Positions 1-64,000 of a stretch of 64,000 nt of DNA are shown here, piece by piece (position 1 is the stretch's first letter; each line of letters begins with the position of its first letter). The translations under genes and the position numbers were made by a program. This DNA is from Acidobacteriota bacterium (GTDB lineage: Bacteria; Acidobacteriota; Vicinamibacteria; Vicinamibacterales; CAVVIG01): positions 1,125 to 65,124 of the forward strand of contig JACPZW010000009.1 of NCBI GenBank assembly GCA_016195265.1. Direction: 5' to 3'. Below the pieces are notes generated by a model. The model did not search any database. It saw only the letters and a program-made list of their open reading frames with translations, and was not told the origin of the DNA.

Positions 1-1
1 C

Positions 2-286
2 TGCCAGTACTGCGGCGATCCGTTCACGACCTCCGAGCTGACCTTCGATCATGTCGTGCCGGTCGCCCAGGGCGGCCGGAAGGACTGGGAGAACATCGTC
101 ACGGCGTGCGTGACCTGCAACCGGAGAAAGGGCGGCAGGACGCCGGCGGAAGCCGGCATGCACCTGCTGAGGCCGCCGAAGCGCCCTGAATCCGCTCCGG
201 CCATCCGCATCACCGTCGGCTTGCGAAACGCGCCCGACAGCTGGCGCGACTATCTGTACTGGAACGTCGAGCTCGACGACACGTAA
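2..286 (+). CDS. HNH endonuclease (McrA-like); 5' end lies outside the window
   Basis: Frame 2 reads CQYCG...FDHVVP...[14 protein letters not shown]. This gives two Cys pairs plus the His/Asn of the HNH beta-beta-alpha metal motif. It is the same frame as track ORF 56..286. Confidence 0.8.
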
Positions 287-1296
287 TGCCCCCGCGCGTC
301 ACCGCCATTCATCCGCGCTGCGCGATTGAAGGCGGACGCATCACGATCGACGGCGCAGACTTCCCGATCGATGAACCCACGCTGCCGGAGGTCCGCGTGG
401 GCGACGCGCCCGCGCGCGTCGTCTTCGCGTCGCCGACCCGCCTCGGCGTGATCGTGCCCGCGGGACTCGAGTCGGGCCGGGCGACGGTCCGCGTCGCGGG
501 CGTCGCCGGCGCGACGCTCCTGCTGGACGTCGCCGCGCCGTTTGCGACCGGCCTGCATCAGGTCGACAATCCCGTCTTCGATCGCGACGGCAACCTGTAC
601 GTGACCTACAGCGGATCGCGCGGCCAGCAGGTGCCCGTGTCGATTTTCCGCGTCCGTCCCAACGGCACGCGCGAGTCGTTCTCGTCGGGCATTGTGAACC
701 CGACGTCGATGGCGATCGGTCCCGACGATCGGCTGTACGTGTCGAGCCGGTTCGAAGGGACGGTGTACCGCGTGGCGCCGGACGGCTCGGTCGAGCCGTT
801 CGCGACCGATCTCGGCGTCGCCTGCGGGCTCGCGTTCGCGGCGGACGGCGCGTTGTTCGTCGGCGATCGGTCGGGGACGATTTTTCGGGTCGATCGCGAC
901 GGCAAGACGAAGACGATCGCGACGCTGCCCCCGAGCATCGCGGCGTTTCACCTGGCCGTGAGCCGGGATCGCGCGCTGTACGTCACCGGGCCGACGCTGT
1001 CGTCGTATGACGCGCTGTACCGCGTCGATCCCGATCGCGCTGGCGGTGTTGTCACGACGCGCCACACCGGATTCGGCCGGCCGCAGGGTCTGGCCTTCGA
1101 CGCGCGAGGCGATCTCTACGTCATCGAAGCGCTCGCCGGCGCCAGCGGGTTGTACCGGATGCCGCCGCAGGGCGAGCCCGAGATGGTGCTGGCTGGCCCC
1201 GGGCTCGTCGGCGTGGCGTTCGATTCCCTCGGCACCCTCGTCGTCTCGTCGAACGAGACCGCCTATCGCCTGACAGGCGGCGTCCTGCCGGCGTGA
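286..1296 (+). CDS. IPT/TIG domain plus NHL/SMP-30-like beta-propeller repeat protein
   Basis: 336-aa ORF. The N-terminal region (ITIDGADF...VRVGD) is IPT-like. It is followed by repeated D-G-x-LYV / GLAFD blades. The ATG overlaps the HNH stop codon (TAATG). Confidence 0.7.
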   Translation: MPPRVTAIHPRCAIEGGRITIDGADFPIDEPTLPEVRVGDAPARVVFASPTRLGVIVPAGLESGRATVRVAGVAGATLLLDVAAPFATGLHQVDNPVFDRDGNLYVTYSGSRGQQVPVSIFRVRPNGTRESFSSGIVNPTSMAIGPDDRLYVSSRFEGTVYRVAPDGSVEPFATDLGVACGLAFAADGALFVGDRSGTIFRVDRDGKTKTIATLPPSIAAFHLAVSRDRALYVTGPTLSSYDALYRVDPDRAGGVVTTRHTGFGRPQGLAFDARGDLYVIEALAGASGLYRMPPQGEPEMVLAGPGLVGVAFDSLGTLVVSSNETAYRLTGGVLPA

Positions 1297-1420
1297 GCGG
1301 CCGTAGCCACCAGCCACCCGCCTCCGCTCGCCGATAGATGACCCGAGCTACGGCGAGGCTCGCCATAGCGCTAAAGGCGCGACGGCGGCCGGCCACCCGC
1401 CTCAAGTACAATCCCGCCCC

Positions 1421-2917
1421 ATGTCGCAACTCTTCCAGCGGAAACCGATCGCCGCGCTTGTCCCTGCTGGCGACGTCGCCGAGGGCGCGCCAGGGCTGAA
1501 GCGCTCGCTCGGCGCCGGCGATCTGATCATGCTGGCGATCGGCGCCGTGATCGGCGCCGGCATCTTCGGCGCGATCGGCACGGCTGCCGCGGGTCAGCTG
1601 GGGCCCAACGGAGAAGTGATCCGTCAGGGCGCGGGACCGGCGCTGGTATTTTCGTTTCTGCTGCTCGGCGCGGCATGCGCGCTCGCGGGCCTCTGCTACG
1701 CCGAGCTGGCCGCGATGATTCCGCAGGCCGGGAGCGCCTATGCGTACTCGTACGCGACGCTCGGCGAGCTGGTCGCGTGGATCATCGGCTGGGACCTGAT
1801 TCTCGAGTACGCCGTCGGCAACGTCGCCGTCGCGATTTCGTGGGGCGACTACTTCAACACGCTGCTCAGGGGATTCAACGTCTCGCTGCCCGACTGGCTG
1901 ACGACCGGCTATCGCACGGCGCTGCTCAGCTCCGATCCCAAGATTCACGGACTGCTCGCGTCCGCGCCGCACGTCGCGGGCGTGCCGATTCTGGTTCACC
2001 TGCCGGCGGCGGCAATCGTGATGGTGATCACCTGGCTGCTGTCGCGCGGCGCGCGTGAGAGCGCGACGGCCAACAACATCATGGTCGTGATCAAGCTGAT
2101 GGCGCTATCGCTCTTCGTGGTTGTCGGCGCCACGCATCTCAAGAGCGCGAACTACACCCCGTTCGCGCCCAACGGCTTCCGCGGTGTCCATCAGGGCGCG
2201 GCGATCGTGTTCTTCGCCTACATCGGCTTCGACGCGATCTCCACCGCGGCCGAGGAGACGAAGAACCCGCAGCGCAATCTGCCGATCGGCATTCTCGGCG
2301 GTCTCGCGATCTGCACGGCCATTTACGTCATCGTCGGCGGCGTACTGACCGGCATGGTGCCGTACAAGGAGCTCGCGGTCGCCGATCCGCTGGCCCGCGC
2401 GCTCGAGCTGGCCGGCTTCAAGACCGTCGGCTGGATCGTCGCGCTGGGCGCGGCGGTCTCGATGTCCGCGGTGCTGCTGGTTTTCCAGTACGGCCAGCCG
2501 CGCATCTTCTTCGCGATGGCGCGTGACGGCCTGCTCCCGAAATGGGCAGCGAAGCTCCATCCGCGCACGCGCATTCCCTGGGCGACGACGCTCTTCACGG
2601 GCGTGTTCGTGGCAGCGTGGGCCTTGATCGGCGACGCCGGAGAAACCTACGACCTCACGAATATCGGCACGCTGTTCGCGTTCATCCTCGTGAGTATCGG
2701 CGTGCTCGTGCTGCGCTACACCGAACCCGATCGCCCGCGGCCGTTCAAGGTGCCGTTCGTATGGCTGGTCTGCGTGCTGTCTGCGGCCGGATGCCTGTTC
2801 ATCATGTACGGTCTGCCGCAGGCGGCGTGGGAGCGCTTCGGCATCTGGCTCGTGATCGGCCTGCTGCTGTATTTTACCTACGGGTTCACGCACAGCAAGT
2901 TGCGGGTCCGTACGTAG
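1421..2917 (+). CDS. APC-family amino acid permease
   Basis: 498-aa ORF with about 12 hydrophobic segments. The N-terminal LKRSLGAGDLIMLAIGAVIGAGIF motif is typical of the amino acid/polyamine/organocation superfamily. Confidence 0.9.
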   Translation: MSQLFQRKPIAALVPAGDVAEGAPGLKRSLGAGDLIMLAIGAVIGAGIFGAIGTAAAGQLGPNGEVIRQGAGPALVFSFLLLGAACALAGLCYAELAAMIPQAGSAYAYSYATLGELVAWIIGWDLILEYAVGNVAVAISWGDYFNTLLRGFNVSLPDWLTTGYRTALLSSDPKIHGLLASAPHVAGVPILVHLPAAAIVMVITWLLSRGARESATANNIMVVIKLMALSLFVVVGATHLKSANYTPFAPNGFRGVHQGAAIVFFAYIGFDAISTAAEETKNPQRNLPIGILGGLAICTAIYVIVGGVLTGMVPYKELAVADPLARALELAGFKTVGWIVALGAAVSMSAVLLVFQYGQPRIFFAMARDGLLPKWAAKLHPRTRIPWATTLFTGVFVAAWALIGDAGETYDLTNIGTLFAFILVSIGVLVLRYTEPDRPRPFKVPFVWLVCVLSAAGCLFIMYGLPQAAWERFGIWLVIGLLLYFTYGFTHSKLRVRT

Positions 2918-3100
2918 GGCGGGTCCTTTCGGACCCGCTGGTGCGCTCGGTACGTAGGGCGGGTCCTTTCGGACCCGCTGGTGCGCTCGGTGCGTAGGGC
3001 GGGTCCTGTGGACCCGCCTGATCCGCCGGGTCCGAAAGGACCCGGCCTACACAGGTCCAAAAAGGACCCGGCCTACATGGTCCAGAAGGACCCGGCCTGT
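2914..3100. repeat. REP/BIME-like cluster of about six GTAGG-headed GGGTCC...GGACCC hairpin units
   Basis: GTAGG heads sit at 2914, 2954 and 2994, with CCTAC at 3046-3050 and 3072-3076 and a degenerate CCTGT at 3096-3100. There is a 40-nt direct tandem repeat at 2910-2949/2950-2989. The cluster fills the whole intergenic gap. Confidence 0.85.
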
Positions 3101-4108
3101 ATGTCCTCAATGTCCAAGCCCCTTGATGGAGTGCGCGTCCTCGACCTCACGCGTCTGTTGCCTGGCGCGTACGCGACGCTGCTGCTGGCCGATCTCGGCG
3201 CCGACGTCATCAAGATCGAAGACCCGCGCGGCGGCGACGGCATGCGGCATCTGCCGCTGACCGGTGGCGTCAACGTCTACTTCGATCGCCTCAACCGAAA
3301 CAAGCGCAGCGTCACGCTGGATCTCCGGTCGCCCGACGCCGCGCCCGTGCTCGATGCGCTGGTGGCACGCGCCGACGTGCTCGTCGAAAGCTTCCGGCCG
3401 TCGACGGCGCGGCGCCTCGGCGTCGACGCGGCGGCGCTTCGCGCGCGACATCCGCGTCTGATCTGCGCGTCCATTTCGGGCTTCGGGCAGGACGGTCCGT
3501 ACGCCGAGCGCGCGGCCCACGACATCAACTATCAGGCGCTCGCCGGTTTGCTCCGTCCGCCCCGGTTGCCCGGTCCGCTCGTCGGAGACATCGGTTCGGC
3601 GATGACGGCGGCGCTGCGGATCGCCGCCGCCCTGTTCGAGCGATCGCGGACCGGCGCCGGCTGCGCGCTCGATATCTCGATCCATGACGCCGCGCTCGCG
3701 TGGTCGATGTTTCCCACGCCCGTCGATTTCCCGCCGGCCCGCTACAACTTGTACGAGACCGCCGACGGTCAGTGGCTGGCGCTGGGCGCGCTCGAGCACA
3801 AGTTCTTTGCGGGATTCTGCGAGCGGCTGGGCATTCCGGTGACGGCCACGGTCGACGAGGTGCGCGCGGTGATGCGGACGCGCACGCGCGACGCATGGCT
3901 CGCGCATTTTGCCGGCTCGGATGTCTGCCTGACGACCGTCCATTCGCCGGCGCAGGTCGCCGCCGATCCGCAGGTCGTCGCGCGCGGCCTGATGTCGACG
4001 CCAGGCAGGAACGCGCCGGCGCTTAGCGCGGATACAGACGAGATTCTCGAGAACGCGGGCATCGGTGCGCCGGAGCGCGCACGCCTGCGTTCAGCGGGCG
4101 TGATTTGA
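3101..4108 (+). CDS. Family III CoA-transferase (CaiB/BaiF-like)
   Basis: LDGVRVLDLTRLLPGAYATLLLADLGADVIKIEDP is the N-terminal signature of CaiB/BaiF-like transferases. I placed the start at ATG 3101 (alternative 3110), because the 40 aa upstream in track ORF 2981 are encoded by REP repeats. Confidence 0.85.
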   Translation: MSSMSKPLDGVRVLDLTRLLPGAYATLLLADLGADVIKIEDPRGGDGMRHLPLTGGVNVYFDRLNRNKRSVTLDLRSPDAAPVLDALVARADVLVESFRPSTARRLGVDAAALRARHPRLICASISGFGQDGPYAERAAHDINYQALAGLLRPPRLPGPLVGDIGSAMTAALRIAAALFERSRTGAGCALDISIHDAALAWSMFPTPVDFPPARYNLYETADGQWLALGALEHKFFAGFCERLGIPVTATVDEVRAVMRTRTRDAWLAHFAGSDVCLTTVHSPAQVAADPQVVARGLMSTPGRNAPALSADTDEILENAGIGAPERARLRSAGVI

Positions 4109-4114
4109 TCGAGT

Positions 4115-4135
4115 CGCGACCCCGAAAGGGTCGCG
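4115..4135. terminator. Bidirectional hairpin between convergent genes
   Basis: CGCGACCC (4115-4122) pairs with GGGTCGCG (4128-4135) around the loop CGAAA. There is no clear U-tract. Confidence 0.45.
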
Positions 4136-4954
4136 CTACGTTCGAGTGGCCGAGGCCAACACCGCCGGCATCGGCAACACGAACGCATCGTCTGTCGCGT
4201 AGCGTTCCACTCCGCAGCGGACTGCCGCACGAATGGCGGCGAGCGCGTCAGGCATTTGCGCGCGCAGCAAGGCCGCCGTGCGAACACCGCCGCGCGACAC
4301 CGCCTCGAACACGGCGTCGGCGGAGCGGAGACGCCACGCCAACGCCAGCGTGCGCACCTCGATGTTCGAGAAGCCCGCGTGCTCGAGAGTTCTTCCGAAT
4401 TCCTCGGCGGCACTGAAACGGAAGAACGGCGGCCCTTCGGGCAGCGGCACGTTCGGATTGCCGTGCGCCTTCACGGCCTCGAGCACTATTCCGAACCCGA
4501 CGGTCTGCTCCGGCGCCGCCCACACGGTGAGCGCGTAGCGGCCGCCGCGTCGCAGCACTCGATGCGCCTCACCGATCGCGACGTCCGGACGGGCGAGATG
4601 GAGCAGTCCGAAGTTCATGACGACGACGTCGAACCACCCCGCGTCGAACGGCAGCGCCTCGGCGTCGCCCTCGCGAAACGTGAGTGACGGATGCCGTTGT
4701 CGTGCTTTGGCGATCATCGCCGAGGAAAAGTCGAGGCCGACGACGGTCGCGCCGCGCGCCGCGGCGGCGCCGGCGATGAAGCCCGGTCCGGTCGCAACGT
4801 CCAGCAGCCGCGTTCCGGTGGTGACTTGTGCCGCGTTCAGCAACGCTTCAGACGTCTGCGACGTCAGCGCGCCGAACGCGTCGCCGTAGTGTTCCGAGGC
4901 GCGCTCCCAGCCGGCGCGCTCGAAGTCGTGGAAGGCCGAGGAATCCGTTCCCAT
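4136..4954 (-). CDS. Class I SAM-dependent methyltransferase
   Basis: LLDVATGPGFIAGAAAARGATVVGLDFS is motif I, and the sequence has a Methyltransf_11-like core. The start is the ATG at 4954 (MGTDSS). The upstream 60 aa of the track ORF overlap the uvrA start region. Confidence 0.85.
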   Translation of the reverse strand: MGTDSSAFHDFERAGWERASEHYGDAFGALTSQTSEALLNAAQVTTGTRLLDVATGPGFIAGAAAARGATVVGLDFSSAMIAKARQRHPSLTFREGDAEALPFDAGWFDVVVMNFGLLHLARPDVAIGEAHRVLRRGGRYALTVWAAPEQTVGFGIVLEAVKAHGNPNVPLPEGPPFFRFSAAEEFGRTLEHAGFSNIEVRTLALAWRLRSADAVFEAVSRGGVRTAALLRAQMPDALAAIRAAVRCGVERYATDDAFVLPMPAVLASATRT

Positions 4955-4997
4955 GGTGTGCTGAACGATTATAGGCGTGCTACGATTTAGGATTCCC

Positions 4998-7844
<2,847 letters not shown>

Positions 7845-8052
7845 TCGGCTGTGGTAACATCGCCACAACTTTGGCCCGACTCGCTGTGGTACCGTTAACA
7901 CAAAAGAGTAATCCCGGCGCCGCGATCCGACGCCGTTCGTGTTCGCAAATTACTGTCAAATAGATCCTTATCGTGATCGATTGTGCCGAGTGCCTTCGGG
8001 CACTGCCCTTGCTTTGTCCGGCTGTGCTCAGCCCCCGTTGCCCGAGAGGCTA

Positions 8053-8967
8053 ATGGACGCACAGCGATCACTTCGTCGACAAGTTTCCTGTGTTGGAATC
8101 GGTCTGCACTCCGGCAACAAGGTCAACCTGACGCTCAAGCCGGCCCCCGCCGACTTCGGCATCCGGTTCCGCCGCACGGATTTGGGGCATCGCGAAGTGC
8201 CGGCCACGGTGGACAACCTGGGCGGCATTCAGCTCGCGACCGGCCTCGCCAGAAATGAAGTCTCGGTCGAAACCGTGGAGCACCTGCTGGCGGCCCTCGT
8301 CAGCACCGGCATCGACAACGTCCTCATCGAACTCAACTCCCCCGAAGTGCCGATCATGGACGGCAGCGCCGCGCCGTTCGTGTACCTGATTCAGGAAGCG
8401 GGCGTGAAGCGGCTGTCGACGCCGCGGACGTACCTGAAAATCATCCGCCCGATCGCGCTGTCGCGCGGCGACAAGCGGATTGCCCTGTATCCGTCGGATC
8501 GCTTCAAGGTCACCTACAGCATCAGCTACGACCATCCGCTGCTGCGCCATCAGTCGCGCACGCTGCGCATCACGGAAGAATCCTTCATCGAGGAAATCGC
8601 GCCGGCCCGCACGTTCACGTTCCTGAAGGACGTGGAGATGCTGCGCCAGAACGGCCTCGCGCTCGGCGGGTCGCTCGACAACGCGATCGTGCTCGGCGAG
8701 ACCGGCGTGCTCAACAACGCGCTGCGGTTCGAAGACGAGTTCGTCCGCCACAAGATTCTCGACGCGGTCGGCGATCTCGCGCTGGTCGGGTATCCCGTCG
8801 TGGGCCACCTGGTGGCGCACCGCGCCGGCCACGCGCTCCACACGGCGTTCGCGGCGAAAGTGCTCGAAGAGACGCACGCCTGGCGCCTGGTGCAGTCGCC
8901 GGACGAGGCCGCCGCGCTGCCGCTGACCGCGCCGGTCAAGGGCGTCGCCCCCCGGCTGGCCGACTAA
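8053..8967 (+). CDS. lpxC: UDP-3-O-acyl-N-acetylglucosamine deacetylase
   Basis: Motifs include QRSLRRQVSCVGIGLHSG, VEHLLAAL, PIMDGSAAPF and HKILDAVGDL. GAGAGG lies 4 nt upstream of ATG 8053. Confidence 0.95.
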   Translation: MDAQRSLRRQVSCVGIGLHSGNKVNLTLKPAPADFGIRFRRTDLGHREVPATVDNLGGIQLATGLARNEVSVETVEHLLAALVSTGIDNVLIELNSPEVPIMDGSAAPFVYLIQEAGVKRLSTPRTYLKIIRPIALSRGDKRIALYPSDRFKVTYSISYDHPLLRHQSRTLRITEESFIEEIAPARTFTFLKDVEMLRQNGLALGGSLDNAIVLGETGVLNNALRFEDEFVRHKILDAVGDLALVGYPVVGHLVAHRAGHALHTAFAAKVLEETHAWRLVQSPDEAAALPLTAPVKGVAPRLAD

Positions 8968-9072
8968 TCCCGCGTTTCGTCCGCCGCGTTTTTGTCACAC
9001 CGGCAGGTTTGTGCTTTCTGCTAGGCTGGCCTCTCGTTCACCGTCATACCATTCTCTAAGGGGAGCCTCACG

Positions 9073-9546
9073 ATGAAACGTGTACTTTCGTTCGCGCTGG
9101 CCTGTGCCGTCATCCTGCCGTTTGCCGCCCGCGCGCAGGGCAAGACCGACTTTTCCGGAACCTGGACGCTCGATCCGGCCAAGAGCGACGCTCCCATGGG
9201 AAGAGGCGGCCGCGGCGGCGCCGTGCCGGCCGGGCCGATCACGATGAGTCAGACGGCGAGCGACCTCACGCAGAAGCGCGGCGAGCAGACGCTGACCTAC
9301 AAGCTCGACGGATCGGAGAGCAAGAACCAGATGCAGGGACGCGGCGGCATGCAGGACGTCTCGTCGAAGGCGCACTGGGAGGGAGCCACGTTGATCATCG
9401 AGACCGTGCGCGACTTCGGCGGCATGTCGATCACGACGAAAGAGACGCGCAGCCTGAGCGCGGACGGCAAAGAGATGACGGTGGAGACCGCGGTGTCGAC
9501 CCCGCAGGGCGACATCAACACTAAGCAGGTGTTTACGAAGTCCTAA
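9073..9546 (+). CDS. Secreted hypothetical protein
   Basis: Signal peptide MKRVLSFALACAVILPFAARAQG and an AAGGGGAG ribosome-binding site. I recognise no domain. Confidence 0.7.
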   Translation: MKRVLSFALACAVILPFAARAQGKTDFSGTWTLDPAKSDAPMGRGGRGGAVPAGPITMSQTASDLTQKRGEQTLTYKLDGSESKNQMQGRGGMQDVSSKAHWEGATLIIETVRDFGGMSITTKETRSLSADGKEMTVETAVSTPQGDINTKQVFTKS

Positions 9547-9552
9547 TAGTCG

Positions 9553-9588
9553 TTGGTGGCTGGTGGCTGATGACTGGTGGCTGGTGTG
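9553..9588. repeat. GGTGGCT (CCAGCCA-family) heptad array, single arm
   Basis: The sequence ttggtggctggtggctgatgactggtggctggtgtg begins 7 nt after the stop codon of the upstream gene. Confidence 0.65.
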
Positions 9589-10045
9589 CGAATCTTCTCC
9601 CGGCTCCTGACGTCACTGGCGCTCGTCGGCCTCTGCGTCTCGGCGCAGGCCGAGCAGCGCGTCACCCAGCCGTACGTCGGCGTCACCTACATCGATCGCA
9701 CCGAGACAGCGCCGCGCGACGTGCATATGCACATCGTGCAGATCGATCTACGACGCCGTCAACGCGCGCACCGTGCTGGGCCTCTCGCGCGACGGCCGCA
9801 CGCTGACGCTCTTCACGGTCGATCGCAGCGGCAGCAGCGAGGGGATGCGGGTCGGCGAAGCGGCGGACGTCGTGATGCGGGACTACGGCGTCTGGAACGC
9901 GCTGAACCTGGACGGGGGCGGGTCGACGTCCATGGCGATGGAGGATCCGGTGACGCACGAGCGGGCGCTGATCAATCGCTCGTCGGACAACCCGGCCGGC
10001 CGCAGCGTCGGCAGCAGCCTGGCCGTGTTCGCCCGGCCGCGCTAG
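9577..10045 (+). pseudogene. Phosphodiester glycosidase (NAGPA/DUF2233-like) with an internal deletion and frameshift
   Basis: Frame 1 gives a signal peptide plus VTQPYVGVTYIDRTE...HIVQIDL. Frame 2 continues from about 9750 with AVNARTVLGLSRDGRTLTLFTVD...NLDGGGSTSM. The central part of the domain is missing. Confidence 0.55.
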
Positions 10046-10049
10046 CGCG

Positions 10050-10316
10050 TCACTTCTTCGTGAGCTTCTTCATGTAGGCTTCGAGCTTGTCGTTCTCGTA
10101 CTTGACTGTGTTCAGGAACAGGCTCTCCGCCAGGTAGGTCCGCCGCTCGGCCTCGTCCATCTGCTCGATGAGATGATGGATTTCCTTCACCATGTCCTCG
10201 AACGATCGCTCGAGCTCGTGCTTGGCGGTGACTTCGCGATACAGCGCCTCCATGACGGCGAGCAGATCGCCGTCGAGGGTGATGGAGGCGCCGGTGCTGG
10301 TCTTGATGGTGCGCAT
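10050..10316 (-). CDS. Small helical hypothetical protein, last gene of the sigma/STAS operon
   Basis: 88-aa Lys/Glu-rich ORF. Its start lies 2 nt after the STAS stop codon. No recognisable motif. Confidence 0.6.
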   Translation of the reverse strand: MRTIKTSTGASITLDGDLLAVMEALYREVTAKHELERSFEDMVKEIHHLIEQMDEAERRTYLAESLFLNTVKYENDKLEAYMKKLTKK

Positions 10317-10318
10317 CG

Positions 10319-10660
10319 TTAAGCCCCGAAGCTCTTGACGGCGCTGGCCTCGTCGGCGTGGATCTGGATGAAGTTCTGCGCGCCCGTCATGGTCAGCATG
10401 GTCTCGACGCGCTTCTGCACGCCGGACAGTTTCAGATGGCCGCCGGCGCTGGTCACCTGGCGGTAGAGGTCCATCAGGCAGCCGATCGTCGCGCTGTCGA
10501 CGTAGGTCACCGGCGCCAGATCGATCAGGATCTCCGTCCTGCCGGCGGCCAGGAGGCCGGTGACCGCGGTCGAGAAGTCGCCCAGGATCGGATACATCAG
10601 GCGCGTCTCGCCGACGCGGACGATGGAGATCGCGCCGGCCTGTTCGGTTTTCACATTCAT
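10319..10660 (-). CDS. STAS-domain anti-sigma factor antagonist (SpoIIAA-like)
   Basis: These are the last 113 aa of track ORF 10319..12313: MNVKTEQAGAISIVRV...LIDLAPVTYVDSATIGCLMDL. The ATG overlaps the sigma gene stop codon by 1 nt. Confidence 0.85.
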   Translation of the reverse strand: MNVKTEQAGAISIVRVGETRLMYPILGDFSTAVTGLLAAGRTEILIDLAPVTYVDSATIGCLMDLYRQVTSAGGHLKLSGVQKRVETMLTMTGAQNFIQIHADEASAVKSFGA

Positions 10661-11313
10661 CAGTAGGCTCCCGTGCGTGAACGAACGGGATCGGCTGGCC
10701 GCGATCCCGTCGGGCTGAAGTCGTCGCCGCGCAGCCTGCGGATCTGCCGCGCGAGCTCGGTCCGGCCGCGGTTGATCCGCGACTTGACCGTGCCCTCGGG
10801 CAGCCGCAGCGCGTCGGCGATTTCCTGGTACGACAGTTCCTGGATGTCGCGCATGAGGACGGCGGTGCGCAGCGTCTCCGGCAGCGCGGACAGCGCCTGG
10901 CGCAGCAGCGCGACCCGATCGCGCTGTTCGAGCGCGGCCACCGGCCCCGGTTCCTTCGACGCCGGCGTGAGCTCGTTGGCGTCCACGTCGCGGTCGATCG
11001 TCTCGCGCTCCTTCCGGACGCTGCGGTAGTGGTCGATGCACAGGTTGCGGCTGATGCTGATCAGCCACGTCTGGAAGTTGGCCCGCCGGTCGAACGTGTT
11101 CAGCGATTTGAAAATCTTCAGGAAGATGTCCTGCGTCAGGTCCTCGGCCTCGTCGTGCTTGCCGACGAACTTGTACGCGACGTTGAACACCTTGCGCCAG
11201 TATGTCTTGACGATCTGATCCCAGGCGGCCTGATCGCCGCTCAGGCAGCGGCGGATGAGCGCCTCGACGGCGTCCGCGGGCGATGGCGATGCGGCGGAGG
11301 AATCCTGCGCCAT
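10660..11313 (-). CDS. ECF-type RNA polymerase sigma factor
   Basis: Region 2 is DLTQDIFLKIFKSLNTFD...FQTWLISISRNLCIDHYR. Region 4 is LSYQEIADALRLPEGTVKSRINRGR. The start is the ATG at 11313. Confidence 0.9.
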   Translation of the reverse strand: MAQDSSAASPSPADAVEALIRRCLSGDQAAWDQIVKTYWRKVFNVAYKFVGKHDEAEDLTQDIFLKIFKSLNTFDRRANFQTWLISISRNLCIDHYRSVRKERETIDRDVDANELTPASKEPGPVAALEQRDRVALLRQALSALPETLRTAVLMRDIQELSYQEIADALRLPEGTVKSRINRGRTELARQIRRLRGDDFSPTGSRPADPVRSRTGAY

Positions 11314-11341
11314 GAAGGATTGAGTAGAATAGCGTACCACG

Positions 11342-12595
11342 TTGGCACAATCGACCGGCTTCTCCAGACCTTCCCAGGACCTCTTCTGTGACGGCGTGCC
11401 GCTCGCCGCAATCGCCGCGAAAGAGGGCACGCCGGTCTACGTCTACAGCGCGGCGGTCCTCCGCGAGCGCTACCTCGGGATCGATCGCGCGTTTGGCGGA
11501 TACCCGCACGCGCTCCACTATGCGATGAAGGCCAACTCGACGTTGGCTCTCGTGAAAGTTCTGCGGGACGCCGGCAGCGCCGCCGACGCGAACTCCATCT
11601 GGGAGATCGAGGTCGCCCGGCGGGCCGGCTTCGAGCCCGGGCAGATCGTCTTCACGGGCGTCGGCAAGTCGCAGGCCGAGCTCGAGTGCGCCGCCGGCCT
11701 CGGCGTGAAGGCCATCAACGTGGAGTCGGCCGGCGAGCTCGCCCGCGTGGAGGCGATCGCGGCGCGACTTGAAAGAAAGGCGCGCGTGGCGATTCGGGTG
11801 AATCCCGACATCGACGCCCGAAGCCATCCGCACATCTCGACCGGTCTGAAGGTCAACAAGTTCGGCATACCGATCGAAGACGCCCGCGTCCTGTTCGATT
11901 CGTTGCGCACGCGGCCGGCGCTGACGCTCGTCGCGATTCACCTGCACGTCGGATCGCAGATCACGACGATCGTCCCACTGCGTCGCGCTGCCGCGGTCGC
12001 CGCCGATCTCAGCCGCCATTTGATACAGCAGGGGCTGCCGCTCGAATATGTGGACCTCGGCGGCGGCCTGGGCATCTCGTACGACGGAAGCCAGATCGTG
12101 TCGGTGGAGGAGTACGTCGAAGCCCTGGTCGCCGAGACGCGGCGGACATCGCTGCCGATCGTGCTCGAGCCCGGCCGCGCGATCGCCGGACCGGCCGGCG
12201 TGCTCCTGGCGACGGTGATTGACGTCAAGCCGCGCACGGCCGCGAGCGACTTCGCCGTCCTCGACGCGGGGATGACCGAGTTGCTGCGGCCCGCGCTCTA
12301 CGACGCATTCCACCGGATCGAACCCGTGTCCCGCCGCGCGGACGCGGGCGACCGCCAGTACGAATTCGTCGGCCCCGTCTGCGAGAGCAGCGATGTCGTC
12401 GGCCGAGACCGGGAGCTGCCGGCGCTTTCCGTCGGCGACGTGATGGCGATCCGCGACGCCGGCGCGTACGGATCGGCGATGGCGTCCAACTACAATCGGC
12501 GCCCGCTGCCGCCGGAAGTGCTGGTCGACGGCGGCGCGTGGCGCGTGATCCGCCGGCGGCAGACCGTCGACGACATGCTTTCAACGGAGACGTAG
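11342..12595 (+). CDS. lysA: Diaminopimelate decarboxylase
   Basis: Motifs include GTPVYVYS, YAMKANS (the PLP lysine), DLGGGLGI and GPVCESSD. The TTG start is uncertain by a few codons. Confidence 0.92.
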   Translation: MAQSTGFSRPSQDLFCDGVPLAAIAAKEGTPVYVYSAAVLRERYLGIDRAFGGYPHALHYAMKANSTLALVKVLRDAGSAADANSIWEIEVARRAGFEPGQIVFTGVGKSQAELECAAGLGVKAINVESAGELARVEAIAARLERKARVAIRVNPDIDARSHPHISTGLKVNKFGIPIEDARVLFDSLRTRPALTLVAIHLHVGSQITTIVPLRRAAAVAADLSRHLIQQGLPLEYVDLGGGLGISYDGSQIVSVEEYVEALVAETRRTSLPIVLEPGRAIAGPAGVLLATVIDVKPRTAASDFAVLDAGMTELLRPALYDAFHRIEPVSRRADAGDRQYEFVGPVCESSDVVGRDRELPALSVGDVMAIRDAGAYGSAMASNYNRRPLPPEVLVDGGAWRVIRRRQTVDDMLSTET

Positions 12596-12644
12596 GGCGC
12601 GGAGCTTGCTCCGCCCCGAAGGGCCGATCAAGGTCGGCCCCTAC
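12592..12644. repeat. REP-doublet element of the second GTAGG family
   Basis: The element GTAGGGCGCGGAGCTTGCTCCGCCCCGAAGGGCCGATCAAGGTCGGCCCCTAC contains two hairpins. Its GTAG head overlaps the lysA TAG stop codon. A near-identical copy lies in reverse orientation at 43957-44005. Confidence 0.8.
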
Positions 12645-12660
12645 GACCATCACCCTCACT

Positions 12661-13251
12661 ATGGGACACATCATCGCGTTCGAAGGACTCGATCAGAGCG
12701 GCAAGCAGACGCAGGCCGAGCGGCTGCGCGATCACCTCAAGCAGAACGGCGGCAAGGCGCGCCTGGTCTCGTTTCCCGACTACGGCACCTCCATCGGCGA
12801 GGAGATCGCGCGCGCGCTGCAGGGTGAGCGCGACTACGGCCCGGACGTCATGCAACTGCTCTACATCGCGAACCGGTACGAGAAAAAACCCGATCTCAAA
12901 CGCTGGCTCGACGGCGGGCTCGTGCTGCTGTGCGATCGCTACACCGCGTCCAGCGTCGCCTACGGCGAAGCCTTGGGCCTCGATCCGGCGTGGCTGATCG
13001 AGATACAGAAGTTTCTGCCGCCCGCGTCGCTGACGATCCTCCTCGATATCGCGCCGGAGACCGCTGTCGGACGCAAGTCCGTGGACCGTGATCGCTACGA
13101 GCGGGACCGCGCGATGCAGGGCCGCGTGCGCGAGAGCTATCGGCGGCAGGCCGCGGCCGGACAGTGGATCGTGCTCGACGGCGAGCGGTCGAAAGACGAG
13201 ATCGCCGCGGACGTCTTCAGCGCCGTAACGTCACGACTCGCGCGGCCGTAA
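12661..13251 (+). CDS. tmk: dTMP kinase
   Basis: IAFEGLDQSGKQTQ forms the P-loop, and CDRYTASSVAYG is also present. The start is ATG 12661. Confidence 0.93.
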   Translation: MGHIIAFEGLDQSGKQTQAERLRDHLKQNGGKARLVSFPDYGTSIGEEIARALQGERDYGPDVMQLLYIANRYEKKPDLKRWLDGGLVLLCDRYTASSVAYGEALGLDPAWLIEIQKFLPPASLTILLDIAPETAVGRKSVDRDRYERDRAMQGRVRESYRRQAAAGQWIVLDGERSKDEIAADVFSAVTSRLARP

Positions 13252-13993
13252 GCGCCCGCACCTCCCGCACGCCCGCGGCCTTCAACGCGCGCGCGCACGC
13301 TTCGAGCGTCGCCCCCGTCGTGCTCACATCGTCGACGAGCACGACGATGGCGCCCGCGAGCCGCCGGCCCGCGCGGGTGACACGAAACGCATCGCGCACG
13401 TTGCCGTGTCGCCGCGCGGCCGGGAGGCCCGTCTGCGTCGGCGTCGCGCGCGTGCGTGCCAGCGCCGCGACGCGCGGAAGCGGCAGGCGCGCTGCGAGAT
13501 CGGCTGCCTGGTTGAAGCCGCGATGGCGCCGGCGTGACGGATGCAGCGGTACCGCGACGCCGCACGTGGCGCCGTCGAGGATGTCGGCGCCCCGGACGCG
13601 CATCATCTCCGCCAGGGGCGCCGCGAGCGACCGGCGGCCTTCGTACTTAAACGCATGGATGATCGCGCGGAGTGCGCCGTCGTACGCGCCGATCGCGCGC
13701 GCCTGATCCACGAGCCGCCGCGACCGCCGGCAACGCGGGCAGCGGGCGAGCGGCACGCTGAGGGTTCGCCAGGTCGGCAGCGAATCGCCGCAGCGGTCAC
13801 ACAGCGGCGGCGTCAGCGGGAGGATGGACTGCCAGCATCGCGTGCACACGGGGCCGCGCGTCGGCTGTTCCAGCGGCTCCTGGCAGGCCGCGCAGGAGGG
13901 CGCGAGCGCGACCGTGATGAGGGCGTCCAGCGCAGCCGTCAGTCGCGGGCGGAGGGTCGCAAGTCGAGCCGCAAGCGCGTGGGCCAGGCTCAC
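13217..13993 (-). CDS. ComF-family protein (phosphoribosyltransferase fold)
   Basis: An N-terminal Cys-rich zinc region (CAAC...CTRC...CDRC...CPRC) and a C-terminal VVLVDDVSTTGATL PRTase motif. Confidence 0.85.
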   Translation of the reverse strand: MSLAHALAARLATLRPRLTAALDALITVALAPSCAACQEPLEQPTRGPVCTRCWQSILPLTPPLCDRCGDSLPTWRTLSVPLARCPRCRRSRRLVDQARAIGAYDGALRAIIHAFKYEGRRSLAAPLAEMMRVRGADILDGATCGVAVPLHPSRRRHRGFNQAADLAARLPLPRVAALARTRATPTQTGLPAARRHGNVRDAFRVTRAGRRLAGAIVVLVDDVSTTGATLEACARALKAAGVREVRALTAARVVTLRR

Positions 13994-14018
13994 AGCGCAC
14001 TCCGGCGTGTGGAATGGA

Positions 14019-14399
14019 CTACGGCGCGGCGGGAAGCTCGATGCGGGCCGCGTTGCCCCAGAGACGCTCGAGCCCGTAGAACACGCGCGTCTCCGGCGCG
14101 AAGATGTGCACGATGAAATCGAAGTAGTCGATCAGAATCCACTCGGATCGATCGTAGCCTTCCAGGTGCGCAGGCTTGGCGCCCTGGGCGGCCAGCGTCT
14201 CCATCACGGCATCGGCAATCGCGCGGGTCTGCCGCGTGTTGGTCCCCGAACAAATCAGAAAGAAATCGGTGAAGCCGCCGGCGGCGCGGAGATCGAGGAC
14301 CACGATGTCCCGCGCCTGCTTGTCTTCCGCCGTCGCAATCGCGCGCTCGACCTGCGCGTACAGCTTGATGGGTTTCTTTCGCTTGTCAGTCCTGGCCAT
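14019..14399 (-). CDS. rsfS: Ribosome silencing factor
   Basis: Motifs include DIVVLDL...TDFFLICSG, GYDRSEWILIDY and VHIF. The start is the ATG at 14399. Confidence 0.9.
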   Translation of the reverse strand: MARTDKRKKPIKLYAQVERAIATAEDKQARDIVVLDLRAAGGFTDFFLICSGTNTRQTRAIADAVMETLAAQGAKPAHLEGYDRSEWILIDYFDFIVHIFAPETRVFYGLERLWGNAARIELPAAP

Positions 14400-15096
14400 G
14401 CAACCCGCCTGCCGCCGGCGGCTGCGGCGGATCCGACACCCGCCGGCCCGGCGGCATTGCCGAGTAAAGTCCGTGCTGCTCAATGTGTTGCTGGACGCCG
14501 GCGGGGACCAGGCCCGCGATAGACTCGCCGGCCGCCAGCCTGCGGCGGATCGCAGTAGATGACACGTCCGCGGTCTGCGCATCGATCAAAAAAATCATCG
14601 GGTCGAGCGCCGCCAGCGAATCGCCCGGCGGCCGGACCATGCGCGATGCCAGTCGCGGCAGCCGGTGCGACAGTTCGTCCACCGGGTAACCGGGACGCGA
14701 CACGACCGCGAAGTTCGCCAGATCGAGGATCGACGGGTAGTCGCGCCAGCTGCCGATGTCGAGAAAGGCGTCGGCGCCGATGACAAAGAACAACTCGGTG
14801 GCCGCATACCCGCGCTCGAGAAAGCGCTTCAACGTTTCCGATGTGTACGACGGCGTCAGCACGCGCAGCTCGAGATCCGTCGACCGCCATCCGTCGCGCC
14901 CGTTGACCGCGATCGCCGCCATGGCAAAGCGGTGGTAGGCGGAGGCGAAAGGCTGAGGCCGGTGCGGAGGCACGTTGGCCGTGACGACGAACACCCGCCG
15001 CAGGTCCAGCGCGGCCTGGGCCGACAGGCCGACGTCGACGTGCCCGGAGTGGATCGGATCGAAGGTGCCGCCCAGAATGCCGATGCGTCGCGTCAT
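14386..15096 (-). CDS. nadD: Nicotinate-nucleotide adenylyltransferase
   Basis: Motifs include GILGGTFDPIHSGH and SSTAIRRR. The start is the ATG at 15096, with an alternative TTG at 15102. Confidence 0.9.
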   Translation of the reverse strand: MTRRIGILGGTFDPIHSGHVDVGLSAQAALDLRRVFVVTANVPPHRPQPFASAYHRFAMAAIAVNGRDGWRSTDLELRVLTPSYTSETLKRFLERGYAATELFFVIGADAFLDIGSWRDYPSILDLANFAVVSRPGYPVDELSHRLPRLASRMVRPPGDSLAALDPMIFLIDAQTADVSSTAIRRRLAAGESIAGLVPAGVQQHIEQHGLYSAMPPGRRVSDPPQPPAAGGLHGQD

Positions 15097-15098
15097 GC

Positions 15099-16160
15099 TC
15101 AAGAAATCTTAGACGGGACCGCGACCGCGTGCTGCCGCCGCGCCTCTGCCAGATGGTGCCACATCTTTTCGAGCAATTCCGGCACGCCCGCACCGGTCAC
15201 GCCGGAAATGCGGAAGAAGGGCAGCCGCAGCGCGGCGGCGCGCGTCCCGAGCGCCTGCACGCGCGCCTCGCCATCGTCCGGCTCGAGCGCGTCGATCTTG
15301 TTGGCGGTCACGATCTGCGGCTTGGCCGCCAGCGCCGGCTGGAACAACTCCAGTTCCCTCCGCACCGTGTCCAGATCCTCGACCGGATCGCGCCCCGTCG
15401 CGCCGGACACGTCCACCAGATGCACGAGCAGCTGCGTGCGCTCGAGATGGCGCAGGAACTGGTGGCCGAGGCCCGTGCCGCGATGCGCGCCCTCGATCAG
15501 TCCGGGAACGTCGGCCACCGTGAAGCTGCGGTCGCCGCTCAGTCCGACGACACCGAGGTTGGGCGTCAGCGTGGTGAAGGGGTAGTCGGCGATCTTCGGA
15601 CGGGCGGCGGAGATGCGCGCAATCAGCGTGGACTTGCCGGCGTTGGGGAACCCAACGAGTCCCACGTCGGCCAGCAGCTTCAGCTCGAGCCGCAGATCCT
15701 TGATCTCGCCGGGCTCGCCAGGCTGGACCTTCCGCGGCGCGCGATTGGTCGCGGTCGCAAAACGCGCGTTGCCCATGCCGCCGCGTCCGCCCTTCGCCAC
15801 GAGGACACGCTGGCCTTCCGCGGCGAGGTCGGCGACGAGCCGCATCGGCTCGGCCGGATCGGCGGAGCGCTCGTACACGAGCGTGCCGATCGGCACCGCC
15901 AGCTCGAGGTCCGCGCCGGTCTTGCCGGTGCAGTTCGAGCCCTGCCCGTGATCGCCGCGCTCGGCCGAGAACTCGGGATGAAAGCGGAAGTTGATGAGGG
16001 TGTTGACGTGCGGGCTGGCCACCACGAAGACCGACCCGCCGTGACCGCCGTCGCCGCCGCTGGGGCCGCCGCGCGGGACGAACTTCTCGCGGCGGAACGC
16101 CATGCAGCCGCGCCCGCCGCCTCCGGCTTCGACGTGAATGTCGACTTCGTCGACGAACAA
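15099..16160 (-). CDS. obgE: GTPase Obg/CgtA
   Basis: A Gly-rich Obg fold (GGGGRGCMAFRREKF...GGDGGHGGSV) plus the G-domain motifs GFPNAGKST, DVPGLIEGA and NKID. Confidence 0.95.
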   Translation of the reverse strand: MFVDEVDIHVEAGGGGRGCMAFRREKFVPRGGPSGGDGGHGGSVFVVASPHVNTLINFRFHPEFSAERGDHGQGSNCTGKTGADLELAVPIGTLVYERSADPAEPMRLVADLAAEGQRVLVAKGGRGGMGNARFATATNRAPRKVQPGEPGEIKDLRLELKLLADVGLVGFPNAGKSTLIARISAARPKIADYPFTTLTPNLGVVGLSGDRSFTVADVPGLIEGAHRGTGLGHQFLRHLERTQLLVHLVDVSGATGRDPVEDLDTVRRELELFQPALAAKPQIVTANKIDALEPDDGEARVQALGTRAAALRLPFFRISGVTGAGVPELLEKMWHHLAEARRQHAVAVPSKIS

Positions 16161-16161
16161 G

Positions 16162-16419
16162 TTATTCGAGCGGCTGAATGCTGATGACGCGGCCCTTGGC
16201 GCCGTGGTCCTCGAACTTCACGCGTCCGGCGACCTTGGCGAAGATCGTGTCGTCCTTGCCGAGGCCGGCGTTCAATCCCGGATGGAAGCGGCGTCCGCGC
16301 TGCCGGACGATGATGGTTCCGCCCGAGACGAGGTTGCCGTCGTGCGCCTTGACGCCGAGCCGCTGCGAGTTCGAGTCGCGGCCGTTCCGTGAGCTGCCTT
16401 GTCCTTTTTTGTGAGCCAT
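16162..16419 (-). CDS. rpmA: 50S ribosomal protein L27
   Basis: [24 protein letters not shown]...IIVRQRG. Confidence 0.97.
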
Positions 16420-16434
16420 TGCTGTAGTCCAGAA

Positions 16435-16497
16435 GTGGCTGGTGTCTGGTGGCTGGTGGCTGGGTCTTTCCAGCCCCTGGTCCCTAGCCTCCAGTCC
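16435..16497. repeat. Imperfect heptad hairpin between rplU and rpmA (GGTGGCT family)
   Basis: The arm gtggctggtgtctggtggctggtggctggg, the loop tcttt and the arm ccagcccctggtccctagcctccagtccc fill almost the whole intercistronic spacer. Confidence 0.65.
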
Positions 16498-16812
16498 CTA
16501 TGCCTGTATCTCTCTTATCGTCACGCTGGTGTGGACCGCGCGGTGCCCCTTGGTCCGGCGCATGCCCTTGCGGCGCTTCTTCTTGAACACGCGGATCTTC
16601 GGCCCGCGCGATTCGCCGTCGACGACCGCCACGACGCGCGCGTTGGCGACGTAGGGCGCGCCGGTCAGCACTTCGCCGCCGTCCTTTTCGACGAGCAGCA
16701 CCTCGTTGAGCGTCAGCTCGGCGCCCGGCTCGCCCGCGGTGCCCGCCAGCGTCGCCCGTCCGCCCGGCTCGACCCGCAGCTGGTGCCCGCCGCTCTGGAT
16801 GATTGCGTACAT
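16498..16812 (-). CDS. rplU: 50S ribosomal protein L21
   Basis: MYAIIQSGGHQLRVEPG...KIRVFKKKRRKGMRRTKGHR. Confidence 0.97.
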   Translation of the reverse strand: MYAIIQSGGHQLRVEPGGRATLAGTAGEPGAELTLNEVLLVEKDGGEVLTGAPYVANARVVAVVDGESRGPKIRVFKKKRRKGMRRTKGHRAVHTSVTIREIQA

Positions 16813-16884
16813 AATCGGCCCCTGTGGAAAGGAGCCAGTGTAGCACTGAAAGGGGTTCCGTCGCCTAACGTCGCCTCCGGTGGG

Positions 16885-17775
16885 CTACTTCAAAAGGACG
16901 CGCGTGCCCTTGATCTTCTGGCTGCTGAGAGCGCTCAGGAAATTGGGAACCAGGCGGTCCATGAGCTCGAAATACGACGACAGCGCGGGCGTATTCTGCT
17001 GCGCGTTGTAGAGCACTTCCTCGCGGTAGCTCTCCGAGTACATCGTCGCGCCTGTCCGGCCGTCGATGAACACGAACTTGGGCCGGAGCAGGAATCCCTT
17101 GCGCTCCATGTAGGTCCGTACGGGCACGACGCGGCGGCGGCCGTAGGGGTCCATCACTTCCTGATCGCGCTGGACGATGCCGGACGTGGACCGGTTCGCG
17201 AACAGCACGGTGCCCGTGACGATCAGCGGGTTCTGGAACTCTTCGCCGATCCGCTTCCAGTACGCGGTGTTGGCGAACAGGCGCTCGTACGGCTCCAGAT
17301 CTTTTTCGTCCTTGATGCTCTTCGCCAGCGTGAGCCCCTGCGCCGCGCGATCGGCCGCAGCGCCAGAACCCGCGGGACCGCCGGCGCCTGCCGGAGCCGC
17401 GGGCTTCGCCGCCGAGGCCGCCCGGTCACGGGCAGCGGCATCGTCGGTCGCCGCGCTGCCGGCGTTCTGATCTTGCGCGACTTCGACGAGCGGCAGGATG
17501 TCGGCGTCGATCACGCGCAGCGAGGACTTCGTGCGCAGCTGGCTGCGGAGCAGGCGAACGGTTTCCTGATTCGCGTCGATGTCCTCGTTGCCGCCGGCGA
17601 CGAAGCCGGCCACGAGCACGCGCTGAAACGCCGACACGTCCATCTTCGGCTGGATGGGCGTCTCGATGGGAATTTCGTAGGTGTCCGGCCCGCACGCGAG
17701 CGCGATCGCCGCGACGAGTGCGGCCCCGGCTGCGAGGGCGAGCCTACTTGTCTTTGACAGCGGTCGTCCGATCAT
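16885..17775 (-). CDS. Lipoprotein of unknown function with an Ala-rich linker
   Basis: Signal/lipobox MIGRPLSKTSRLALAAGAALVAAIALAC|GPD. The only in-frame start (ATG 17775) lies 32 nt inside the 3' end of the upstream TPR gene. Confidence 0.65.
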   Translation of the reverse strand: MIGRPLSKTSRLALAAGAALVAAIALACGPDTYEIPIETPIQPKMDVSAFQRVLVAGFVAGGNEDIDANQETVRLLRSQLRTKSSLRVIDADILPLVEVAQDQNAGSAATDDAAARDRAASAAKPAAPAGAGGPAGSGAAADRAAQGLTLAKSIKDEKDLEPYERLFANTAYWKRIGEEFQNPLIVTGTVLFANRSTSGIVQRDQEVMDPYGRRRVVPVRTYMERKGFLLRPKFVFIDGRTGATMYSESYREEVLYNAQQNTPALSSYFELMDRLVPNFLSALSSQKIKGTRVLLK

Positions 17776-18100
17776 TGATTTCCTTGAAGAGCTCGTAGTT
17801 CTGGCGAATCGGCTCGTTGTTGGGACTGAGTTCGATGGCCTTCTCGTAGGCCTTGCGCGCTTTGTCGAGCTGCCCTTCGTGTTCGTAGGCGATGGCCAAA
17901 TCGTTGTAGGCCGCGGCGTATTTCGGGTCGATCTCGACGGCTTTTTCCCAGCGGTAGATCGCCTCGCGCCACAGCCCGCGCTGCGCAACGTTGATCCCGA
18001 ATTCCACCTGCGACTTCGCGTCGCCTTTGGCGTCAGCCAATGACGGCGCCGCCGCCAGCAAGGCCACACCGGCCGCGACCACGCCCGCGAATCTCTTCAT
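17744..18100 (-). CDS. Secreted tetratricopeptide-repeat protein
   Basis: A signal peptide is followed by TPR-like A-x-Y-N-L-A-x-A-Y...G...A...Y-x-K-A-I-E-L-x-P-N repeats. Confidence 0.8.
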   Translation of the reverse strand: MKRFAGVVAAGVALLAAAPSLADAKGDAKSQVEFGINVAQRGLWREAIYRWEKAVEIDPKYAAAYNDLAIAYEHEGQLDKARKAYEKAIELSPNNEPIRQNYELFKEINDRTTAVKDK

Positions 18101-18322
18101 GGCTGGATACCGCCACTATATCCACACGCTGAGCGGGCGTGCAAGGCAATTGGACCGGTCACAGCCGGTACTTGGAGCAAGCCATATGCCATGGCCTCCA
18201 GCGAAAAACCGCGGGGATTCCGGGCGATCCAACCGCGGCGATTTACCAAACGCGGTCAGTGCTGTCCTCCCGCGTCGCTATAATAAAGGTAGAGGTTGGG
18301 CTCCGCGCCTGTGAGGTGCGGT

Positions 18323-19396
18323 ATGACCGACCCGTCCGACTTCGTCGCGCTGTCGCTGCTCCCCATCTGGTCCTGGCGGGAGGTGGCCGAGCGGCTCCGC
18401 GCCGGCGCCCCGCCGGCCGACATCCTCCGTCAGATCGCCGACCACCGCTGGCCCGACCAGCCGGACAGGATCCAGACCCTGCGCGCGGGCGCGCGCGACG
18501 CGCTCGCGCAGGCGGCCGCGCGCGAGATTGCACCCATCGCGTGGTCCGACGCGTCGTATCCGGTGGCGCTCACGACGATCGTTGATCCGCCGCCGGTGCT
18601 GTGGGCCCGTGGATGCCTCGGGGCGCTGAGCACGCCGTCGGTTGCGATCGTCGGCGCACGCGCGGCGTCGCCGTACGGGCTGACGGTCGCCGAGCATCTC
18701 GCCGCCGATCTTGCGGGATCAGGCGTGACGGTCGTCAGCGGTCTCGCGCGTGGCGTCGACTCGGCCGCGCACCGCGGCGCGCTGGCAGGCCGAGGGATCA
18801 CGATCGCGGTGCTCGGCTGCGGCGCCGACATCGTGTACCCGCCGGAACACGCGTCGCTGTCGCGCGACATCGAGCAGCGCGGCGCGATCGTCAGCGAGCT
18901 CGTGCCGGGAACGCCGCCGCTCCCGCCGTTCTTCCCGCAGCGCAACCGGATCATCAGCGGCCTGTCGCGCGCCGTCGTCGTGATCGAGGCGGGCGAGAAG
19001 AGCGGATCGTTGATCACCGCACGATGCGCGCTCGAGCAGGGACGTGACGTGCTGGCGGTGCCCGGCAACGTCCTGAGCGGCCGGAACCGCGGCGCTCACG
19101 GCCTCTTACGGGACGGTGCAAAGATTGTGGAGTCTGCGGACGATATCTTGGAGGAGCTGGGCATGTCGCAGGGGGACGGGAGTCGGAGTGCGATCGACGG
19201 CCGACTCCCGTGCCCCTCGACAGACCCGATTCTGGCGTGTCTGACGCCAGGTGAACCGAGCAATCTCGACGCAATCGCGGAGCGATCGGGCCTGAGTACT
19301 GCGCGGTTGCTGCCCCGGTTGTTCGAGCTCGAAATGCGCGGCGTCGTCGCGCGTGTCGGCGGCGGCCGGTTCGTCAGGGTTGACAGAACGTGCTAG
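18323..19396 (+). CDS. dprA: DNA-processing protein DprA
   Basis: Motifs include VAIVGARAASPYG, VVSGLARGVDSAAHRGAL and FPQRNRIISGLS. I chose ATG 18323, which follows GAGGTG, over the TTG at 18296. Confidence 0.9.
   Translation: MTDPSDFVALSLLPIWSWREVAERLRAGAPPADILRQIADHRWPDQPDRIQTLRAGARDALAQAAAREIAPIAWSDASYPVALTTIVDPPPVLWARGCLGALSTPSVAIVGARAASPYGLTVAEHLAADLAGSGVTVVSGLARGVDSAAHRGALAGRGITIAVLGCGADIVYPPEHASLSRDIEQRGAIVSELVPGTPPLPPFFPQRNRIISGLSRAVVVIEAGEKSGSLITARCALEQGRDVLAVPGNVLSGRNRGAHGLLRDGAKIVESADDILEELGMSQGDGSRSAIDGRLPCPSTDPILACLTPGEPSNLDAIAERSGLSTARLLPRLFELEMRGVVARVGGGRFVRVDRTC
19172..19216. repeat. Palindromic element inside dprA, with the same 15-mer as in uvrA
   Basis: GGGGACGGGAGTCGG (19172-19186), a 14-nt loop, then CCGACTCCCGTGCCCC (19201-19216). 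It is translated as GDGSRSAIDGRLPCP. Confidence 0.85.
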
Positions 19397-19407
19397 GGTA
19401 AAAAGAA

Positions 19408-19442
19408 AGTGAAAACTGAGAAGTGAGAAGTGAAAAGTGAGA
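19408..19442. repeat. One-armed purine heptad array, (AGTGARA)x5
   Basis: The units agtgaaa actgaga agtgaga agtgaaa agtgaga lie between the dprA stop codon and the topA start. Confidence 0.7.
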
Positions 19443-19457
19443 AGGCGGAAGGAATAA

Positions 19458-21929
19458 ATGGCAAAAGCGCTCGTCGTGGTCGAGTCGCCGGCGAAGGCGA
19501 AGACCATCAACAAATATCTCGGACGTGACTTCAAAGTCATCGCGTCGATGGGGCACATCCGCGATCTCCCGAAGAGCAAGCTGGGCGTGGACATCGAGAA
19601 CGACTTCATCGAGACGTATGAATCGCTCGTGTCGCGCAAGAAGGTCCTGAAGGAGCTGAAGGACGCCGCCAGGGACGCGTCGGACATCTACGTCGCGACC
19701 GACCCCGATCGCGAAGGCGAGGCGATTGGCTGGCATCTCATCGAGGAGCTCAAGGGCAAGAAGCGGAAGTTTCATCGGCTGACCTTCAACGAAATCACCA
19801 AGAAGGCGATTACCGAAGCGTTGAAGCATCCGCGCGCCATCGACGAGAAGATGGTCGACGCGCAGCGGGCCCGCCGCGTGCTCGACCGGCTGGTCGGCTA
19901 CAAGATCAGCCCGCTGCTGTGGGACAAGGTGCGCCGCGGCCTCAGCGCTGGCCGCGTGCAGTCGGTCGCCTTGAAGCTGGTCTGCGATCGCGAGCGCGAG
20001 ATCGAACGATTCGTGCCCGAGGAATACTGGCACGTGTTCGCCCGGCTGGCGGGTCCGCAGCCGCCGGAGTTCGAAGCGAAGCTGTTCAAGAAGGCCGGCG
20101 ACGCGATCCGCGTGGCGAACGAGGATCAGTCGAAGGCGATTCTCTCGGACCTCGAGCGCGCGTCGTGGGTGGTGTCCTCGGTCGCCACCAAGGAGCGCAG
20201 GCGCAACCCGGCGCCGCCCTTCATCACAAGCAAGCTGCAACAGACCGCACGCTTCCCCGTGAAGAAGACGATGATGCTGGCGCAGCAGCTCTACGAAGGC
20301 GTGGAGCTGCCCGGGCTCGGCGTCGAAGGGCCGATCGGCCTCATCACGTACATGCGCACGGACTCGGTCCGGATCGCAGACGAAGCCCTCGCGGCCGTCC
20401 GCGATCACGTCAGGACCGCGTTCGGGCCCGACTACCTGCCCGAGACCCCGAACGCCTACAAGTTGAAATCCGACGCGCAGGACGCGCACGAGGCGATTCG
20501 TCCGACGTCGATGCAGTACGACCCGGAAACCGTCCGGCCGTACCTCACGCAGGATCAGTACTCGCTCTACCGCCTGATCTGGAACCGGTTCGTCGCGTCG
20601 CAGATGACGCCGTCGACGTTCGACGAGACCACCGTCGACATCTCGGCCGCCCCACCGACAGGCTCTGAGCAGGCGGACTATGTGTTCCGCGTCAAGGGCA
20701 CCGTGCCGAAATTCGCCGGGTGGATGGCGACGTACGGTCCCGCGCAGAGCGAGGAAGAGAAGGAGCCTGTCGCGGCGCCGGAGCGCGACGCCGACGAGGA
20801 TGGCGCGGTGTCCGGCGTGCTGCCGGCGCTGGCGGAGGGCGATCGCCTGGAACTGAAAACGCTGCGGCCCGAACAGAAGTTCACGCAGCCGCCGCCGCGC
20901 TTCACGGAAGCCACGCTCGTGAAGGAGCTCGAGGAGAACGGCATCGGCCGCCCGAGCACCTATGCGTCGATCATCGGCGTCCTGCAGGACCGTGAGTACG
21001 TCCACAAAACCGAGGGCAAGTTCAAGCCGTCACAGATGGGCCTGATGATCAGCGATCTGCTCGTGAAGAGCTTCGACGACATCATCGACGTCGAGTACAC
21101 GCGCAGCCTCGAGGACGACCTCGACAAGATCGAGCAGGGCAAGACCGGCTACGCGAAGACCCTCAAGGAGTTCTACAAGAAGTTCAAGAAGGACCTGACG
21201 AAGGCCGGCAAGGAGATGATCGATCTCAAGAAGGGAATCGACATCGGCGAGGCCTGCGACAAGTGCGGCAAGCCGATGCTCAAGCGCGTCGGCAAGTTCG
21301 GCCTCTTCATCGCGTGCAGCGGATACCCGGACTGCACGAACACGCGCGAGGTCGAGGGCGCGGAGCCCGAGTCCGAGAACGGCGAGGAAGAGATCGATCC
21401 GTGCGAGAACTGCGGCAAGCCGATGGCCGTCAAGCGCGGCCGGTTCGGCCAGTTCCTCGCGTGCACGGGGTATCCCGACTGCAAGACGACGCGCAAGCTG
21501 ATCGCGACCAAGCAGGGCGGCCTCAGGGCCGCGAAGCCCGACCAGATCCTCGAGGAGCCGTGCCCGCGCTGCGGCGCCAGCCTCGTCATCAAGCAGGGCC
21601 GCTTCGGCGAGTTCACCGCGTGCACGAAGTACCCCGAGTGCAAGTACGTCAAGCACAAGACGACCGGCGTGAGGTGCCCGAAGGACGCCGACAAGGGCGG
21701 TGACGTCGTCGAGCGCAAGTCGCGCCGCGGGAAGATCTTCTTCGGCTGCTCGAACTATCCCGATTGCGACTTCGTGCTGTGGAACCGGCCGGTCGCGGAA
21801 ACCTGCCCGAAGTGCGCGGCGCCGTACCTGGTCGAGAAGACGACGAAGAAGCACGGCCGGCAGATTCTCTGCAACAATGAGGACTGCGATTATGCGCGGT
21901 CCGAGGAACTCCCGGAATCAGCCGCCTGA
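19458..21929 (+). CDS. topA: DNA topoisomerase I
   Basis: A TOPRIM domain (LVVVESPAKAKTI), an active-site region (ITYMRTDS) and four C-terminal CxxC...C zinc ribbons. Confidence 0.97.
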   Translation: MAKALVVVESPAKAKTINKYLGRDFKVIASMGHIRDLPKSKLGVDIENDFIETYESLVSRKKVLKELKDAARDASDIYVATDPDREGEAIGWHLIEELKGKKRKFHRLTFNEITKKAITEALKHPRAIDEKMVDAQRARRVLDRLVGYKISPLLWDKVRRGLSAGRVQSVALKLVCDREREIERFVPEEYWHVFARLAGPQPPEFEAKLFKKAGDAIRVANEDQSKAILSDLERASWVVSSVATKERRRNPAPPFITSKLQQTARFPVKKTMMLAQQLYEGVELPGLGVEGPIGLITYMRTDSVRIADEALAAVRDHVRTAFGPDYLPETPNAYKLKSDAQDAHEAIRPTSMQYDPETVRPYLTQDQYSLYRLIWNRFVASQMTPSTFDETTVDISAAPPTGSEQADYVFRVKGTVPKFAGWMATYGPAQSEEEKEPVAAPERDADEDGAVSGVLPALAEGDRLELKTLRPEQKFTQPPPRFTEATLVKELEENGIGRPSTYASIIGVLQDREYVHKTEGKFKPSQMGLMISDLLVKSFDDIIDVEYTRSLEDDLDKIEQGKTGYAKTLKEFYKKFKKDLTKAGKEMIDLKKGIDIGEACDKCGKPMLKRVGKFGLFIACSGYPDCTNTREVEGAEPESENGEEEIDPCENCGKPMAVKRGRFGQFLACTGYPDCKTTRKLIATKQGGLRAAKPDQILEEPCPRCGASLVIKQGRFGEFTACTKYPECKYVKHKTTGVRCPKDADKGGDVVERKSRRGKIFFGCSNYPDCDFVLWNRPVAETCPKCAAPYLVEKTTKKHGRQILCNNEDCDYARSEELPESAA

Positions 21930-21940
21930 GAAAATGCGGC

Positions 21941-21985
21941 CACGAAGACACGAAACCACGAAGAAGATGATTCGTGTTTTCGTGT
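21941..21985. repeat. CACGAAG-family hairpin after topA; probable terminator or mRNA end structure
   Basis: ACACGAAA-c-CACGAA (21948-21962) pairs with TTCGTG-t-TTTCGTGT (21971-21985). That is 14 bp with one mismatch and an 8-nt loop. Confidence 0.65.
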
Positions 21986-22001
21986 TGGGCCGGCCCGCAC
22001 A

Positions 22002-23444
22002 ATGATCACGATCGTTGGCGGCGGTCTCGCGGGTTCTGAAGCCGCGTGGCAGGCGGCCGAATGTGACGTTCCCGTCACGCTCCACGAGATGCGTCCGGTC
22101 CGGCCGACGGTGGTGCACAAGACGGACCGGCTCGCCGAGCTCGTCTGCAGCAACTCCTTCCGCGGCGACAAACTCGACAATGCCGTCGGCCTCCTCAAGG
22201 AGGAAATGCGACGCCTCGGGTCGCTCGTCATGCGCGCGGCGGAGGCGAGCCGCGTGCCCGCCGGCGCGGCGCTGGCCGTCGATCGCGAGCGGTTCGCCGA
22301 GACGATCACGCGCGCGATCACTAAACATCCGCGAATCACCGTGACGCGGCAGGAGGTCACGGCGATTCCGGATTCCAGCGAGCGCGCTCCGGTCATCATC
22401 GCGACAGGCCCGCTGACGTCCGACCCGCTTTCCGCGGCGATCGCCGTGCTCGTTGGCGAGCGGTATCTGTATTTCTACGACGCCATAAGCCCGATCGTCC
22501 TCGCCGAGACCATCGATCGATCGCGAGTGTTCCGCGCGTCGCGGTGGGGAAGAAGCCTTGGCCCGAAGAGCGACGTGCGGGGTGCGGAGTGCGACGTGCG
22601 GCGTACGGAGCGGGGCGACGTGGTCCCCGCGGAGCGCGTCCGGGGGGCGGGGGCCCCCGGATTGGACAATGATGGGCAGGGCGATTACCTGAATTGCCCG
22701 CTGACGCTCGACGAGTACGACCGCTTCTACAACGCGCTGGTGACGGCCGAGTCGGCGACCGTGCACGACTTCGACAAGGAGCGCTTCTTCGAAGGCTGCC
22801 TGCCGATCGAGGTGATGGCGCATCGCGGCCGCGACACGCTGCGCTTCGGTCCGATGAAGCCGGTCGGGCTCGTCGATCCGCGAACCGGGCGCGAACCGTA
22901 CGCGGCGGTGCAATTGCGCCAGGACAATCTCGCCGGCGACCATTTCAGCCTCGTCGGCTTTCAAACGCAGATCAAATGGGGCGAGCAGGCGCGCGTCCTG
23001 CGGCTGATTCCTGGTCTCGAGCAGGCGGAGTTCGTCCGCTTCGGCATGGTCCATCGCAACACCTATGTGAACGGGCCGTCGGTGCTCGACGAGACGTGGC
23101 AGGTGAGAGCGCGGCCGACGCTGTTCTTCGCAGGACAGATGTCCGGCGTCGAAGGGTACGTGGAGTCGGCGGCGTCCGGTTTAATCGCGGGGTTGAACGC
23201 CGCCGCCCTCGCGCGAGGCGAGGCGATCGCGCCTCCGCCCCGGACCACGGCCATCGGCGCGCTGGCGTATTACGTGGCGCACGCGAATCCGGCGCACTAC
23301 GAGCCGTCCAACATCACGTTCGGGATCATCCCGCCGCTGCCCCACGCGCCGCGCGGGAAGAAGCTGCGCAACCAGGCGCTCTCCGATCGCGCGCTCGCCG
23401 ACCTCGACGGCTGGATGCGATCGCGCACGCTGGTGCACCAGTGA
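22002..23444 (+). CDS. trmFO: Methylenetetrahydrofolate--tRNA-(uracil-5-)-methyltransferase
   Basis: Motifs include ITIVGGGLAGSEAAWQ, LVCSNSFR, YLNCPL and FAGQMSGVEGYVESAASG. Confidence 0.95.
   Translation: MITIVGGGLAGSEAAWQAAECDVPVTLHEMRPVRPTVVHKTDRLAELVCSNSFRGDKLDNAVGLLKEEMRRLGSLVMRAAEASRVPAGAALAVDRERFAETITRAITKHPRITVTRQEVTAIPDSSERAPVIIATGPLTSDPLSAAIAVLVGERYLYFYDAISPIVLAETIDRSRVFRASRWGRSLGPKSDVRGAECDVRRTERGDVVPAERVRGAGAPGLDNDGQGDYLNCPLTLDEYDRFYNALVTAESATVHDFDKERFFEGCLPIEVMAHRGRDTLRFGPMKPVGLVDPRTGREPYAAVQLRQDNLAGDHFSLVGFQTQIKWGEQARVLRLIPGLEQAEFVRFGMVHRNTYVNGPSVLDETWQVRARPTLFFAGQMSGVEGYVESAASGLIAGLNAAALARGEAIAPPPRTTAIGALAYYVAHANPAHYEPSNITFGIIPPLPHAPRGKKLRNQALSDRALADLDGWMRSRTLVHQ
22574..22615. 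repeat. GTGCGGN heptad array inside trmFO
   Basis: The units are cgtgcgg ggtgcgg agtgcga cgtgcgg cgtacgg agcgggg. The reverse complement of GGTGCGGAGTGCG recurs at 60455-60467. Confidence 0.7.
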
Positions 23445-24424
23445 CGCGCCATCTGAAGGCGTTCCTGCAGTTCCTCGCGCTCAATCGCAACGCGTCCGCG
23501 CACACGGTTCGCGCCTACGAGAGCGATCTCGGCCAGCTTTTCGCCTTCACGGCTGCCGCGGCGAAGACGTCCGTCGCGGACCTTCAGCCGGCGCAACTCG
23601 ATCGCCTGGCGCTGCGCGGCTTCCTCGGCGATCTGCACAAGCAGGGACAGTCACGCGCGTCGGCGGCGCGCAAGCTCGCGGCCGCCCGGACGTTTCTCAA
23701 GTACCTCCGCCGCGAAGGCGTCATCGAGGACGATCCCGGCGCGCTGGTCTCCACGCCGAAGCGGGACATCCGCATGCCGGCGCACCTGTCCGAAGGCGAG
23801 ATGTCGGCGCTGCTCGACGCGCCGGCCCTCGACAACGCGCTGGGCCGCCGCGATCGCGCGATCCTCGAGCTGTTCTACGCGTCGGGCCTGCGCGTCAGTG
23901 AGCTGGCCGGTCTCGACATCGATGACGTGAACCTGAGCGCGCGCATGGTCCGTGTGCTCGGCAAGGGCGGCAAGGAACGCATCGTCCCGTTCAACACGAG
24001 CGCGACGAAAGCGATCCGAGCCTACTTGAACGATCGCGAGCAGCTGGTGCGAGGCGGGGGTTCGAATCGTGGCGTCCGGCTTCAGCCGGACCGTCGTGGT
24101 CCGTCTAAAGGCGGACGCCACGCGGGAAACCGCGACCCGCTCTTCGTGAACTATCTTGGCCGGCGCTTGACGGTGCGGAGCATCGCGCGGCTGGTTCGGC
24201 GCTACGTCGCCGCGAGCAGCGCGCGGATGGGCATCAGTCCGCACGCCCTCCGGCATTCGTTCGCGACGCACCTGCTCCAGCGCGGCGCCGACCTGCGTGC
24301 GATCCAGGAGCTGCTTGGTCACGCGCGTCTCAGCACGACGCAGCGCTACACGCACGTGAACGCGGCGCAGCTGCTGGAGGTTTACAGGAAGTCGCACCCA
24401 CGGGCGAAGTCCACCAACGGCTAA
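23441..24424 (+). CDS. xerC: Tyrosine recombinase XerC
   Basis: N-terminal SAM-like core (FLALNRNASAHTVRAYESDL) and catalytic residues in ...RDRAILELFYASGLRVSEL...HALRHSFATHLL...LLGHARLSTTQRYTH. The GTG overlaps the trmFO stop codon (GTGA). Confidence 0.9.
   Translation: MTRHLKAFLQFLALNRNASAHTVRAYESDLGQLFAFTAAAAKTSVADLQPAQLDRLALRGFLGDLHKQGQSRASAARKLAAARTFLKYLRREGVIEDDPGALVSTPKRDIRMPAHLSEGEMSALLDAPALDNALGRRDRAILELFYASGLRVSELAGLDIDDVNLSARMVRVLGKGGKERIVPFNTSATKAIRAYLNDREQLVRGGGSNRGVRLQPDRRGPSKGGRHAGNRDPLFVNYLGRRLTVRSIARLVRRYVAASSARMGISPHALRHSFATHLLQRGADLRAIQELLGHARLSTTQRYTHVNAAQLLEVYRKSHPRAKSTNG
24068..24122. repeat. Nested palindromic (REPIN-like) element inside xerC
   Basis: CGTGGCGTCCG (24068-78) pairs with CGGACGCCACG (24112-22). 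Inner hairpins are GTCCGGC-ttca-GCCGGAC and CGGACC-gtcgt-GGTCCG. Confidence 0.7.
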
Positions 24425-24425
24425 T

Positions 24426-24458
24426 CATGAAGCCACGAAGAACACGAAGCGCACGAAG
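24426..24458. repeat. CACGAAG array forming the left arm only
   Basis: CATGAAG and three copies of CACGAAG sit at 24426, 24434, 24443 and 24452, directly after the xerC stop codon. Confidence 0.7.
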
Positions 24459-24534
24459 AAGATCAGAGAGTAGAGCCTCACGTTGATGCCGATCCTCGGA
24501 ATGGCGCCTTCCGCCTATCCTCGGACTTCGCGGC

Positions 24535-24554
24535 AATTGGCGCCGGCGCCAATT
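24535..24554. repeat. Perfect 20-bp palindrome
   Basis: AATTGGCGCCGGCGCCAATT lies in an apparently non-coding 380-nt stretch. Confidence 0.8.
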
Positions 24555-24849
24555 CGTGGGTCCGGGCGCTGTCGAATTCAGGCGAATCGCACGGGCCGAA
24601 GGACTTGCCCCCGGACCGCGTGGCGTCAATAAATGCCCGCGAGTGGCGGGTGGTTCATGCGCGCGAGCGCACGTGCAACGAGCGGCTGACTAGCAATTGT
24701 CGCGATCCGCCCATAGAACGTTAGCCAGCGGAATCAACAACAACTCAAGGCGAACGATCAAGAACACGAAATTTGCCACGAGCACGAACTGCCGGCTTCA
24801 ACATCTACAGTCTTGACCGGGCGGTCGTGTCCCCTCTACTCTGTTCCGC

Positions 24850-25077
24850 ATGGAATACCAACACTTGATCACGATCGAAACCGGCAAACGGGGCGGGAAA
24901 CCGTGTATTCGTGGGCTACGCATCACCGTCTCGGACGTGCTCGACTACCTCGCATCGGGCATGTCTGAAGATGAAGTTCTTCGCGATTTTCCGGATCTGA
25001 CGCACGAAGACATCCGCGCGTGCTTCGCGTTCGCGGCTGATCGCGAACGGCGGCTCATGGCAATCGGCACGAAGTGA
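24850..25077 (+). CDS. DUF433-family antitoxin-like protein
   Basis: The sequence GKRGGKPCIRGLRITVSDVLDYLASGMSEDEVLRDFPDLTHEDI matches the DUF433 pattern as I recall it. Confidence 0.85.
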   Translation: MEYQHLITIETGKRGGKPCIRGLRITVSDVLDYLASGMSEDEVLRDFPDLTHEDIRACFAFAADRERRLMAIGTK

Positions 25078-25406
25078 AACTGCTGCTCGATCAGAATCTC
25101 TCTCACCGACTCTGCGACCGTCTTGCCGATCTCGGGGTTACCGCTGTGCATGTTCGCAGCGTTGGGCTGGAAACCGCTGATGATGCTCGCGTCTGGGACC
25201 ATGCTGCCGAGCACGAGTTCATGATCGTCAGCAAGGACGGAGACTTCAACAATCGAGCGTTTCTCTTTGGGCCTCCGCCAAAGGTGGTTTGGATTCAACG
25301 AGGCAACTGTTCGACGCGAGACATTGAGGACCTATTGCGAGCGCGTCACGCGGATCTGGTCACGTTCGCTGCTGATGCCTCGGCCGCGTTGCTTATTCTC
25401 GAGTAG
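25074..25406 (+). CDS. DUF5615 (PIN-like/Mut7-C-like) toxin-like protein
   Basis: The sequence is MKLLLDQNLSHRL...ADDARVWDHAAEHEFMIVSKDGDF. The GTG overlaps the upstream stop codon (GTGA). Confidence 0.85.
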   Translation: MKLLLDQNLSHRLCDRLADLGVTAVHVRSVGLETADDARVWDHAAEHEFMIVSKDGDFNNRAFLFGPPPKVVWIQRGNCSTRDIEDLLRARHADLVTFAADASAALLILE

Positions 25407-25553
25407 ACCGAGAGCCGGATCATACTGGCTCGCTGGCTAACAACGCGCTGGAGCCGTCGGCGCGGAACTGACGCTGGCGCGCCGCGGCTCAGCGCGAACG
25501 TTGGGCTGACGGCAAACACGAACGCGAAACGTGACGATGGTAGAATCGTAATC

Positions 25554-25733
25554 ATGGAAATCACCGAGAAGCAGCGCGCCATCGAGGCGCTTCGGGCCTT
25601 GCCCGAACACGCCACGATCGAGGATGCGATCGAGCGGCTGTGCTTCATCGCGAAGATCGAAGAGGGATTGCGTCAATCGGATGCACACCAGCTCGTGTCC
25701 CACGATGAGGTCAAAAAGCAGTTCTTGTCGTGA
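25554..25733 (+). CDS. Small antitoxin partner of the ParE/RelE toxin; not in the ORF track (59 aa)
   Basis: My own translation gives MEITEKQRAIEALRALPEHATIEDAIERLCFIAKIEEGLRQSDAHQLVSHDEVKKQFLS. Its stop codon overlaps the toxin GTG (GTGA). Confidence 0.7.
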   Translation: MEITEKQRAIEALRALPEHATIEDAIERLCFIAKIEEGLRQSDAHQLVSHDEVKKQFLS

Positions 25734-26023
25734 GGGTCGTGTTCTGGACGAAGCAAGCGCTGGCCGATCTGGCCGCGATTCGCGCGTTCATCAGTCAGGA
25801 CTCGCCTCACTACGCGTCGGTCATCGTCTCCCGGCTCATCGCGGCGACAGATCGATTGGTTCCATTCCCTGAATCTGGCCGAGCAGTACCGGAATTCGAC
25901 GATCCGTTGGTCCGGGAAGTCGTGGACCGGCCCTACCGCATCGTCTATCGACTGGTGGGTATCGACGAGGTTCACGTGCTGACGGTCCATCACTCATCAC
26001 AGAGCTTCCCCGAAGAACTCTGA
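25730..26023 (+). CDS. RelE/ParE-family toxin
   Basis: The sequence WTKQALADLAAIRAFISQDSP...FPESGRAVPEF...REVVDRPYRIVYRL...VHVLTVHH has a typical ParE layout. Confidence 0.85.
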   Translation: MRVVFWTKQALADLAAIRAFISQDSPHYASVIVSRLIAATDRLVPFPESGRAVPEFDDPLVREVVDRPYRIVYRLVGIDEVHVLTVHHSSQSFPEEL

Positions 26024-26039
26024 TCTGCAGCCCAACACC

Positions 26040-26966
26040 GGGCGCGGGGCGTTCACGGGCGCGGCAGGATCGTGTGGAGGTGTTCGAGGCCGCCCACGAC
26101 GGCACGCTGTTCCTCGATGAAGTGCGTGACGTATCGCCGGCGCTGCAGGTGCGGTTGTTGCGCGTGCTGCAGGCCCGCGAGGTGCGACGCGTGGGGGAAG
26201 TGCGCCTGCGGCCCGTTGATGTGCGCCTGATTGCGGCCACGCATCGCGATCTGGCGGCGGACGTGGCGCAGGGGCGCTTCCGCCAGGACATGTACTACCG
26301 GTTGCGCGTCGTGGATGGGCACGTGGCGCCGCTGAGGGAGCGCGTCGCGGACGTGGGTGTGTTGATGGATCAGTTGCTGGCGCGCGTGGCAAGCCGGATG
26401 GGGCGGCGGATTCGCGGGTACACGGACGCTGCGCGGCAATTTCTGATTGATTATGCGTGGCCGGAGAACGTCCGCGAGCTGGAACTCGCCGTCGAGCGCG
26501 CGTGTACCGTCTCCGAACAGCCGCTGATCGACGTCGGCGACCTGCCGGACGCGATTCAGCATCGGTTTGTCGTGGATCCGCCGGCGGGCAGTCCCGCCCG
26601 CTGCGCGAGATGGAGCGCGAGTACGTGCAGCTCATCGTCCGGCGCCATCGGGGCGACCGCCGTCGCGCCGCTGAAGAACTCCCGATCTCGCTGGCGACGC
26701 TAAAACGCAAATTGATCGAGGCTCGGCGGCCCGACACGTATCGCGGGCGGCCCTTGTCGACCGCGTTCGTCGCCCGCGGCCTGCCGCAGACGTCTATCAG
26801 GGACCTCGACGCGAACCTTCAGCGAATCGTCGCGGCGATCCGCGACCATGCGGCGGGGATCGGCACACGGATCGCCGCCCGTGCGGCGATTGACGCCGCG
26901 ATCGCGGGAGGTCTGACCGCGATCCAGCATCTCGATTCGAAGCTCCACACACACGAAGACCAGTAA
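26040..26966 (+). pseudogene. 5'-truncated, doubly frameshifted sigma-54-dependent activator remnant
   Basis: GAFTGA (26046-26063) is in frame 0. GTLFLDEV...VRLIAATHRDL...WPENVRELE is in frame 1. The HTH (ELPISLATLKRKL) returns to frame 0. The receiver domain and Walker A are absent. Confidence 0.8.
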
Positions 26967-27003
26967 AGGCTTCGTGTACCTTCGTGGCCTTCGTGTCTTC
27001 GTG
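26951..27003. repeat. CACGAAG-family right arm, one CACGAAG plus four CTTCGTG
   Basis: ACACGAAG (26951-58) pairs with CTTCGTGT (26970-77). Further CTTCGTG units start at 26980, 26989 and 26997. Confidence 0.7.
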
Positions 27004-27014
27004 ATGTGCTTTGG

Positions 27015-28427
<1,413 letters not shown>

Positions 28428-28435
28428 CTTCCTAC

Positions 28436-28470
28436 CAGCCCTCAGCCCTCAGCCCTCAGCCCTCAGCCCT
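28436..28470. repeat. Perfect (CAGCCCT)x5 tandem heptad array
   Basis: Five exact units occupy most of the 47-nt gap between the kinase stop codon and the regulator start. Confidence 0.9.
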
Positions 28471-28474
28471 TTGC

Positions 28475-29674
28475 CTACTTGAACCATCCCGACGCGCTCG
28501 ACACGGGCAGCGTCACGCGAAACCGCGTGCCCACGCCCGGCGTGCTGTTCACATCGATCCGGCCGTCGTGCGCGTCCACGATCTTCCGCACGATCGCGAG
28601 GCCGAGCCCCGAGCCCTGCGGCTTGGTCGTGAAGAACGGATCGAAAATCTTGTCCGTCACTTCCACCGGCAACCCGGGACCGTTGTCCTCCACGTCCACG
28701 ATGACCATCGGCGTCGGCGCCGGCGACGTCGCCGCGGCGAAGGCCGGATCCGCTTCGACGAGTTTCGAGAGCGCCGTGATGACGAGGCGCCCTTTTCCCT
28801 CGAGCGCCTCGAAGGCGTTCGTGATCAGATTCGTAAAGACCTGGCTGAGCTGGTGGTCATCGCACTCGATGGCGAGCCTCGGCTCGACGTCGACCTCGAC
28901 GCTCACCTCGCCCCGCGACGTTTTCGACTCGGCCATCGTCACCGCCTGCTGCAGCACCCCGGCGACGTCGGTGCGCTCGACCTGCAGGCGCACGGGCCGG
29001 ACGAACTCGAGCATTTCGACCACGATCTTGTTGGCCAGCTTGGCTTCGCTGAGGATGTCGGCGAGTAGCGACTGCGCGTCCTTCGAGTCGGGCACCTGGC
29101 GCCGCAGAAGGCCGGCCATGACCTCGATGCCCGCGAGCGGATTCTTCAGCTCGTGCGCGATGCCAGCCGCCATTTCGCCGAGCGACGCGAGCCGGTTCCG
29201 CAGGCGCTCGCTTTCCTCGCGCTGTTCGACCAGCGTGAGGTCCTTGAAGAACATCGCCGCGCCGATCGACACGCCGTTGTCGTCGGTCACCTGCGAGAGC
29301 GTGTAGCCGATCACGCGATCGAGGTCGCGCATCCGCAGCTCCGCGCGATTCGGCAGATGGCTCAGCTCGAAAGCCGCCGACAGCACGCGGATGATCGCGG
29401 GTCGTTCGCGCAGGACGTGGCTGAACGGCCGGCCGATGTCGCCGGCGCGCCGCGTGAGGCCGAAGATCCGGTAGGCCTCGTCGTTCATGAGGGCGACCGT
29501 GCCGTCGCGGTGAATCGCGATGACGCCGTTGCGCATGTTGCCGACGATCTGCCGGAAGAAGCGATCGTCGGGCGCCGCGTCGCGCTGCGCGGCTGGCCGG
29601 CGCGCGCGCGCGCGCGCGGGCGAAATGGGGCGGCGCGGGCGGCGGCCGTCCGAACGTTTGGGGATGTTGGACAT
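28475..29674 (-). CDS. Cytoplasmic PAS sensor histidine kinase (NtrB-like)
   Basis: A PAS domain (FRQIVGNMRNGVIAIHRDG), an H-box (GIAHELKNPL) and the N, G1 and G2 boxes (NLITNAFEAL, DNGPGL, GSGLGLAI). The start is the ATG at 29674. Confidence 0.88.
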   Translation of the reverse strand: MSNIPKRSDGRRPRRPISPARARARRPAAQRDAAPDDRFFRQIVGNMRNGVIAIHRDGTVALMNDEAYRIFGLTRRAGDIGRPFSHVLRERPAIIRVLSAAFELSHLPNRAELRMRDLDRVIGYTLSQVTDDNGVSIGAAMFFKDLTLVEQREESERLRNRLASLGEMAAGIAHELKNPLAGIEVMAGLLRRQVPDSKDAQSLLADILSEAKLANKIVVEMLEFVRPVRLQVERTDVAGVLQQAVTMAESKTSRGEVSVEVDVEPRLAIECDDHQLSQVFTNLITNAFEALEGKGRLVITALSKLVEADPAFAAATSPAPTPMVIVDVEDNGPGLPVEVTDKIFDPFFTTKPQGSGLGLAIVRKIVDAHDGRIDVNSTPGVGTRFRVTLPVSSASGWFK

Positions 29675-29705
29675 GATGGCGCGCACAGGCACGCGGTCAC
29701 GATGG

Positions 29706-29720
29706 GCAAATCGTGTGCCT
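29706..29720 (-). promoter_or_regulatory. Candidate sigma-54 promoter (-24/-12) for the PAS kinase/NtrC-like operon
   Basis: The minus strand reads aGGCACacgatTTGCc, with canonical GG-N10-GC spacing, about 30 nt upstream of ATG 29674. Confidence 0.4.
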
Positions 29721-29823
29721 GCGTCCTGCGTCAGTCGATCTGAAGAAACCCACATAAAATCAGCGGGTTAGAGGTACGAAGCCCGAACAATGATAACAAA
29801 ATTGTAATGCGATTACGATCTTG

Positions 29824-31866
29824 TCAAGGCTCCGTGGCGAGGTCGGTCGCGGTTTGCAGTTCTTCCCATTGATGCATTAGGCCGCCGACCTGCCACATCA
29901 GGGCCTGATGACGGTCGATGACCGGCTGCGCCGCCGCGCGATTGTCGTAGAAGCCCGGCGCGGCCATCTCCTGTTCGATCGTCCGGAGCGACGCTTCGCA
30001 CTCGGCGATGCGCGCCTCGATCTCTTCGAGCCGCGTGCGGCGCGCATGCGCCGCGCGATTCTTCTTCCGCGCCTCGGCGTCGACTTTTTTCCGCTCTTCG
30101 CGTGACGGCTTCTGCGGATCGGCAGGAGGTGTAGGCCGGGTCCTTTGGACCCGGCTGCCAGGCGGGTCCGAAAGGACCCGCCCCACGTCTTTTTTCTTCC
30201 CGACCTGCCCCTGCTGCCTCTCCCGCCCCTCCTGCCTCTCCTGCCCGTCCCGCCTATCGTCCCGGTGTTCCTTGTGCCAGAGGAATTCCTTGTAGGTTCC
30301 CGGGAACGCGGTCGCCTCGCCGTGGCCGATCTCGATGATCTTGGTCGCGAGCCGTTCGACGAAATACCGATCGTGCGACACGAAGATCAGCGTCCCGCCG
30401 TAGTCGACCAGCGCGTCGAGCAGGACTTCCTTCGAGTCGAGATCGAGATGGTTCGTCGGCTCGTCGAGCAACAGGGTGTTCGACGGCCGCAGCAGCATGC
30501 GCGCCACGGCGAGGCGGGTGCGTTCGCCGCCGGACAGCACGCGCACGGGCTTGTACACATCGTCGCCCGAGAACAGAAAGCCGCCGAGGATGTTGCGGAT
30601 CATCGGCACCATTTGCAGCGGCGATCCGGAGGAGAGGGTTTCGTAGACGGTCGGGCCCGGATCCAGCCGCGTCGCTTCGTCCTGCGCGAAGTACTGCATG
30701 ACGACGTTGTGGCCCGGCGTGCGCTGGCCGGCGCCGGGCGCTTCCTCGCCGGACAGCATCCGCATCAGCGTCGACTTGCCGACGCCGTTGGGGCCGACGA
30801 GCGCGGTTCGGTCGCCCCGCTCGATGTGCAGGTTGAGATCCTTGAACACGACGAGGTCGCCGTACGCCTTGCGCGCGTGCGTGAGCTCGAGGACGGTCCG
30901 GCCGCTCTTGGCGCAGACCGGGAAATCGAAATGGATCTTCTTGCGCTCGGGCGGCACTTCGATCGGCACGACCTTCTCGAGCATCTTGATCCGGCTCTGC
31001 ACCTGCGACGCCTTGGTCGCCTGATACCGGAACCGGTCGATGAACATCTTCACGCGCGCGATTTCCTCGTCCTGCTCGCGCTTGGCTTTCCGTAGGGTCT
31101 CGATGCGCTCGTGATGCTCGACGAGGTACCCGCTGTAGTTCGTGTGGTAATCGGTCAGCGTGCGCAGCGTCAGATCGGCGATGCGCGTGACGACCGCGTC
31201 GAGGAAGAACCGATCGTGCGACACGAGGATCACCGCGTGCGGGTAGGCGTTGAGGTACTCCTCGAGCCAGTTGCGCGCCTCGAGGTCCAGGTGGTTCGTC
31301 GGCTCGTCGAGGAGGAGCAGGTTCGGCTGGCCCAGCAGCAGTTTGGCGAGCGCGATGCGCATCTGCCAGCCGCCGGAGAAGGTCTCGGTCGGCCGCACGA
31401 GATCACGCTGCGAAAAACCGAGGCCCTGGAGCACGGTGGCGGTCTTCAGTTCGATGCTGTAGCCGTCCCGCACGCGAAACGCGTCTTGCAGATCGCTGTA
31501 GCGGTGCAGCATCGCGTCGTGCTCGGCTTCGGGGATCCCCTGATCGCCGAGCCGCGCCTCGAGCGCGTGCATCTCGGCCTTCATGTCGAGCAGCACGCCG
31601 AACGCGCTCGACGCTTCCTCGAAGACCGTGTGTCCGCTGTGGGTGAGTCCGTCCTGCGGGAGGTACCCGACGGTCAGCGCCGCCGGTTTGAGGATCGCGC
31701 CCGAGTCGGGCTCGTCGAGCCCGGCCATCATCCGCATCAGCGTCGTCTTGCCGGCCCCGTTCGGGCCGCACAGGCCGACGCGCTCGCGATCAGTGATCTG
31801 CCACGTGACGTGATCGAACAGGACGCGATCGCCGAAGGACTTCGTGAGCTCCGAGAGCTGGATCAT
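29824..31866 (-). CDS. ABC-F family ATPase with two ABC domains and a C-terminal coiled coil
   Basis: Walker A motifs GPNGAGKTT and GPNGVGKST, signature motifs LSGGWQMR and LSGGERTR, and no transmembrane segments. The ATG overlaps the upstream stop codon (ATGA). Confidence 0.9.
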   Translation of the reverse strand: MIQLSELTKSFGDRVLFDHVTWQITDRERVGLCGPNGAGKTTLMRMMAGLDEPDSGAILKPAALTVGYLPQDGLTHSGHTVFEEASSAFGVLLDMKAEMHALEARLGDQGIPEAEHDAMLHRYSDLQDAFRVRDGYSIELKTATVLQGLGFSQRDLVRPTETFSGGWQMRIALAKLLLGQPNLLLLDEPTNHLDLEARNWLEEYLNAYPHAVILVSHDRFFLDAVVTRIADLTLRTLTDYHTNYSGYLVEHHERIETLRKAKREQDEEIARVKMFIDRFRYQATKASQVQSRIKMLEKVVPIEVPPERKKIHFDFPVCAKSGRTVLELTHARKAYGDLVVFKDLNLHIERGDRTALVGPNGVGKSTLMRMLSGEEAPGAGQRTPGHNVVMQYFAQDEATRLDPGPTVYETLSSGSPLQMVPMIRNILGGFLFSGDDVYKPVRVLSGGERTRLAVARMLLRPSNTLLLDEPTNHLDLDSKEVLLDALVDYGGTLIFVSHDRYFVERLATKIIEIGHGEATAFPGTYKEFLWHKEHRDDRRDGQERQEGRERQQGQVGKKKDVGRVLSDPPGSRVQRTRPTPPADPQKPSREERKKVDAEARKKNRAAHARRTRLEEIEARIAECEASLRTIEQEMAAPGFYDNRAAAQPVIDRHQALMWQVGGLMHQWEELQTATDLATEP
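30131..30254. repeat. REPIN plus G/C heptad tract inside the ABC-F coding sequence
   Basis: The REPIN is GTAGGCCGGGTCCTTTGGACCCGGC-tgccag-GCGGGTCCGAAAGGACCCGCCCCAC (30131-30186). A CTGCC-rich periodic tract follows at 30205-30254. On the minus strand the whole block is read in frame. Confidence 0.8.
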
Positions 31867-32453
31867 TCTCCAAGAGCTTTGGCGGCCGCGGCGAGCACCT
31901 GGGGAACGCGGAACGGCTTGGTGAGGTATCCGGCGACGCCGAGGTTCACCGCCTCGATCGCGCTCGATTCGGTGGAGAAGCCGGTGATGATGATCACCGG
32001 GAGATCCGCCTTGTAGCGCTTCGCTTCGCGAATCACGGTCAGGCCGTCCATCCCGGGCATCTTCAGGTCCGCGATCAGCAGGTCGTAGGGATAGAGCCGC
32101 ATCCGCTCGAGCGCGGAGCGGCCGTCGGGCGCGACGTCCACGTCGTACTCGGCGAGCGCGAGCGTCTTCGCGAGCAGATCGCGGATGCTGGCCTCGTCGT
32201 CGACGACGAGCACGCGCGGGCGCGCGCTCGCGGAGGGTACGGGCCGGGCGGGCGCCGAGGCGGCGGCTCTCGCCCCGCCGCGCGGGCGCTGACTGTCGAG
32301 CCAGGCGTCGATGTCGCGCTTGCGGAACCGCCACTGGCGGCCGACGCGCACGGCGGGGATCTTGCCGGCCTTGATCAGCCGGTAGACCGTCCGCAGGTTG
32401 ACCTGGAGATACTCCAGGACTTCTTCCGTGGTGAGAAACGTTTCGTCCATCAT
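31863..32453 (-). CDS. Response regulator with an N-terminal excisionase/MerR-type HTH and a C-terminal receiver domain
   Basis: The HTH is LTTEEVLEYLQVNLRTVYRLIKAGKIPAVRVGRQWRF. The REC domain is VLVVDDE...DLLIADLKMPGMDG...TKP. Confidence 0.85.
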   Translation of the reverse strand: MMDETFLTTEEVLEYLQVNLRTVYRLIKAGKIPAVRVGRQWRFRKRDIDAWLDSQRPRGGARAAASAPARPVPSASARPRVLVVDDEASIRDLLAKTLALAEYDVDVAPDGRSALERMRLYPYDLLIADLKMPGMDGLTVIREAKRYKADLPVIIITGFSTESSAIEAVNLGVAGYLTKPFRVPQVLAAAAKALGE

Positions 32454-32456
32454 GCG

Positions 32457-34559
32457 TCAGCGTCCTGGCGGCGGCGCCTTCGGCAGCTCGACCGTGAAGA
32501 TCGCGCCGCCGTCGGGGTGGTTACCGGCAACGATCTGGCCGCCGTGCTCCTGCACGATCCCGTACGCGATGGCCAGACCGAGCCCCGTTCCTTTGCCCAC
32601 TTCCTTCGTCGTGTAGAACGGCTCGAAGATCCGCGAGAGCGTGTCCTCGGGAATCCCGGTGCCGGTGTCGCGCACAGTCGCGATGATCCGATCGCCCGAG
32701 GGCATGACGGCGGTCCGGATCTCGATCGTGCCGCTGCGGCCTGTGGACGCGATCGCGTGCTCGGCGTTCATCACCATGTTCAGGAACACCTGATGGAGCA
32801 GCAGCGGGTCGCTCTTCACGCGCGGCAGCTGCTCGTCATAGTGTCGCACGACTTCGATGTCCGCGGCACGGCAGGCGGGCGCGCGCAGCGCAAGCACCTT
32901 CTGCAGGATGGCGTTCAGGCTCATCGAGCGCAGCGTCAGCCGGCGCGAGCCGGCGAACACCAGCAGGTTGCGCACAATCTTTGCGGCGCGGTCGGCTTCA
33001 CGGTAAATCGTCTGCACTTCGCGGCGCAGCTGCTTGGGGAACGCTCCGGTCGTGCGGAGCAGCTCCAGGTGGCCGAGCACGCCCTGCAGCGGGTTGTTCA
33101 GCTCGTGCGCGATCCCGGCCACGAACTGGCCCAGCGCCGCGAGTTTCTCGGACTGGGTCAGCCGCTTGCGCAGTTCCTCGCGCTCCGCTTCAAGCTGCGT
33201 CTGCGGCGTCAGCTCGCGGGCGACGATCACGCAGCCGACCGGCTCCCGCTCGTGGTTCACCAGGTCGGTCACGGTCACGACGAAGCGGCCGTTGAGCATC
33301 GCGTCCGTGATCTCGGCCGTCGTCGCCGAGCTACCCGTCTTCGCGTGGCGCGCCGTCTGATGATGCTCCAGCCATCCGGCCAGCTCCGGCCCGATGTGAT
33401 CGGCGAGCGGCTGATCGACCAGATCGTGCCGCCGGCGCCCGAGGCGCGCCGCAAACGCCTGGTTCACGTGCACGATCCGGCCGCGTGTGTCGGACACGGC
33501 CACCAGGTGCGAGATCGAGTCGAACGTGTTCTCGAGCTCGCGCCGGGCGCGGGTGACGTCGTCGAGCAGCTGCATGTTCTCGATGGCGCTCGACAGCTGG
33601 CGGCCCAGCTCGTCGGCGCGATCGAGCAGGTCGAGCTCGCCGCCAGTTTCCACGCGCACGCCGTCGAACACGATCGTGCCGAGCGCCCGCCGGCACCCCC
33701 GGAGCGGCACCGTCACCATCGCCGTCACGTCGTCGGCCGACGCCGGGACGATCTCGGCGCGTGTCCGCCGCATCGCGGCGGCCGCGGGCGCCGTCGCGTC
33801 CTCCGCGCTGACCCGGGTGCCACGCGCGACGATCTCCGTATCGGACGACGCCTGGAGCACGAGGTGACGCGCGCGCCGGTCGTGAATCCAGACCGAGGTG
33901 CAATCAGCCGCGAACAACCGGTTGGCGCCGTGACAGAAGATGTCCAGCCCCGCCGCGAGGTTCAGCGTCGCGGCCAGGCTCGCGGAGAACTCCTCGAGCA
34001 GCCCGCGGACGTCGCGCTGCAATTCCTCGCTCTGGCGCAGATGGAGCAGCTCGAGCGCGGCGAGAAACGCGTCCGCCGCTTCGACGGCGTTGTCCAGCAG
34101 GTCCGATCCCGACGGCGGGCTCGCGAAACCGACCGCGAGCAGGCCGACGCGCTCCGACGAGCGGACGAGCGGCAGCAGCACCGCGCTGCGGCAGTTGAGG
34201 CGCGCGGCGAGATCCGGCATCTGCCGATCGGCGTCGGCGACGAGCGTCGGTCCCGGCCGCTCGAACACGCCGGCGACGACCGCGGCCTCGCTTTTCGCCG
34301 GCTGCCAGGGGTCGGTGCGCAGCGTGTCGAGCCCGAATCCCGACGTCGCCTGCAGGATGCCGTTGCGGGGATTGTGCTGAAACAGGAGCGAGCACGAGCC
34401 GCCGGTCATGTCGAGCGCGTGCTGGTGCAGGTGCGGCAGCAGGTCGTTCGCCCGCGCCGAATACACCAGCCGTGAAAGCAAAGGGCGCTCTTCGGCGCCT
34501 GCCTGGGCCCCGGACGCGGGGCCCGGTGTGCGTCGCGGAATGTCGATCTCACGGGGCAT
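32457..34559 (-). CDS. GAF/PAS sensor histidine kinase
   Basis: An H-box (GIAHELNNPL) and N/G boxes (NMVMNAEHAI, DTGTGI, GTGLGLAI). The upstream region is GAF-like and PAS-like. The start is the ATG at 34559. Confidence 0.88.
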   Translation of the reverse strand: MPREIDIPRRTPGPASGAQAGAEERPLLSRLVYSARANDLLPHLHQHALDMTGGSCSLLFQHNPRNGILQATSGFGLDTLRTDPWQPAKSEAAVVAGVFERPGPTLVADADRQMPDLAARLNCRSAVLLPLVRSSERVGLLAVGFASPPSGSDLLDNAVEAADAFLAALELLHLRQSEELQRDVRGLLEEFSASLAATLNLAAGLDIFCHGANRLFAADCTSVWIHDRRARHLVLQASSDTEIVARGTRVSAEDATAPAAAAMRRTRAEIVPASADDVTAMVTVPLRGCRRALGTIVFDGVRVETGGELDLLDRADELGRQLSSAIENMQLLDDVTRARRELENTFDSISHLVAVSDTRGRIVHVNQAFAARLGRRRHDLVDQPLADHIGPELAGWLEHHQTARHAKTGSSATTAEITDAMLNGRFVVTVTDLVNHEREPVGCVIVARELTPQTQLEAEREELRKRLTQSEKLAALGQFVAGIAHELNNPLQGVLGHLELLRTTGAFPKQLRREVQTIYREADRAAKIVRNLLVFAGSRRLTLRSMSLNAILQKVLALRAPACRAADIEVVRHYDEQLPRVKSDPLLLHQVFLNMVMNAEHAIASTGRSGTIEIRTAVMPSGDRIIATVRDTGTGIPEDTLSRIFEPFYTTKEVGKGTGLGLAIAYGIVQEHGGQIVAGNHPDGGAIFTVELPKAPPPGR

Positions 34560-34790
34560 GATGGATGTCGGGAGGGCCGGCCGGCCGTCGTGTCCGGATT
34601 CTACTGCGATCGATCGGCGCAATCCAACTGCAGGCGGGCGCCGTACCCGGCCGTCGCGTGCCGGTAACCCAGCCGCCAACAGTCGGTTAGCCGGCAGCGA
34701 ACTATAATTGCTTCACCCGGCCGCCGACCCGGCTGAGCGGCGGGGTACGCCGTCTTAACAACCGAGAAGAGAGGACCTTCCGCGCTCCGC

Positions 34791-35399
34791 ATGACGTGGA
34801 CGGACGAAGAGCTCGTCGCGCGCTCGATACGCGGCGATGCCAACAGCTTCAACGAGCTCATCCTGCGATGGGAAGGGCCCATTTATGCCCTCGCGTACCG
34901 CACGATCGGTCGCGAAGAGGATGCGAGAGACGTGTGTCAGGAGACGTTCCTGCGCGCGTTCCGCGCCCTGCCGCGGTTCCGCGGCGAGGCAAAGTTCTCG
35001 TCGTGGCTGTATCGCATCGCGTTGAATCTGTGCCGCGACTGGATCCGGCGCGAGCGTCGCACGCCGGTCGTGCAGCCGCCCGAGGACGTCGACCTGATGG
35101 AGCTGGCGGCGGCGGCCGAGCCCTCGGAGTCGGTGGAGGATCTGGTCCAGCGCAAGGATCTCGCGCGGGCCATGGAGCGGGCGATGGCGCGGCTTCCGGA
35201 GGAGCAACGGACGGCGATCGTGCTGAAGGAATATCACGGGCTGACGTTCCAGGAAATCGCGGAGCTGGTCGGCTGCCCGTTGAGTACGGTAAAGACGCGC
35301 TTGTATCAGGGGCTGACGGTGCTGCGTCGCGAGCTGGCGAAGAATCCCAACGCGCCCAAGGCGCCGGTTTTCAACATCAGGGGAAACGACCGTGACTGA
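34791..35399 (+). CDS. ECF sigma factor
   Basis: Region 2 is DVCQETFLRAFRAL...FSSWLYRIALNLCRDW. Region 4 is LTFQEIAELVGCPLSTVKTRLYQG. Confidence 0.92.
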   Translation: MTWTDEELVARSIRGDANSFNELILRWEGPIYALAYRTIGREEDARDVCQETFLRAFRALPRFRGEAKFSSWLYRIALNLCRDWIRRERRTPVVQPPEDVDLMELAAAAEPSESVEDLVQRKDLARAMERAMARLPEEQRTAIVLKEYHGLTFQEIAELVGCPLSTVKTRLYQGLTVLRRELAKNPNAPKAPVFNIRGNDRD

Positions 35400-36156
35400 G
35401 ATGGTGTGCAGCTACGCGGGCGATCGCGACGACGCGATGATCGCCTATCTCTACGACGATGGCGACGCGGCGGTGCGCGCCGGATTCGAGGCGCACCTGG
35501 CCGCCTGCGCGCGGTGCCGCGAGGAAGTGGACGCGCTGCGCCGCGTGCGCAGTCAGCTCGCGCGCTGGGCTCCGCCTGAAGTGGACTTCATCACCAGCCA
35601 CCAGTCACCGGCCACCAGTCACCGTGCCTGGTGGCACGAGATTCCGGCGTGGGCGCAGGTGGCCGCCGCGCTGCTCGTCCTCGGCGTGTCGGCGGGCATC
35701 GCGAATCTCGACGTGCGGTACGACAGCAACGGCCTCAGCGTGCACACCGGCTGGGCGAAGCCCGCCGGTCCGGCGCCGCGCGCCGCGCAGACGGCCGACG
35801 CCGCGGCGCCGTGGCGCGCGGAGTTGACCGCGCTCGAGCAGCAGCTGCGCGGCGAAATCCGGGCCGTGCCCGCGAGCGCCCCGGCGCCGGTGAACGCGGC
35901 GGCGCCGCGTCCGGCGTCCAGCGACGCGGAGATGCTGCGCCGCGTGCGCGCGCTGCTCGACGAGAGCGAGAAGCGGCAGCAGCGCGAGCTCGCGCTGCGC
36001 GTCGGCGAAGTGCTGCGCGATTTCAACGCCGCGCGGCAGGCGGATTTGCGGACGATCGATCGCAACCTGAACGACGCGCAGAACCGCCTCGGCGTGGAAG
36101 TGCTCAGACAGCGTGAGAACCTGAACATGCTCATGCGTGTATCGCAAAGACAGTAG
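35392..36156 (+). CDS. Anti-sigma factor (zf-HC2 type, single transmembrane segment)
   Basis: HLAACARCREEVDAL is the zinc-finger motif, and the transmembrane segment is WAQVAAALLVLGVSAGIA. The gene is adjacent to, and overlaps, the ECF sigma gene. Confidence 0.8.
   Translation: MTEMVCSYAGDRDDAMIAYLYDDGDAAVRAGFEAHLAACARCREEVDALRRVRSQLARWAPPEVDFITSHQSPATSHRAWWHEIPAWAQVAAALLVLGVSAGIANLDVRYDSNGLSVHTGWAKPAGPAPRAAQTADAAAPWRAELTALEQQLRGEIRAVPASAPAPVNAAAPRPASSDAEMLRRVRALLDESEKRQQRELALRVGEVLRDFNAARQADLRTIDRNLNDAQNRLGVEVLRQRENLNMLMRVSQRQ
35592..35635. repeat. CCAGCCA-family element inside the anti-sigma coding sequence
   Basis: The sequence is caccagccaccagtcaccggccaccagtcacc. GCCACCAG (35611-18) pairs with CTGGTGGC (35628-35). 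It is translated as [14 protein letters not shown]. Confidence 0.7.
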
Positions 36157-36165
36157 GGGGAGCCT

Positions 36166-37068
36166 GTGACTTCGGTGAACAGCGTGAGAGCGGGGATCGC
36201 TATTCTGATTGGCGGGGTGCTGGCGGCGCCGGCCACGGCCGGCGCGCAGCCGGCGGCCGCGGCGAGAGTCTCGGCCGACCAGCGCCAGTCGCGGTATCAG
36301 ATCGCGCAGATGGAGCGCGTGCTGGAAGGCGCGGTCGAGCACGGCGCCACCGTGACGCGCGATCGCCTGCAGGCCGTGCTGCCGCCCAATCAGACCAGCA
36401 TGACGGGCGAGAACGCGCAGGCGCGCGGCTTCCGCCTCGAGGGCTACGGCGTGGTTTTCGACGTCATCGTGCCGCCGTTCTACACGGAGTCGACGCTGGC
36501 GTGGACGCTGCGCACGCTCGACCAGAACGACCTCGGGCTCGAGAGCGCAATCCGGCAGCTGCGCGCCAAAGCCGCCGGCGACACGGACGCAGAGCAGGCG
36601 CTCAAGCGCCTCGAGCTGCAGATGGGCCCGGCCGTGCTGGCGCGCTCGACGGCACCCGCGACCGCAGGTGCGCGCGACGCGTCGGGCGCGGCCTCCGCCG
36701 CGGCTGGCGCAGACGATCGGACGGTGGTGTCGGCGAGCACGCGGTCCGCCGCGGCGGCGAGCGTGACCCGTCCCGCGCCGGGGGCCGTTGATCCCATCCT
36801 CCAGGATCCGAACGAGGCCTATCGCACCGAGGTCACGCAGGCGCTCAAGGACGCGATGCTCGATCACAGCGCGTCGCTCGGCATCGGCCTCGACGAGTGG
36901 CTGACGATCGCGGCCAAGGGCAACGACGACCGGCCGCGGCTCGCGCCGGCCGACAGCGATTCGGCGACCCGGATCATCCGCCTGCGCGGGGCGGACCTCG
37001 CGGCGTACCTGGCGCGCCAGATCAGCCGCGACGAGGCGCTGAAACGCATTGAGGTGCGGGTGTTCTAG
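36166..37068 (+). CDS. Secreted hypothetical protein, third gene of the ECF operon
   Basis: 300-aa ORF with a signal-like N-terminus and a GGGGGA ribosome-binding site before the GTG. No domain recognised. Confidence 0.6.
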   Translation: MTSVNSVRAGIAILIGGVLAAPATAGAQPAAAARVSADQRQSRYQIAQMERVLEGAVEHGATVTRDRLQAVLPPNQTSMTGENAQARGFRLEGYGVVFDVIVPPFYTESTLAWTLRTLDQNDLGLESAIRQLRAKAAGDTDAEQALKRLELQMGPAVLARSTAPATAGARDASGAASAAAGADDRTVVSASTRSAAAASVTRPAPGAVDPILQDPNEAYRTEVTQALKDAMLDHSASLGIGLDEWLTIAAKGNDDRPRLAPADSDSATRIIRLRGADLAAYLARQISRDEALKRIEVRVF

Positions 37069-37077
37069 AATACGCGG

Positions 37078-37560
37078 ATGCGCGCGTCCGCCTGTCTGCT
37101 GCTCCTTCTGGCTTTCATCTGCGCCGGCTGCGGCCCGACCGTCGATCTGACGAAGGGCCTGCAGGTGACCATCGTCTCCACCGGCTGGTTCGACGCCGGC
37201 ATCGTCAACGGGCAGAACAAGCTCGTCCCCACGGCGTCGTTCACGCTGAAGAACGTGTCGGATCAGAAGCTCGTCACGCTGCAGATCAACGCGCTGTTCC
37301 GGCGCGTCGGCGAGAACGACGAGTGGGGGAGCGCCTTCCTGACCGCCGTCGGATCCGAGGGGCTCGCGCCGGGCGCGAGCACGGCCGTCCTCACCGCCAA
37401 ATCACAGCTCGGCTACACCGGCAGCGAGCAGACGCGCGCCGAGATGCTGCAGAACACGCATTTCGTCGACGCACGCGTGCAGCTGTTCGCGAAATACGGG
37501 TCGACGCAGTGGGTGAAGGTGGGGGAGTACCCTATCGTCCGCGAGCTGCTGACGAGGTAA
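37078..37560 (+). CDS. Lipoprotein of unknown function
   Basis: Lipobox LLLLAFICAGC|GP. Confidence 0.7.
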   Translation: MRASACLLLLLAFICAGCGPTVDLTKGLQVTIVSTGWFDAGIVNGQNKLVPTASFTLKNVSDQKLVTLQINALFRRVGENDEWGSAFLTAVGSEGLAPGASTAVLTAKSQLGYTGSEQTRAEMLQNTHFVDARVQLFAKYGSTQWVKVGEYPIVRELLTR

Positions 37561-37915
37561 GCGCCCACAGCGTCAGCAGCGCGAGCGTGCCGTCGCTGAC
37601 GGCGAACAGCAGGAACGACGTCGGCGAGTGCCGGACGGCGTAGTCGAGGATGAAGGTCAGCGCCCCCGTGCCCTTCAGCAGCGGACCCATCACCCACAGA
37701 TACATCCGTCCGCCGCGCGAATCTGGCTCGCGATAGGGAATCAGGTAGCCGGCCGCGACCGCGACCAGGAACACGCCGTTCAGATCCGCGAAGATGGGAG
37801 GCTCGGGCAGGGGCACGCCGAACAGATCCGCGAGCAGCGGCCGTCCCGCCAGCATCAACACACCGACGAGTGCGTCGTACACGGCCGAGATGGCCGCCGC
37901 CGCGCGAACCGTCAC
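37532..37915 (-). CDS. Small integral membrane protein
   Basis: 127 aa with about four hydrophobic helices. The start overlaps the PEGA gene stop codon (ATGA). Confidence 0.6.
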   Translation of the reverse strand: MTVRAAAAISAVYDALVGVLMLAGRPLLADLFGVPLPEPPIFADLNGVFLVAVAAGYLIPYREPDSRGGRMYLWVMGPLLKGTGALTFILDYAVRHSPTSFLLFAVSDGTLALLTLWALTSSAARGR

Positions 37916-38973
37916 TGGATCTTCTTCAGCTCGCCCTGATAGGTCGTCGAATGATCCGTCGTGATGCGGACGTCGAACGCCAGGGCTTCGTAGCCGGGTG
38001 CGCGCACTTCGATGCGGTGCGGCCCGGTCTCGATGCGCAGTTTCTGGAAGAGCCCGTCGAAGTCGTCGACGATGCCGACGTAGTAGCCGTCCACGTAGAC
38101 CTCGGCTTCTCGCGGCTTAATCTTCAGCTTGAGCGCGCCCTCTTCCTTATATACGGCGTTGGACTGGTAGGTGGGATAGCCGCCGTACCACGGATCGTAA
38201 AAGCCGCCGTAATCGCCGCCGTAACCGTAGCCGTAGCCGCCGTAACCGAACCCGCCGTACCCGTACGGATCGTAGAAGCCGCCGTAGTACCCGCCCGGAT
38301 ACAGGACGACGACACCCGGCTTCGTGGTCGTGCCGCCGGGATCGCCCGTGCGCGGCGTCGCGATGCCGATCACGGGCCGGCCGTCGCGTGGTCTCGCATA
38401 CGACGGCACGCCGTCGGTCGCGTCCTGCGTCCGCGGATTGCGGGCGCCGCCGTCGTGTGCGGCGCGGGTACCGCCCGTGGATGTCGCCCCGTTCGCCGTG
38501 CCGGTACCGCTGGAGGTCGTGCCCGACCCGCTGCTGCTGCCGGTGGTCGCGCGCCCGCCGCGATCTCCGCGGTCACCGCCGCGATCGCCACGGTCACCGC
38601 CGCGATCGCCGCCGCCTGACACGGCCGTGCCCCCGCCGTTCGATTCACTGCGCAGCCCGGTGCCGCCGGTCGCGCCGCCGCCGTGGGCGCCCGAACGCGG
38701 GCCGCCACCGCCGCCCGACCAGCCGCCGCCTGAGGAACTCGATCCGGACCCGCCGCCGGACGTCGTCGAGCCCGTGCTCGATCCGCCGGCGCTCGATCCG
38801 CCGCCGCCCGAGGGCGCCGCCGTCGAGGCGCCACCGCCGCCACCGCCACCGCCGCGTTCCCCGCCGCTGCTCGCGGCGCCGCGGTTCTCCTGCGCGCTGG
38901 CCGGCAAAGCCAGGCACGTTCCTACGAGCACGGTCAGCGCCGCGGCGGAACAGGCAGCAAGCATTCGCTTCAT
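37912..38973 (-). CDS. Secreted low-complexity Gly/Ser/Arg/Tyr-rich protein with a C-terminal PEGA domain
   Basis: A signal peptide (MKRMLAACSAAALTVLVGTCLALPASA), GGDRGGDRGDRGGDRGDRGG and YGYGGFGYGGYGYGYGG tracts, and a PREAEVYVDGYYVG...IEVRAPGY PEGA-like end. Confidence 0.75.
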   Translation of the reverse strand: MKRMLAACSAAALTVLVGTCLALPASAQENRGAASSGGERGGGGGGGGASTAAPSGGGGSSAGGSSTGSTTSGGGSGSSSSGGGWSGGGGGPRSGAHGGGATGGTGLRSESNGGGTAVSGGGDRGGDRGDRGGDRGDRGGRATTGSSSGSGTTSSGTGTANGATSTGGTRAAHDGGARNPRTQDATDGVPSYARPRDGRPVIGIATPRTGDPGGTTTKPGVVVLYPGGYYGGFYDPYGYGGFGYGGYGYGYGGDYGGFYDPWYGGYPTYQSNAVYKEEGALKLKIKPREAEVYVDGYYVGIVDDFDGLFQKLRIETGPHRIEVRAPGYEALAFDVRITTDHSTTYQGELKKIQ

Positions 38974-39118
38974 GGCAGAGATCCTCATGTACGGAAACCA
39001 GCAACCCATCTGCCAAACGAGACGTTCGGAATCGCCCCAGTATCGGCCTGTTCGGGATGATTTGCACGTACATAAGCGGGGCGTCCGTCCCCCGGCGAGC
39101 ACACGCCGTCCCGTTTTC

Positions 39119-39147
39119 TTGACACCCCGATCCACGGCCGATACAGT
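39119..39147 (+). promoter_or_regulatory. Candidate sigma-70-type promoter for hslVU
   Basis: TTGACA (39119-24), a 17-nt spacer and TACAGT (39142-47), ending 11 nt before ATG 39159. Confidence 0.35.
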
Positions 39148-39158
39148 CGGAAGAAACC

Positions 39159-39685
39159 ATGTTTCACAGCACAACCATCCTTGCCGTCCGCCATCGGGAC
39201 CGGGCCGTGCTGGCCGGCGACGGCCAGGTGACGCTGGGGCAGACGGTGGTCAAGCACCGGGCCCGGAAGATCCGGCGTCTGTACAACGACAAGATTCTGG
39301 CGGGCTTCGCGGGCTCGGCCGCGGACTCCTTCGCGCTCTTTTCGCGGTTCGAGTCCAAGCTCGAGCAGTACCGTGGCAACCTGGAGCGGTCTGCCGTCGA
39401 GCTCGCCAAGGACTGGCGCACCGACCGCGTGCTGCGGCGGCTGGAGGCCATGCTCGTCGTGCTCGACAAGGGCTCGACGTTCTTGTTGTCTGGCACCGGT
39501 GATTTGATCGAGCCCGACGACGGCATCGCGGCGATCGGATCGGGCGGGCCCTACGCGCTGGCGGCGGCGCGGGCGCTCTCGGCCAACACCGAGCTCGACG
39601 CGCGCGCGATCGCCGAAAAGGCGATGGCGATTGCGGCCGAGATCTGCATCTATACGAACGCGCAGATCGTCGTGGAAGAACTGTA

Positions 39686-39686
<1 letters not shown>
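39159..39686 (+). CDS. hslV: ATP-dependent protease subunit HslV
   Basis: [12 protein letters not shown] contains the N-terminal Thr nucleophile. GDGQVT and [10 protein letters not shown] are also present. Confidence 0.96.
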
Positions 39687-41061
<1,375 letters not shown>

Positions 41062-41065
<4 letters not shown>

Positions 41066-42408
41066 TCTCACGACGTCCAACGCAGAACTCGCAGAACACG
41101 CGGTGCCATCTCTTCTCTGCGGGTTCAGCGGTTTCTGCGCTGTGCGTCGTCTTGCTCTGCGCGGCGTGCGGCAAGAAAGGGCCGCCGCTGCCGCCGCTCG
41201 TCAAGCTGCCGACGCCGCCCGCGGAATTCAGCGCCGAGCGTCGTGCCGGCACCGTCGAGTTTCGCTTCATCGTCCCCGCGGCCAACACCGACGGCACGCG
41301 CCCGGCGAACGTCACGCGCGTGGACGTCTACGCGCTGCCTCCGCCGGCCGAACCGGATCCCCTCGCCGCGCCGGGCCCGGTCGTTCCGCCGCCGCCGCTG
41401 ACCGTTGACGAGATTCTGAAGTCCGCGACGAAGGTCGCGAGCGTGGCCGTGAAGGCGCCGCGCGATCCGAACGCGACCATCGAGCCCGACGATCCCGATT
41501 CGGACCTGGATGCGCCCGAAGGCAGGGGCCTCGATCAGGGCGTGGCCGCGCGGGTATCGGACGATCTGGTCTCCGAACTCCTCGCGCCTGTCGCGGCGAA
41601 GCGCACGAAGGCTCCGAAGTTGACGGCGCGCTGGAGCCCGGACGAGGATGCGCCGCGGCCGCTGCTCTCGCCGCGGTGGATCACGCCCGCGCGCACCTAC
41701 GTGGCCGTCGGCGTCACGACGCGCGGCCGTCCCGGTCCGCTGTCGGCGCGCGTGGCGGTGCCACTGCTGGATCCGCCCGAGCCGCCCGATTCCGCGGAGT
41801 TCAGCTACGCCGAGACGGCGATCGCCGTGACGTGGACGCCGGTCTCGCCGCGCGCCGCGATCCAGGATCCGGTCGCGGAAGACGAGGACACGCTGCCGTC
41901 GCGGCCCGTCGGCGTGGAACTGCCGACGATCGCGTATAACGTCTACGACGCCGCGTCGGATCTCCGGTTGACGCCGGCGCCGATTCCCACCGCGGAATTT
42001 TCGGATGCGCGCATCGCCTGGAACGAGGAGCGCTGCTACGCCGTGCGCGCCGTCGAGACGCTGAACGGCCTGTCGATCGAGAGCGAGGCCGCGTTCACTT
42101 CGTGTGAGACGCTCGTCGATACGTTCCCGCCCAAGGCGCCAAGAGGTCTAGACGCCGTGCCGGGCGAGGGCTGGATCAGTCTCATCTGGGAGCCGAACAC
42201 CGAAAAGGATCTCGCGGGCTACATCGTGTTGCGCGGGTCCGCGCCGGGCGACGAGCTGGAGCCAATCACGCCCGCGCCGATTCAGGAGACGTTCTTCAAG
42301 GACGCGGTCGCCGCCGGCGCGACCTACGTGTACGCCGTCAAGGCCGTCGATGCGGCCGGCAACGCGAGCGAGCTCTCGAATCGCAGACAGGAATCCGCGC
42401 GGGATTAA
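41062..42408 (+). CDS. Lipoprotein with fibronectin type III-like domains
   Basis: The lipobox is VVLLCAAC|GKK. The protein has Pro-rich linkers and a C-terminal FN3-like region ([19 protein letters not shown]...[14 protein letters not shown]). The GTG overlaps the hslU stop codon. Confidence 0.7.
41081..41146. repeat. CGCAGAA/TTCTGCG inverted array across the 5' end of the lipoprotein gene
   Basis: CGCAGAA is at 41081 and 41090. The inverted units are ttctctgcg at 41113, TTCTGCG at 41133 and tgtgcg at 41141. Confidence 0.55.
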
Positions 42409-42426
42409 GTTAGAATTGTCACGCGC

Positions 42427-43200
42427 ATGGATCGCGTCTACCGCATCAGCCATCAGGGCGCCGTGCAGCATGCCGTCGAGCGCGAGGGCGCGCTGCACCG
42501 GATCGGCGGCGACGTGTTCGGCGGTTACACGCTGAGCGAGGCCATTCCCGGCGGCCTGAACGCGGCCGGGCTGCGCGTGCTCGCGCCCGTCACTCCGTCG
42601 AAAATCGTCTGCGTCGGGCTCAACTACAAGGATCACGCCGCTGAGAGCGGCGTGACGCTGCCGGACGAGCCGCTGCTGTTCTTCAAACCGCCGACCGCGG
42701 TCATCGGGCCGGGGGATCGGATCCGGTTGCCGCCCGGCGTCGGACGCGTCGATCACGAAGCGGAGCTGGCGCTCGTCATCGGACGCCGCGCGCACCGCGT
42801 GCCGCGCGCCCGCGCGTGGGAGTACGTGTGCGGCCTGACGTGCCTCAACGACGTCACCGCGCGCGAGATGCAGCACAAGGAGTCGCAGTTCACGCGCTGC
42901 AAGGGATTCGACACGTTCTCGCCCGTCGGGCCGTGCATCGTCACCGGACTCAACGGCGAGCCGCGCAACGTCGAGGCGTGGGTCAACGGCGGGCGACGCC
43001 AGGCGTCGAACACGCGGCATCTGATTTTCCCGATCGACTACCTCATCGAGTACATCTCGTTCGTGATGACGCTCGAGCCCGGCGACATCGTCTCGACGGG
43101 CACGCCCGAAGGCGTTGGACCTATCACCGCCGGCGATACGGTAACGGTGAGCGTGGAAGGCGTCGGCGAGTTGAGCAATCCGGTGATGAATGAACAATGA
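42427..43200 (+). CDS. Fumarylacetoacetate hydrolase-family protein
   Basis: Motifs include KIVCVGLNYKDHA, FFKPPTAVIGPGD, HEAELALVIG and GDIVSTGTPEGVG. Confidence 0.9.
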   Translation: MDRVYRISHQGAVQHAVEREGALHRIGGDVFGGYTLSEAIPGGLNAAGLRVLAPVTPSKIVCVGLNYKDHAAESGVTLPDEPLLFFKPPTAVIGPGDRIRLPPGVGRVDHEAELALVIGRRAHRVPRARAWEYVCGLTCLNDVTAREMQHKESQFTRCKGFDTFSPVGPCIVTGLNGEPRNVEAWVNGGRRQASNTRHLIFPIDYLIEYISFVMTLEPGDIVSTGTPEGVGPITAGDTVTVSVEGVGELSNPVMNEQ

Positions 43201-43293
43201 GAGTTCAGATTTCAGAGTTCAGATTTCAGATTGATTGCAGATCTTGTGACTTGCCCCTCAATCTGAAATCTGAACTCTGAATTCTGAAATCTC
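43201..43293. repeat. Long heptad hairpin, (TTCAGAK)n versus (MTCTGAA)n
   Basis: 43211-43231 is the exact complement of 43261-43281 (21 bp). Pairing extends to about 30 bp with mismatches, around a 29-nt loop. The element starts at the first base after the upstream stop codon. Confidence 0.9.
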
Positions 43294-43306
43294 GGGAGTA
43301 TTTCTC

Positions 43307-43960
43307 ATGAAGCTCTTCATCGACTCCGGCAACATCAAGGACATCGAGACGCTGACGGCGCTGGGCATCATCGACGGCGTGACGACCAATCCGTCGCTGC
43401 TCGCCAAGGAGCCAGGCGACTATCGCGACAACCTCAAGCGCATTTGCCAGATCGTCAAAGGCCCCGTCAGCGGCGAAGTGACGGCGACCGACTTCGCCGG
43501 CATGCTGCAGCAGGGCCACGACGTCGCGAAGATCGATCCGCACATGGTCGTGAAGGTCCCGCTGACGCGCGAGGGCATCAAGACGTGCACGGCGCTCTCG
43601 GGCGAGGGCATTCGCGTCAATGTGACGCTCTGCTTCTCGGCCGCACAGGCGCTGCTCGCGGCGAAGGCGGGCGCGGCCTACATCAGCCCCTTCGTCGGCC
43701 GGCTCGACGACATCGCCACCAACGGCATGGCCCTGATTCGCGAGATCGTGGACATCTACAACAACTACGACTTCAAGACCGAGATCCTGGTCGCCAGCTG
43801 CCGTCACCCGATTCACGTCGTCGAAGCGGCGCGCATGGGCGCCGACGTCGCGACGTGTCCGCCCGCGGTGATCGATCAGATGTTCAATCACCCGCTGACG
43901 AACATCGGGCTGGAAAAATTCCTGAAGGACTGGGAGAAATCGCAGGCTGTCAAAGCGTAG
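43307..43960 (+). CDS. fsa: Fructose-6-phosphate aldolase / type 3B transaldolase
   Basis: Motifs include [22 protein letters not shown] (the Schiff-base Lys region) and [10 protein letters not shown]. Confidence 0.93.
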
Positions 43961-44005
43961 GGGCCGCCTTGGTCGGCCCGAGGGCGGAGCAAGCTCCGCC
44001 CCTAC
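43957..44005. repeat. REP-doublet element, reverse copy of 12592-12644
   Basis: The element is GTAGGGGCCGCCTTGGTCGGCCCGAGGGCGGAGCAAGCTCCGCCCCTAC. Its GTAG head overlaps the fsa TAG stop codon. Confidence 0.8.
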
Positions 44006-44008
44006 GAG

Positions 44009-44060
44009 CCAGCCACCCATCACTAGCCACCCGTCACCAGCCACCAGTCACCAGCCACCA
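44009..44060. repeat. CCAGCCA-family array running up to the next start codon
   Basis: The sequence is ccagccacccatcactagccacccgtcaccagccaccagtcaccagccacca. Confidence 0.7.
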
Positions 44061-44061
44061 C

Positions 44062-45603
44062 ATGGATCCTCTCAAGACTCTCTCAGACCTCGAACGGCGC
44101 GCCGAACTCGGCGGCGGACAGGATCGGCTCGACCGGCAGCGTGAAGGCGGCAAGCTGACCGCGCGCGAGCGCATCGAGCTGCTCTTCGACCCCGGCACGT
44201 TCGAGGAAGTGGACAAGCTCGTCACGCACCGGTGCATCGACTTCGGGATGGATCAACAGATCGTGCCGGGCGACGGCGTCGTCGCCGGCCATGGGTTCAT
44301 CGACGGCCGCCAGGTGTTCGCGTTCGCGCAGGACTTCACCGTCTTCGGCGGATCGCTGTCCGAGACCAACGCGGCGAAGATTGTGAAGATCATGGATCTC
44401 GCGATGCGGCTCGGGGCGCCGCTGGTCGGGCTGAACGATTCAGGCGGCGCGCGCATTCAGGAAGGCGTGCTCTCGCTCGGCGGCTACGCGGACATCTTTC
44501 TCCGCAACACGCTGGCGTCGGGCGTCATCCCGCAGATCTCCGCGATCATGGGGCCGTGCGCCGGGGGAGCGGTGTACTCGCCCGCGATCACCGACTTCAC
44601 GATCATGGTCCGCGACACGAGCTACATGTTCGTGACCGGGCCCGACGTACTAAAGACGGTAACCCATGAAAATGTAAACAAAGACGAGCTCGGTGGCGCC
44701 ATGACGCACAACGAGAAAAGCGGCGTGGCGCACTTCGCCGTGGACGACGACCGCGAGTGCCTGGCGCTGCTGCGCGATCTGCTGTCGTTCATGCCGAGCA
44801 ACAACCTCGACGACCCGCCGCGCGCGTCCACGAGCGACCCGCCGGATCGCGAAGACGAGGCGCTCGACCGGATCGTGCCGCCGTCGCCGAATCAGCCGTA
44901 CGACATGCTCGACGTGATCCACGCCGTCGTGGACGAGGGCTACTTCCTGGAAGTCCACCGGCACTTTGCGAAGAACATCCTCGTCGGGTTCGCCCGGCTC
45001 GACGGCCGGCCGGTCGGCATCGTCGCGAATCAGCCGGCCGTGCTCGCCGGTACGCTGGACATCGACGCGGCCGTGAAGGGCGCCCGCTTCGTGCGCTTCT
45101 GCGACTGTTTCAACATCCCGCTCGTCACGTTCGAGGACGTGCCAGGTTTCCTCCCCGGGACGCAACAGGAGTTCGGCGGCATCATCAGGCACGGCGCAAA
45201 GTTGCTCTTCGCATTCGCCGAAGCGACGGTGCCCAAAGTGACGGTCATCACGCGGAAGGCGTACGGCGGCGCGTACTGCGTGATGTCGAGCAAGCACATC
45301 CGGACCGATTTCAACTACGCCTGGCCGACCGCCGAAATCGCGGTCATGGGCCCGGAGGGCGCCGTAAATATTCTGTATAAGCGCGAGCTCGAAGCGGCGG
45401 CGGACCCGGCACAGGCCCGCGCCCAGAAGATCGAGGAGTTCCGCGAGAAATTCGCCAACCCCTACATCGCGGCCGGCCGCGGCTTTGTCGATGAGGTCAT
45501 TCATCCGCGCGAGACGCGGCGCAAGCTGATCACCGCGCTCAAGAACCTCGAGAACAAGCGCGACAAGAACCCGCCGAAGAAGCACGGCAACATTCCGCTC
45601 TAA
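44062..45603 (+). CDS. pccB: Acyl-CoA carboxylase carboxyltransferase subunit (propionyl-CoA carboxylase beta-like)
   Basis: Motifs include [47 protein letters not shown] and [13 protein letters not shown]. The start is ATG 44062, not track position 43444. Confidence 0.9.
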
Positions 45604-45876
45604 GCTGTCACCTCGCCGGTTTTTTGGATCGTCGGCGCGAAAATCCCCGCGCTCCGACGAAATCGTGCGATGCCCGCGCGATTTGACGCACTTGTCCGTT
45701 GACATCCCGTGACAGGCAGCGTATTCATACGTCGCTCGTGCGAGACATCTTGCTGACCCCGCGCTTCCGCTGTACCTGTCCGTAGAGGCCACGCGCACTG
45801 CGCGCGTCGCCTCTCATTTCGCATCGCCGCGTTTCGGTCGCCGACCTGTCGTTCACTCAATACGGAGGAGAGATTC

Positions 45877-48800
45877 ATGCTTCGACGGACATCGATTGCA
45901 GCAGCTGTCTTCGCGCTGGCGCTGCTGGCCGCTGGGCCGGCGTACGCGCAGTCCACGGCGACGCTCCAAGGCACCATCACCGACACGCAGAACGCGGTCA
46001 TGCCCGGCGTCACGATTTCCATCAAGAACGTCGCGACCGGCGCCGAGCGTACGGTCGTCACCGACGCGGCCGGCCAGTACGTGGCCGCGTCGCTGGCGCC
46101 GGGCCGCTACACCATCGTCGCGCATCTCGAAGGGTTCAAGGACACGACGACGGACGTGGTGCTCGAGGTCGCGCAGATCGCCGTGGTCAATGTGAAGCTC
46201 GGCCTCGCGGCGATCGCCGAGAACGTCACGGTCACCGGCGCTTCACCGCTCATCGAGACCGCGACGGTCTCGGTCGGCCAGGTCATGGCTGAGCGCACCG
46301 TTCAGGAGATTCCGCTCAACGGCCGGCACTTCGTCGATCTCGGGCCGCTGATGCCCGGCGGCAGCACGGCGCCGCAGAACGCCGGGTTGAGCGCGCCGCT
46401 GCGCGGCCAGGGCTCGTTCTCCTTCATGTCGGCGGGCAACCGCGAGACGTCCGTCAACTTCATGATCAACGGCATCAACCTGAACGACTTGTCCAACTCG
46501 CAGGTGACGTTCCAGCCGTCGATCAACACGGTGTCGGAGTTCAAGGTCGACAACTCGACGTTCAGCGCCGAGTACGGCCGCAACTCGGGCGCGATCGTCA
46601 ACGTCGCGACGCGCTCTGGCAGCAACACGCTGCACGGCGAGGCGTTCGACTTCTACCGCGACGACAAGTACGACTCGCGCAACTATTTCAACCCGGAGCC
46701 GGCGGCGCAGTCGGTGTTCAACCGCAAGCAGTTCGGGGTCAACCTCGGCGCGCCGATCGTGAAGAACCGCACGTTCGTCTTCGGCAGCTACGAGGGGCTG
46801 CGGCATCTGCAGGCCGTCGATCTCAACTCCGGCACGCTGACCGCCGCGCAGCGGGCAGCGGTGACCGACCCGCTGGCGAAAAGACTTCTGACCTACATCC
46901 CGGCGGCCAACGACTCCACGGGAACGCGCGTCATCGGCTCGGCCCTGGCGCCCGTGGACATCGACCAGTACACGGTGGATCTTCGCAACAACCTCAAGCA
47001 GAACGACGATCTCCATTGGTACTACGCGTTTCAGAAGGACCTCCGCCAGGAGCCCAACGCGCAGGGCAACACGGTGGCCGGGTTCGGCGACACGCGCGGC
47101 GCTCACCGGCAGGTGATGACCGTCAACGAAACGCACGTCTTCAGCCAGGCGCTCGTCAACGAGGCGCGGTTCGGCTTCAATCGGATCCACATCAGCTTCG
47201 ATCCGAACACGCTCGTCAACACCGCGGATCTCGGGATCAACGTCGGGCAAACTGTCTTCCCGATCGCGCTGCCGCAAATCGCGATCTCGGGCCCCGGCCT
47301 CAACATCGGCGGGCCGGCCGGATTCCCGAGCGGCCGCGAGGTCACCACGTTCGCCGCCGGCGACACCGCGACCTATCTGCGCGGCAACCAGATCATCAAG
47401 TTCGGCGGCGAGTTCCGGCGCGTGAAGCACAACAGCTTCAACGGGGATCCGGGCAGCTTCACGTATCCGAGCATCGCGGCGTTTCAATCCGGCTTCGGCA
47501 GCGCGTTCGCCATCACGCTCGGCGATCGATCGTTCAATGCCTACGTGAACGCCATCGGCGGGTTCGTCCAGGACGCGATCTCGCTGGGCTCGAACCTGAA
47601 GCTGGACCTCGGACTCCGTTACGATTACCTCCCGTCGCCGACCGAGACCGACGACAAGCTCGTGGCCTTCGATCCGGCCACCTCGACGCTGTCGAGGATC
47701 GGCACGGGCGGCTTCACGCAGGTGACGAAGAACGGGAGCGACTTCCAGCCGCGCGTCGGCGTGATCTGGAATCCCACCGGCGACGGCAAGCTCGCCGTCC
47801 GGGGCGCGTACGCCATCATGATCAACCAGACGAACACCGGCTACTTCTCTGGAGAAACCGGCAACCCGCCGCTCGTGACACCGTTGTCCGCGCAGGCCTC
47901 CGGGACGGCCGCGAGCAACATCAAGCTCGACAACGCCATCGCGGGCGCGGCCGGCGCCGCCAGCCTCGCGCCGTCGTTCACCGACCCGAACTTCCTGCCG
48001 GGCCGCATGCAGACATGGAACGTCAACGTCGAGCGCGAGATTGGCACGATGGGCGTCATGGTCGGCTATTTCGGATCGCACGGCGACCGCCAGCGCATCC
48101 CGATCAACCTCAACCAGTTCACGACGCCGGGCGGGACCGTGCGTCCATTTGCGAGGTTGGCGGCCTCGAGTTCGATCCTGCCTGGCGCGGGGCTCGGCAA
48201 CATCACCGAAATCACCAGCCTCGGCTGGTCCGACTACAAGGGACTGTGGGTGACGGCCAACAGGCGGATGTCGCAGGGCTTGCAGATGTCCGCGTCGTAC
48301 ACGCTCTCGAAGTCGACCGACACCAACTCGTATGACCAAACGCTGACGGCGCAGGACAGCACCAACCTCGCCGACAGCGAGGCCGTGTCGGACTTCGACG
48401 TCCGGCATCGCTTCTCGCTCAACGCCAGCTACGAACTGCCGTTCAAAGGCAACCGCTGGAAGGAAGGCTGGCAGGTGGTCGTCGTCGAGCAGGCGCAGAC
48501 GGGAAACCCGCTCAACCTCGTGACGAACATCACGACGATCACGGGGACGGCGACCGTGCGGCCCGACCTCGCCGGCAGCCTGCCGACGATCACACCGACG
48601 CCGAATCTGGACGCCACGACCGGCGCCGTCACGAGTTATCAGTGGTTCGCGAGCAACACGGTCTGCGATCCGCGCCTCGCCGGCTCGTGCACGTCGTCGA
48701 CGCCGTTCGCGCTCCCGTACTCCGCGGCCGGCGTGGCGCACTTCGGCAGCCTCGCGCGCAACGCGATCATCGGGCCGGGATTTGGTGACACCGACTTGTC

Positions 48801-49011
48801 GCTCATCAAGAACGTCAAGCTGCAGGGCGCGGCGCGGATCCAACTGCGCGTCGAGGTGTTCAACCTGTTCAACCAGGCGAACCTCGGCCAGCCCGGCCGG
48901 ACGGCGACGGTCGGCAGCACGTCGTTCGGCGTGATTTCCAACACGCGGTTCCCGACGGGCGACTCCGGGTCGGCGAGGCAGATCCAGTTCGCCGCGAAAT
49001 TCCTCTTCTAG
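45877..49011 (+). CDS. TonB-dependent outer-membrane receptor with an N-terminal carboxypeptidase-regulatory-like domain
   Basis: A signal peptide, GTITDTQNAVMPGVTISIKNVATG...GRYTIVA, a plug-like region and the terminal ...FAAKFLF. A GGAGGAG ribosome-binding site is present. Confidence 0.88.
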   Translation: MLRRTSIAAAVFALALLAAGPAYAQSTATLQGTITDTQNAVMPGVTISIKNVATGAERTVVTDAAGQYVAASLAPGRYTIVAHLEGFKDTTTDVVLEVAQIAVVNVKLGLAAIAENVTVTGASPLIETATVSVGQVMAERTVQEIPLNGRHFVDLGPLMPGGSTAPQNAGLSAPLRGQGSFSFMSAGNRETSVNFMINGINLNDLSNSQVTFQPSINTVSEFKVDNSTFSAEYGRNSGAIVNVATRSGSNTLHGEAFDFYRDDKYDSRNYFNPEPAAQSVFNRKQFGVNLGAPIVKNRTFVFGSYEGLRHLQAVDLNSGTLTAAQRAAVTDPLAKRLLTYIPAANDSTGTRVIGSALAPVDIDQYTVDLRNNLKQNDDLHWYYAFQKDLRQEPNAQGNTVAGFGDTRGAHRQVMTVNETHVFSQALVNEARFGFNRIHISFDPNTLVNTADLGINVGQTVFPIALPQIAISGPGLNIGGPAGFPSGREVTTFAAGDTATYLRGNQIIKFGGEFRRVKHNSFNGDPGSFTYPSIAAFQSGFGSAFAITLGDRSFNAYVNAIGGFVQDAISLGSNLKLDLGLRYDYLPSPTETDDKLVAFDPATSTLSRIGTGGFTQVTKNGSDFQPRVGVIWNPTGDGKLAVRGAYAIMINQTNTGYFSGETGNPPLVTPLSAQASGTAASNIKLDNAIAGAAGAASLAPSFTDPNFLPGRMQTWNVNVEREIGTMGVMVGYFGSHGDRQRIPINLNQFTTPGGTVRPFARLAASSSILPGAGLGNITEITSLGWSDYKGLWVTANRRMSQGLQMSASYTLSKSTDTNSYDQTLTAQDSTNLADSEAVSDFDVRHRFSLNASYELPFKGNRWKEGWQVVVVEQAQTGNPLNLVTNITTITGTATVRPDLAGSLPTITPTPNLDATTGAVTSYQWFASNTVCDPRLAGSCTSSTPFALPYSAAGVAHFGSLARNAIIGPGFGDTDLSLIKNVKLQGAARIQLRVEVFNLFNQANLGQPGRTATVGSTSFGVISNTRFPTGDSGSARQIQFAAKFLF

Positions 49012-49015
49012 ATGA

Positions 49016-49073
49016 GTAGGGCGGGTCCTTTGGGACCCGCCTGATCGGGCCGGGTCCGAAAGGACCCGGCCTA
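49016..49073. repeat. REPIN: two inverted GTAGG-headed REP units
   Basis: GTAGGGCGGGTCCTTTGGGACCCGCC-tgatcgg-GCCGGGTCCGAAAGGACCCGGCCTAC. Confidence 0.88.
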
Positions 49074-49082
49074 CAACATCCT

Positions 49083-50630
49083 ATGCGTCAGATCTCACTC
49101 GCCGGCGCGGTCCTCGCGGCGGCGACACTTTCCGCTCAGACTCCACGGCCGTTCACACTCGAAGAAACGACGATCGCGCAGATCGAAGTCGCGCTGCGCG
49201 ACGGGTCGCTGACCTGCCGCGGGCTCGTCGAGCAGTACCTCAAGCGCATCGACGCGTACGACAAGAACGGTCCCGCGCTCAACGCGATCGTCCAGACCAA
49301 CGCGGACGTGCTGAAGACGGCCGACGATCTCGACCGCCGCTTCCGCCAGTCCGGCGCCGTCGGACCGCTGCAGTGCGTGCCGGTCATCGTGAAGGACAAT
49401 TACGAAACGTCCGACATGCCGACGACCGCGGGATCGCTCGCGCTCAAAGGCATGATGACGGGCAAGGACGCGTTCGTCGTCTCGCGGCTGCGCGGCGCGG
49501 GGGCCGTGATGATCGCCAAGTCGAACATGGCCGAGTGGGCGTTCAGTCCAGTCGAGACCGTGAACTCGATCCTGCCCGGCTACACCCGCAACCCGTACGA
49601 CACGAGCCGCGTGACCGCCGGCTCGAGCGGCGGATCCGCGGCGGCGGCGGCCGCGAACTTCGCCGCGATCGCGCTGGCGAGCGACACGGGCGATTCGATC
49701 CGCGGTCCCGCGTCGCATCAGGCGCTGGTCGGACTGCGCTCGACGATGGGGCTCGTCAGCCGCGCGGGCGTGGTGCCGTTGAGCATGGCCGCCGACATCG
49801 CGGGCGCGGTGACGCGTACGGTGGCCGACACGGCGGCGGTGCTGCAGGTGATCGCGGGCGAAGATCCGAACGATCCCATCACGGCGACGAGCCGCGGTCA
49901 CGTGAATCCCAACTACGCGAGCGCGCTGCGGCGTGACGGACTGAAGGGCGCGCGGCTCGGCGTGCTGCATCAGGCGTACGACACGCCGACGCTCGATCGC
50001 GAAGTGGATGCCGTCTTCCGCGGCGCCGTCGGCGAGCTGCGCGACCTCGGCGCCGAGGTCATCGATCCCGTCGCCGTCCCCGACTTCGATGCGATGCGGC
50101 GCGCGCAGGGCGGCGGCTGCAATCAGTTCAAGTACGATCTGAACAATTACCTGAAGGCGCTCGGCGACAAGGCGCCGATGCACTCGCTCGACGAGATCAT
50201 CAAGTCGCGCCGCTTCCATCCGTCGATTCAAACGCGGCTCGAAAGCGCGCAGGCCGCCGACGACATCCCGGGGCAGTCGCCCGGGTGCAAGGCGCGCGAT
50301 GAGTTCCGCGAGAAGCTGCGCGCCGCGGTCGTGAAGTTGATGGACTCGATGCAGCTCGACGCCCTGGTCTACCCGACGTGGAGCAATCCTCCGCGGCTGA
50401 TCGGCGATTTGAATACACCGGGCGGCGACAACAACCAGATCTTTTCGCCGAGCACCGGCTTTCCGGCGATCACCGTGCCGATGGGCTACACCCGCGGTGA
50501 CACGCTGCCCACCGGGCTGCAGTTCTTCGGCCGCGCCTGGGACGAAATGACGCTGCTGAGGCTCGCGTACGCGTACGAACAGGCGAGCCATCATCGGCGG
50601 CCTCCAAACGCGACCCCGCCGCTCCGTTAG
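49083..50630 (+). CDS. Secreted amidase (amidase-signature family)
   Basis: A signal peptide, GGSSGGSAAAAAA and the DTGDSIRGPAS region of the AS signature. Confidence 0.9.
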   Translation: MRQISLAGAVLAAATLSAQTPRPFTLEETTIAQIEVALRDGSLTCRGLVEQYLKRIDAYDKNGPALNAIVQTNADVLKTADDLDRRFRQSGAVGPLQCVPVIVKDNYETSDMPTTAGSLALKGMMTGKDAFVVSRLRGAGAVMIAKSNMAEWAFSPVETVNSILPGYTRNPYDTSRVTAGSSGGSAAAAAANFAAIALASDTGDSIRGPASHQALVGLRSTMGLVSRAGVVPLSMAADIAGAVTRTVADTAAVLQVIAGEDPNDPITATSRGHVNPNYASALRRDGLKGARLGVLHQAYDTPTLDREVDAVFRGAVGELRDLGAEVIDPVAVPDFDAMRRAQGGGCNQFKYDLNNYLKALGDKAPMHSLDEIIKSRRFHPSIQTRLESAQAADDIPGQSPGCKARDEFREKLRAAVVKLMDSMQLDALVYPTWSNPPRLIGDLNTPGGDNNQIFSPSTGFPAITVPMGYTRGDTLPTGLQFFGRAWDEMTLLRLAYAYEQASHHRRPPNATPPLR

Positions 50631-50633
50631 CTC

Positions 50634-50731
50634 ATTGGGTACGTGGGTAATTGGGTAGTTGAGTAAGTGCCGCGACGCGCGGCGCGACACCCATTACACA
50701 CTTACCCAATTACTCAATTCCCCAATTCACC
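50634..50731. repeat. TGGGTAN octad hairpin
   Basis: TGGGTA is at 50636, 50644 and 50652, with TGAGTA at 50660. The inverted units TTACCCAATTACTCAATTCCCCAATT lie at 50702-50727. Confidence 0.75.
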
Positions 50732-50748
50732 GAAGTACAATTGTTCCT

Positions 50749-52266
50749 GTGCGTAAATTGCTCATTGCCAACCGCGGCGAGATCGCCGTGCGGATCGTCC
50801 GCGCGTGCCGCGAGATGGGCATCTCGCCCGTGGCCGTGTACTCCGAATGCGATCGCGCGGCGGCCCACGTGCGCATGTCCGACGAGGCGTACGCGATCGG
50901 GCCCAGCGCGCCGCGCGAGAGCTACCTCCGCATCGATCGCCTGATCGACGCCGCCGCGCAGTCCGGCGCGGACGCCGTGCACCCGGGCTACGGGTTCCTC
51001 GCGGAAAATGCAGACTTCGCCGCCGCCGTGCGTGACGCGGGCCTGACCTTCATCGGCCCGACGCCCGAAGCGATTGCGACGATGGGCAGCAAGACGGCGG
51101 CGCGGGCCGCGGCGATCCGCGCCGGCGTGCCGGTCGTGCCGGGATCTGAAACAGCGCTCGATGCGCGCGTGTCCGACGCCGAGCTCGTCTCACTCGCCGC
51201 ATCAATCGGCTATCCCGTGCTCGTCAAAGCCGTCGCCGGCGGCGGCGGCAGGGGCATGCGCACCGTGCACGCGCCGGCGGATCTCGCGGCCGCCGTTCGC
51301 GCCGCGCGATCGGAGGCCGGCACGGCGTTCGGCGACAGCACGGTCTACCTCGAGCGGCGCCTGGTCCGGCCTCGGCACATCGAGGTCCAGTTGCTCGGCG
51401 ACCTGCACGGCACGGTGCTGCCGTTCGTCGAGCGCGAGTGCTCGATCCAGCGGCGCCATCAGAAAGTCGTCGAGGAAACGCCGTCGCCTGTCGTCTCACC
51501 GGCGCTGCGCGCCAGGATGACGTCCGCCGCTGCTGCCGTGGCGAAGACGGTCGGCTACACCAACGCAGGCACGATCGAGTTCCTGCTCGACGAGGACGGC
51601 CGGTTCTATTTCCTCGAGATGAACACGCGGCTGCAGGTCGAGCATCCGATCACCGAGATGGTGACGGCGCAGGATCTCGTCCACTGGCAGATCCGGATCG
51701 CCCGCGGCGAGCCGCTCGATCTCGATCCGGCCGCGCTGCTCGCGCCGCACGGCCACGCGATCGAGTGCCGCATCTACGCGGAAGATCCCGACAACAATTT
51801 TCTCCCCTCGCCGGGACGCATCGTCTCGTTGCGGACGCCGGACGGCCCTGGCATTCGCGACGACAGCGCGGCGTCGGCCGGGCTGGACGTGCCGATCTTT
51901 TACGACCCGCTGATTTCCAAGCTCGTCGCGTGGGCCGGGAGCCGTCCGCTCGCGATCGCGCGCATGCGACGTGCGCTGGGCGAGTACCTTGTGACCGGGA
52001 TCAAGACGACCGTGCCGTTCTTCACCTGGCTGCTCGCGCAGCCGGAGTTCGTGGAGGGCCGGTTCCACACGACGTATCTGGACGAGGTCCTGGCGTCACG
52101 CGCCGGCCGGCCGTTCGTCGAGTCGTCGGATGAGGTCGAGGACGTGGCCGCCATCGCCGCGGCGATTCACACGGCGCTGTCCGCTCCCGCCAACGGCAGC
52201 CACGGCAACGGGCGGGCGGCGGCCGGACGCTGGAAGACCGACGCGCGGCTCGAAGGGTTGCGGTAG
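50749..52266 (+). CDS. accC: Biotin carboxylase subunit of acyl-CoA carboxylase
   Basis: Motifs include KLLIANRGEIAVRIVRACREMG, HPGYGFLAEN, GGGGRGMR and EMNTRLQVEHPITE. I chose the GTG at 50749 as the start. Confidence 0.92.
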   Translation: MRKLLIANRGEIAVRIVRACREMGISPVAVYSECDRAAAHVRMSDEAYAIGPSAPRESYLRIDRLIDAAAQSGADAVHPGYGFLAENADFAAAVRDAGLTFIGPTPEAIATMGSKTAARAAAIRAGVPVVPGSETALDARVSDAELVSLAASIGYPVLVKAVAGGGGRGMRTVHAPADLAAAVRAARSEAGTAFGDSTVYLERRLVRPRHIEVQLLGDLHGTVLPFVERECSIQRRHQKVVEETPSPVVSPALRARMTSAAAAVAKTVGYTNAGTIEFLLDEDGRFYFLEMNTRLQVEHPITEMVTAQDLVHWQIRIARGEPLDLDPAALLAPHGHAIECRIYAEDPDNNFLPSPGRIVSLRTPDGPGIRDDSAASAGLDVPIFYDPLISKLVAWAGSRPLAIARMRRALGEYLVTGIKTTVPFFTWLLAQPEFVEGRFHTTYLDEVLASRAGRPFVESSDEVEDVAAIAAAIHTALSAPANGSHGNGRAAAGRWKTDARLEGLR

Positions 52267-52268
52267 CC

Positions 52269-52808
52269 GTGCACTACGAGGTGGAGATCGGCGGGCGGCT
52301 GCGCCGCATCGACATCACGCGGTCGGGCGACGATTTTGCAGTGGCCATCGACGGACGCACGCGCCAGATCACGGCCACGCGCATCGACGCGCACCAGTGG
52401 TCACTCCTCGTGTCGGCTCCAGGTAAAAGTGACACACCCGGGCGGCGCGTCACGTACGACGTGGCGATCTCGGTGGACCCGGCGGGCGCGCTCACGGTCC
52501 ATGTCGGTTCGACCCCGGTCGCGGTGATCGTGAACGGCCGCCGGCGCTGGGGACCCGGGGATAAACGTCACGATGGCGCGGGCGCGGGATCGGGGCCGCA
52601 GCGCGTGGCCGCGCCCATGCCCGGCAAGGTCGTCCGCGTGCTCGTCGCGCAGGGTGAGGTTGTGCGCGCCCGTCAGCCGCTCGTGGTTGTCGAAGCGATG
52701 AAGATGGAGAACGAATTGCGCGCCGGCCGCGACGGCACGGTGTCCGAGATCCACGCGCGGGAAGGGGTGTCGGTCGAGGCCGGCGCCCTGCTCATCGTCA
52801 TTCAGTGA
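52269..52808 (+). CDS. Biotin carboxyl carrier protein (biotinyl domain)
   Basis: The C-terminal sequence APMPGKVVRVLV...VVVEAMKMENEL carries the AMKM biotinylation motif. Confidence 0.85.
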   Translation: MHYEVEIGGRLRRIDITRSGDDFAVAIDGRTRQITATRIDAHQWSLLVSAPGKSDTPGRRVTYDVAISVDPAGALTVHVGSTPVAVIVNGRRRWGPGDKRHDGAGAGSGPQRVAAPMPGKVVRVLVAQGEVVRARQPLVVVEAMKMENELRAGRDGTVSEIHAREGVSVEAGALLIVIQ

Positions 52809-55800
52809 ACCTGATCACCCGACTCCGCCGGCACCCGGTGCCCCGCGCCGCGAAGTACTTCGTGGCGTCGGTCGCGGCGCTGCTCGCGGCGGCGTTGGTC
52901 GCGTCGCTGACCGTCGACCTCGGGCCCGCGGCGCGGAGCGCCGCCGAGCGCGGCGGATCCGATTACCTCGAGCGGCCGATACACATCGGATCGCTCGGCA
53001 TCCGCCTGCTGACCGGCAGGTTCGTGGTCGAGAATCTGACCATCGACGGTTTCCATCCTGGCGATCGTCCGTTCTTCACCGCCAAGCGGATCGACATCGG
53101 CCTCGACTGGCTCCCCGCGTTCCGCCTCAAGCCGGACTTCGTGATCTCGACCGTGTCGATGACCGACTGGCAGATGCTCGTCGAAAAGTGGGAGAGCGGC
53201 CACAACTTCCCGAAATTCGTGCACGAGGACAGCCAGCCGAAGAAGCCGCGCCCCTTCACGGTCACGCTCAGGGACCTGCACGCGTACCGCGGCCAGTTCG
53301 CGTTCGAAGATCACGAAGCGCCGTGGAGCATCGTCTGCCCGAACCTCGACATCACCATCGGCAACGTGCCGAACTATCACGGCCGGGCGGCGTTCAGCGG
53401 CGGCATCGTGCGCATCCAGGACTTCGTCCCGATGTGGACGAACATGAAGAAGGCCGACTTCGTGATCGACGGGCCGCACATCCGTCTCAGCGAAATCGAC
53501 TTCGACACGGACGGCGCGAAGACCGTCGCGCGCGGCGAGGTCGATTTCTCGAACTGGCCGAACCAGTTCTACAACGTGCAGTCGCGCGTCAACTTCCCGC
53601 GCATGCGGCAGCTGTTCTTCAAGGACGAGACGTGGGATCTCACCGGGGACGGTGACTTCACCGGCACCTTCCGCCTGACGAAGGGCAAGGGGCACGATCT
53701 GTCCGGCCGCTTCACGAGCGCGCTCGCCGGCGTGAACGCGTACCGCTTCCCGTCGCTCTACGGATCGCTGCACTGGACCCCACAGGCGTTCGACGTCTCG
53801 AACGCCGGGTCGAAGTTCTCCGGCGGCGACGCCAAGTTCAGCTACAGCATCAAGCCGCTCGGCCGGAGGGACACGCGGCCGGTGCATCACTTCGATTCCA
53901 CGATCGCCGACCTGGACCTGCAGCAGTTCACCGACTTCCAGCAGATGCCTGGCCTGCGCTTTGCCGGCGCCGCGTCGCTGCACAACGTCCTCGAATGGCC
54001 GGCCGGACGGTTTGCGGAGCATCGCGGCGACGGCCATCTCGTGGTGACGCCGCAGCCCGGCCAGATGCCGCGCGGTCCGATGACGGCGTCGCTCGCCGCC
54101 GCGCGCCAGGCCGATCCCGATCACGCGCGCCACGAGTGGGGGCCGTTCGCGCCGGTCCCGCTGCCGGCGCACCTGCCGGTCTCGGGCGAACTGACGTACC
54201 GCTACTCGCCGGACGAAGTCGCAATCGACGCGGGCCGCTTCGCGACGGAGAAGACGCATGTGACCTTCGACGGGACGACCGCCTGGGGCGATCGCTCGCG
54301 CCTGCCGTTCCACGTCACGAGCAGCGATTGGCAGGAAAGCGATCAGGTGCTCGTCGGCATCATCCAGGACTTCGGCGCGTCCGCGCACGTCGTGCCGTTC
54401 GGCGGCCGCGGCGAGTTCGACGGCGTGATGACGGGCGCGTTCAAACGGCCGCGCATCGAAGGCACGTTCAGCGGCGAGGATCTGCGCGGCTTCGACACGC
54501 TCTGGGGCGGCCTCTTCTCGCTGGGCTACCCGCGCGACGATGGCGGCGAGGAGATGAACGCGCGGATTCGCGTCGCGCGCCACGACGTGGACAGCCTGCG
54601 CCACGCGTTCGGCATCGACGACTATCCGGTGTCGGGCCTGCTGTCGGGCGACTTCCATCTCACCGGCGAGTACGAGCGGCCCGTCGGTTTCGGCAGCATG
54701 ACGATCGACGAGGGCGTCGCGTACGGCGAGCCGTTCGAGAGGGCGACGACGACGCTGCGCTTCGACGGGATGGGCGCGCGGCTCGACACGGTGTCGATCG
54801 CCAAGAGCGGCGGCACGATCACCGGCGCGGCCTTCGTCGGCTGGGACTCGACGTATTCCTTCAACGGCCGCGGCCGGCATCTTCCGGTGGAGCGCCTGGC
54901 GCTGTTCGCGTCGACGAGCGTCCCGTTGACGGGCATCGCCGAGTTCGAAGCCGAAGGCAGCGGCACGTTCGACGTCCCGCGCTTCGACGTCACGTTCCGC
55001 GTCAACGACCTGTTCTACGCCGAGGAAGGCATCGGCCAGGTGACCGGCAAGCTGGCGCGGCGCGGCAAGGAGCTGAACGGCGACGTCAACGCCGCGTCGC
55101 CGCGGCTCACGGTGACGGGCGGCGGCCGCATCACCCTGTCGCCGCAATCCGAGGCCGACCTCACGTTCCGCTTCCACGACACGTCGCTCGATCCGTACGT
55201 CCGCCTGTTCGTGCCCACGCTGTCGCCCTTCACGACGGCCGTGGCGAGCGGGTCGATCCGCGCCGCCGGCGATCTGGCGAACATCGATCGTCTTGTCGTC
55301 GATGGCGCCGTGGATGCGCTGGACCTGCGGCTCTTCGACTACGCCGTGAAGAACGCGGCGCCCGTGCGCCTGCGTCTCGAGCACCGGCAGGTCACGCTCG
55401 ACGAACTGCGGCTCGTCGGCGAAGACACGCGCCTGCGCCTCTCGGGCGCCGTCTCGCTCGCCGACGAGCGCATCGCGCTGCGCGCCGCCGGCGACGCGAA
55501 TCTCGGCGTCCTCCAGGGCTTCTTCCGCAACGTGCGCGCCTCCGGCCATGCGACGGTGACCGCCGCGATCAACGGACCGCTGCGTCAGCCGCAGCTGTCC
55601 GGCAGCGCGACGATCACCGACGGCCGCGTCCGGCATTTCTCGCTGCCGAACGCGCTCGACGCCGTCAACGGCACGGTGCAGTTCGACTCGGGCGGCATTC
55701 GGCTCGACGGCGTGTCGGCCACGCTCGGGCGCGGCCGCGTGCAGTTCGGCGGCCGGATCGGGATGGACGGCTATCAGATCGGCGACGTCGACGTCACCGT

Positions 55801-56875
55801 GCGCGGCGAAGGCATGCAGCTGCGCTGGCCCGAGGGCATTCGGTCCGTCGTGGACGCGGATCTGTCGGTCCGCGGCAGCGTGAAGTCGCCGACGCTCGGC
55901 GGCACCGTGAACGTGAAGAGCGCCGTCTGGAACCGCCGCATCGACACGCCCGGCAACATCTTCGACTTTGCCTCGCGGTCCGACGCGGCCGGCGGCGGCG
56001 GTGGCGGCGCCCGCGGCCCCGCCCGTGAAGTCGACGCGCCCGCGTCGCCCCTGCGATTCGACATCCAGATCCTCGTGCCGTCCACGCTGAGAGTGGAGAA
56101 CAACCTCGTCCGCATGACCGCGAACGCGGACCTCACGCTGCGCGGCACCTACGATCGCCCCGTGATCCTCGGCCGCGCGGATCTCGAACGCGGCGAGGCC
56201 ACGTTCGAGGGACGGCGGTATCGCCTGACGCGCGGCTCGATCGACTTCACCAACCCCGGCAAGATCGAGCCCTTCTTCGACATCGAGGCCGAGACCAACG
56301 TGCGCGTCGCCGGCATCGGCGCCACCGGCAGCACGTCCGGGCAGACCTACCGCGTGACGGTCACCGCGAGCGGCACGAGCGACCGGATGCGATGGACGGC
56401 CACGTCCGATCCGGCGCTCCCGGCCTCCGACGTGCTGGCGCTGCTGTTCAGCGACGTGCGGCGCTCTCCCGATGTCGAGCTGCGGACGCTCCAGAATCCG
56501 AACCAGACCGAGACCGACATCCTGACCGCACGCGCAACGCAGGCGCTGGCCGCGCCGCTCTCGTCCGAAGTGGGCAAGGTCGTCGAGCAGGCGTTCGGCG
56601 TGGACACGTTCGCGCTGACGCCGTCGCTGGTCGATCCCTACGGGTCGTTCAGCAGCAGCCAGGCGTCCCGCCTGAACCCGACAGCGAGGCTGACGATCGG
56701 CAAGCGCATTTCGGATCGCGTGTTCGTGACGTTCTCGCGCAGCCTCGGCACCACGATCAACGATCAGATTCTCATTCTCGAAATCGAGCAGAGCGACACG
56801 TCGTCGTGGATTATCTCGCGGAACGAAGACTCGCAGACCTACGCGATCGAGCTGCGCAAGAGGTACGTGTTCTGA
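52805..56875 (+). CDS. tamB: Translocation and assembly module protein TamB (AsmA-like, DUF490 C-terminus)
   Basis: 1356 aa with an N-terminal transmembrane anchor, a long beta-rich repetitive body and a C-terminal ...TIGKRISDRVFVTFSRSL... block. It is adjacent to a BamA-family gene. Confidence 0.82.
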   Translation: MNLITRLRRHPVPRAAKYFVASVAALLAAALVASLTVDLGPAARSAAERGGSDYLERPIHIGSLGIRLLTGRFVVENLTIDGFHPGDRPFFTAKRIDIGLDWLPAFRLKPDFVISTVSMTDWQMLVEKWESGHNFPKFVHEDSQPKKPRPFTVTLRDLHAYRGQFAFEDHEAPWSIVCPNLDITIGNVPNYHGRAAFSGGIVRIQDFVPMWTNMKKADFVIDGPHIRLSEIDFDTDGAKTVARGEVDFSNWPNQFYNVQSRVNFPRMRQLFFKDETWDLTGDGDFTGTFRLTKGKGHDLSGRFTSALAGVNAYRFPSLYGSLHWTPQAFDVSNAGSKFSGGDAKFSYSIKPLGRRDTRPVHHFDSTIADLDLQQFTDFQQMPGLRFAGAASLHNVLEWPAGRFAEHRGDGHLVVTPQPGQMPRGPMTASLAAARQADPDHARHEWGPFAPVPLPAHLPVSGELTYRYSPDEVAIDAGRFATEKTHVTFDGTTAWGDRSRLPFHVTSSDWQESDQVLVGIIQDFGASAHVVPFGGRGEFDGVMTGAFKRPRIEGTFSGEDLRGFDTLWGGLFSLGYPRDDGGEEMNARIRVARHDVDSLRHAFGIDDYPVSGLLSGDFHLTGEYERPVGFGSMTIDEGVAYGEPFERATTTLRFDGMGARLDTVSIAKSGGTITGAAFVGWDSTYSFNGRGRHLPVERLALFASTSVPLTGIAEFEAEGSGTFDVPRFDVTFRVNDLFYAEEGIGQVTGKLARRGKELNGDVNAASPRLTVTGGGRITLSPQSEADLTFRFHDTSLDPYVRLFVPTLSPFTTAVASGSIRAAGDLANIDRLVVDGAVDALDLRLFDYAVKNAAPVRLRLEHRQVTLDELRLVGEDTRLRLSGAVSLADERIALRAAGDANLGVLQGFFRNVRASGHATVTAAINGPLRQPQLSGSATITDGRVRHFSLPNALDAVNGTVQFDSGGIRLDGVSATLGRGRVQFGGRIGMDGYQIGDVDVTVRGEGMQLRWPEGIRSVVDADLSVRGSVKSPTLGGTVNVKSAVWNRRIDTPGNIFDFASRSDAAGGGGGGARGPAREVDAPASPLRFDIQILVPSTLRVENNLVRMTANADLTLRGTYDRPVILGRADLERGEATFEGRRYRLTRGSIDFTNPGKIEPFFDIEAETNVRVAGIGATGSTSGQTYRVTVTASGTSDRMRWTATSDPALPASDVLALLFSDVRRSPDVELRTLQNPNQTETDILTARATQALAAPLSSEVGKVVEQAFGVDTFALTPSLVDPYGSFSSSQASRLNPTARLTIGKRISDRVFVTFSRSLGTTINDQILILEIEQSDTSSWIISRNEDSQTYAIELRKRYVF

Positions 56876-59754
56876 TGCGCCGCCTCGGCCGCGCGGCCGG
56901 TACCCTCGCGCTGTGCGCCGTCGCCGGCGGCGCCGCGCGGGCGGACGTCGCCGACTACGTCGGCAAGCCGATCGCCTCCGTCCGCCTCCTGCTCGACGGA
57001 CGCGAGACGACCGAGGCGATGCTGACGCGCGTCGTGGAGACCGTGCCGGGCCAGCTGCTCGCGATGGCGCAGGTGCGCGAGTCGGTGACGCATCTCTTCA
57101 GCCTCGGCCGGTTCGAGGACGTGCGCGCGGACGCGACGCTCGAGAACGGCCGCGTCGTTCTGCGGTACGACCTGGTGCCGATTCACCCCGTGGCCCGCAT
57201 CCGCTTCCGCGGCGGCCTCGACGCGCCCGGCGTGGACGAAGGCGCGCTACGCCGGACGATCACCGATCGGTACGGCGTCTCGCCGCCGCTCGGCCGCGTG
57301 GCCGACATGCGGCGCCTGCTCGAGGACGGGCTGCGCGAGCGCGGCTACCTCCATGCCGCCGTCACGCCCAGCGCCGACACGCAGGACAGCCGCGCGACGC
57401 TCGTCTTCACGGTCGAGCCGGGCGACCGCGCGCGCATCGGCACGGTGGCGCTCTCGGGCCAGCCGAGCGTGCCCGACGTGGAGTTCCTGAACCGGCTCGG
57501 CCTGAAGACCGGCGAGCCGTACGAGCGGAATGCGCTCGACGCGCGCATCGAGAAGTACGTCGCCGATCGCCGCGGCCGCGGCTACTACGAAGCCAAGGTC
57601 GTGCCCGACGCGCAGTTCGCCGACCACGATCGCGTCGTGAACTTGATCATTACCGTCTCGCCCGGCCCGCACGTGCGCGTCGTCTTCACGGGCGATTCGC
57701 TGCCGTCCGACAGGCGCGCCGAGTTCCTGCCCGTCGAGCGTGAAGGTTCGGTGGACGAGGACCTGCTCGAGGACGCGCAGAACCGGATCGAGGAGTACTT
57801 CAGGGCGCAGGGCTACCGCGACGCGGCGGCTCCGCACCGGCGCGAAGAGAACGCCGGCGAGCTCACGATCACCTTCGACGTGAAGCGAGGCGCGCAGTAC
57901 CGCCTGGCGGCTCCGCCGGCGATTACGGGCAACCCGTCGATTCCGCTCGCCGACTTCGAGCAGGGGCTGCAGCTGCGCCCGGGCGCGCCGTTCTCGGCCG
58001 CGCGCCTGCAGGCGGACGCCGCACTGATCGAGAGCCTGTATCGCGGGCGCGGTTTCGCCCGGGTGGTGGTGCAGGCGAACGTCTTGACGATGCCTGCCGG
58101 CGAACCTGGCGCGCCGGTGCCCGTCAGCGTCAGCCTCGCGATCACCGAAGGCGTGCGCACGGTGGTCGACCGCGTGACCTTCACGGGCAACACGGCGCTG
58201 GACGACGCGGCGCTGCGCGGCCGCGTCGGACTGCAGGCGGGCGAGCCCTATCAGCCGCCGCAGCGCGACGCCGACCGCGAGGCGATCCAGCTCGCCTACC
58301 TGAACCTCGGCTACGAGAACGCGACGGTCGAGGCCGTCACGACCTTCAGCGACGACGGCACGCGCGTGTCCGTCGCGTTTGCGATACGCGAGGGCCCGCA
58401 GATTTCGATCGATCACGTGCTGATCGTCGGCAACGCGCGGACGAGCACCGCGACGATCGAGCGCGAGCTGCAGGTGAAGCCGGGCGACCGCTTCAACCTG
58501 GCGGCGATCGCCGAGAGCCGGCGCCGCCTGACGCTGCTCGGGTTGTTCCGGCGGGTGGATATCCAGGAGCTGCGGCACGGCGAGGAGACGACGCGCGACC
58601 TGCTCGTGACGGTCGAAGAGGCGCCGCCGACGACCATCGGGTTCGGCGGCGGGGTCGAGTTCCGCTCGCGCGTCGTCCAGGCCCCGAACAGCACGGCGGC
58701 CGTGGATCAGCTCGAGCTGGCGCCACGCGCGTCGTTCCAGATCGGCCGGCGCAACCTGTTCGGCAAGAACCGATCGGCCGATCTGTTCTCGAGCGTGTCG
58801 CTCCACCCCGAGGACGCCGGTCAGTCGAACGGCACGGGCATCGCCGGGTTCGGCCTCGCCGAGTACCGCGTGGGCGGCGGCGTTCGCGAGCCGCGCGTGT
58901 TCGACACGGCGGCCGACGCGACCGTGAACCTGACGTTCGAGCAGCAGATCCGGTCGAGCTTCAACTTCGCGCGGCGCATTCTGAGCGCCGACGTCGCGCG
59001 GCGGTTCAGCCGGACCGTCAGCGCCACCGGCAGCTACCAGCTGCAGCGGACGCGCTTGTTCGACGTGAAGGTCCGCCCGGAGGATCAGCCGCTCATCGAT
59101 CGCACGTTCACGCAGTTCCGGCTGTCGTCGTTCTCGGGATCGATCGTGCTCGATACGCGCGACGATCCCATCGATCCGCACGGCGGCGAGTCGGCGAACG
59201 TCAACGCGCAGGTGGCCGGCCAGCACATATGGTCGGAGGTCGGGTTCTTCAAGACGGTGGCCACCGGCCAGGTGTTCCGCACGCTCCCGCGCACGCGCCG
59301 CAGCGTGTTCGCGGCCAACGCGCGGATCGGCGCCGCGACGGGCTTCTCAAACGACGGCCAGCTGCCGGCGAGCGAGCGGTTTTTCGCCGGCGGCGACACG
59401 ACGGTCCGCGGCTTCGTGCGCGATCAGCTCGGCGTACGGCACACGCCGCTGCAGCCCGGCGACACGATCGATCAGGACGGGTTCTCGATCGGTGGCAACG
59501 GCCTCGTGATCTTCAACGCCGAGCTGCGCGTGCCCGTCTTCGGCGGCCTGAGCGTCGTGCCGTTCGTGGACGTCGGCAACGTCTTCGCGCGCGTCGCCGA
59601 CTTCGACATCGCCGAGCTGCGGACGACGCCGGGGCTCGGCCTGCGGTACAAGTCACCATTCGGCCCGCTGCGCTTCGATCTCGGCTTGAAGGTCAACCGG
59701 CAGCCGGGCGAGCCGCTGACGGCGTGGTTCGTGAGTTTTGGACAGGCGTTCTGA
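56875..59754 (+). CDS. bamA: BamA/TamA-family outer-membrane protein assembly factor with POTRA repeats
   Basis: A signal peptide, several POTRA-like units (VTFTGN..., IVGNARTSTATIEREL), a C-terminal beta-barrel and a terminal ...FGQAF. The start is ATG 56875. Confidence 0.85.
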   Translation: MRRLGRAAGTLALCAVAGGAARADVADYVGKPIASVRLLLDGRETTEAMLTRVVETVPGQLLAMAQVRESVTHLFSLGRFEDVRADATLENGRVVLRYDLVPIHPVARIRFRGGLDAPGVDEGALRRTITDRYGVSPPLGRVADMRRLLEDGLRERGYLHAAVTPSADTQDSRATLVFTVEPGDRARIGTVALSGQPSVPDVEFLNRLGLKTGEPYERNALDARIEKYVADRRGRGYYEAKVVPDAQFADHDRVVNLIITVSPGPHVRVVFTGDSLPSDRRAEFLPVEREGSVDEDLLEDAQNRIEEYFRAQGYRDAAAPHRREENAGELTITFDVKRGAQYRLAAPPAITGNPSIPLADFEQGLQLRPGAPFSAARLQADAALIESLYRGRGFARVVVQANVLTMPAGEPGAPVPVSVSLAITEGVRTVVDRVTFTGNTALDDAALRGRVGLQAGEPYQPPQRDADREAIQLAYLNLGYENATVEAVTTFSDDGTRVSVAFAIREGPQISIDHVLIVGNARTSTATIERELQVKPGDRFNLAAIAESRRRLTLLGLFRRVDIQELRHGEETTRDLLVTVEEAPPTTIGFGGGVEFRSRVVQAPNSTAAVDQLELAPRASFQIGRRNLFGKNRSADLFSSVSLHPEDAGQSNGTGIAGFGLAEYRVGGGVREPRVFDTAADATVNLTFEQQIRSSFNFARRILSADVARRFSRTVSATGSYQLQRTRLFDVKVRPEDQPLIDRTFTQFRLSSFSGSIVLDTRDDPIDPHGGESANVNAQVAGQHIWSEVGFFKTVATGQVFRTLPRTRRSVFAANARIGAATGFSNDGQLPASERFFAGGDTTVRGFVRDQLGVRHTPLQPGDTIDQDGFSIGGNGLVIFNAELRVPVFGGLSVVPFVDVGNVFARVADFDIAELRTTPGLGLRYKSPFGPLRFDLGLKVNRQPGEPLTAWFVSFGQAF

Positions 59755-59765
59755 TGAAGGAAGAA

Positions 59766-59848
59766 ATGCAGGAATGCAGGAATGCAGGAATGCAGAGAAG
59801 CGTGCGGAATGTCTCTCTTGCATTCTTGCATTCCTGCATTCTTGCATT
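59766..59848. repeat. Octad hairpin, (ATGCAGGA)x4 versus (CTTGCATT)x4
   Basis: The left arm is 59766-59797 and the right arm 59817-59848. Allowing G:U wobble, about 32 nt of RNA can pair. The loop is 19 nt. Confidence 0.88.
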
Positions 59849-60323
59849 TGCGCTCAGCCCCCCCGCCCACGCGGAGGTCATCGAGCGCGTGCTCGCGGTC
59901 GTGGCGGGGCAGCCGATCACGCTGAGCGACGTCGTCGCCGCCCGCGATCTGGGACTCGAGTTGGCCGGAAACGCGTCCGATCCGCTGCGTGCGGTGCTGT
60001 CCCGGCTGATCGATCGTGAGCTGATGGCGGCCGAGGCCGAGCGCTACGGCCCGCCCGAGCCGACGGCCGAGGCGGTGGACCGCGACGTGGCGCGCGTCCG
60101 CGCGCGGTTCCCGTCGCCGGAGGCGTTCGACGCCGCCGCCGCGCGATCAGGCATCGACGACAAGCATCTGCGCGAAACCGTCCGGCAGAACCTGCGCATC
60201 GCGGCCTATCTCGAGCAGCGCTTCACCGCGGCCGGCGACCGACGGCAGGCGTTGATCGATGAGTGGGTTGCCGGGCTGCGACGGCGGGGGAACGTCCTCG
60301 ATCTGTATCTGCCCGGACGATAG
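59790..60323 (+). CDS. SurA N-terminal-domain-like periplasmic chaperone without a PPIase domain
   Basis: The signal peptide is MQRSVRNVSLAFLHSCILAFALSPPAHA. It is followed by VIERVLAVVAGQPITLSDV...LIDRELMAAEAERYG. Alternative in-frame ATGs are at 59754 and 59766. Confidence 0.65.
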   Translation: MQRSVRNVSLAFLHSCILAFALSPPAHAEVIERVLAVVAGQPITLSDVVAARDLGLELAGNASDPLRAVLSRLIDRELMAAEAERYGPPEPTAEAVDRDVARVRARFPSPEAFDAAAARSGIDDKHLRETVRQNLRIAAYLEQRFTAAGDRRQALIDEWVAGLRRRGNVLDLYLPGR

Positions 60324-60329
60324 ACAGTG

Positions 60330-60470
60330 CGGGGTGCTACGTGCTCCGCACGAGGCCCTTCGCACCTCGCACTTCGGCACCAGGCACAGCACCACGCACC
60401 TCGGCACCAGGCACAGAGCACCACGCACCTCGGCACCAGGCACGGCACCCAGCACCTCCGCACTCCGCAC
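60330..60470. repeat. GTGC-periodic repeat block containing an approximately 29-nt tandem repeat x3
   Basis: The 29-nt units are about 60361-60389, 60390-60417 and 60418-60446 (cacgcacctcggcaccaggcaca...). They are flanked by gtgcggggtgc (60328-60338, just overlapping the listed start) and ccgcactccgcaccc. Confidence 0.75.
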
Positions 60471-60473
60471 CCG

Positions 60474-61154
60474 TCACGACTTGCTCAACATGTATTGCAC
60501 CACCTGCATCAAATCAAATCCCGCGTGACTGACCAGCGGCGCGACGCACGATCGGCGGCGCAGGTAGAGCGCGCCCCAGAATGCGCCCAGGAGTCCCGTC
60601 GCGATCGCGGCGTCCGCGCCCTGCAGCAGGTGGCCGGCGCCGAACGCCAGGCTCGTCACCAGCACGCCCACGGTGCCGCCGCCGAGCCAGACGTCGAAGC
60701 GGTGCAGCAGGAAGGCGCGCTGAATCTCCTCCCGCAGGCCGCCGGCGACGAAGACGACGAACGCGAACAGCCACGCGTCACGCGGCGATCGCAGCAGCTC
60801 CTGCAGCGGGTTGTGTTCGACGGTGCGCAGCCACGGCGCGAAGTGCCGGATCCCGAGCAGGACGATCCCGCCGAGCGTGAGCGCCACGAGAATCAGCGGC
60901 ACGCCGAGCGCGAATTCCCGCGCCACCGGACGGCGGCCCAGCAGGACGTCGCGCGGCCGCTCGCCGTGGGCGTAGAGAAACAGCAGCACCAGCCCGATGA
61001 GCGCCGCCGAGTCGGCGACCGATAGCCACACGACGTAGCCGAGGCGCAGCTGCCCCGGCGCGGTGAAGGGCGTGTACCCGAACGCGCTGAACGTCGCACC
61101 GATCGCGAGCTGCGTCGGGAAGTCCGAGCAGAGGAGGACCTCAATGATGGCCAC
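60474..61154 (-). CDS. CPBP-family intramembrane glutamic endopeptidase (CAAX protease-like)
   Basis: Motifs include GGLREEIQRAFL, LAFGAGHLL and a downstream H. I chose the GTG at 61154. The alternative GTG at 61253 would add 33 aa encoded entirely by repeats. Confidence 0.75.
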   Translation of the reverse strand: MAIIEVLLCSDFPTQLAIGATFSAFGYTPFTAPGQLRLGYVVWLSVADSAALIGLVLLFLYAHGERPRDVLLGRRPVAREFALGVPLILVALTLGGIVLLGIRHFAPWLRTVEHNPLQELLRSPRDAWLFAFVVFVAGGLREEIQRAFLLHRFDVWLGGGTVGVLVTSLAFGAGHLLQGADAAIATGLLGAFWGALYLRRRSCVAPLVSHAGFDLMQVVQYMLSKS

Positions 61155-61160
61155 AATGCG

Positions 61161-61306
61161 GTGACTGGTGGCTGGTGGCTGGTGGCTGGTGGACGGCGAA
61201 GAGGGCTGCGGGCTGGAGGGCTGAGGGCCCTGGGAGTCCGAGTCGTTGAGCACGGCGCAAGCGTAACCGATTGTTGTCAGCCCTCAGCCCTCCGCTCTCA
61301 GCCCTT
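61161..61306. repeat. Composite repeat: a GGTGGCT array plus inverted AGGGCTG/CAGCCCT arms
   Basis: The first part is gtgactggtggctggtggctggtggctggtgg (61161-92). Then gagggctgcgggctggagggctgagggccctggg (61201-34) faces cagccctcagccctccgctctcagccctt (61278-306). Confidence 0.8.
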
Positions 61307-61322
61307 GAGTGATAATTACCGC

Positions 61323-62717
<1,395 letters not shown>

Positions 62718-62795
62718 GTGGCTGGTGACTGGTGACTGGTGGCTGGAAATACCGCCATTGAGCCCTCAGCCACTAGCCACCAGCCACTAGCCACC
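62718..62795. repeat. GGTGGCT/CCAGCCA-family hairpin between the regulator stop codon and the kinase start codon
   Basis: The arm ggtggctggtgactggtgactggtggctg (62718-46) faces cagccactagccaccagccactagccacc (62767-95), with about 4 mismatches in 29. Confidence 0.78.
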
Positions 62796-64000
62796 ATGCG
62801 TCTGGGCATCAAAGGCAAACAAGTCCTCGGCGTCACGTCGATTGTCGGCGTCGTCGTCGTCGTGCTGAGCGTGCTGCAGCTGGCCGAGCTGGCGAGCGTC
62901 AGCCTCGAGGAGAGCCGGGCACGCGCCGAGCTGCTGGCCAACGCGGTCTACCAGCGCGCGCGTGAAGTCGTTTCGGTTGGCGGCGATCCGTACGATGCGC
63001 TCCGCCGCGATCCGGGGCTGCGGTCGATCCTCGAGTCGAGCGCGTACTCCAAGCACGTCACCTTCGCCGCCATTATCGACGTCCGCGGCGTCGCGGTCGC
63101 GCACGCCGACGCCGCGCTCGAAGGCCGCGCGCTGCCGGGCGGCGAGGACATCGCGCCGCTACTCGGCCGTTCAGCCGTCGCGCAGCTCGCCGCGGTCTAC
63201 CGCGGTCCCGGCCGCACGCTGGAGTGGCGCCAGCCGCTGCTGCTCGGCGACACCGAGTTCGGATCCATCCGCGTCGGCATCTCGACGCTGCTGATTCGCG
63301 CCGATCTCGACACGTCGCTGCGCCCCGCGCTCTGGACCGCGCTCGCCGCGCTCGCCATCGCCGTGATTGGCGCGATGCTGCTCGCGCAGATCCTGCTCCG
63401 GCCGATTCACGTGATCGCGAGCGGGCTGACCCGCCTCGGCCGCGGCGAGTTCGGCGTCCGCCTGGATCTCGATCCGCGCGACGAGTTCGGCGAGATCGGC
63501 GCGCACTTCAACGCGGTCAGCGATCAGCTTCTGGCCGATCGGTCCGGCGCCGCGCCGCTCGATCCCGCGAGCCAGGAGCAGGCCGCCGTCCGCTACGCGC
63601 GCAAGCTGACCGCGCTCGGCCGGCTGTCGGCCGGCGTCGCGCACGAGGTGAAGAATCCGCTCAATGCGATGACGATTCATCTCGAGCTCCTGCGCCAGCA
63701 GCTCGCGGCGGCGGGCGACGCCGGCGCGCCGGCGCGGGTGCACGCGGACGTCATCGCCAACGAGATCCGCCGGCTCGACGAGGTCGTGCAGAGCTTTCTG
63801 AAGTTCGCGCGGCCCGAGGATCTGAAGCTGGAACGCGTCAGGCTGGCGCCGCTGCTCGACGAAGTGCGGACCGTCGTCCAGCCCGAGGCCGAGCGCCGCG
63901 GCGTCACGATCGCCATCGACGGCCGCGCCGCGCCCGACGTCACCGGCGACCCGACGCTCCTGCGGCAGGCGTTCCTCAATCTGGCGCTGAATGCCTGTCA
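62796..64000 (+). CDS. Membrane sensor histidine kinase (two transmembrane segments, HAMP, HisKA); 3' end outside the window; absent from the ORF track
   Basis: My own translation from ATG 62796 is open to the window end. It reads MRLGIKGKQVLGVTSIVGVVVVVLSVL..., then a HAMP domain (LRPIHVIASGLTRLGRGEFGVRLD) and an H-box (GVAHEVKNPLNAM). Confidence 0.85.
   Translation, partial: MRLGIKGKQVLGVTSIVGVVVVVLSVLQLAELASVSLEESRARAELLANAVYQRAREVVSVGGDPYDALRRDPGLRSILESSAYSKHVTFAAIIDVRGVAVAHADAALEGRALPGGEDIAPLLGRSAVAQLAAVYRGPGRTLEWRQPLLLGDTEFGSIRVGISTLLIRADLDTSLRPALWTALAALAIAVIGAMLLAQILLRPIHVIASGLTRLGRGEFGVRLDLDPRDEFGEIGAHFNAVSDQLLADRSGAAPLDPASQEQAAVRYARKLTALGRLSAGVAHEVKNPLNAMTIHLELLRQQLAAAGDAGAPARVHADVIANEIRRLDEVVQSFLKFARPEDLKLERVRLAPLLDEVRTVVQPEAERRGVTIAIDGRAAPDVTGDPTLLRQAFLNLALNAC

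Follow-up and report, generated by a model that had tools for sequence, protein, structure and literature searches.

Is a long hairpin of tandem octamers at the boundary between two protein genes a regulatory structure, a piece of tolerated repeat DNA, or a part of the downstream protein? The question arises in the window (the whole stretch of 64,000 nt of acidobacterial DNA that was analysed), where such a hairpin lies between a BamA gene and an ORF resembling the SurA N-terminal domain. The preliminary description of this locus assigned it three roles at once, namely that it sits at the BamA 3' end, that it would sequester the SurA-like initiation codons, and that it codes for a signal peptide. 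The positional and coding roles are borne out by our analysis, and the whole is better read as the capture of a generic element. We find that the SurA-like gene certainly draws the hydrophobic core of its export signal from the right arm of the hairpin. Our overall reading, to which we give a probability of roughly 0.6, is that a dispersed element has been absorbed into the SurA-like ORF as its start codon and signal peptide, and we infer that the stem probably throttles SurA-like synthesis and couples it to BamA.

The gene order at the locus is TamB (52805-56875), BamA, the SurA-like ORF (ending at 60323), a convergent CPBP/Rce1-like protease and a sigma-54 response regulator. BamA was identified by its Pfam matches to POTRA (E 1.6e-61, 6 matched stretches) and Omp85 (E 4e-42). 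The SurA_N match of the downstream ORF is weak (E 3.6e-4, below the cut-off), and many of its 1781 homologues carry PF13624 or the name SurA N-terminal domain protein. Eighty species-level genome loci assign the lineage to the Vicinamibacterales (Acidobacteriota subdivision 6). A BamA gene is followed by a SurA-like gene in 80 of 85 loci, of which the 78 with a full-length match to the BamA C-terminus were used to analyse the junction. This adjacency, with stop and start codons overlapping or adjoining, suggests that both genes are co-transcribed. The parts of the junction in the window are as follows.

56836-59754 (start approximate), forward strand: BamA gene, with the stop codon TGA at 59752-59754.
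59754-59756, forward strand: ATG overlapping the BamA stop as TGATG (59752-59756), in frame with the SurA-like ORF; predicted probability of being unpaired 0.69.
59755-59763, forward strand: spacer between stop codon and stem, TGAAGGAAG, purine-rich and unpaired in the minimum-energy fold.
59764-59797, forward strand: left arm, AA followed by three ATGCAGGA units and ATGCAGAG, with four ATGs.
59790-59792, forward strand: loop-proximal ATG, candidate start of a 28-aa signal peptide.
59798-59815, forward strand: apical loop, with a 4-bp mini-stem inside and an in-frame GTG at 59802.
59816-59849, forward strand: right arm, TCTTGCAT, TCTTGCAT, TCCTGCAT, TCTTGCAT and T, coding for the putative h-region LAFLHSCILAF.
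59850-59873, forward strand: putative c-region ALSPPAHA with an A-x-A signal-peptidase motif; its codons include no start codon.
59874-60323, forward strand: mature SurA N-terminal-domain-like protein (EVIERVLAVVAGQPITLSD...) and stop codon.

The stem comprises 32 bp (59764-59795 with 59818-59849, G:U pairs allowed) and is composed of four ATGCAGGA-type units on the left and four TCYTGCAT units on the right. Its base lies 9 nt past the BamA stop codon, so that the hairpin was rightly placed at the BamA 3' end, which is the usual site for this element family. The coordinates and sequence given previously were essentially right, as were the complete pairing with G:U allowed and the presence of an ATG in each left-arm unit. 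Two units had been misread: the left arm has ATGCAGGA at 59766, 59774 and 59782 but ATGCAGAG at 59790, and the right-arm units over 59817-59848 are CTTGCATT, CTTGCATT, CCTGCATT and CTTGCATT. In linear order the segment reads TGATGAAGGAAGAA, three times ATGCAGGA, ATGCAGAG, the loop GAAGCGTGCGGAATGTCT, and then CTCTTGCAT, TCTTGCAT, TCCTGCAT, TCTTGCAT and TT, with only two wobble pairs between the arms (59771:59842 and 59787:59826). Tandem Repeats Finder reports 8-nt arrays of 3.9 copies at 59765-59795 and 4.1 copies at 59816-59848, and an inverted-repeat search returned arms of 31 nt with 94 % complementarity. Folded by itself, the hairpin (59764-59849) forms 39 pairs at -61.2 kcal/mol; in a 131-nt context the fold reaches -70.1 kcal/mol compared to -40.2 +/- 3.8 for 200 dinucleotide shuffles (z = -7.9), none of which was as good. 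The GC content of the hairpin segment is 45 % as against 67.5 % for the window. An assembly artefact is ruled out because the same hairpin type recurs at the BamA/SurA-like junction in independent JGI, ENA and NCBI assemblies.

The most direct answer to our question comes from the right arm, which reads LAFLHSCILAF(A) in the SurA-like frame; from 59754 this frame stays open across the whole hairpin and on into the mature, conserved domain. Just eight codons, GCG CTC AGC CCC CCC GCC CAC GCG (59850-59873), separate the arm from the mature N-terminus (E at 59874), and since none of them is a start codon no alternative signal peptide further downstream is possible. The preliminary description had allowed for translation from a start beyond 59848, and none is found there before the conserved mature N-terminus EVIERVLAVV. 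Those of the listed homologues that have a complete N-terminus, and likewise the 78 loci, carry a hydrophobic segment and an A-x-A-like site directly before E[VT]I[DE]RVLAVV, and the cleavage motif [A/G]-x-[A/G] followed by E-[VT]-I is kept across 120 homologues. The peptide starting at ATG 59790 is 28 aa long (MQRSVRNVSLAFLHSCILAFALSPPAHA) and consists of MQRSVRN (net charge +2), VSLAFLHSCILAFAL and SPPAHA before EVI. Its best 11-residue Kyte-Doolittle window scores 2.15 as against at most 1.95 in 11 proteins encoded downstream of other copies that have no early membrane segment themselves. On inspection and by comparison with homologues, it appears to have the n/h/c layout of a Sec-type signal peptide, in which the loop would provide the n-region (it codes for the positively charged (R)SVRNVS), the right arm the h-region, and AHA/E the cleavage site (here and below, a slash marks the putative cleavage position).

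Selection on this peptide has left a trace in the base pairs of the stem. Right-arm positions opposite a left-arm G at which the Watson-Crick partner C would create a proline codon can avoid it through T, which gives a G:U pair and leucine or serine. Across the 13 junction hairpins, T occupies 11 of 11 such proline-creating sites but only 18 of 61 synonymous ones (Fisher p 1.1e-5, for related loci with cases from about 5 clades); the stronger figure refers to the hairpin proper, and p is about 0.05 when flanking pairs are included. Non-coding copies elsewhere retain TCCTGCAT units, which would translate to proline. Moreover, the outermost right-arm unit ATT CTT GCA TT (C-I-L-A-F) is invariant in 8 aligned loci, even where a change in its left-arm partner has produced a C:U mismatch. 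The missing downstream start, the signal peptides of homologues, the complete avoidance of proline, the invariant CILAF and a right arm held to 4-5 units where the left arm has 4-9 together uphold the earlier proposal that the right arm encodes the signal-peptide core. On this evidence from sequence comparison, the right arm is under protein-level selection as coding sequence, and the loop probably is as well.

The hairpin is at the same time one copy of a dispersed, normally non-coding palindromic family of the Vicinamibacterales (Acidobacteriota) whose arms each repeat a unit of 7-8 nt a few times in tandem. More than 15 arrays or hairpins of a similar kind are present in the window, nearly all of them intergenic.

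21941/21971 (CACGAAGA), 26970 and 43200/43260 (AGATTTC): matched inverted arrays forming long stems.
50636/50689, 61201/61277 and 62711/62768: further inverted arrays with long stems.
9554, 16435, 19407, 24434, 28436, 30204, 35592, 44009 and 60360-60478: one-armed arrays.

Two-armed copies between co-directional genes in the window follow a common arrangement of stop codon, 0-10 nt, hairpin, 0-25 nt and next start codon, with the start outside the stem in every case except the hairpin at 59764. Elsewhere, the array ATGCA(G/C)GA x2.6 has at least 120 metagenome matches, and only 1 of the 80 matches listed falls at the BamA/SurA junction. A conserved regulatory hairpin specific to this locus is thereby ruled out, and the earlier view of a bespoke structure has to be given up. 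The 23 high-GC copies with two arms mostly abut stop codons and most commonly have four units per arm. Where dispersed copies are clearly co-directional with their neighbours, the downstream frame closes right after the hairpin, which is thus untranslated. A search of protein databases with hairpin peptides retrieved 17 short ORFs (30-78 aa) called across hairpins and was uninformative on generality. Rfam gave no match at the gathering threshold anywhere in the window, with only sub-threshold matches to miRNA precursors of the sort typical of long hairpins, and neither a terminator-like site nor a sigma-70 promoter was found within 59300-60600. The repeated GGA of ATGCAGGA might recall an array of CsrA-type sites, a candidate that we rejected because orthologous units are ATGCACGA or ATGCACAA and lack GGA. 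Comparing folding energies of sense and antisense strands, we observed an inconsistent lean to the sense strand.

How a normally non-coding element may have come to lie inside an ORF is suggested by the orthologous junctions. In repeat-free relatives, which include the most divergent ones (36-50 % identity), the BamA stop overlaps the SurA-like ATG as TGATG or TAATG without any gap (e.g., L020, L058, L070, L077 and L082), and the signal peptides are 18-25 aa long (e.g., MTRPALILACVALAATSVVRA/ETI). About half of the orthologous junctions have some tandem array (strict arrays in at least 32 of 78, with several unit types), and translation of the array is unavoidable at many of these; in L003/L004, for example, the sole start codon lies upstream of (AGAATTC)x4, resulting in MRIQNSEFRIQIAR-ALIALALL.... 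Two-armed hairpins of the ATGCA type are present in the window and in L001, L085, L086, L089, L002, L023, L087/L106, L088, L045, L057 and L061, and in the protein tree these loci fall into several clades intermixed with lineages that have other arrays or none. A loop core RCGYGCGG, which codes for the n-region arginine, is common to the window, L001, L085, L089, L002 and L023; that it is shared in the two nearest clades argues for inheritance over re-insertion there. The number of units at the junction ranges from 4 to 5 in the right arm and from 4 to 9 in the left.

Conservation of both arms exceeds the neutral level. Compared with seven orthologous hairpins, the left arm in the window is 83-97 % identical and the right arm likewise 83-97 %, while four-fold synonymous sites of the same genes are only 47-64 % identical, with a chance level of 40 %; for the left arm there is little or no protein-level reason for such conservation. 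In the 30-bp consensus stem, 93 % of cells are paired, 18 of 30 pairs never vary and 4 of 30 show double changes, so that the stem is kept mostly through conservation of both arms. The covariation score is modest (12 of 500 shuffles score as high or higher), and some lineages accommodate C:U mismatches. Conservation of the arms would be compatible with selection on the structure and also with homogenisation or gene conversion involving other genomic copies.

Homogenisation of this kind is central to a different explanation that we consider fairly unlikely, in which the hairpin is tolerated selfish or slippage DNA whose right arm happens to be translated, whose stem has no role at the RNA level and whose arms stay alike by concerted evolution. 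Weak covariation, tolerated mismatches and the drift of the left arm between 4 and 9 units would all be expected under this explanation, as would a dispersed and abundant family with many unit types; that about half of the junctions have arrays of differing type and basal lineages have none also looks like turnover rather than a conserved device. It is difficult to reconcile, however, with arms that stand far above synonymous-site conservation in an AT-rich segment of a gene with 87 % GC3 (0.87 in the mature SurA-like part, compared to 0.60 in the signal-peptide segment), with the persistence of the hairpin with the shared loop core across clades at 64-85 % protein identity, and with the striking nearness of copies to stop codons.

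This nearness could itself mean that the element serves the upstream gene, as a REP-like 3' stem-loop that would protect or terminate the tamB-bamA transcript or, lying no more than 15 nt past the BamA stop codon, modulate BamA termination, with the overlap with a signal peptide being incidental. The element begins 0-14 nt past a stop codon in 13 of 15 interpretable other loci, the other two-armed hairpins of the window are placed in the same way, and copies also occur between convergent genes (L091 and L102). A 2015 study by Liang, Rudd and Deutscher is reported to have found that translation of the upstream gene is lowered by REPs if they lie within 15 nt of its stop codon. We nevertheless regard a role limited to the upstream gene as unlikely: the sequence directly after the stem (GCGCTCAGCC) has no T tract, which rules out an intrinsic (Rho-independent) terminator of the canonical kind, arrays are also found in a divergent promoter region (61160-61305), and the order of BamA and SurA-like genes in 80 of 85 loci suggests a transcript continuing past the hairpin. 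According to the account in PMC3733652, REP elements have been proposed to act in termination and mRNA stabilisation, which lends the idea some precedent.

If the right arm belongs to the SurA-like protein, translation must start at or upstream of it, and the in-frame candidates are ATG 59754, ATG 59766, ATG 59790, GTG 59802 and TTG 59826. The preliminary description had correctly listed 59766 and 59790 (the ATGs at 59774 and 59782 are out of frame) and had missed 59754. The predicted cost of opening positions -15 to +12 is 9.0 kcal/mol for 59754, 23 for 59802, 25 for 59766, 37 for 59790 and 44.5 for 59826, so that ATG 59754 is by this model the only thermodynamically accessible start. Start codons are thus sequestered in the predicted structure as had been claimed (about 37 kcal/mol for 59790), but an accessible in-frame ATG lies outside the stem. 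Repeat-free relatives start at an ATG of this TGATG type; of the 6 loci with an ATGCA-type hairpin that have TGATG, 5 have its ATG in frame, and the spacing between this ATG and the first unit (12, 15 or 36 nt) is always divisible by three. The spacer TGAAGGAAG behind it might act as a Shine-Dalgarno sequence or as a standby site for ribosomes, and purine-rich spacers of a similar kind occur in L001, L085 and L087.

The comparison of junction hairpins points to the loop-proximal ATG instead. In 11 of 13 junction hairpins (10 of 12 once redundancy is removed) its ATGCA unit shares the frame of the SurA-like ORF, where about one third would be expected by chance, for phylogenetically related loci from about 5 clades. 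Signal peptides counted from this ATG are 26-31 aa long across the junction hairpins, and in L023 as well as in the unrelated gene of L095 the upstream ATGs are out of frame, which leaves only the loop-proximal start productive. Deep burial in the stem makes ATG 59790 a poor fit to efficient initiation; on the sequence comparison it is the favoured candidate, with ATG 59754 and ATG 59766 still in contention. Most likely, then, the hairpin supplies the SurA-like start codon; the choice among 59790, 59754 and 59766 is immaterial to the coding role because each of them makes the right arm coding.

A GenBank-style gene model that begins translation within the right arm, at TTG 59826 (MHSCILAFALSPPAHA), which would turn most of the hairpin into an untranslated 5' leader and is implied by the 165-aa length of the nearest protein (P0001, an NCBI MAG entry with 99 % identity), is highly improbable, given that this candidate is the least accessible of all (44.5 kcal/mol) and yields a signal peptide of 16 aa that lacks a basic n-region and has about 8 residues in its hydrophobic core, compared to 18-25 aa in repeat-free relatives and 26-31 aa from an ATG in hairpin-bearing ones, and that proline avoidance extends to units lying 5' of the corresponding position. 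Even that model leaves half of the right arm coding.

The absorption of a dispersed element into the SurA-like ORF would then have proceeded as follows. Members of the family normally occupy the space right after a stop codon, and because the repeat-free junction has no such gap (TGATG overlap) the element would have become part of the 5' end of the SurA-like ORF. The left arm would give the start codon, most likely 59790 with 59754 and 59766 also in frame, the loop would become the basic n-region and the T-rich right arm the Sec h-region, while the sequence past the right arm would form the c-region ending in AHA/E. The h-region present in relatives without the repeat is missing from this gene, where the right arm would stand in for it. 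In the RNA, the stem would deny 30S subunits free access to all starts but 59754. Only 9 nt separate the BamA stop codon from the base of the stem, so that a ribosome terminating there would be expected to open the lowermost pairs. Since the stem buries all starts but 59754 in the modelled structure, SurA-like synthesis is probably restrained and made dependent on ribosomes that come from BamA, either by termination-reinitiation or by melting of the stem base. Hairpins that sequester start sites are known to enforce translational coupling, e.g., at MS2 coat/replicase and at E. coli rpmI-rplT and atpHA. The predicted arrangement here is similar in that a downstream start lies in a stable stem right behind an upstream stop, with a stop/start overlap (TGATG, 59752-59756) that is in frame. 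The putative coupling here differs from the classical cases in a far longer stem (32 bp), which is partly downstream coding sequence.

That such a hairpin can work as a signal peptide at all follows from a simple property of the genetic code. Codons with A at the second position specify polar residues and their complements with T at this position hydrophobic ones, so that the complement of an A-rich arm coding for a polar peptide is a T-rich arm coding for a hydrophobic one. Accordingly, left-arm peptides are polar and net positive with Kyte-Doolittle values of -0.3 to -2.4, and right-arm peptides mostly score +1.3 to +2.4. The same split is seen in the ATGCA family and in the unrelated CACGAAA/TTTCGTG family at the BamA/SurA-like junction, of which L013 has the peptide MTTKTTKTRKPRN...FFVCFVFSCVSW...ASA/E. 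Furthermore, in three unrelated genes the reading frame runs through a dispersed ATGCA hairpin from a loop-proximal ATG, and the product resembles a signal peptide.

L095: read-through product MRAVCILAFVHLCILLSVHAASA/ADH.
L141: read-through product MTRLRFVAGAVVILAFVHSAFVHS/QDQ, with a TIGR03436 VWFA domain from residue 30.
L153: read-through product MQKSPGTTRSAFLHLCILAFLHCVVGAC, followed by TPR and FG-GAP repeats.

Twelve co-directional downstream genes without read-through encode proteins that, judged from their N-terminal sequences, are cytoplasmic or have a membrane segment of their own; they include AtpG, Tmk, NuoF, RmlB, response regulators, transaldolase and AccC as well as TrmFO, an ABC transporter, CoxIII and a histidine kinase. 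It is possible, if doubtful, that tandem-repeat palindromes are a recurrent raw material for signal peptides in the Vicinamibacterales, with two unit families at the SurA-like gene and with L095, L141 and L153 as independent instances. If so, read-through of such a hairpin would yield in turn one or more start codons, a polar or basic segment and a hydrophobic helix. Insertion of an element past a stop codon could then supplant an existing export signal or create a new one, and the new start, enclosed in the stem, would depend for its translation on the gene upstream.

Several known repeat families resemble this element in part. Rickettsia palindromic elements (RPEs) are palindromic repeats translated in frame within protein genes, as recounted in PMC10969869 (citing Ogata et al. 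2000), and the present copy is likewise a dispersed palindrome inside an ORF that keeps the frame and forms part of a functional protein. Relatives have repeat-free junctions (TGATG), and the unit number changes by slippage. RPEs differ in being MITE-like, about 150 bp long and located with a conserved peptide of their own in the bodies of metabolic enzymes, whereas the present hairpin measures 86 nt, is composed of tandem 8-mers and lies at the very 5' end of the ORF, where it would serve as start codon and signal-peptide module; the two have no sequence similarity. REP/BIME elements are presented in PMC3733652 as abundant short intergenic palindromes, often just past the stop codons of operons and presumed active as stem-loop RNA. 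The family described here is palindromic, dispersed and usually extragenic; it is 80-110 nt long with tandem-unit arms and many unit families, the copy at this junction is intragenic, and the ends of the latter (AAATGCAG...CTTGCATTT) have neither the GTAG nor the CGTC given there for the REP head. Tandem units of comparable size make up the intergenic heptamer repeats that are over-represented across bacteria, such as cyanobacterial STRR, TAACTGA of Beggiatoaceae and GGGAATC of Xanthomonas/Nostoc (PMC4679880, PMC4692102). These are 7-nt tandem units in intergenic positions near gene ends or starts that vary in length by whole units between relatives and occasionally occur as inverted pairs able to fold into stem-loops, and we correspondingly find arrays of period 7-8 in intergenic gaps (period 8 at the junction) with unit numbers that differ between orthologues. 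Genomes with heptamer repeats have one or few unit sequences in mostly one-armed arrays, in contrast to the many 7-8-nt units and matched inverted arrays with 25-35-bp stems described here.

Intergenic heptamer repeats, RPEs translated in frame and REP palindromes are thus already known. What sets the present case apart is the two-armed architecture of tandem units with many unit families in an acidobacterial order, of which we found no description in the literature searched; that search, on the element family in Vicinamibacteria/Acidobacteria and on repeat-derived signal peptides, returned nothing specific. Distinctive as well are the one-to-one correspondence of hairpin parts to start codon, n-region and h-region and its recurrence in other genes. 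These hairpins represent a dense class of tandem-unit elements in a major uncultured soil lineage, and they distort gene calls through mis-set starts and spurious N-terminal extensions both in the window and in public annotations. The BamA/SurA-like junction offers a sequence-level example of non-coding repeat DNA turned into a functional module of a bacterial protein, for which a simple property of the genetic code provides the explanation. If the stem indeed couples SurA-like to BamA synthesis, it would balance the amounts of a chaperone and its outer-membrane insertase in a compact manner.

Intergenic tandem arrays with unit lengths of 7 to 9 nt are dense across the window, and their unit sequences are highly varied (including, among others, GGTGGCT, CAGCCCT, CACGAAGA, AGATTTC, TGGGTAAG, and AAGTGAG). 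Several of these arrays form matched inverted pairs that give stems of 20 to 35 bp, and co-directional, convergent, and divergent gaps are all represented among their settings. A literature search for Acidobacteria returned no account of this array class.

Intergenic tandem arrays (window positions)
9554-9586, tandem array
16435-16463, tandem array
19407-19451, tandem array
21941-21986, tandem array
24434-24460, tandem array
26970-27003, tandem array
28436-28470, tandem array
30204-30255, tandem array
35592-35624, tandem array
43200-43292, tandem array
44009-44060, tandem array
50634-50727, tandem array
60360-60478, tandem array
61160-61305, tandem array
62711-62796, tandem array

In three unrelated genes elsewhere, the reading frame passes through a dispersed ATGCA-type hairpin from the loop-proximal ATG (that of the left-arm unit adjoining the loop), and the products carry a signal peptide–like N-terminus that derives from the hairpin right arm.

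Hairpins read through by unrelated genes (locus positions)
L095:3802-3874, hairpin read into a 323-aa protein
L141:4-113, hairpin read into a TIGR03436 VWFA-domain protein
L153:1684-1790, hairpin read into a TPR/FG-GAP protein

At the same BamA/SurA-like junction, other species (loci L007, L013, L017, L041, and L010) have a different hairpin family, CACGAAA / TTTCGTG, located upstream of position 1501 in each of these loci; when translated, the left arm of this family gives a segment rich in Thr, Lys, and Arg, and the right arm gives FVCFVFSCV. The junction of L010 (387 nt) contains three different hairpins. Within the window, the ATG of a histidine-kinase gene (62797) directly adjoins the right arm of the hairpin at 62717-62796 with a spacer of 0 (window 62790-62799), so that any ribosome-binding region of this gene would have to lie within the stem. 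The histidine-kinase gene is a further candidate for structure-limited or coupled initiation.

A second palindrome within coding sequence of the window is GC-rich and lies in a UvrA-like gene (ORF 4965-7844), where GGAGGGGACGGGAGTCGG x2 faces CCGACTCCCGTCCCCTCC at 6680-6749. It is in frame and contributes a peptide (approximate, 24 letters) close to the C-terminal ABC domain; the surrounding 201 nt (6600-6800) have a folding energy of -108 kcal/mol. Another GC-rich palindrome, CGGGTCCTTTCGGACCCG with variants, is clustered in about five copies at 2910-3098 between two co-directional genes, with periods of 40 nt and 26 nt. This cluster resembles REP/BIME clusters and is an element class distinct from the AT-rich tandem-unit hairpins.

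ARAGORN called an 86-nt tRNA-Arg(GCG) within the TamB coding region (56482-56567, - strand), probably a false positive given that Rfam at its gathering threshold finds no tRNA there.

The repeats also affect gene calls. For P0001 (NCBI HY048_02600; 165 aa), the 99%-identical public protein nearest to the window's SurA-like ORF, the annotated start is apparently TTG 59826 within the right arm of the main hairpin; this start is probably mis-set, since the resulting signal peptide is truncated and lacks an n-region. Similarly, in the region 61026-61330 (both strands), the mechanical ORFs of a CPBP protease (- strand, GTG 61253) and a sigma-54 regulator (+ strand, GTG 61161) both run into heptamer arrays, and their repeat-derived N-termini (GPQPSSPQPSSPSTSHQPPATSH and TGGWWLVAGG...) are probably not real. 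Inflated gene calls are to be expected in this lineage from arrays that are free of stop codons.
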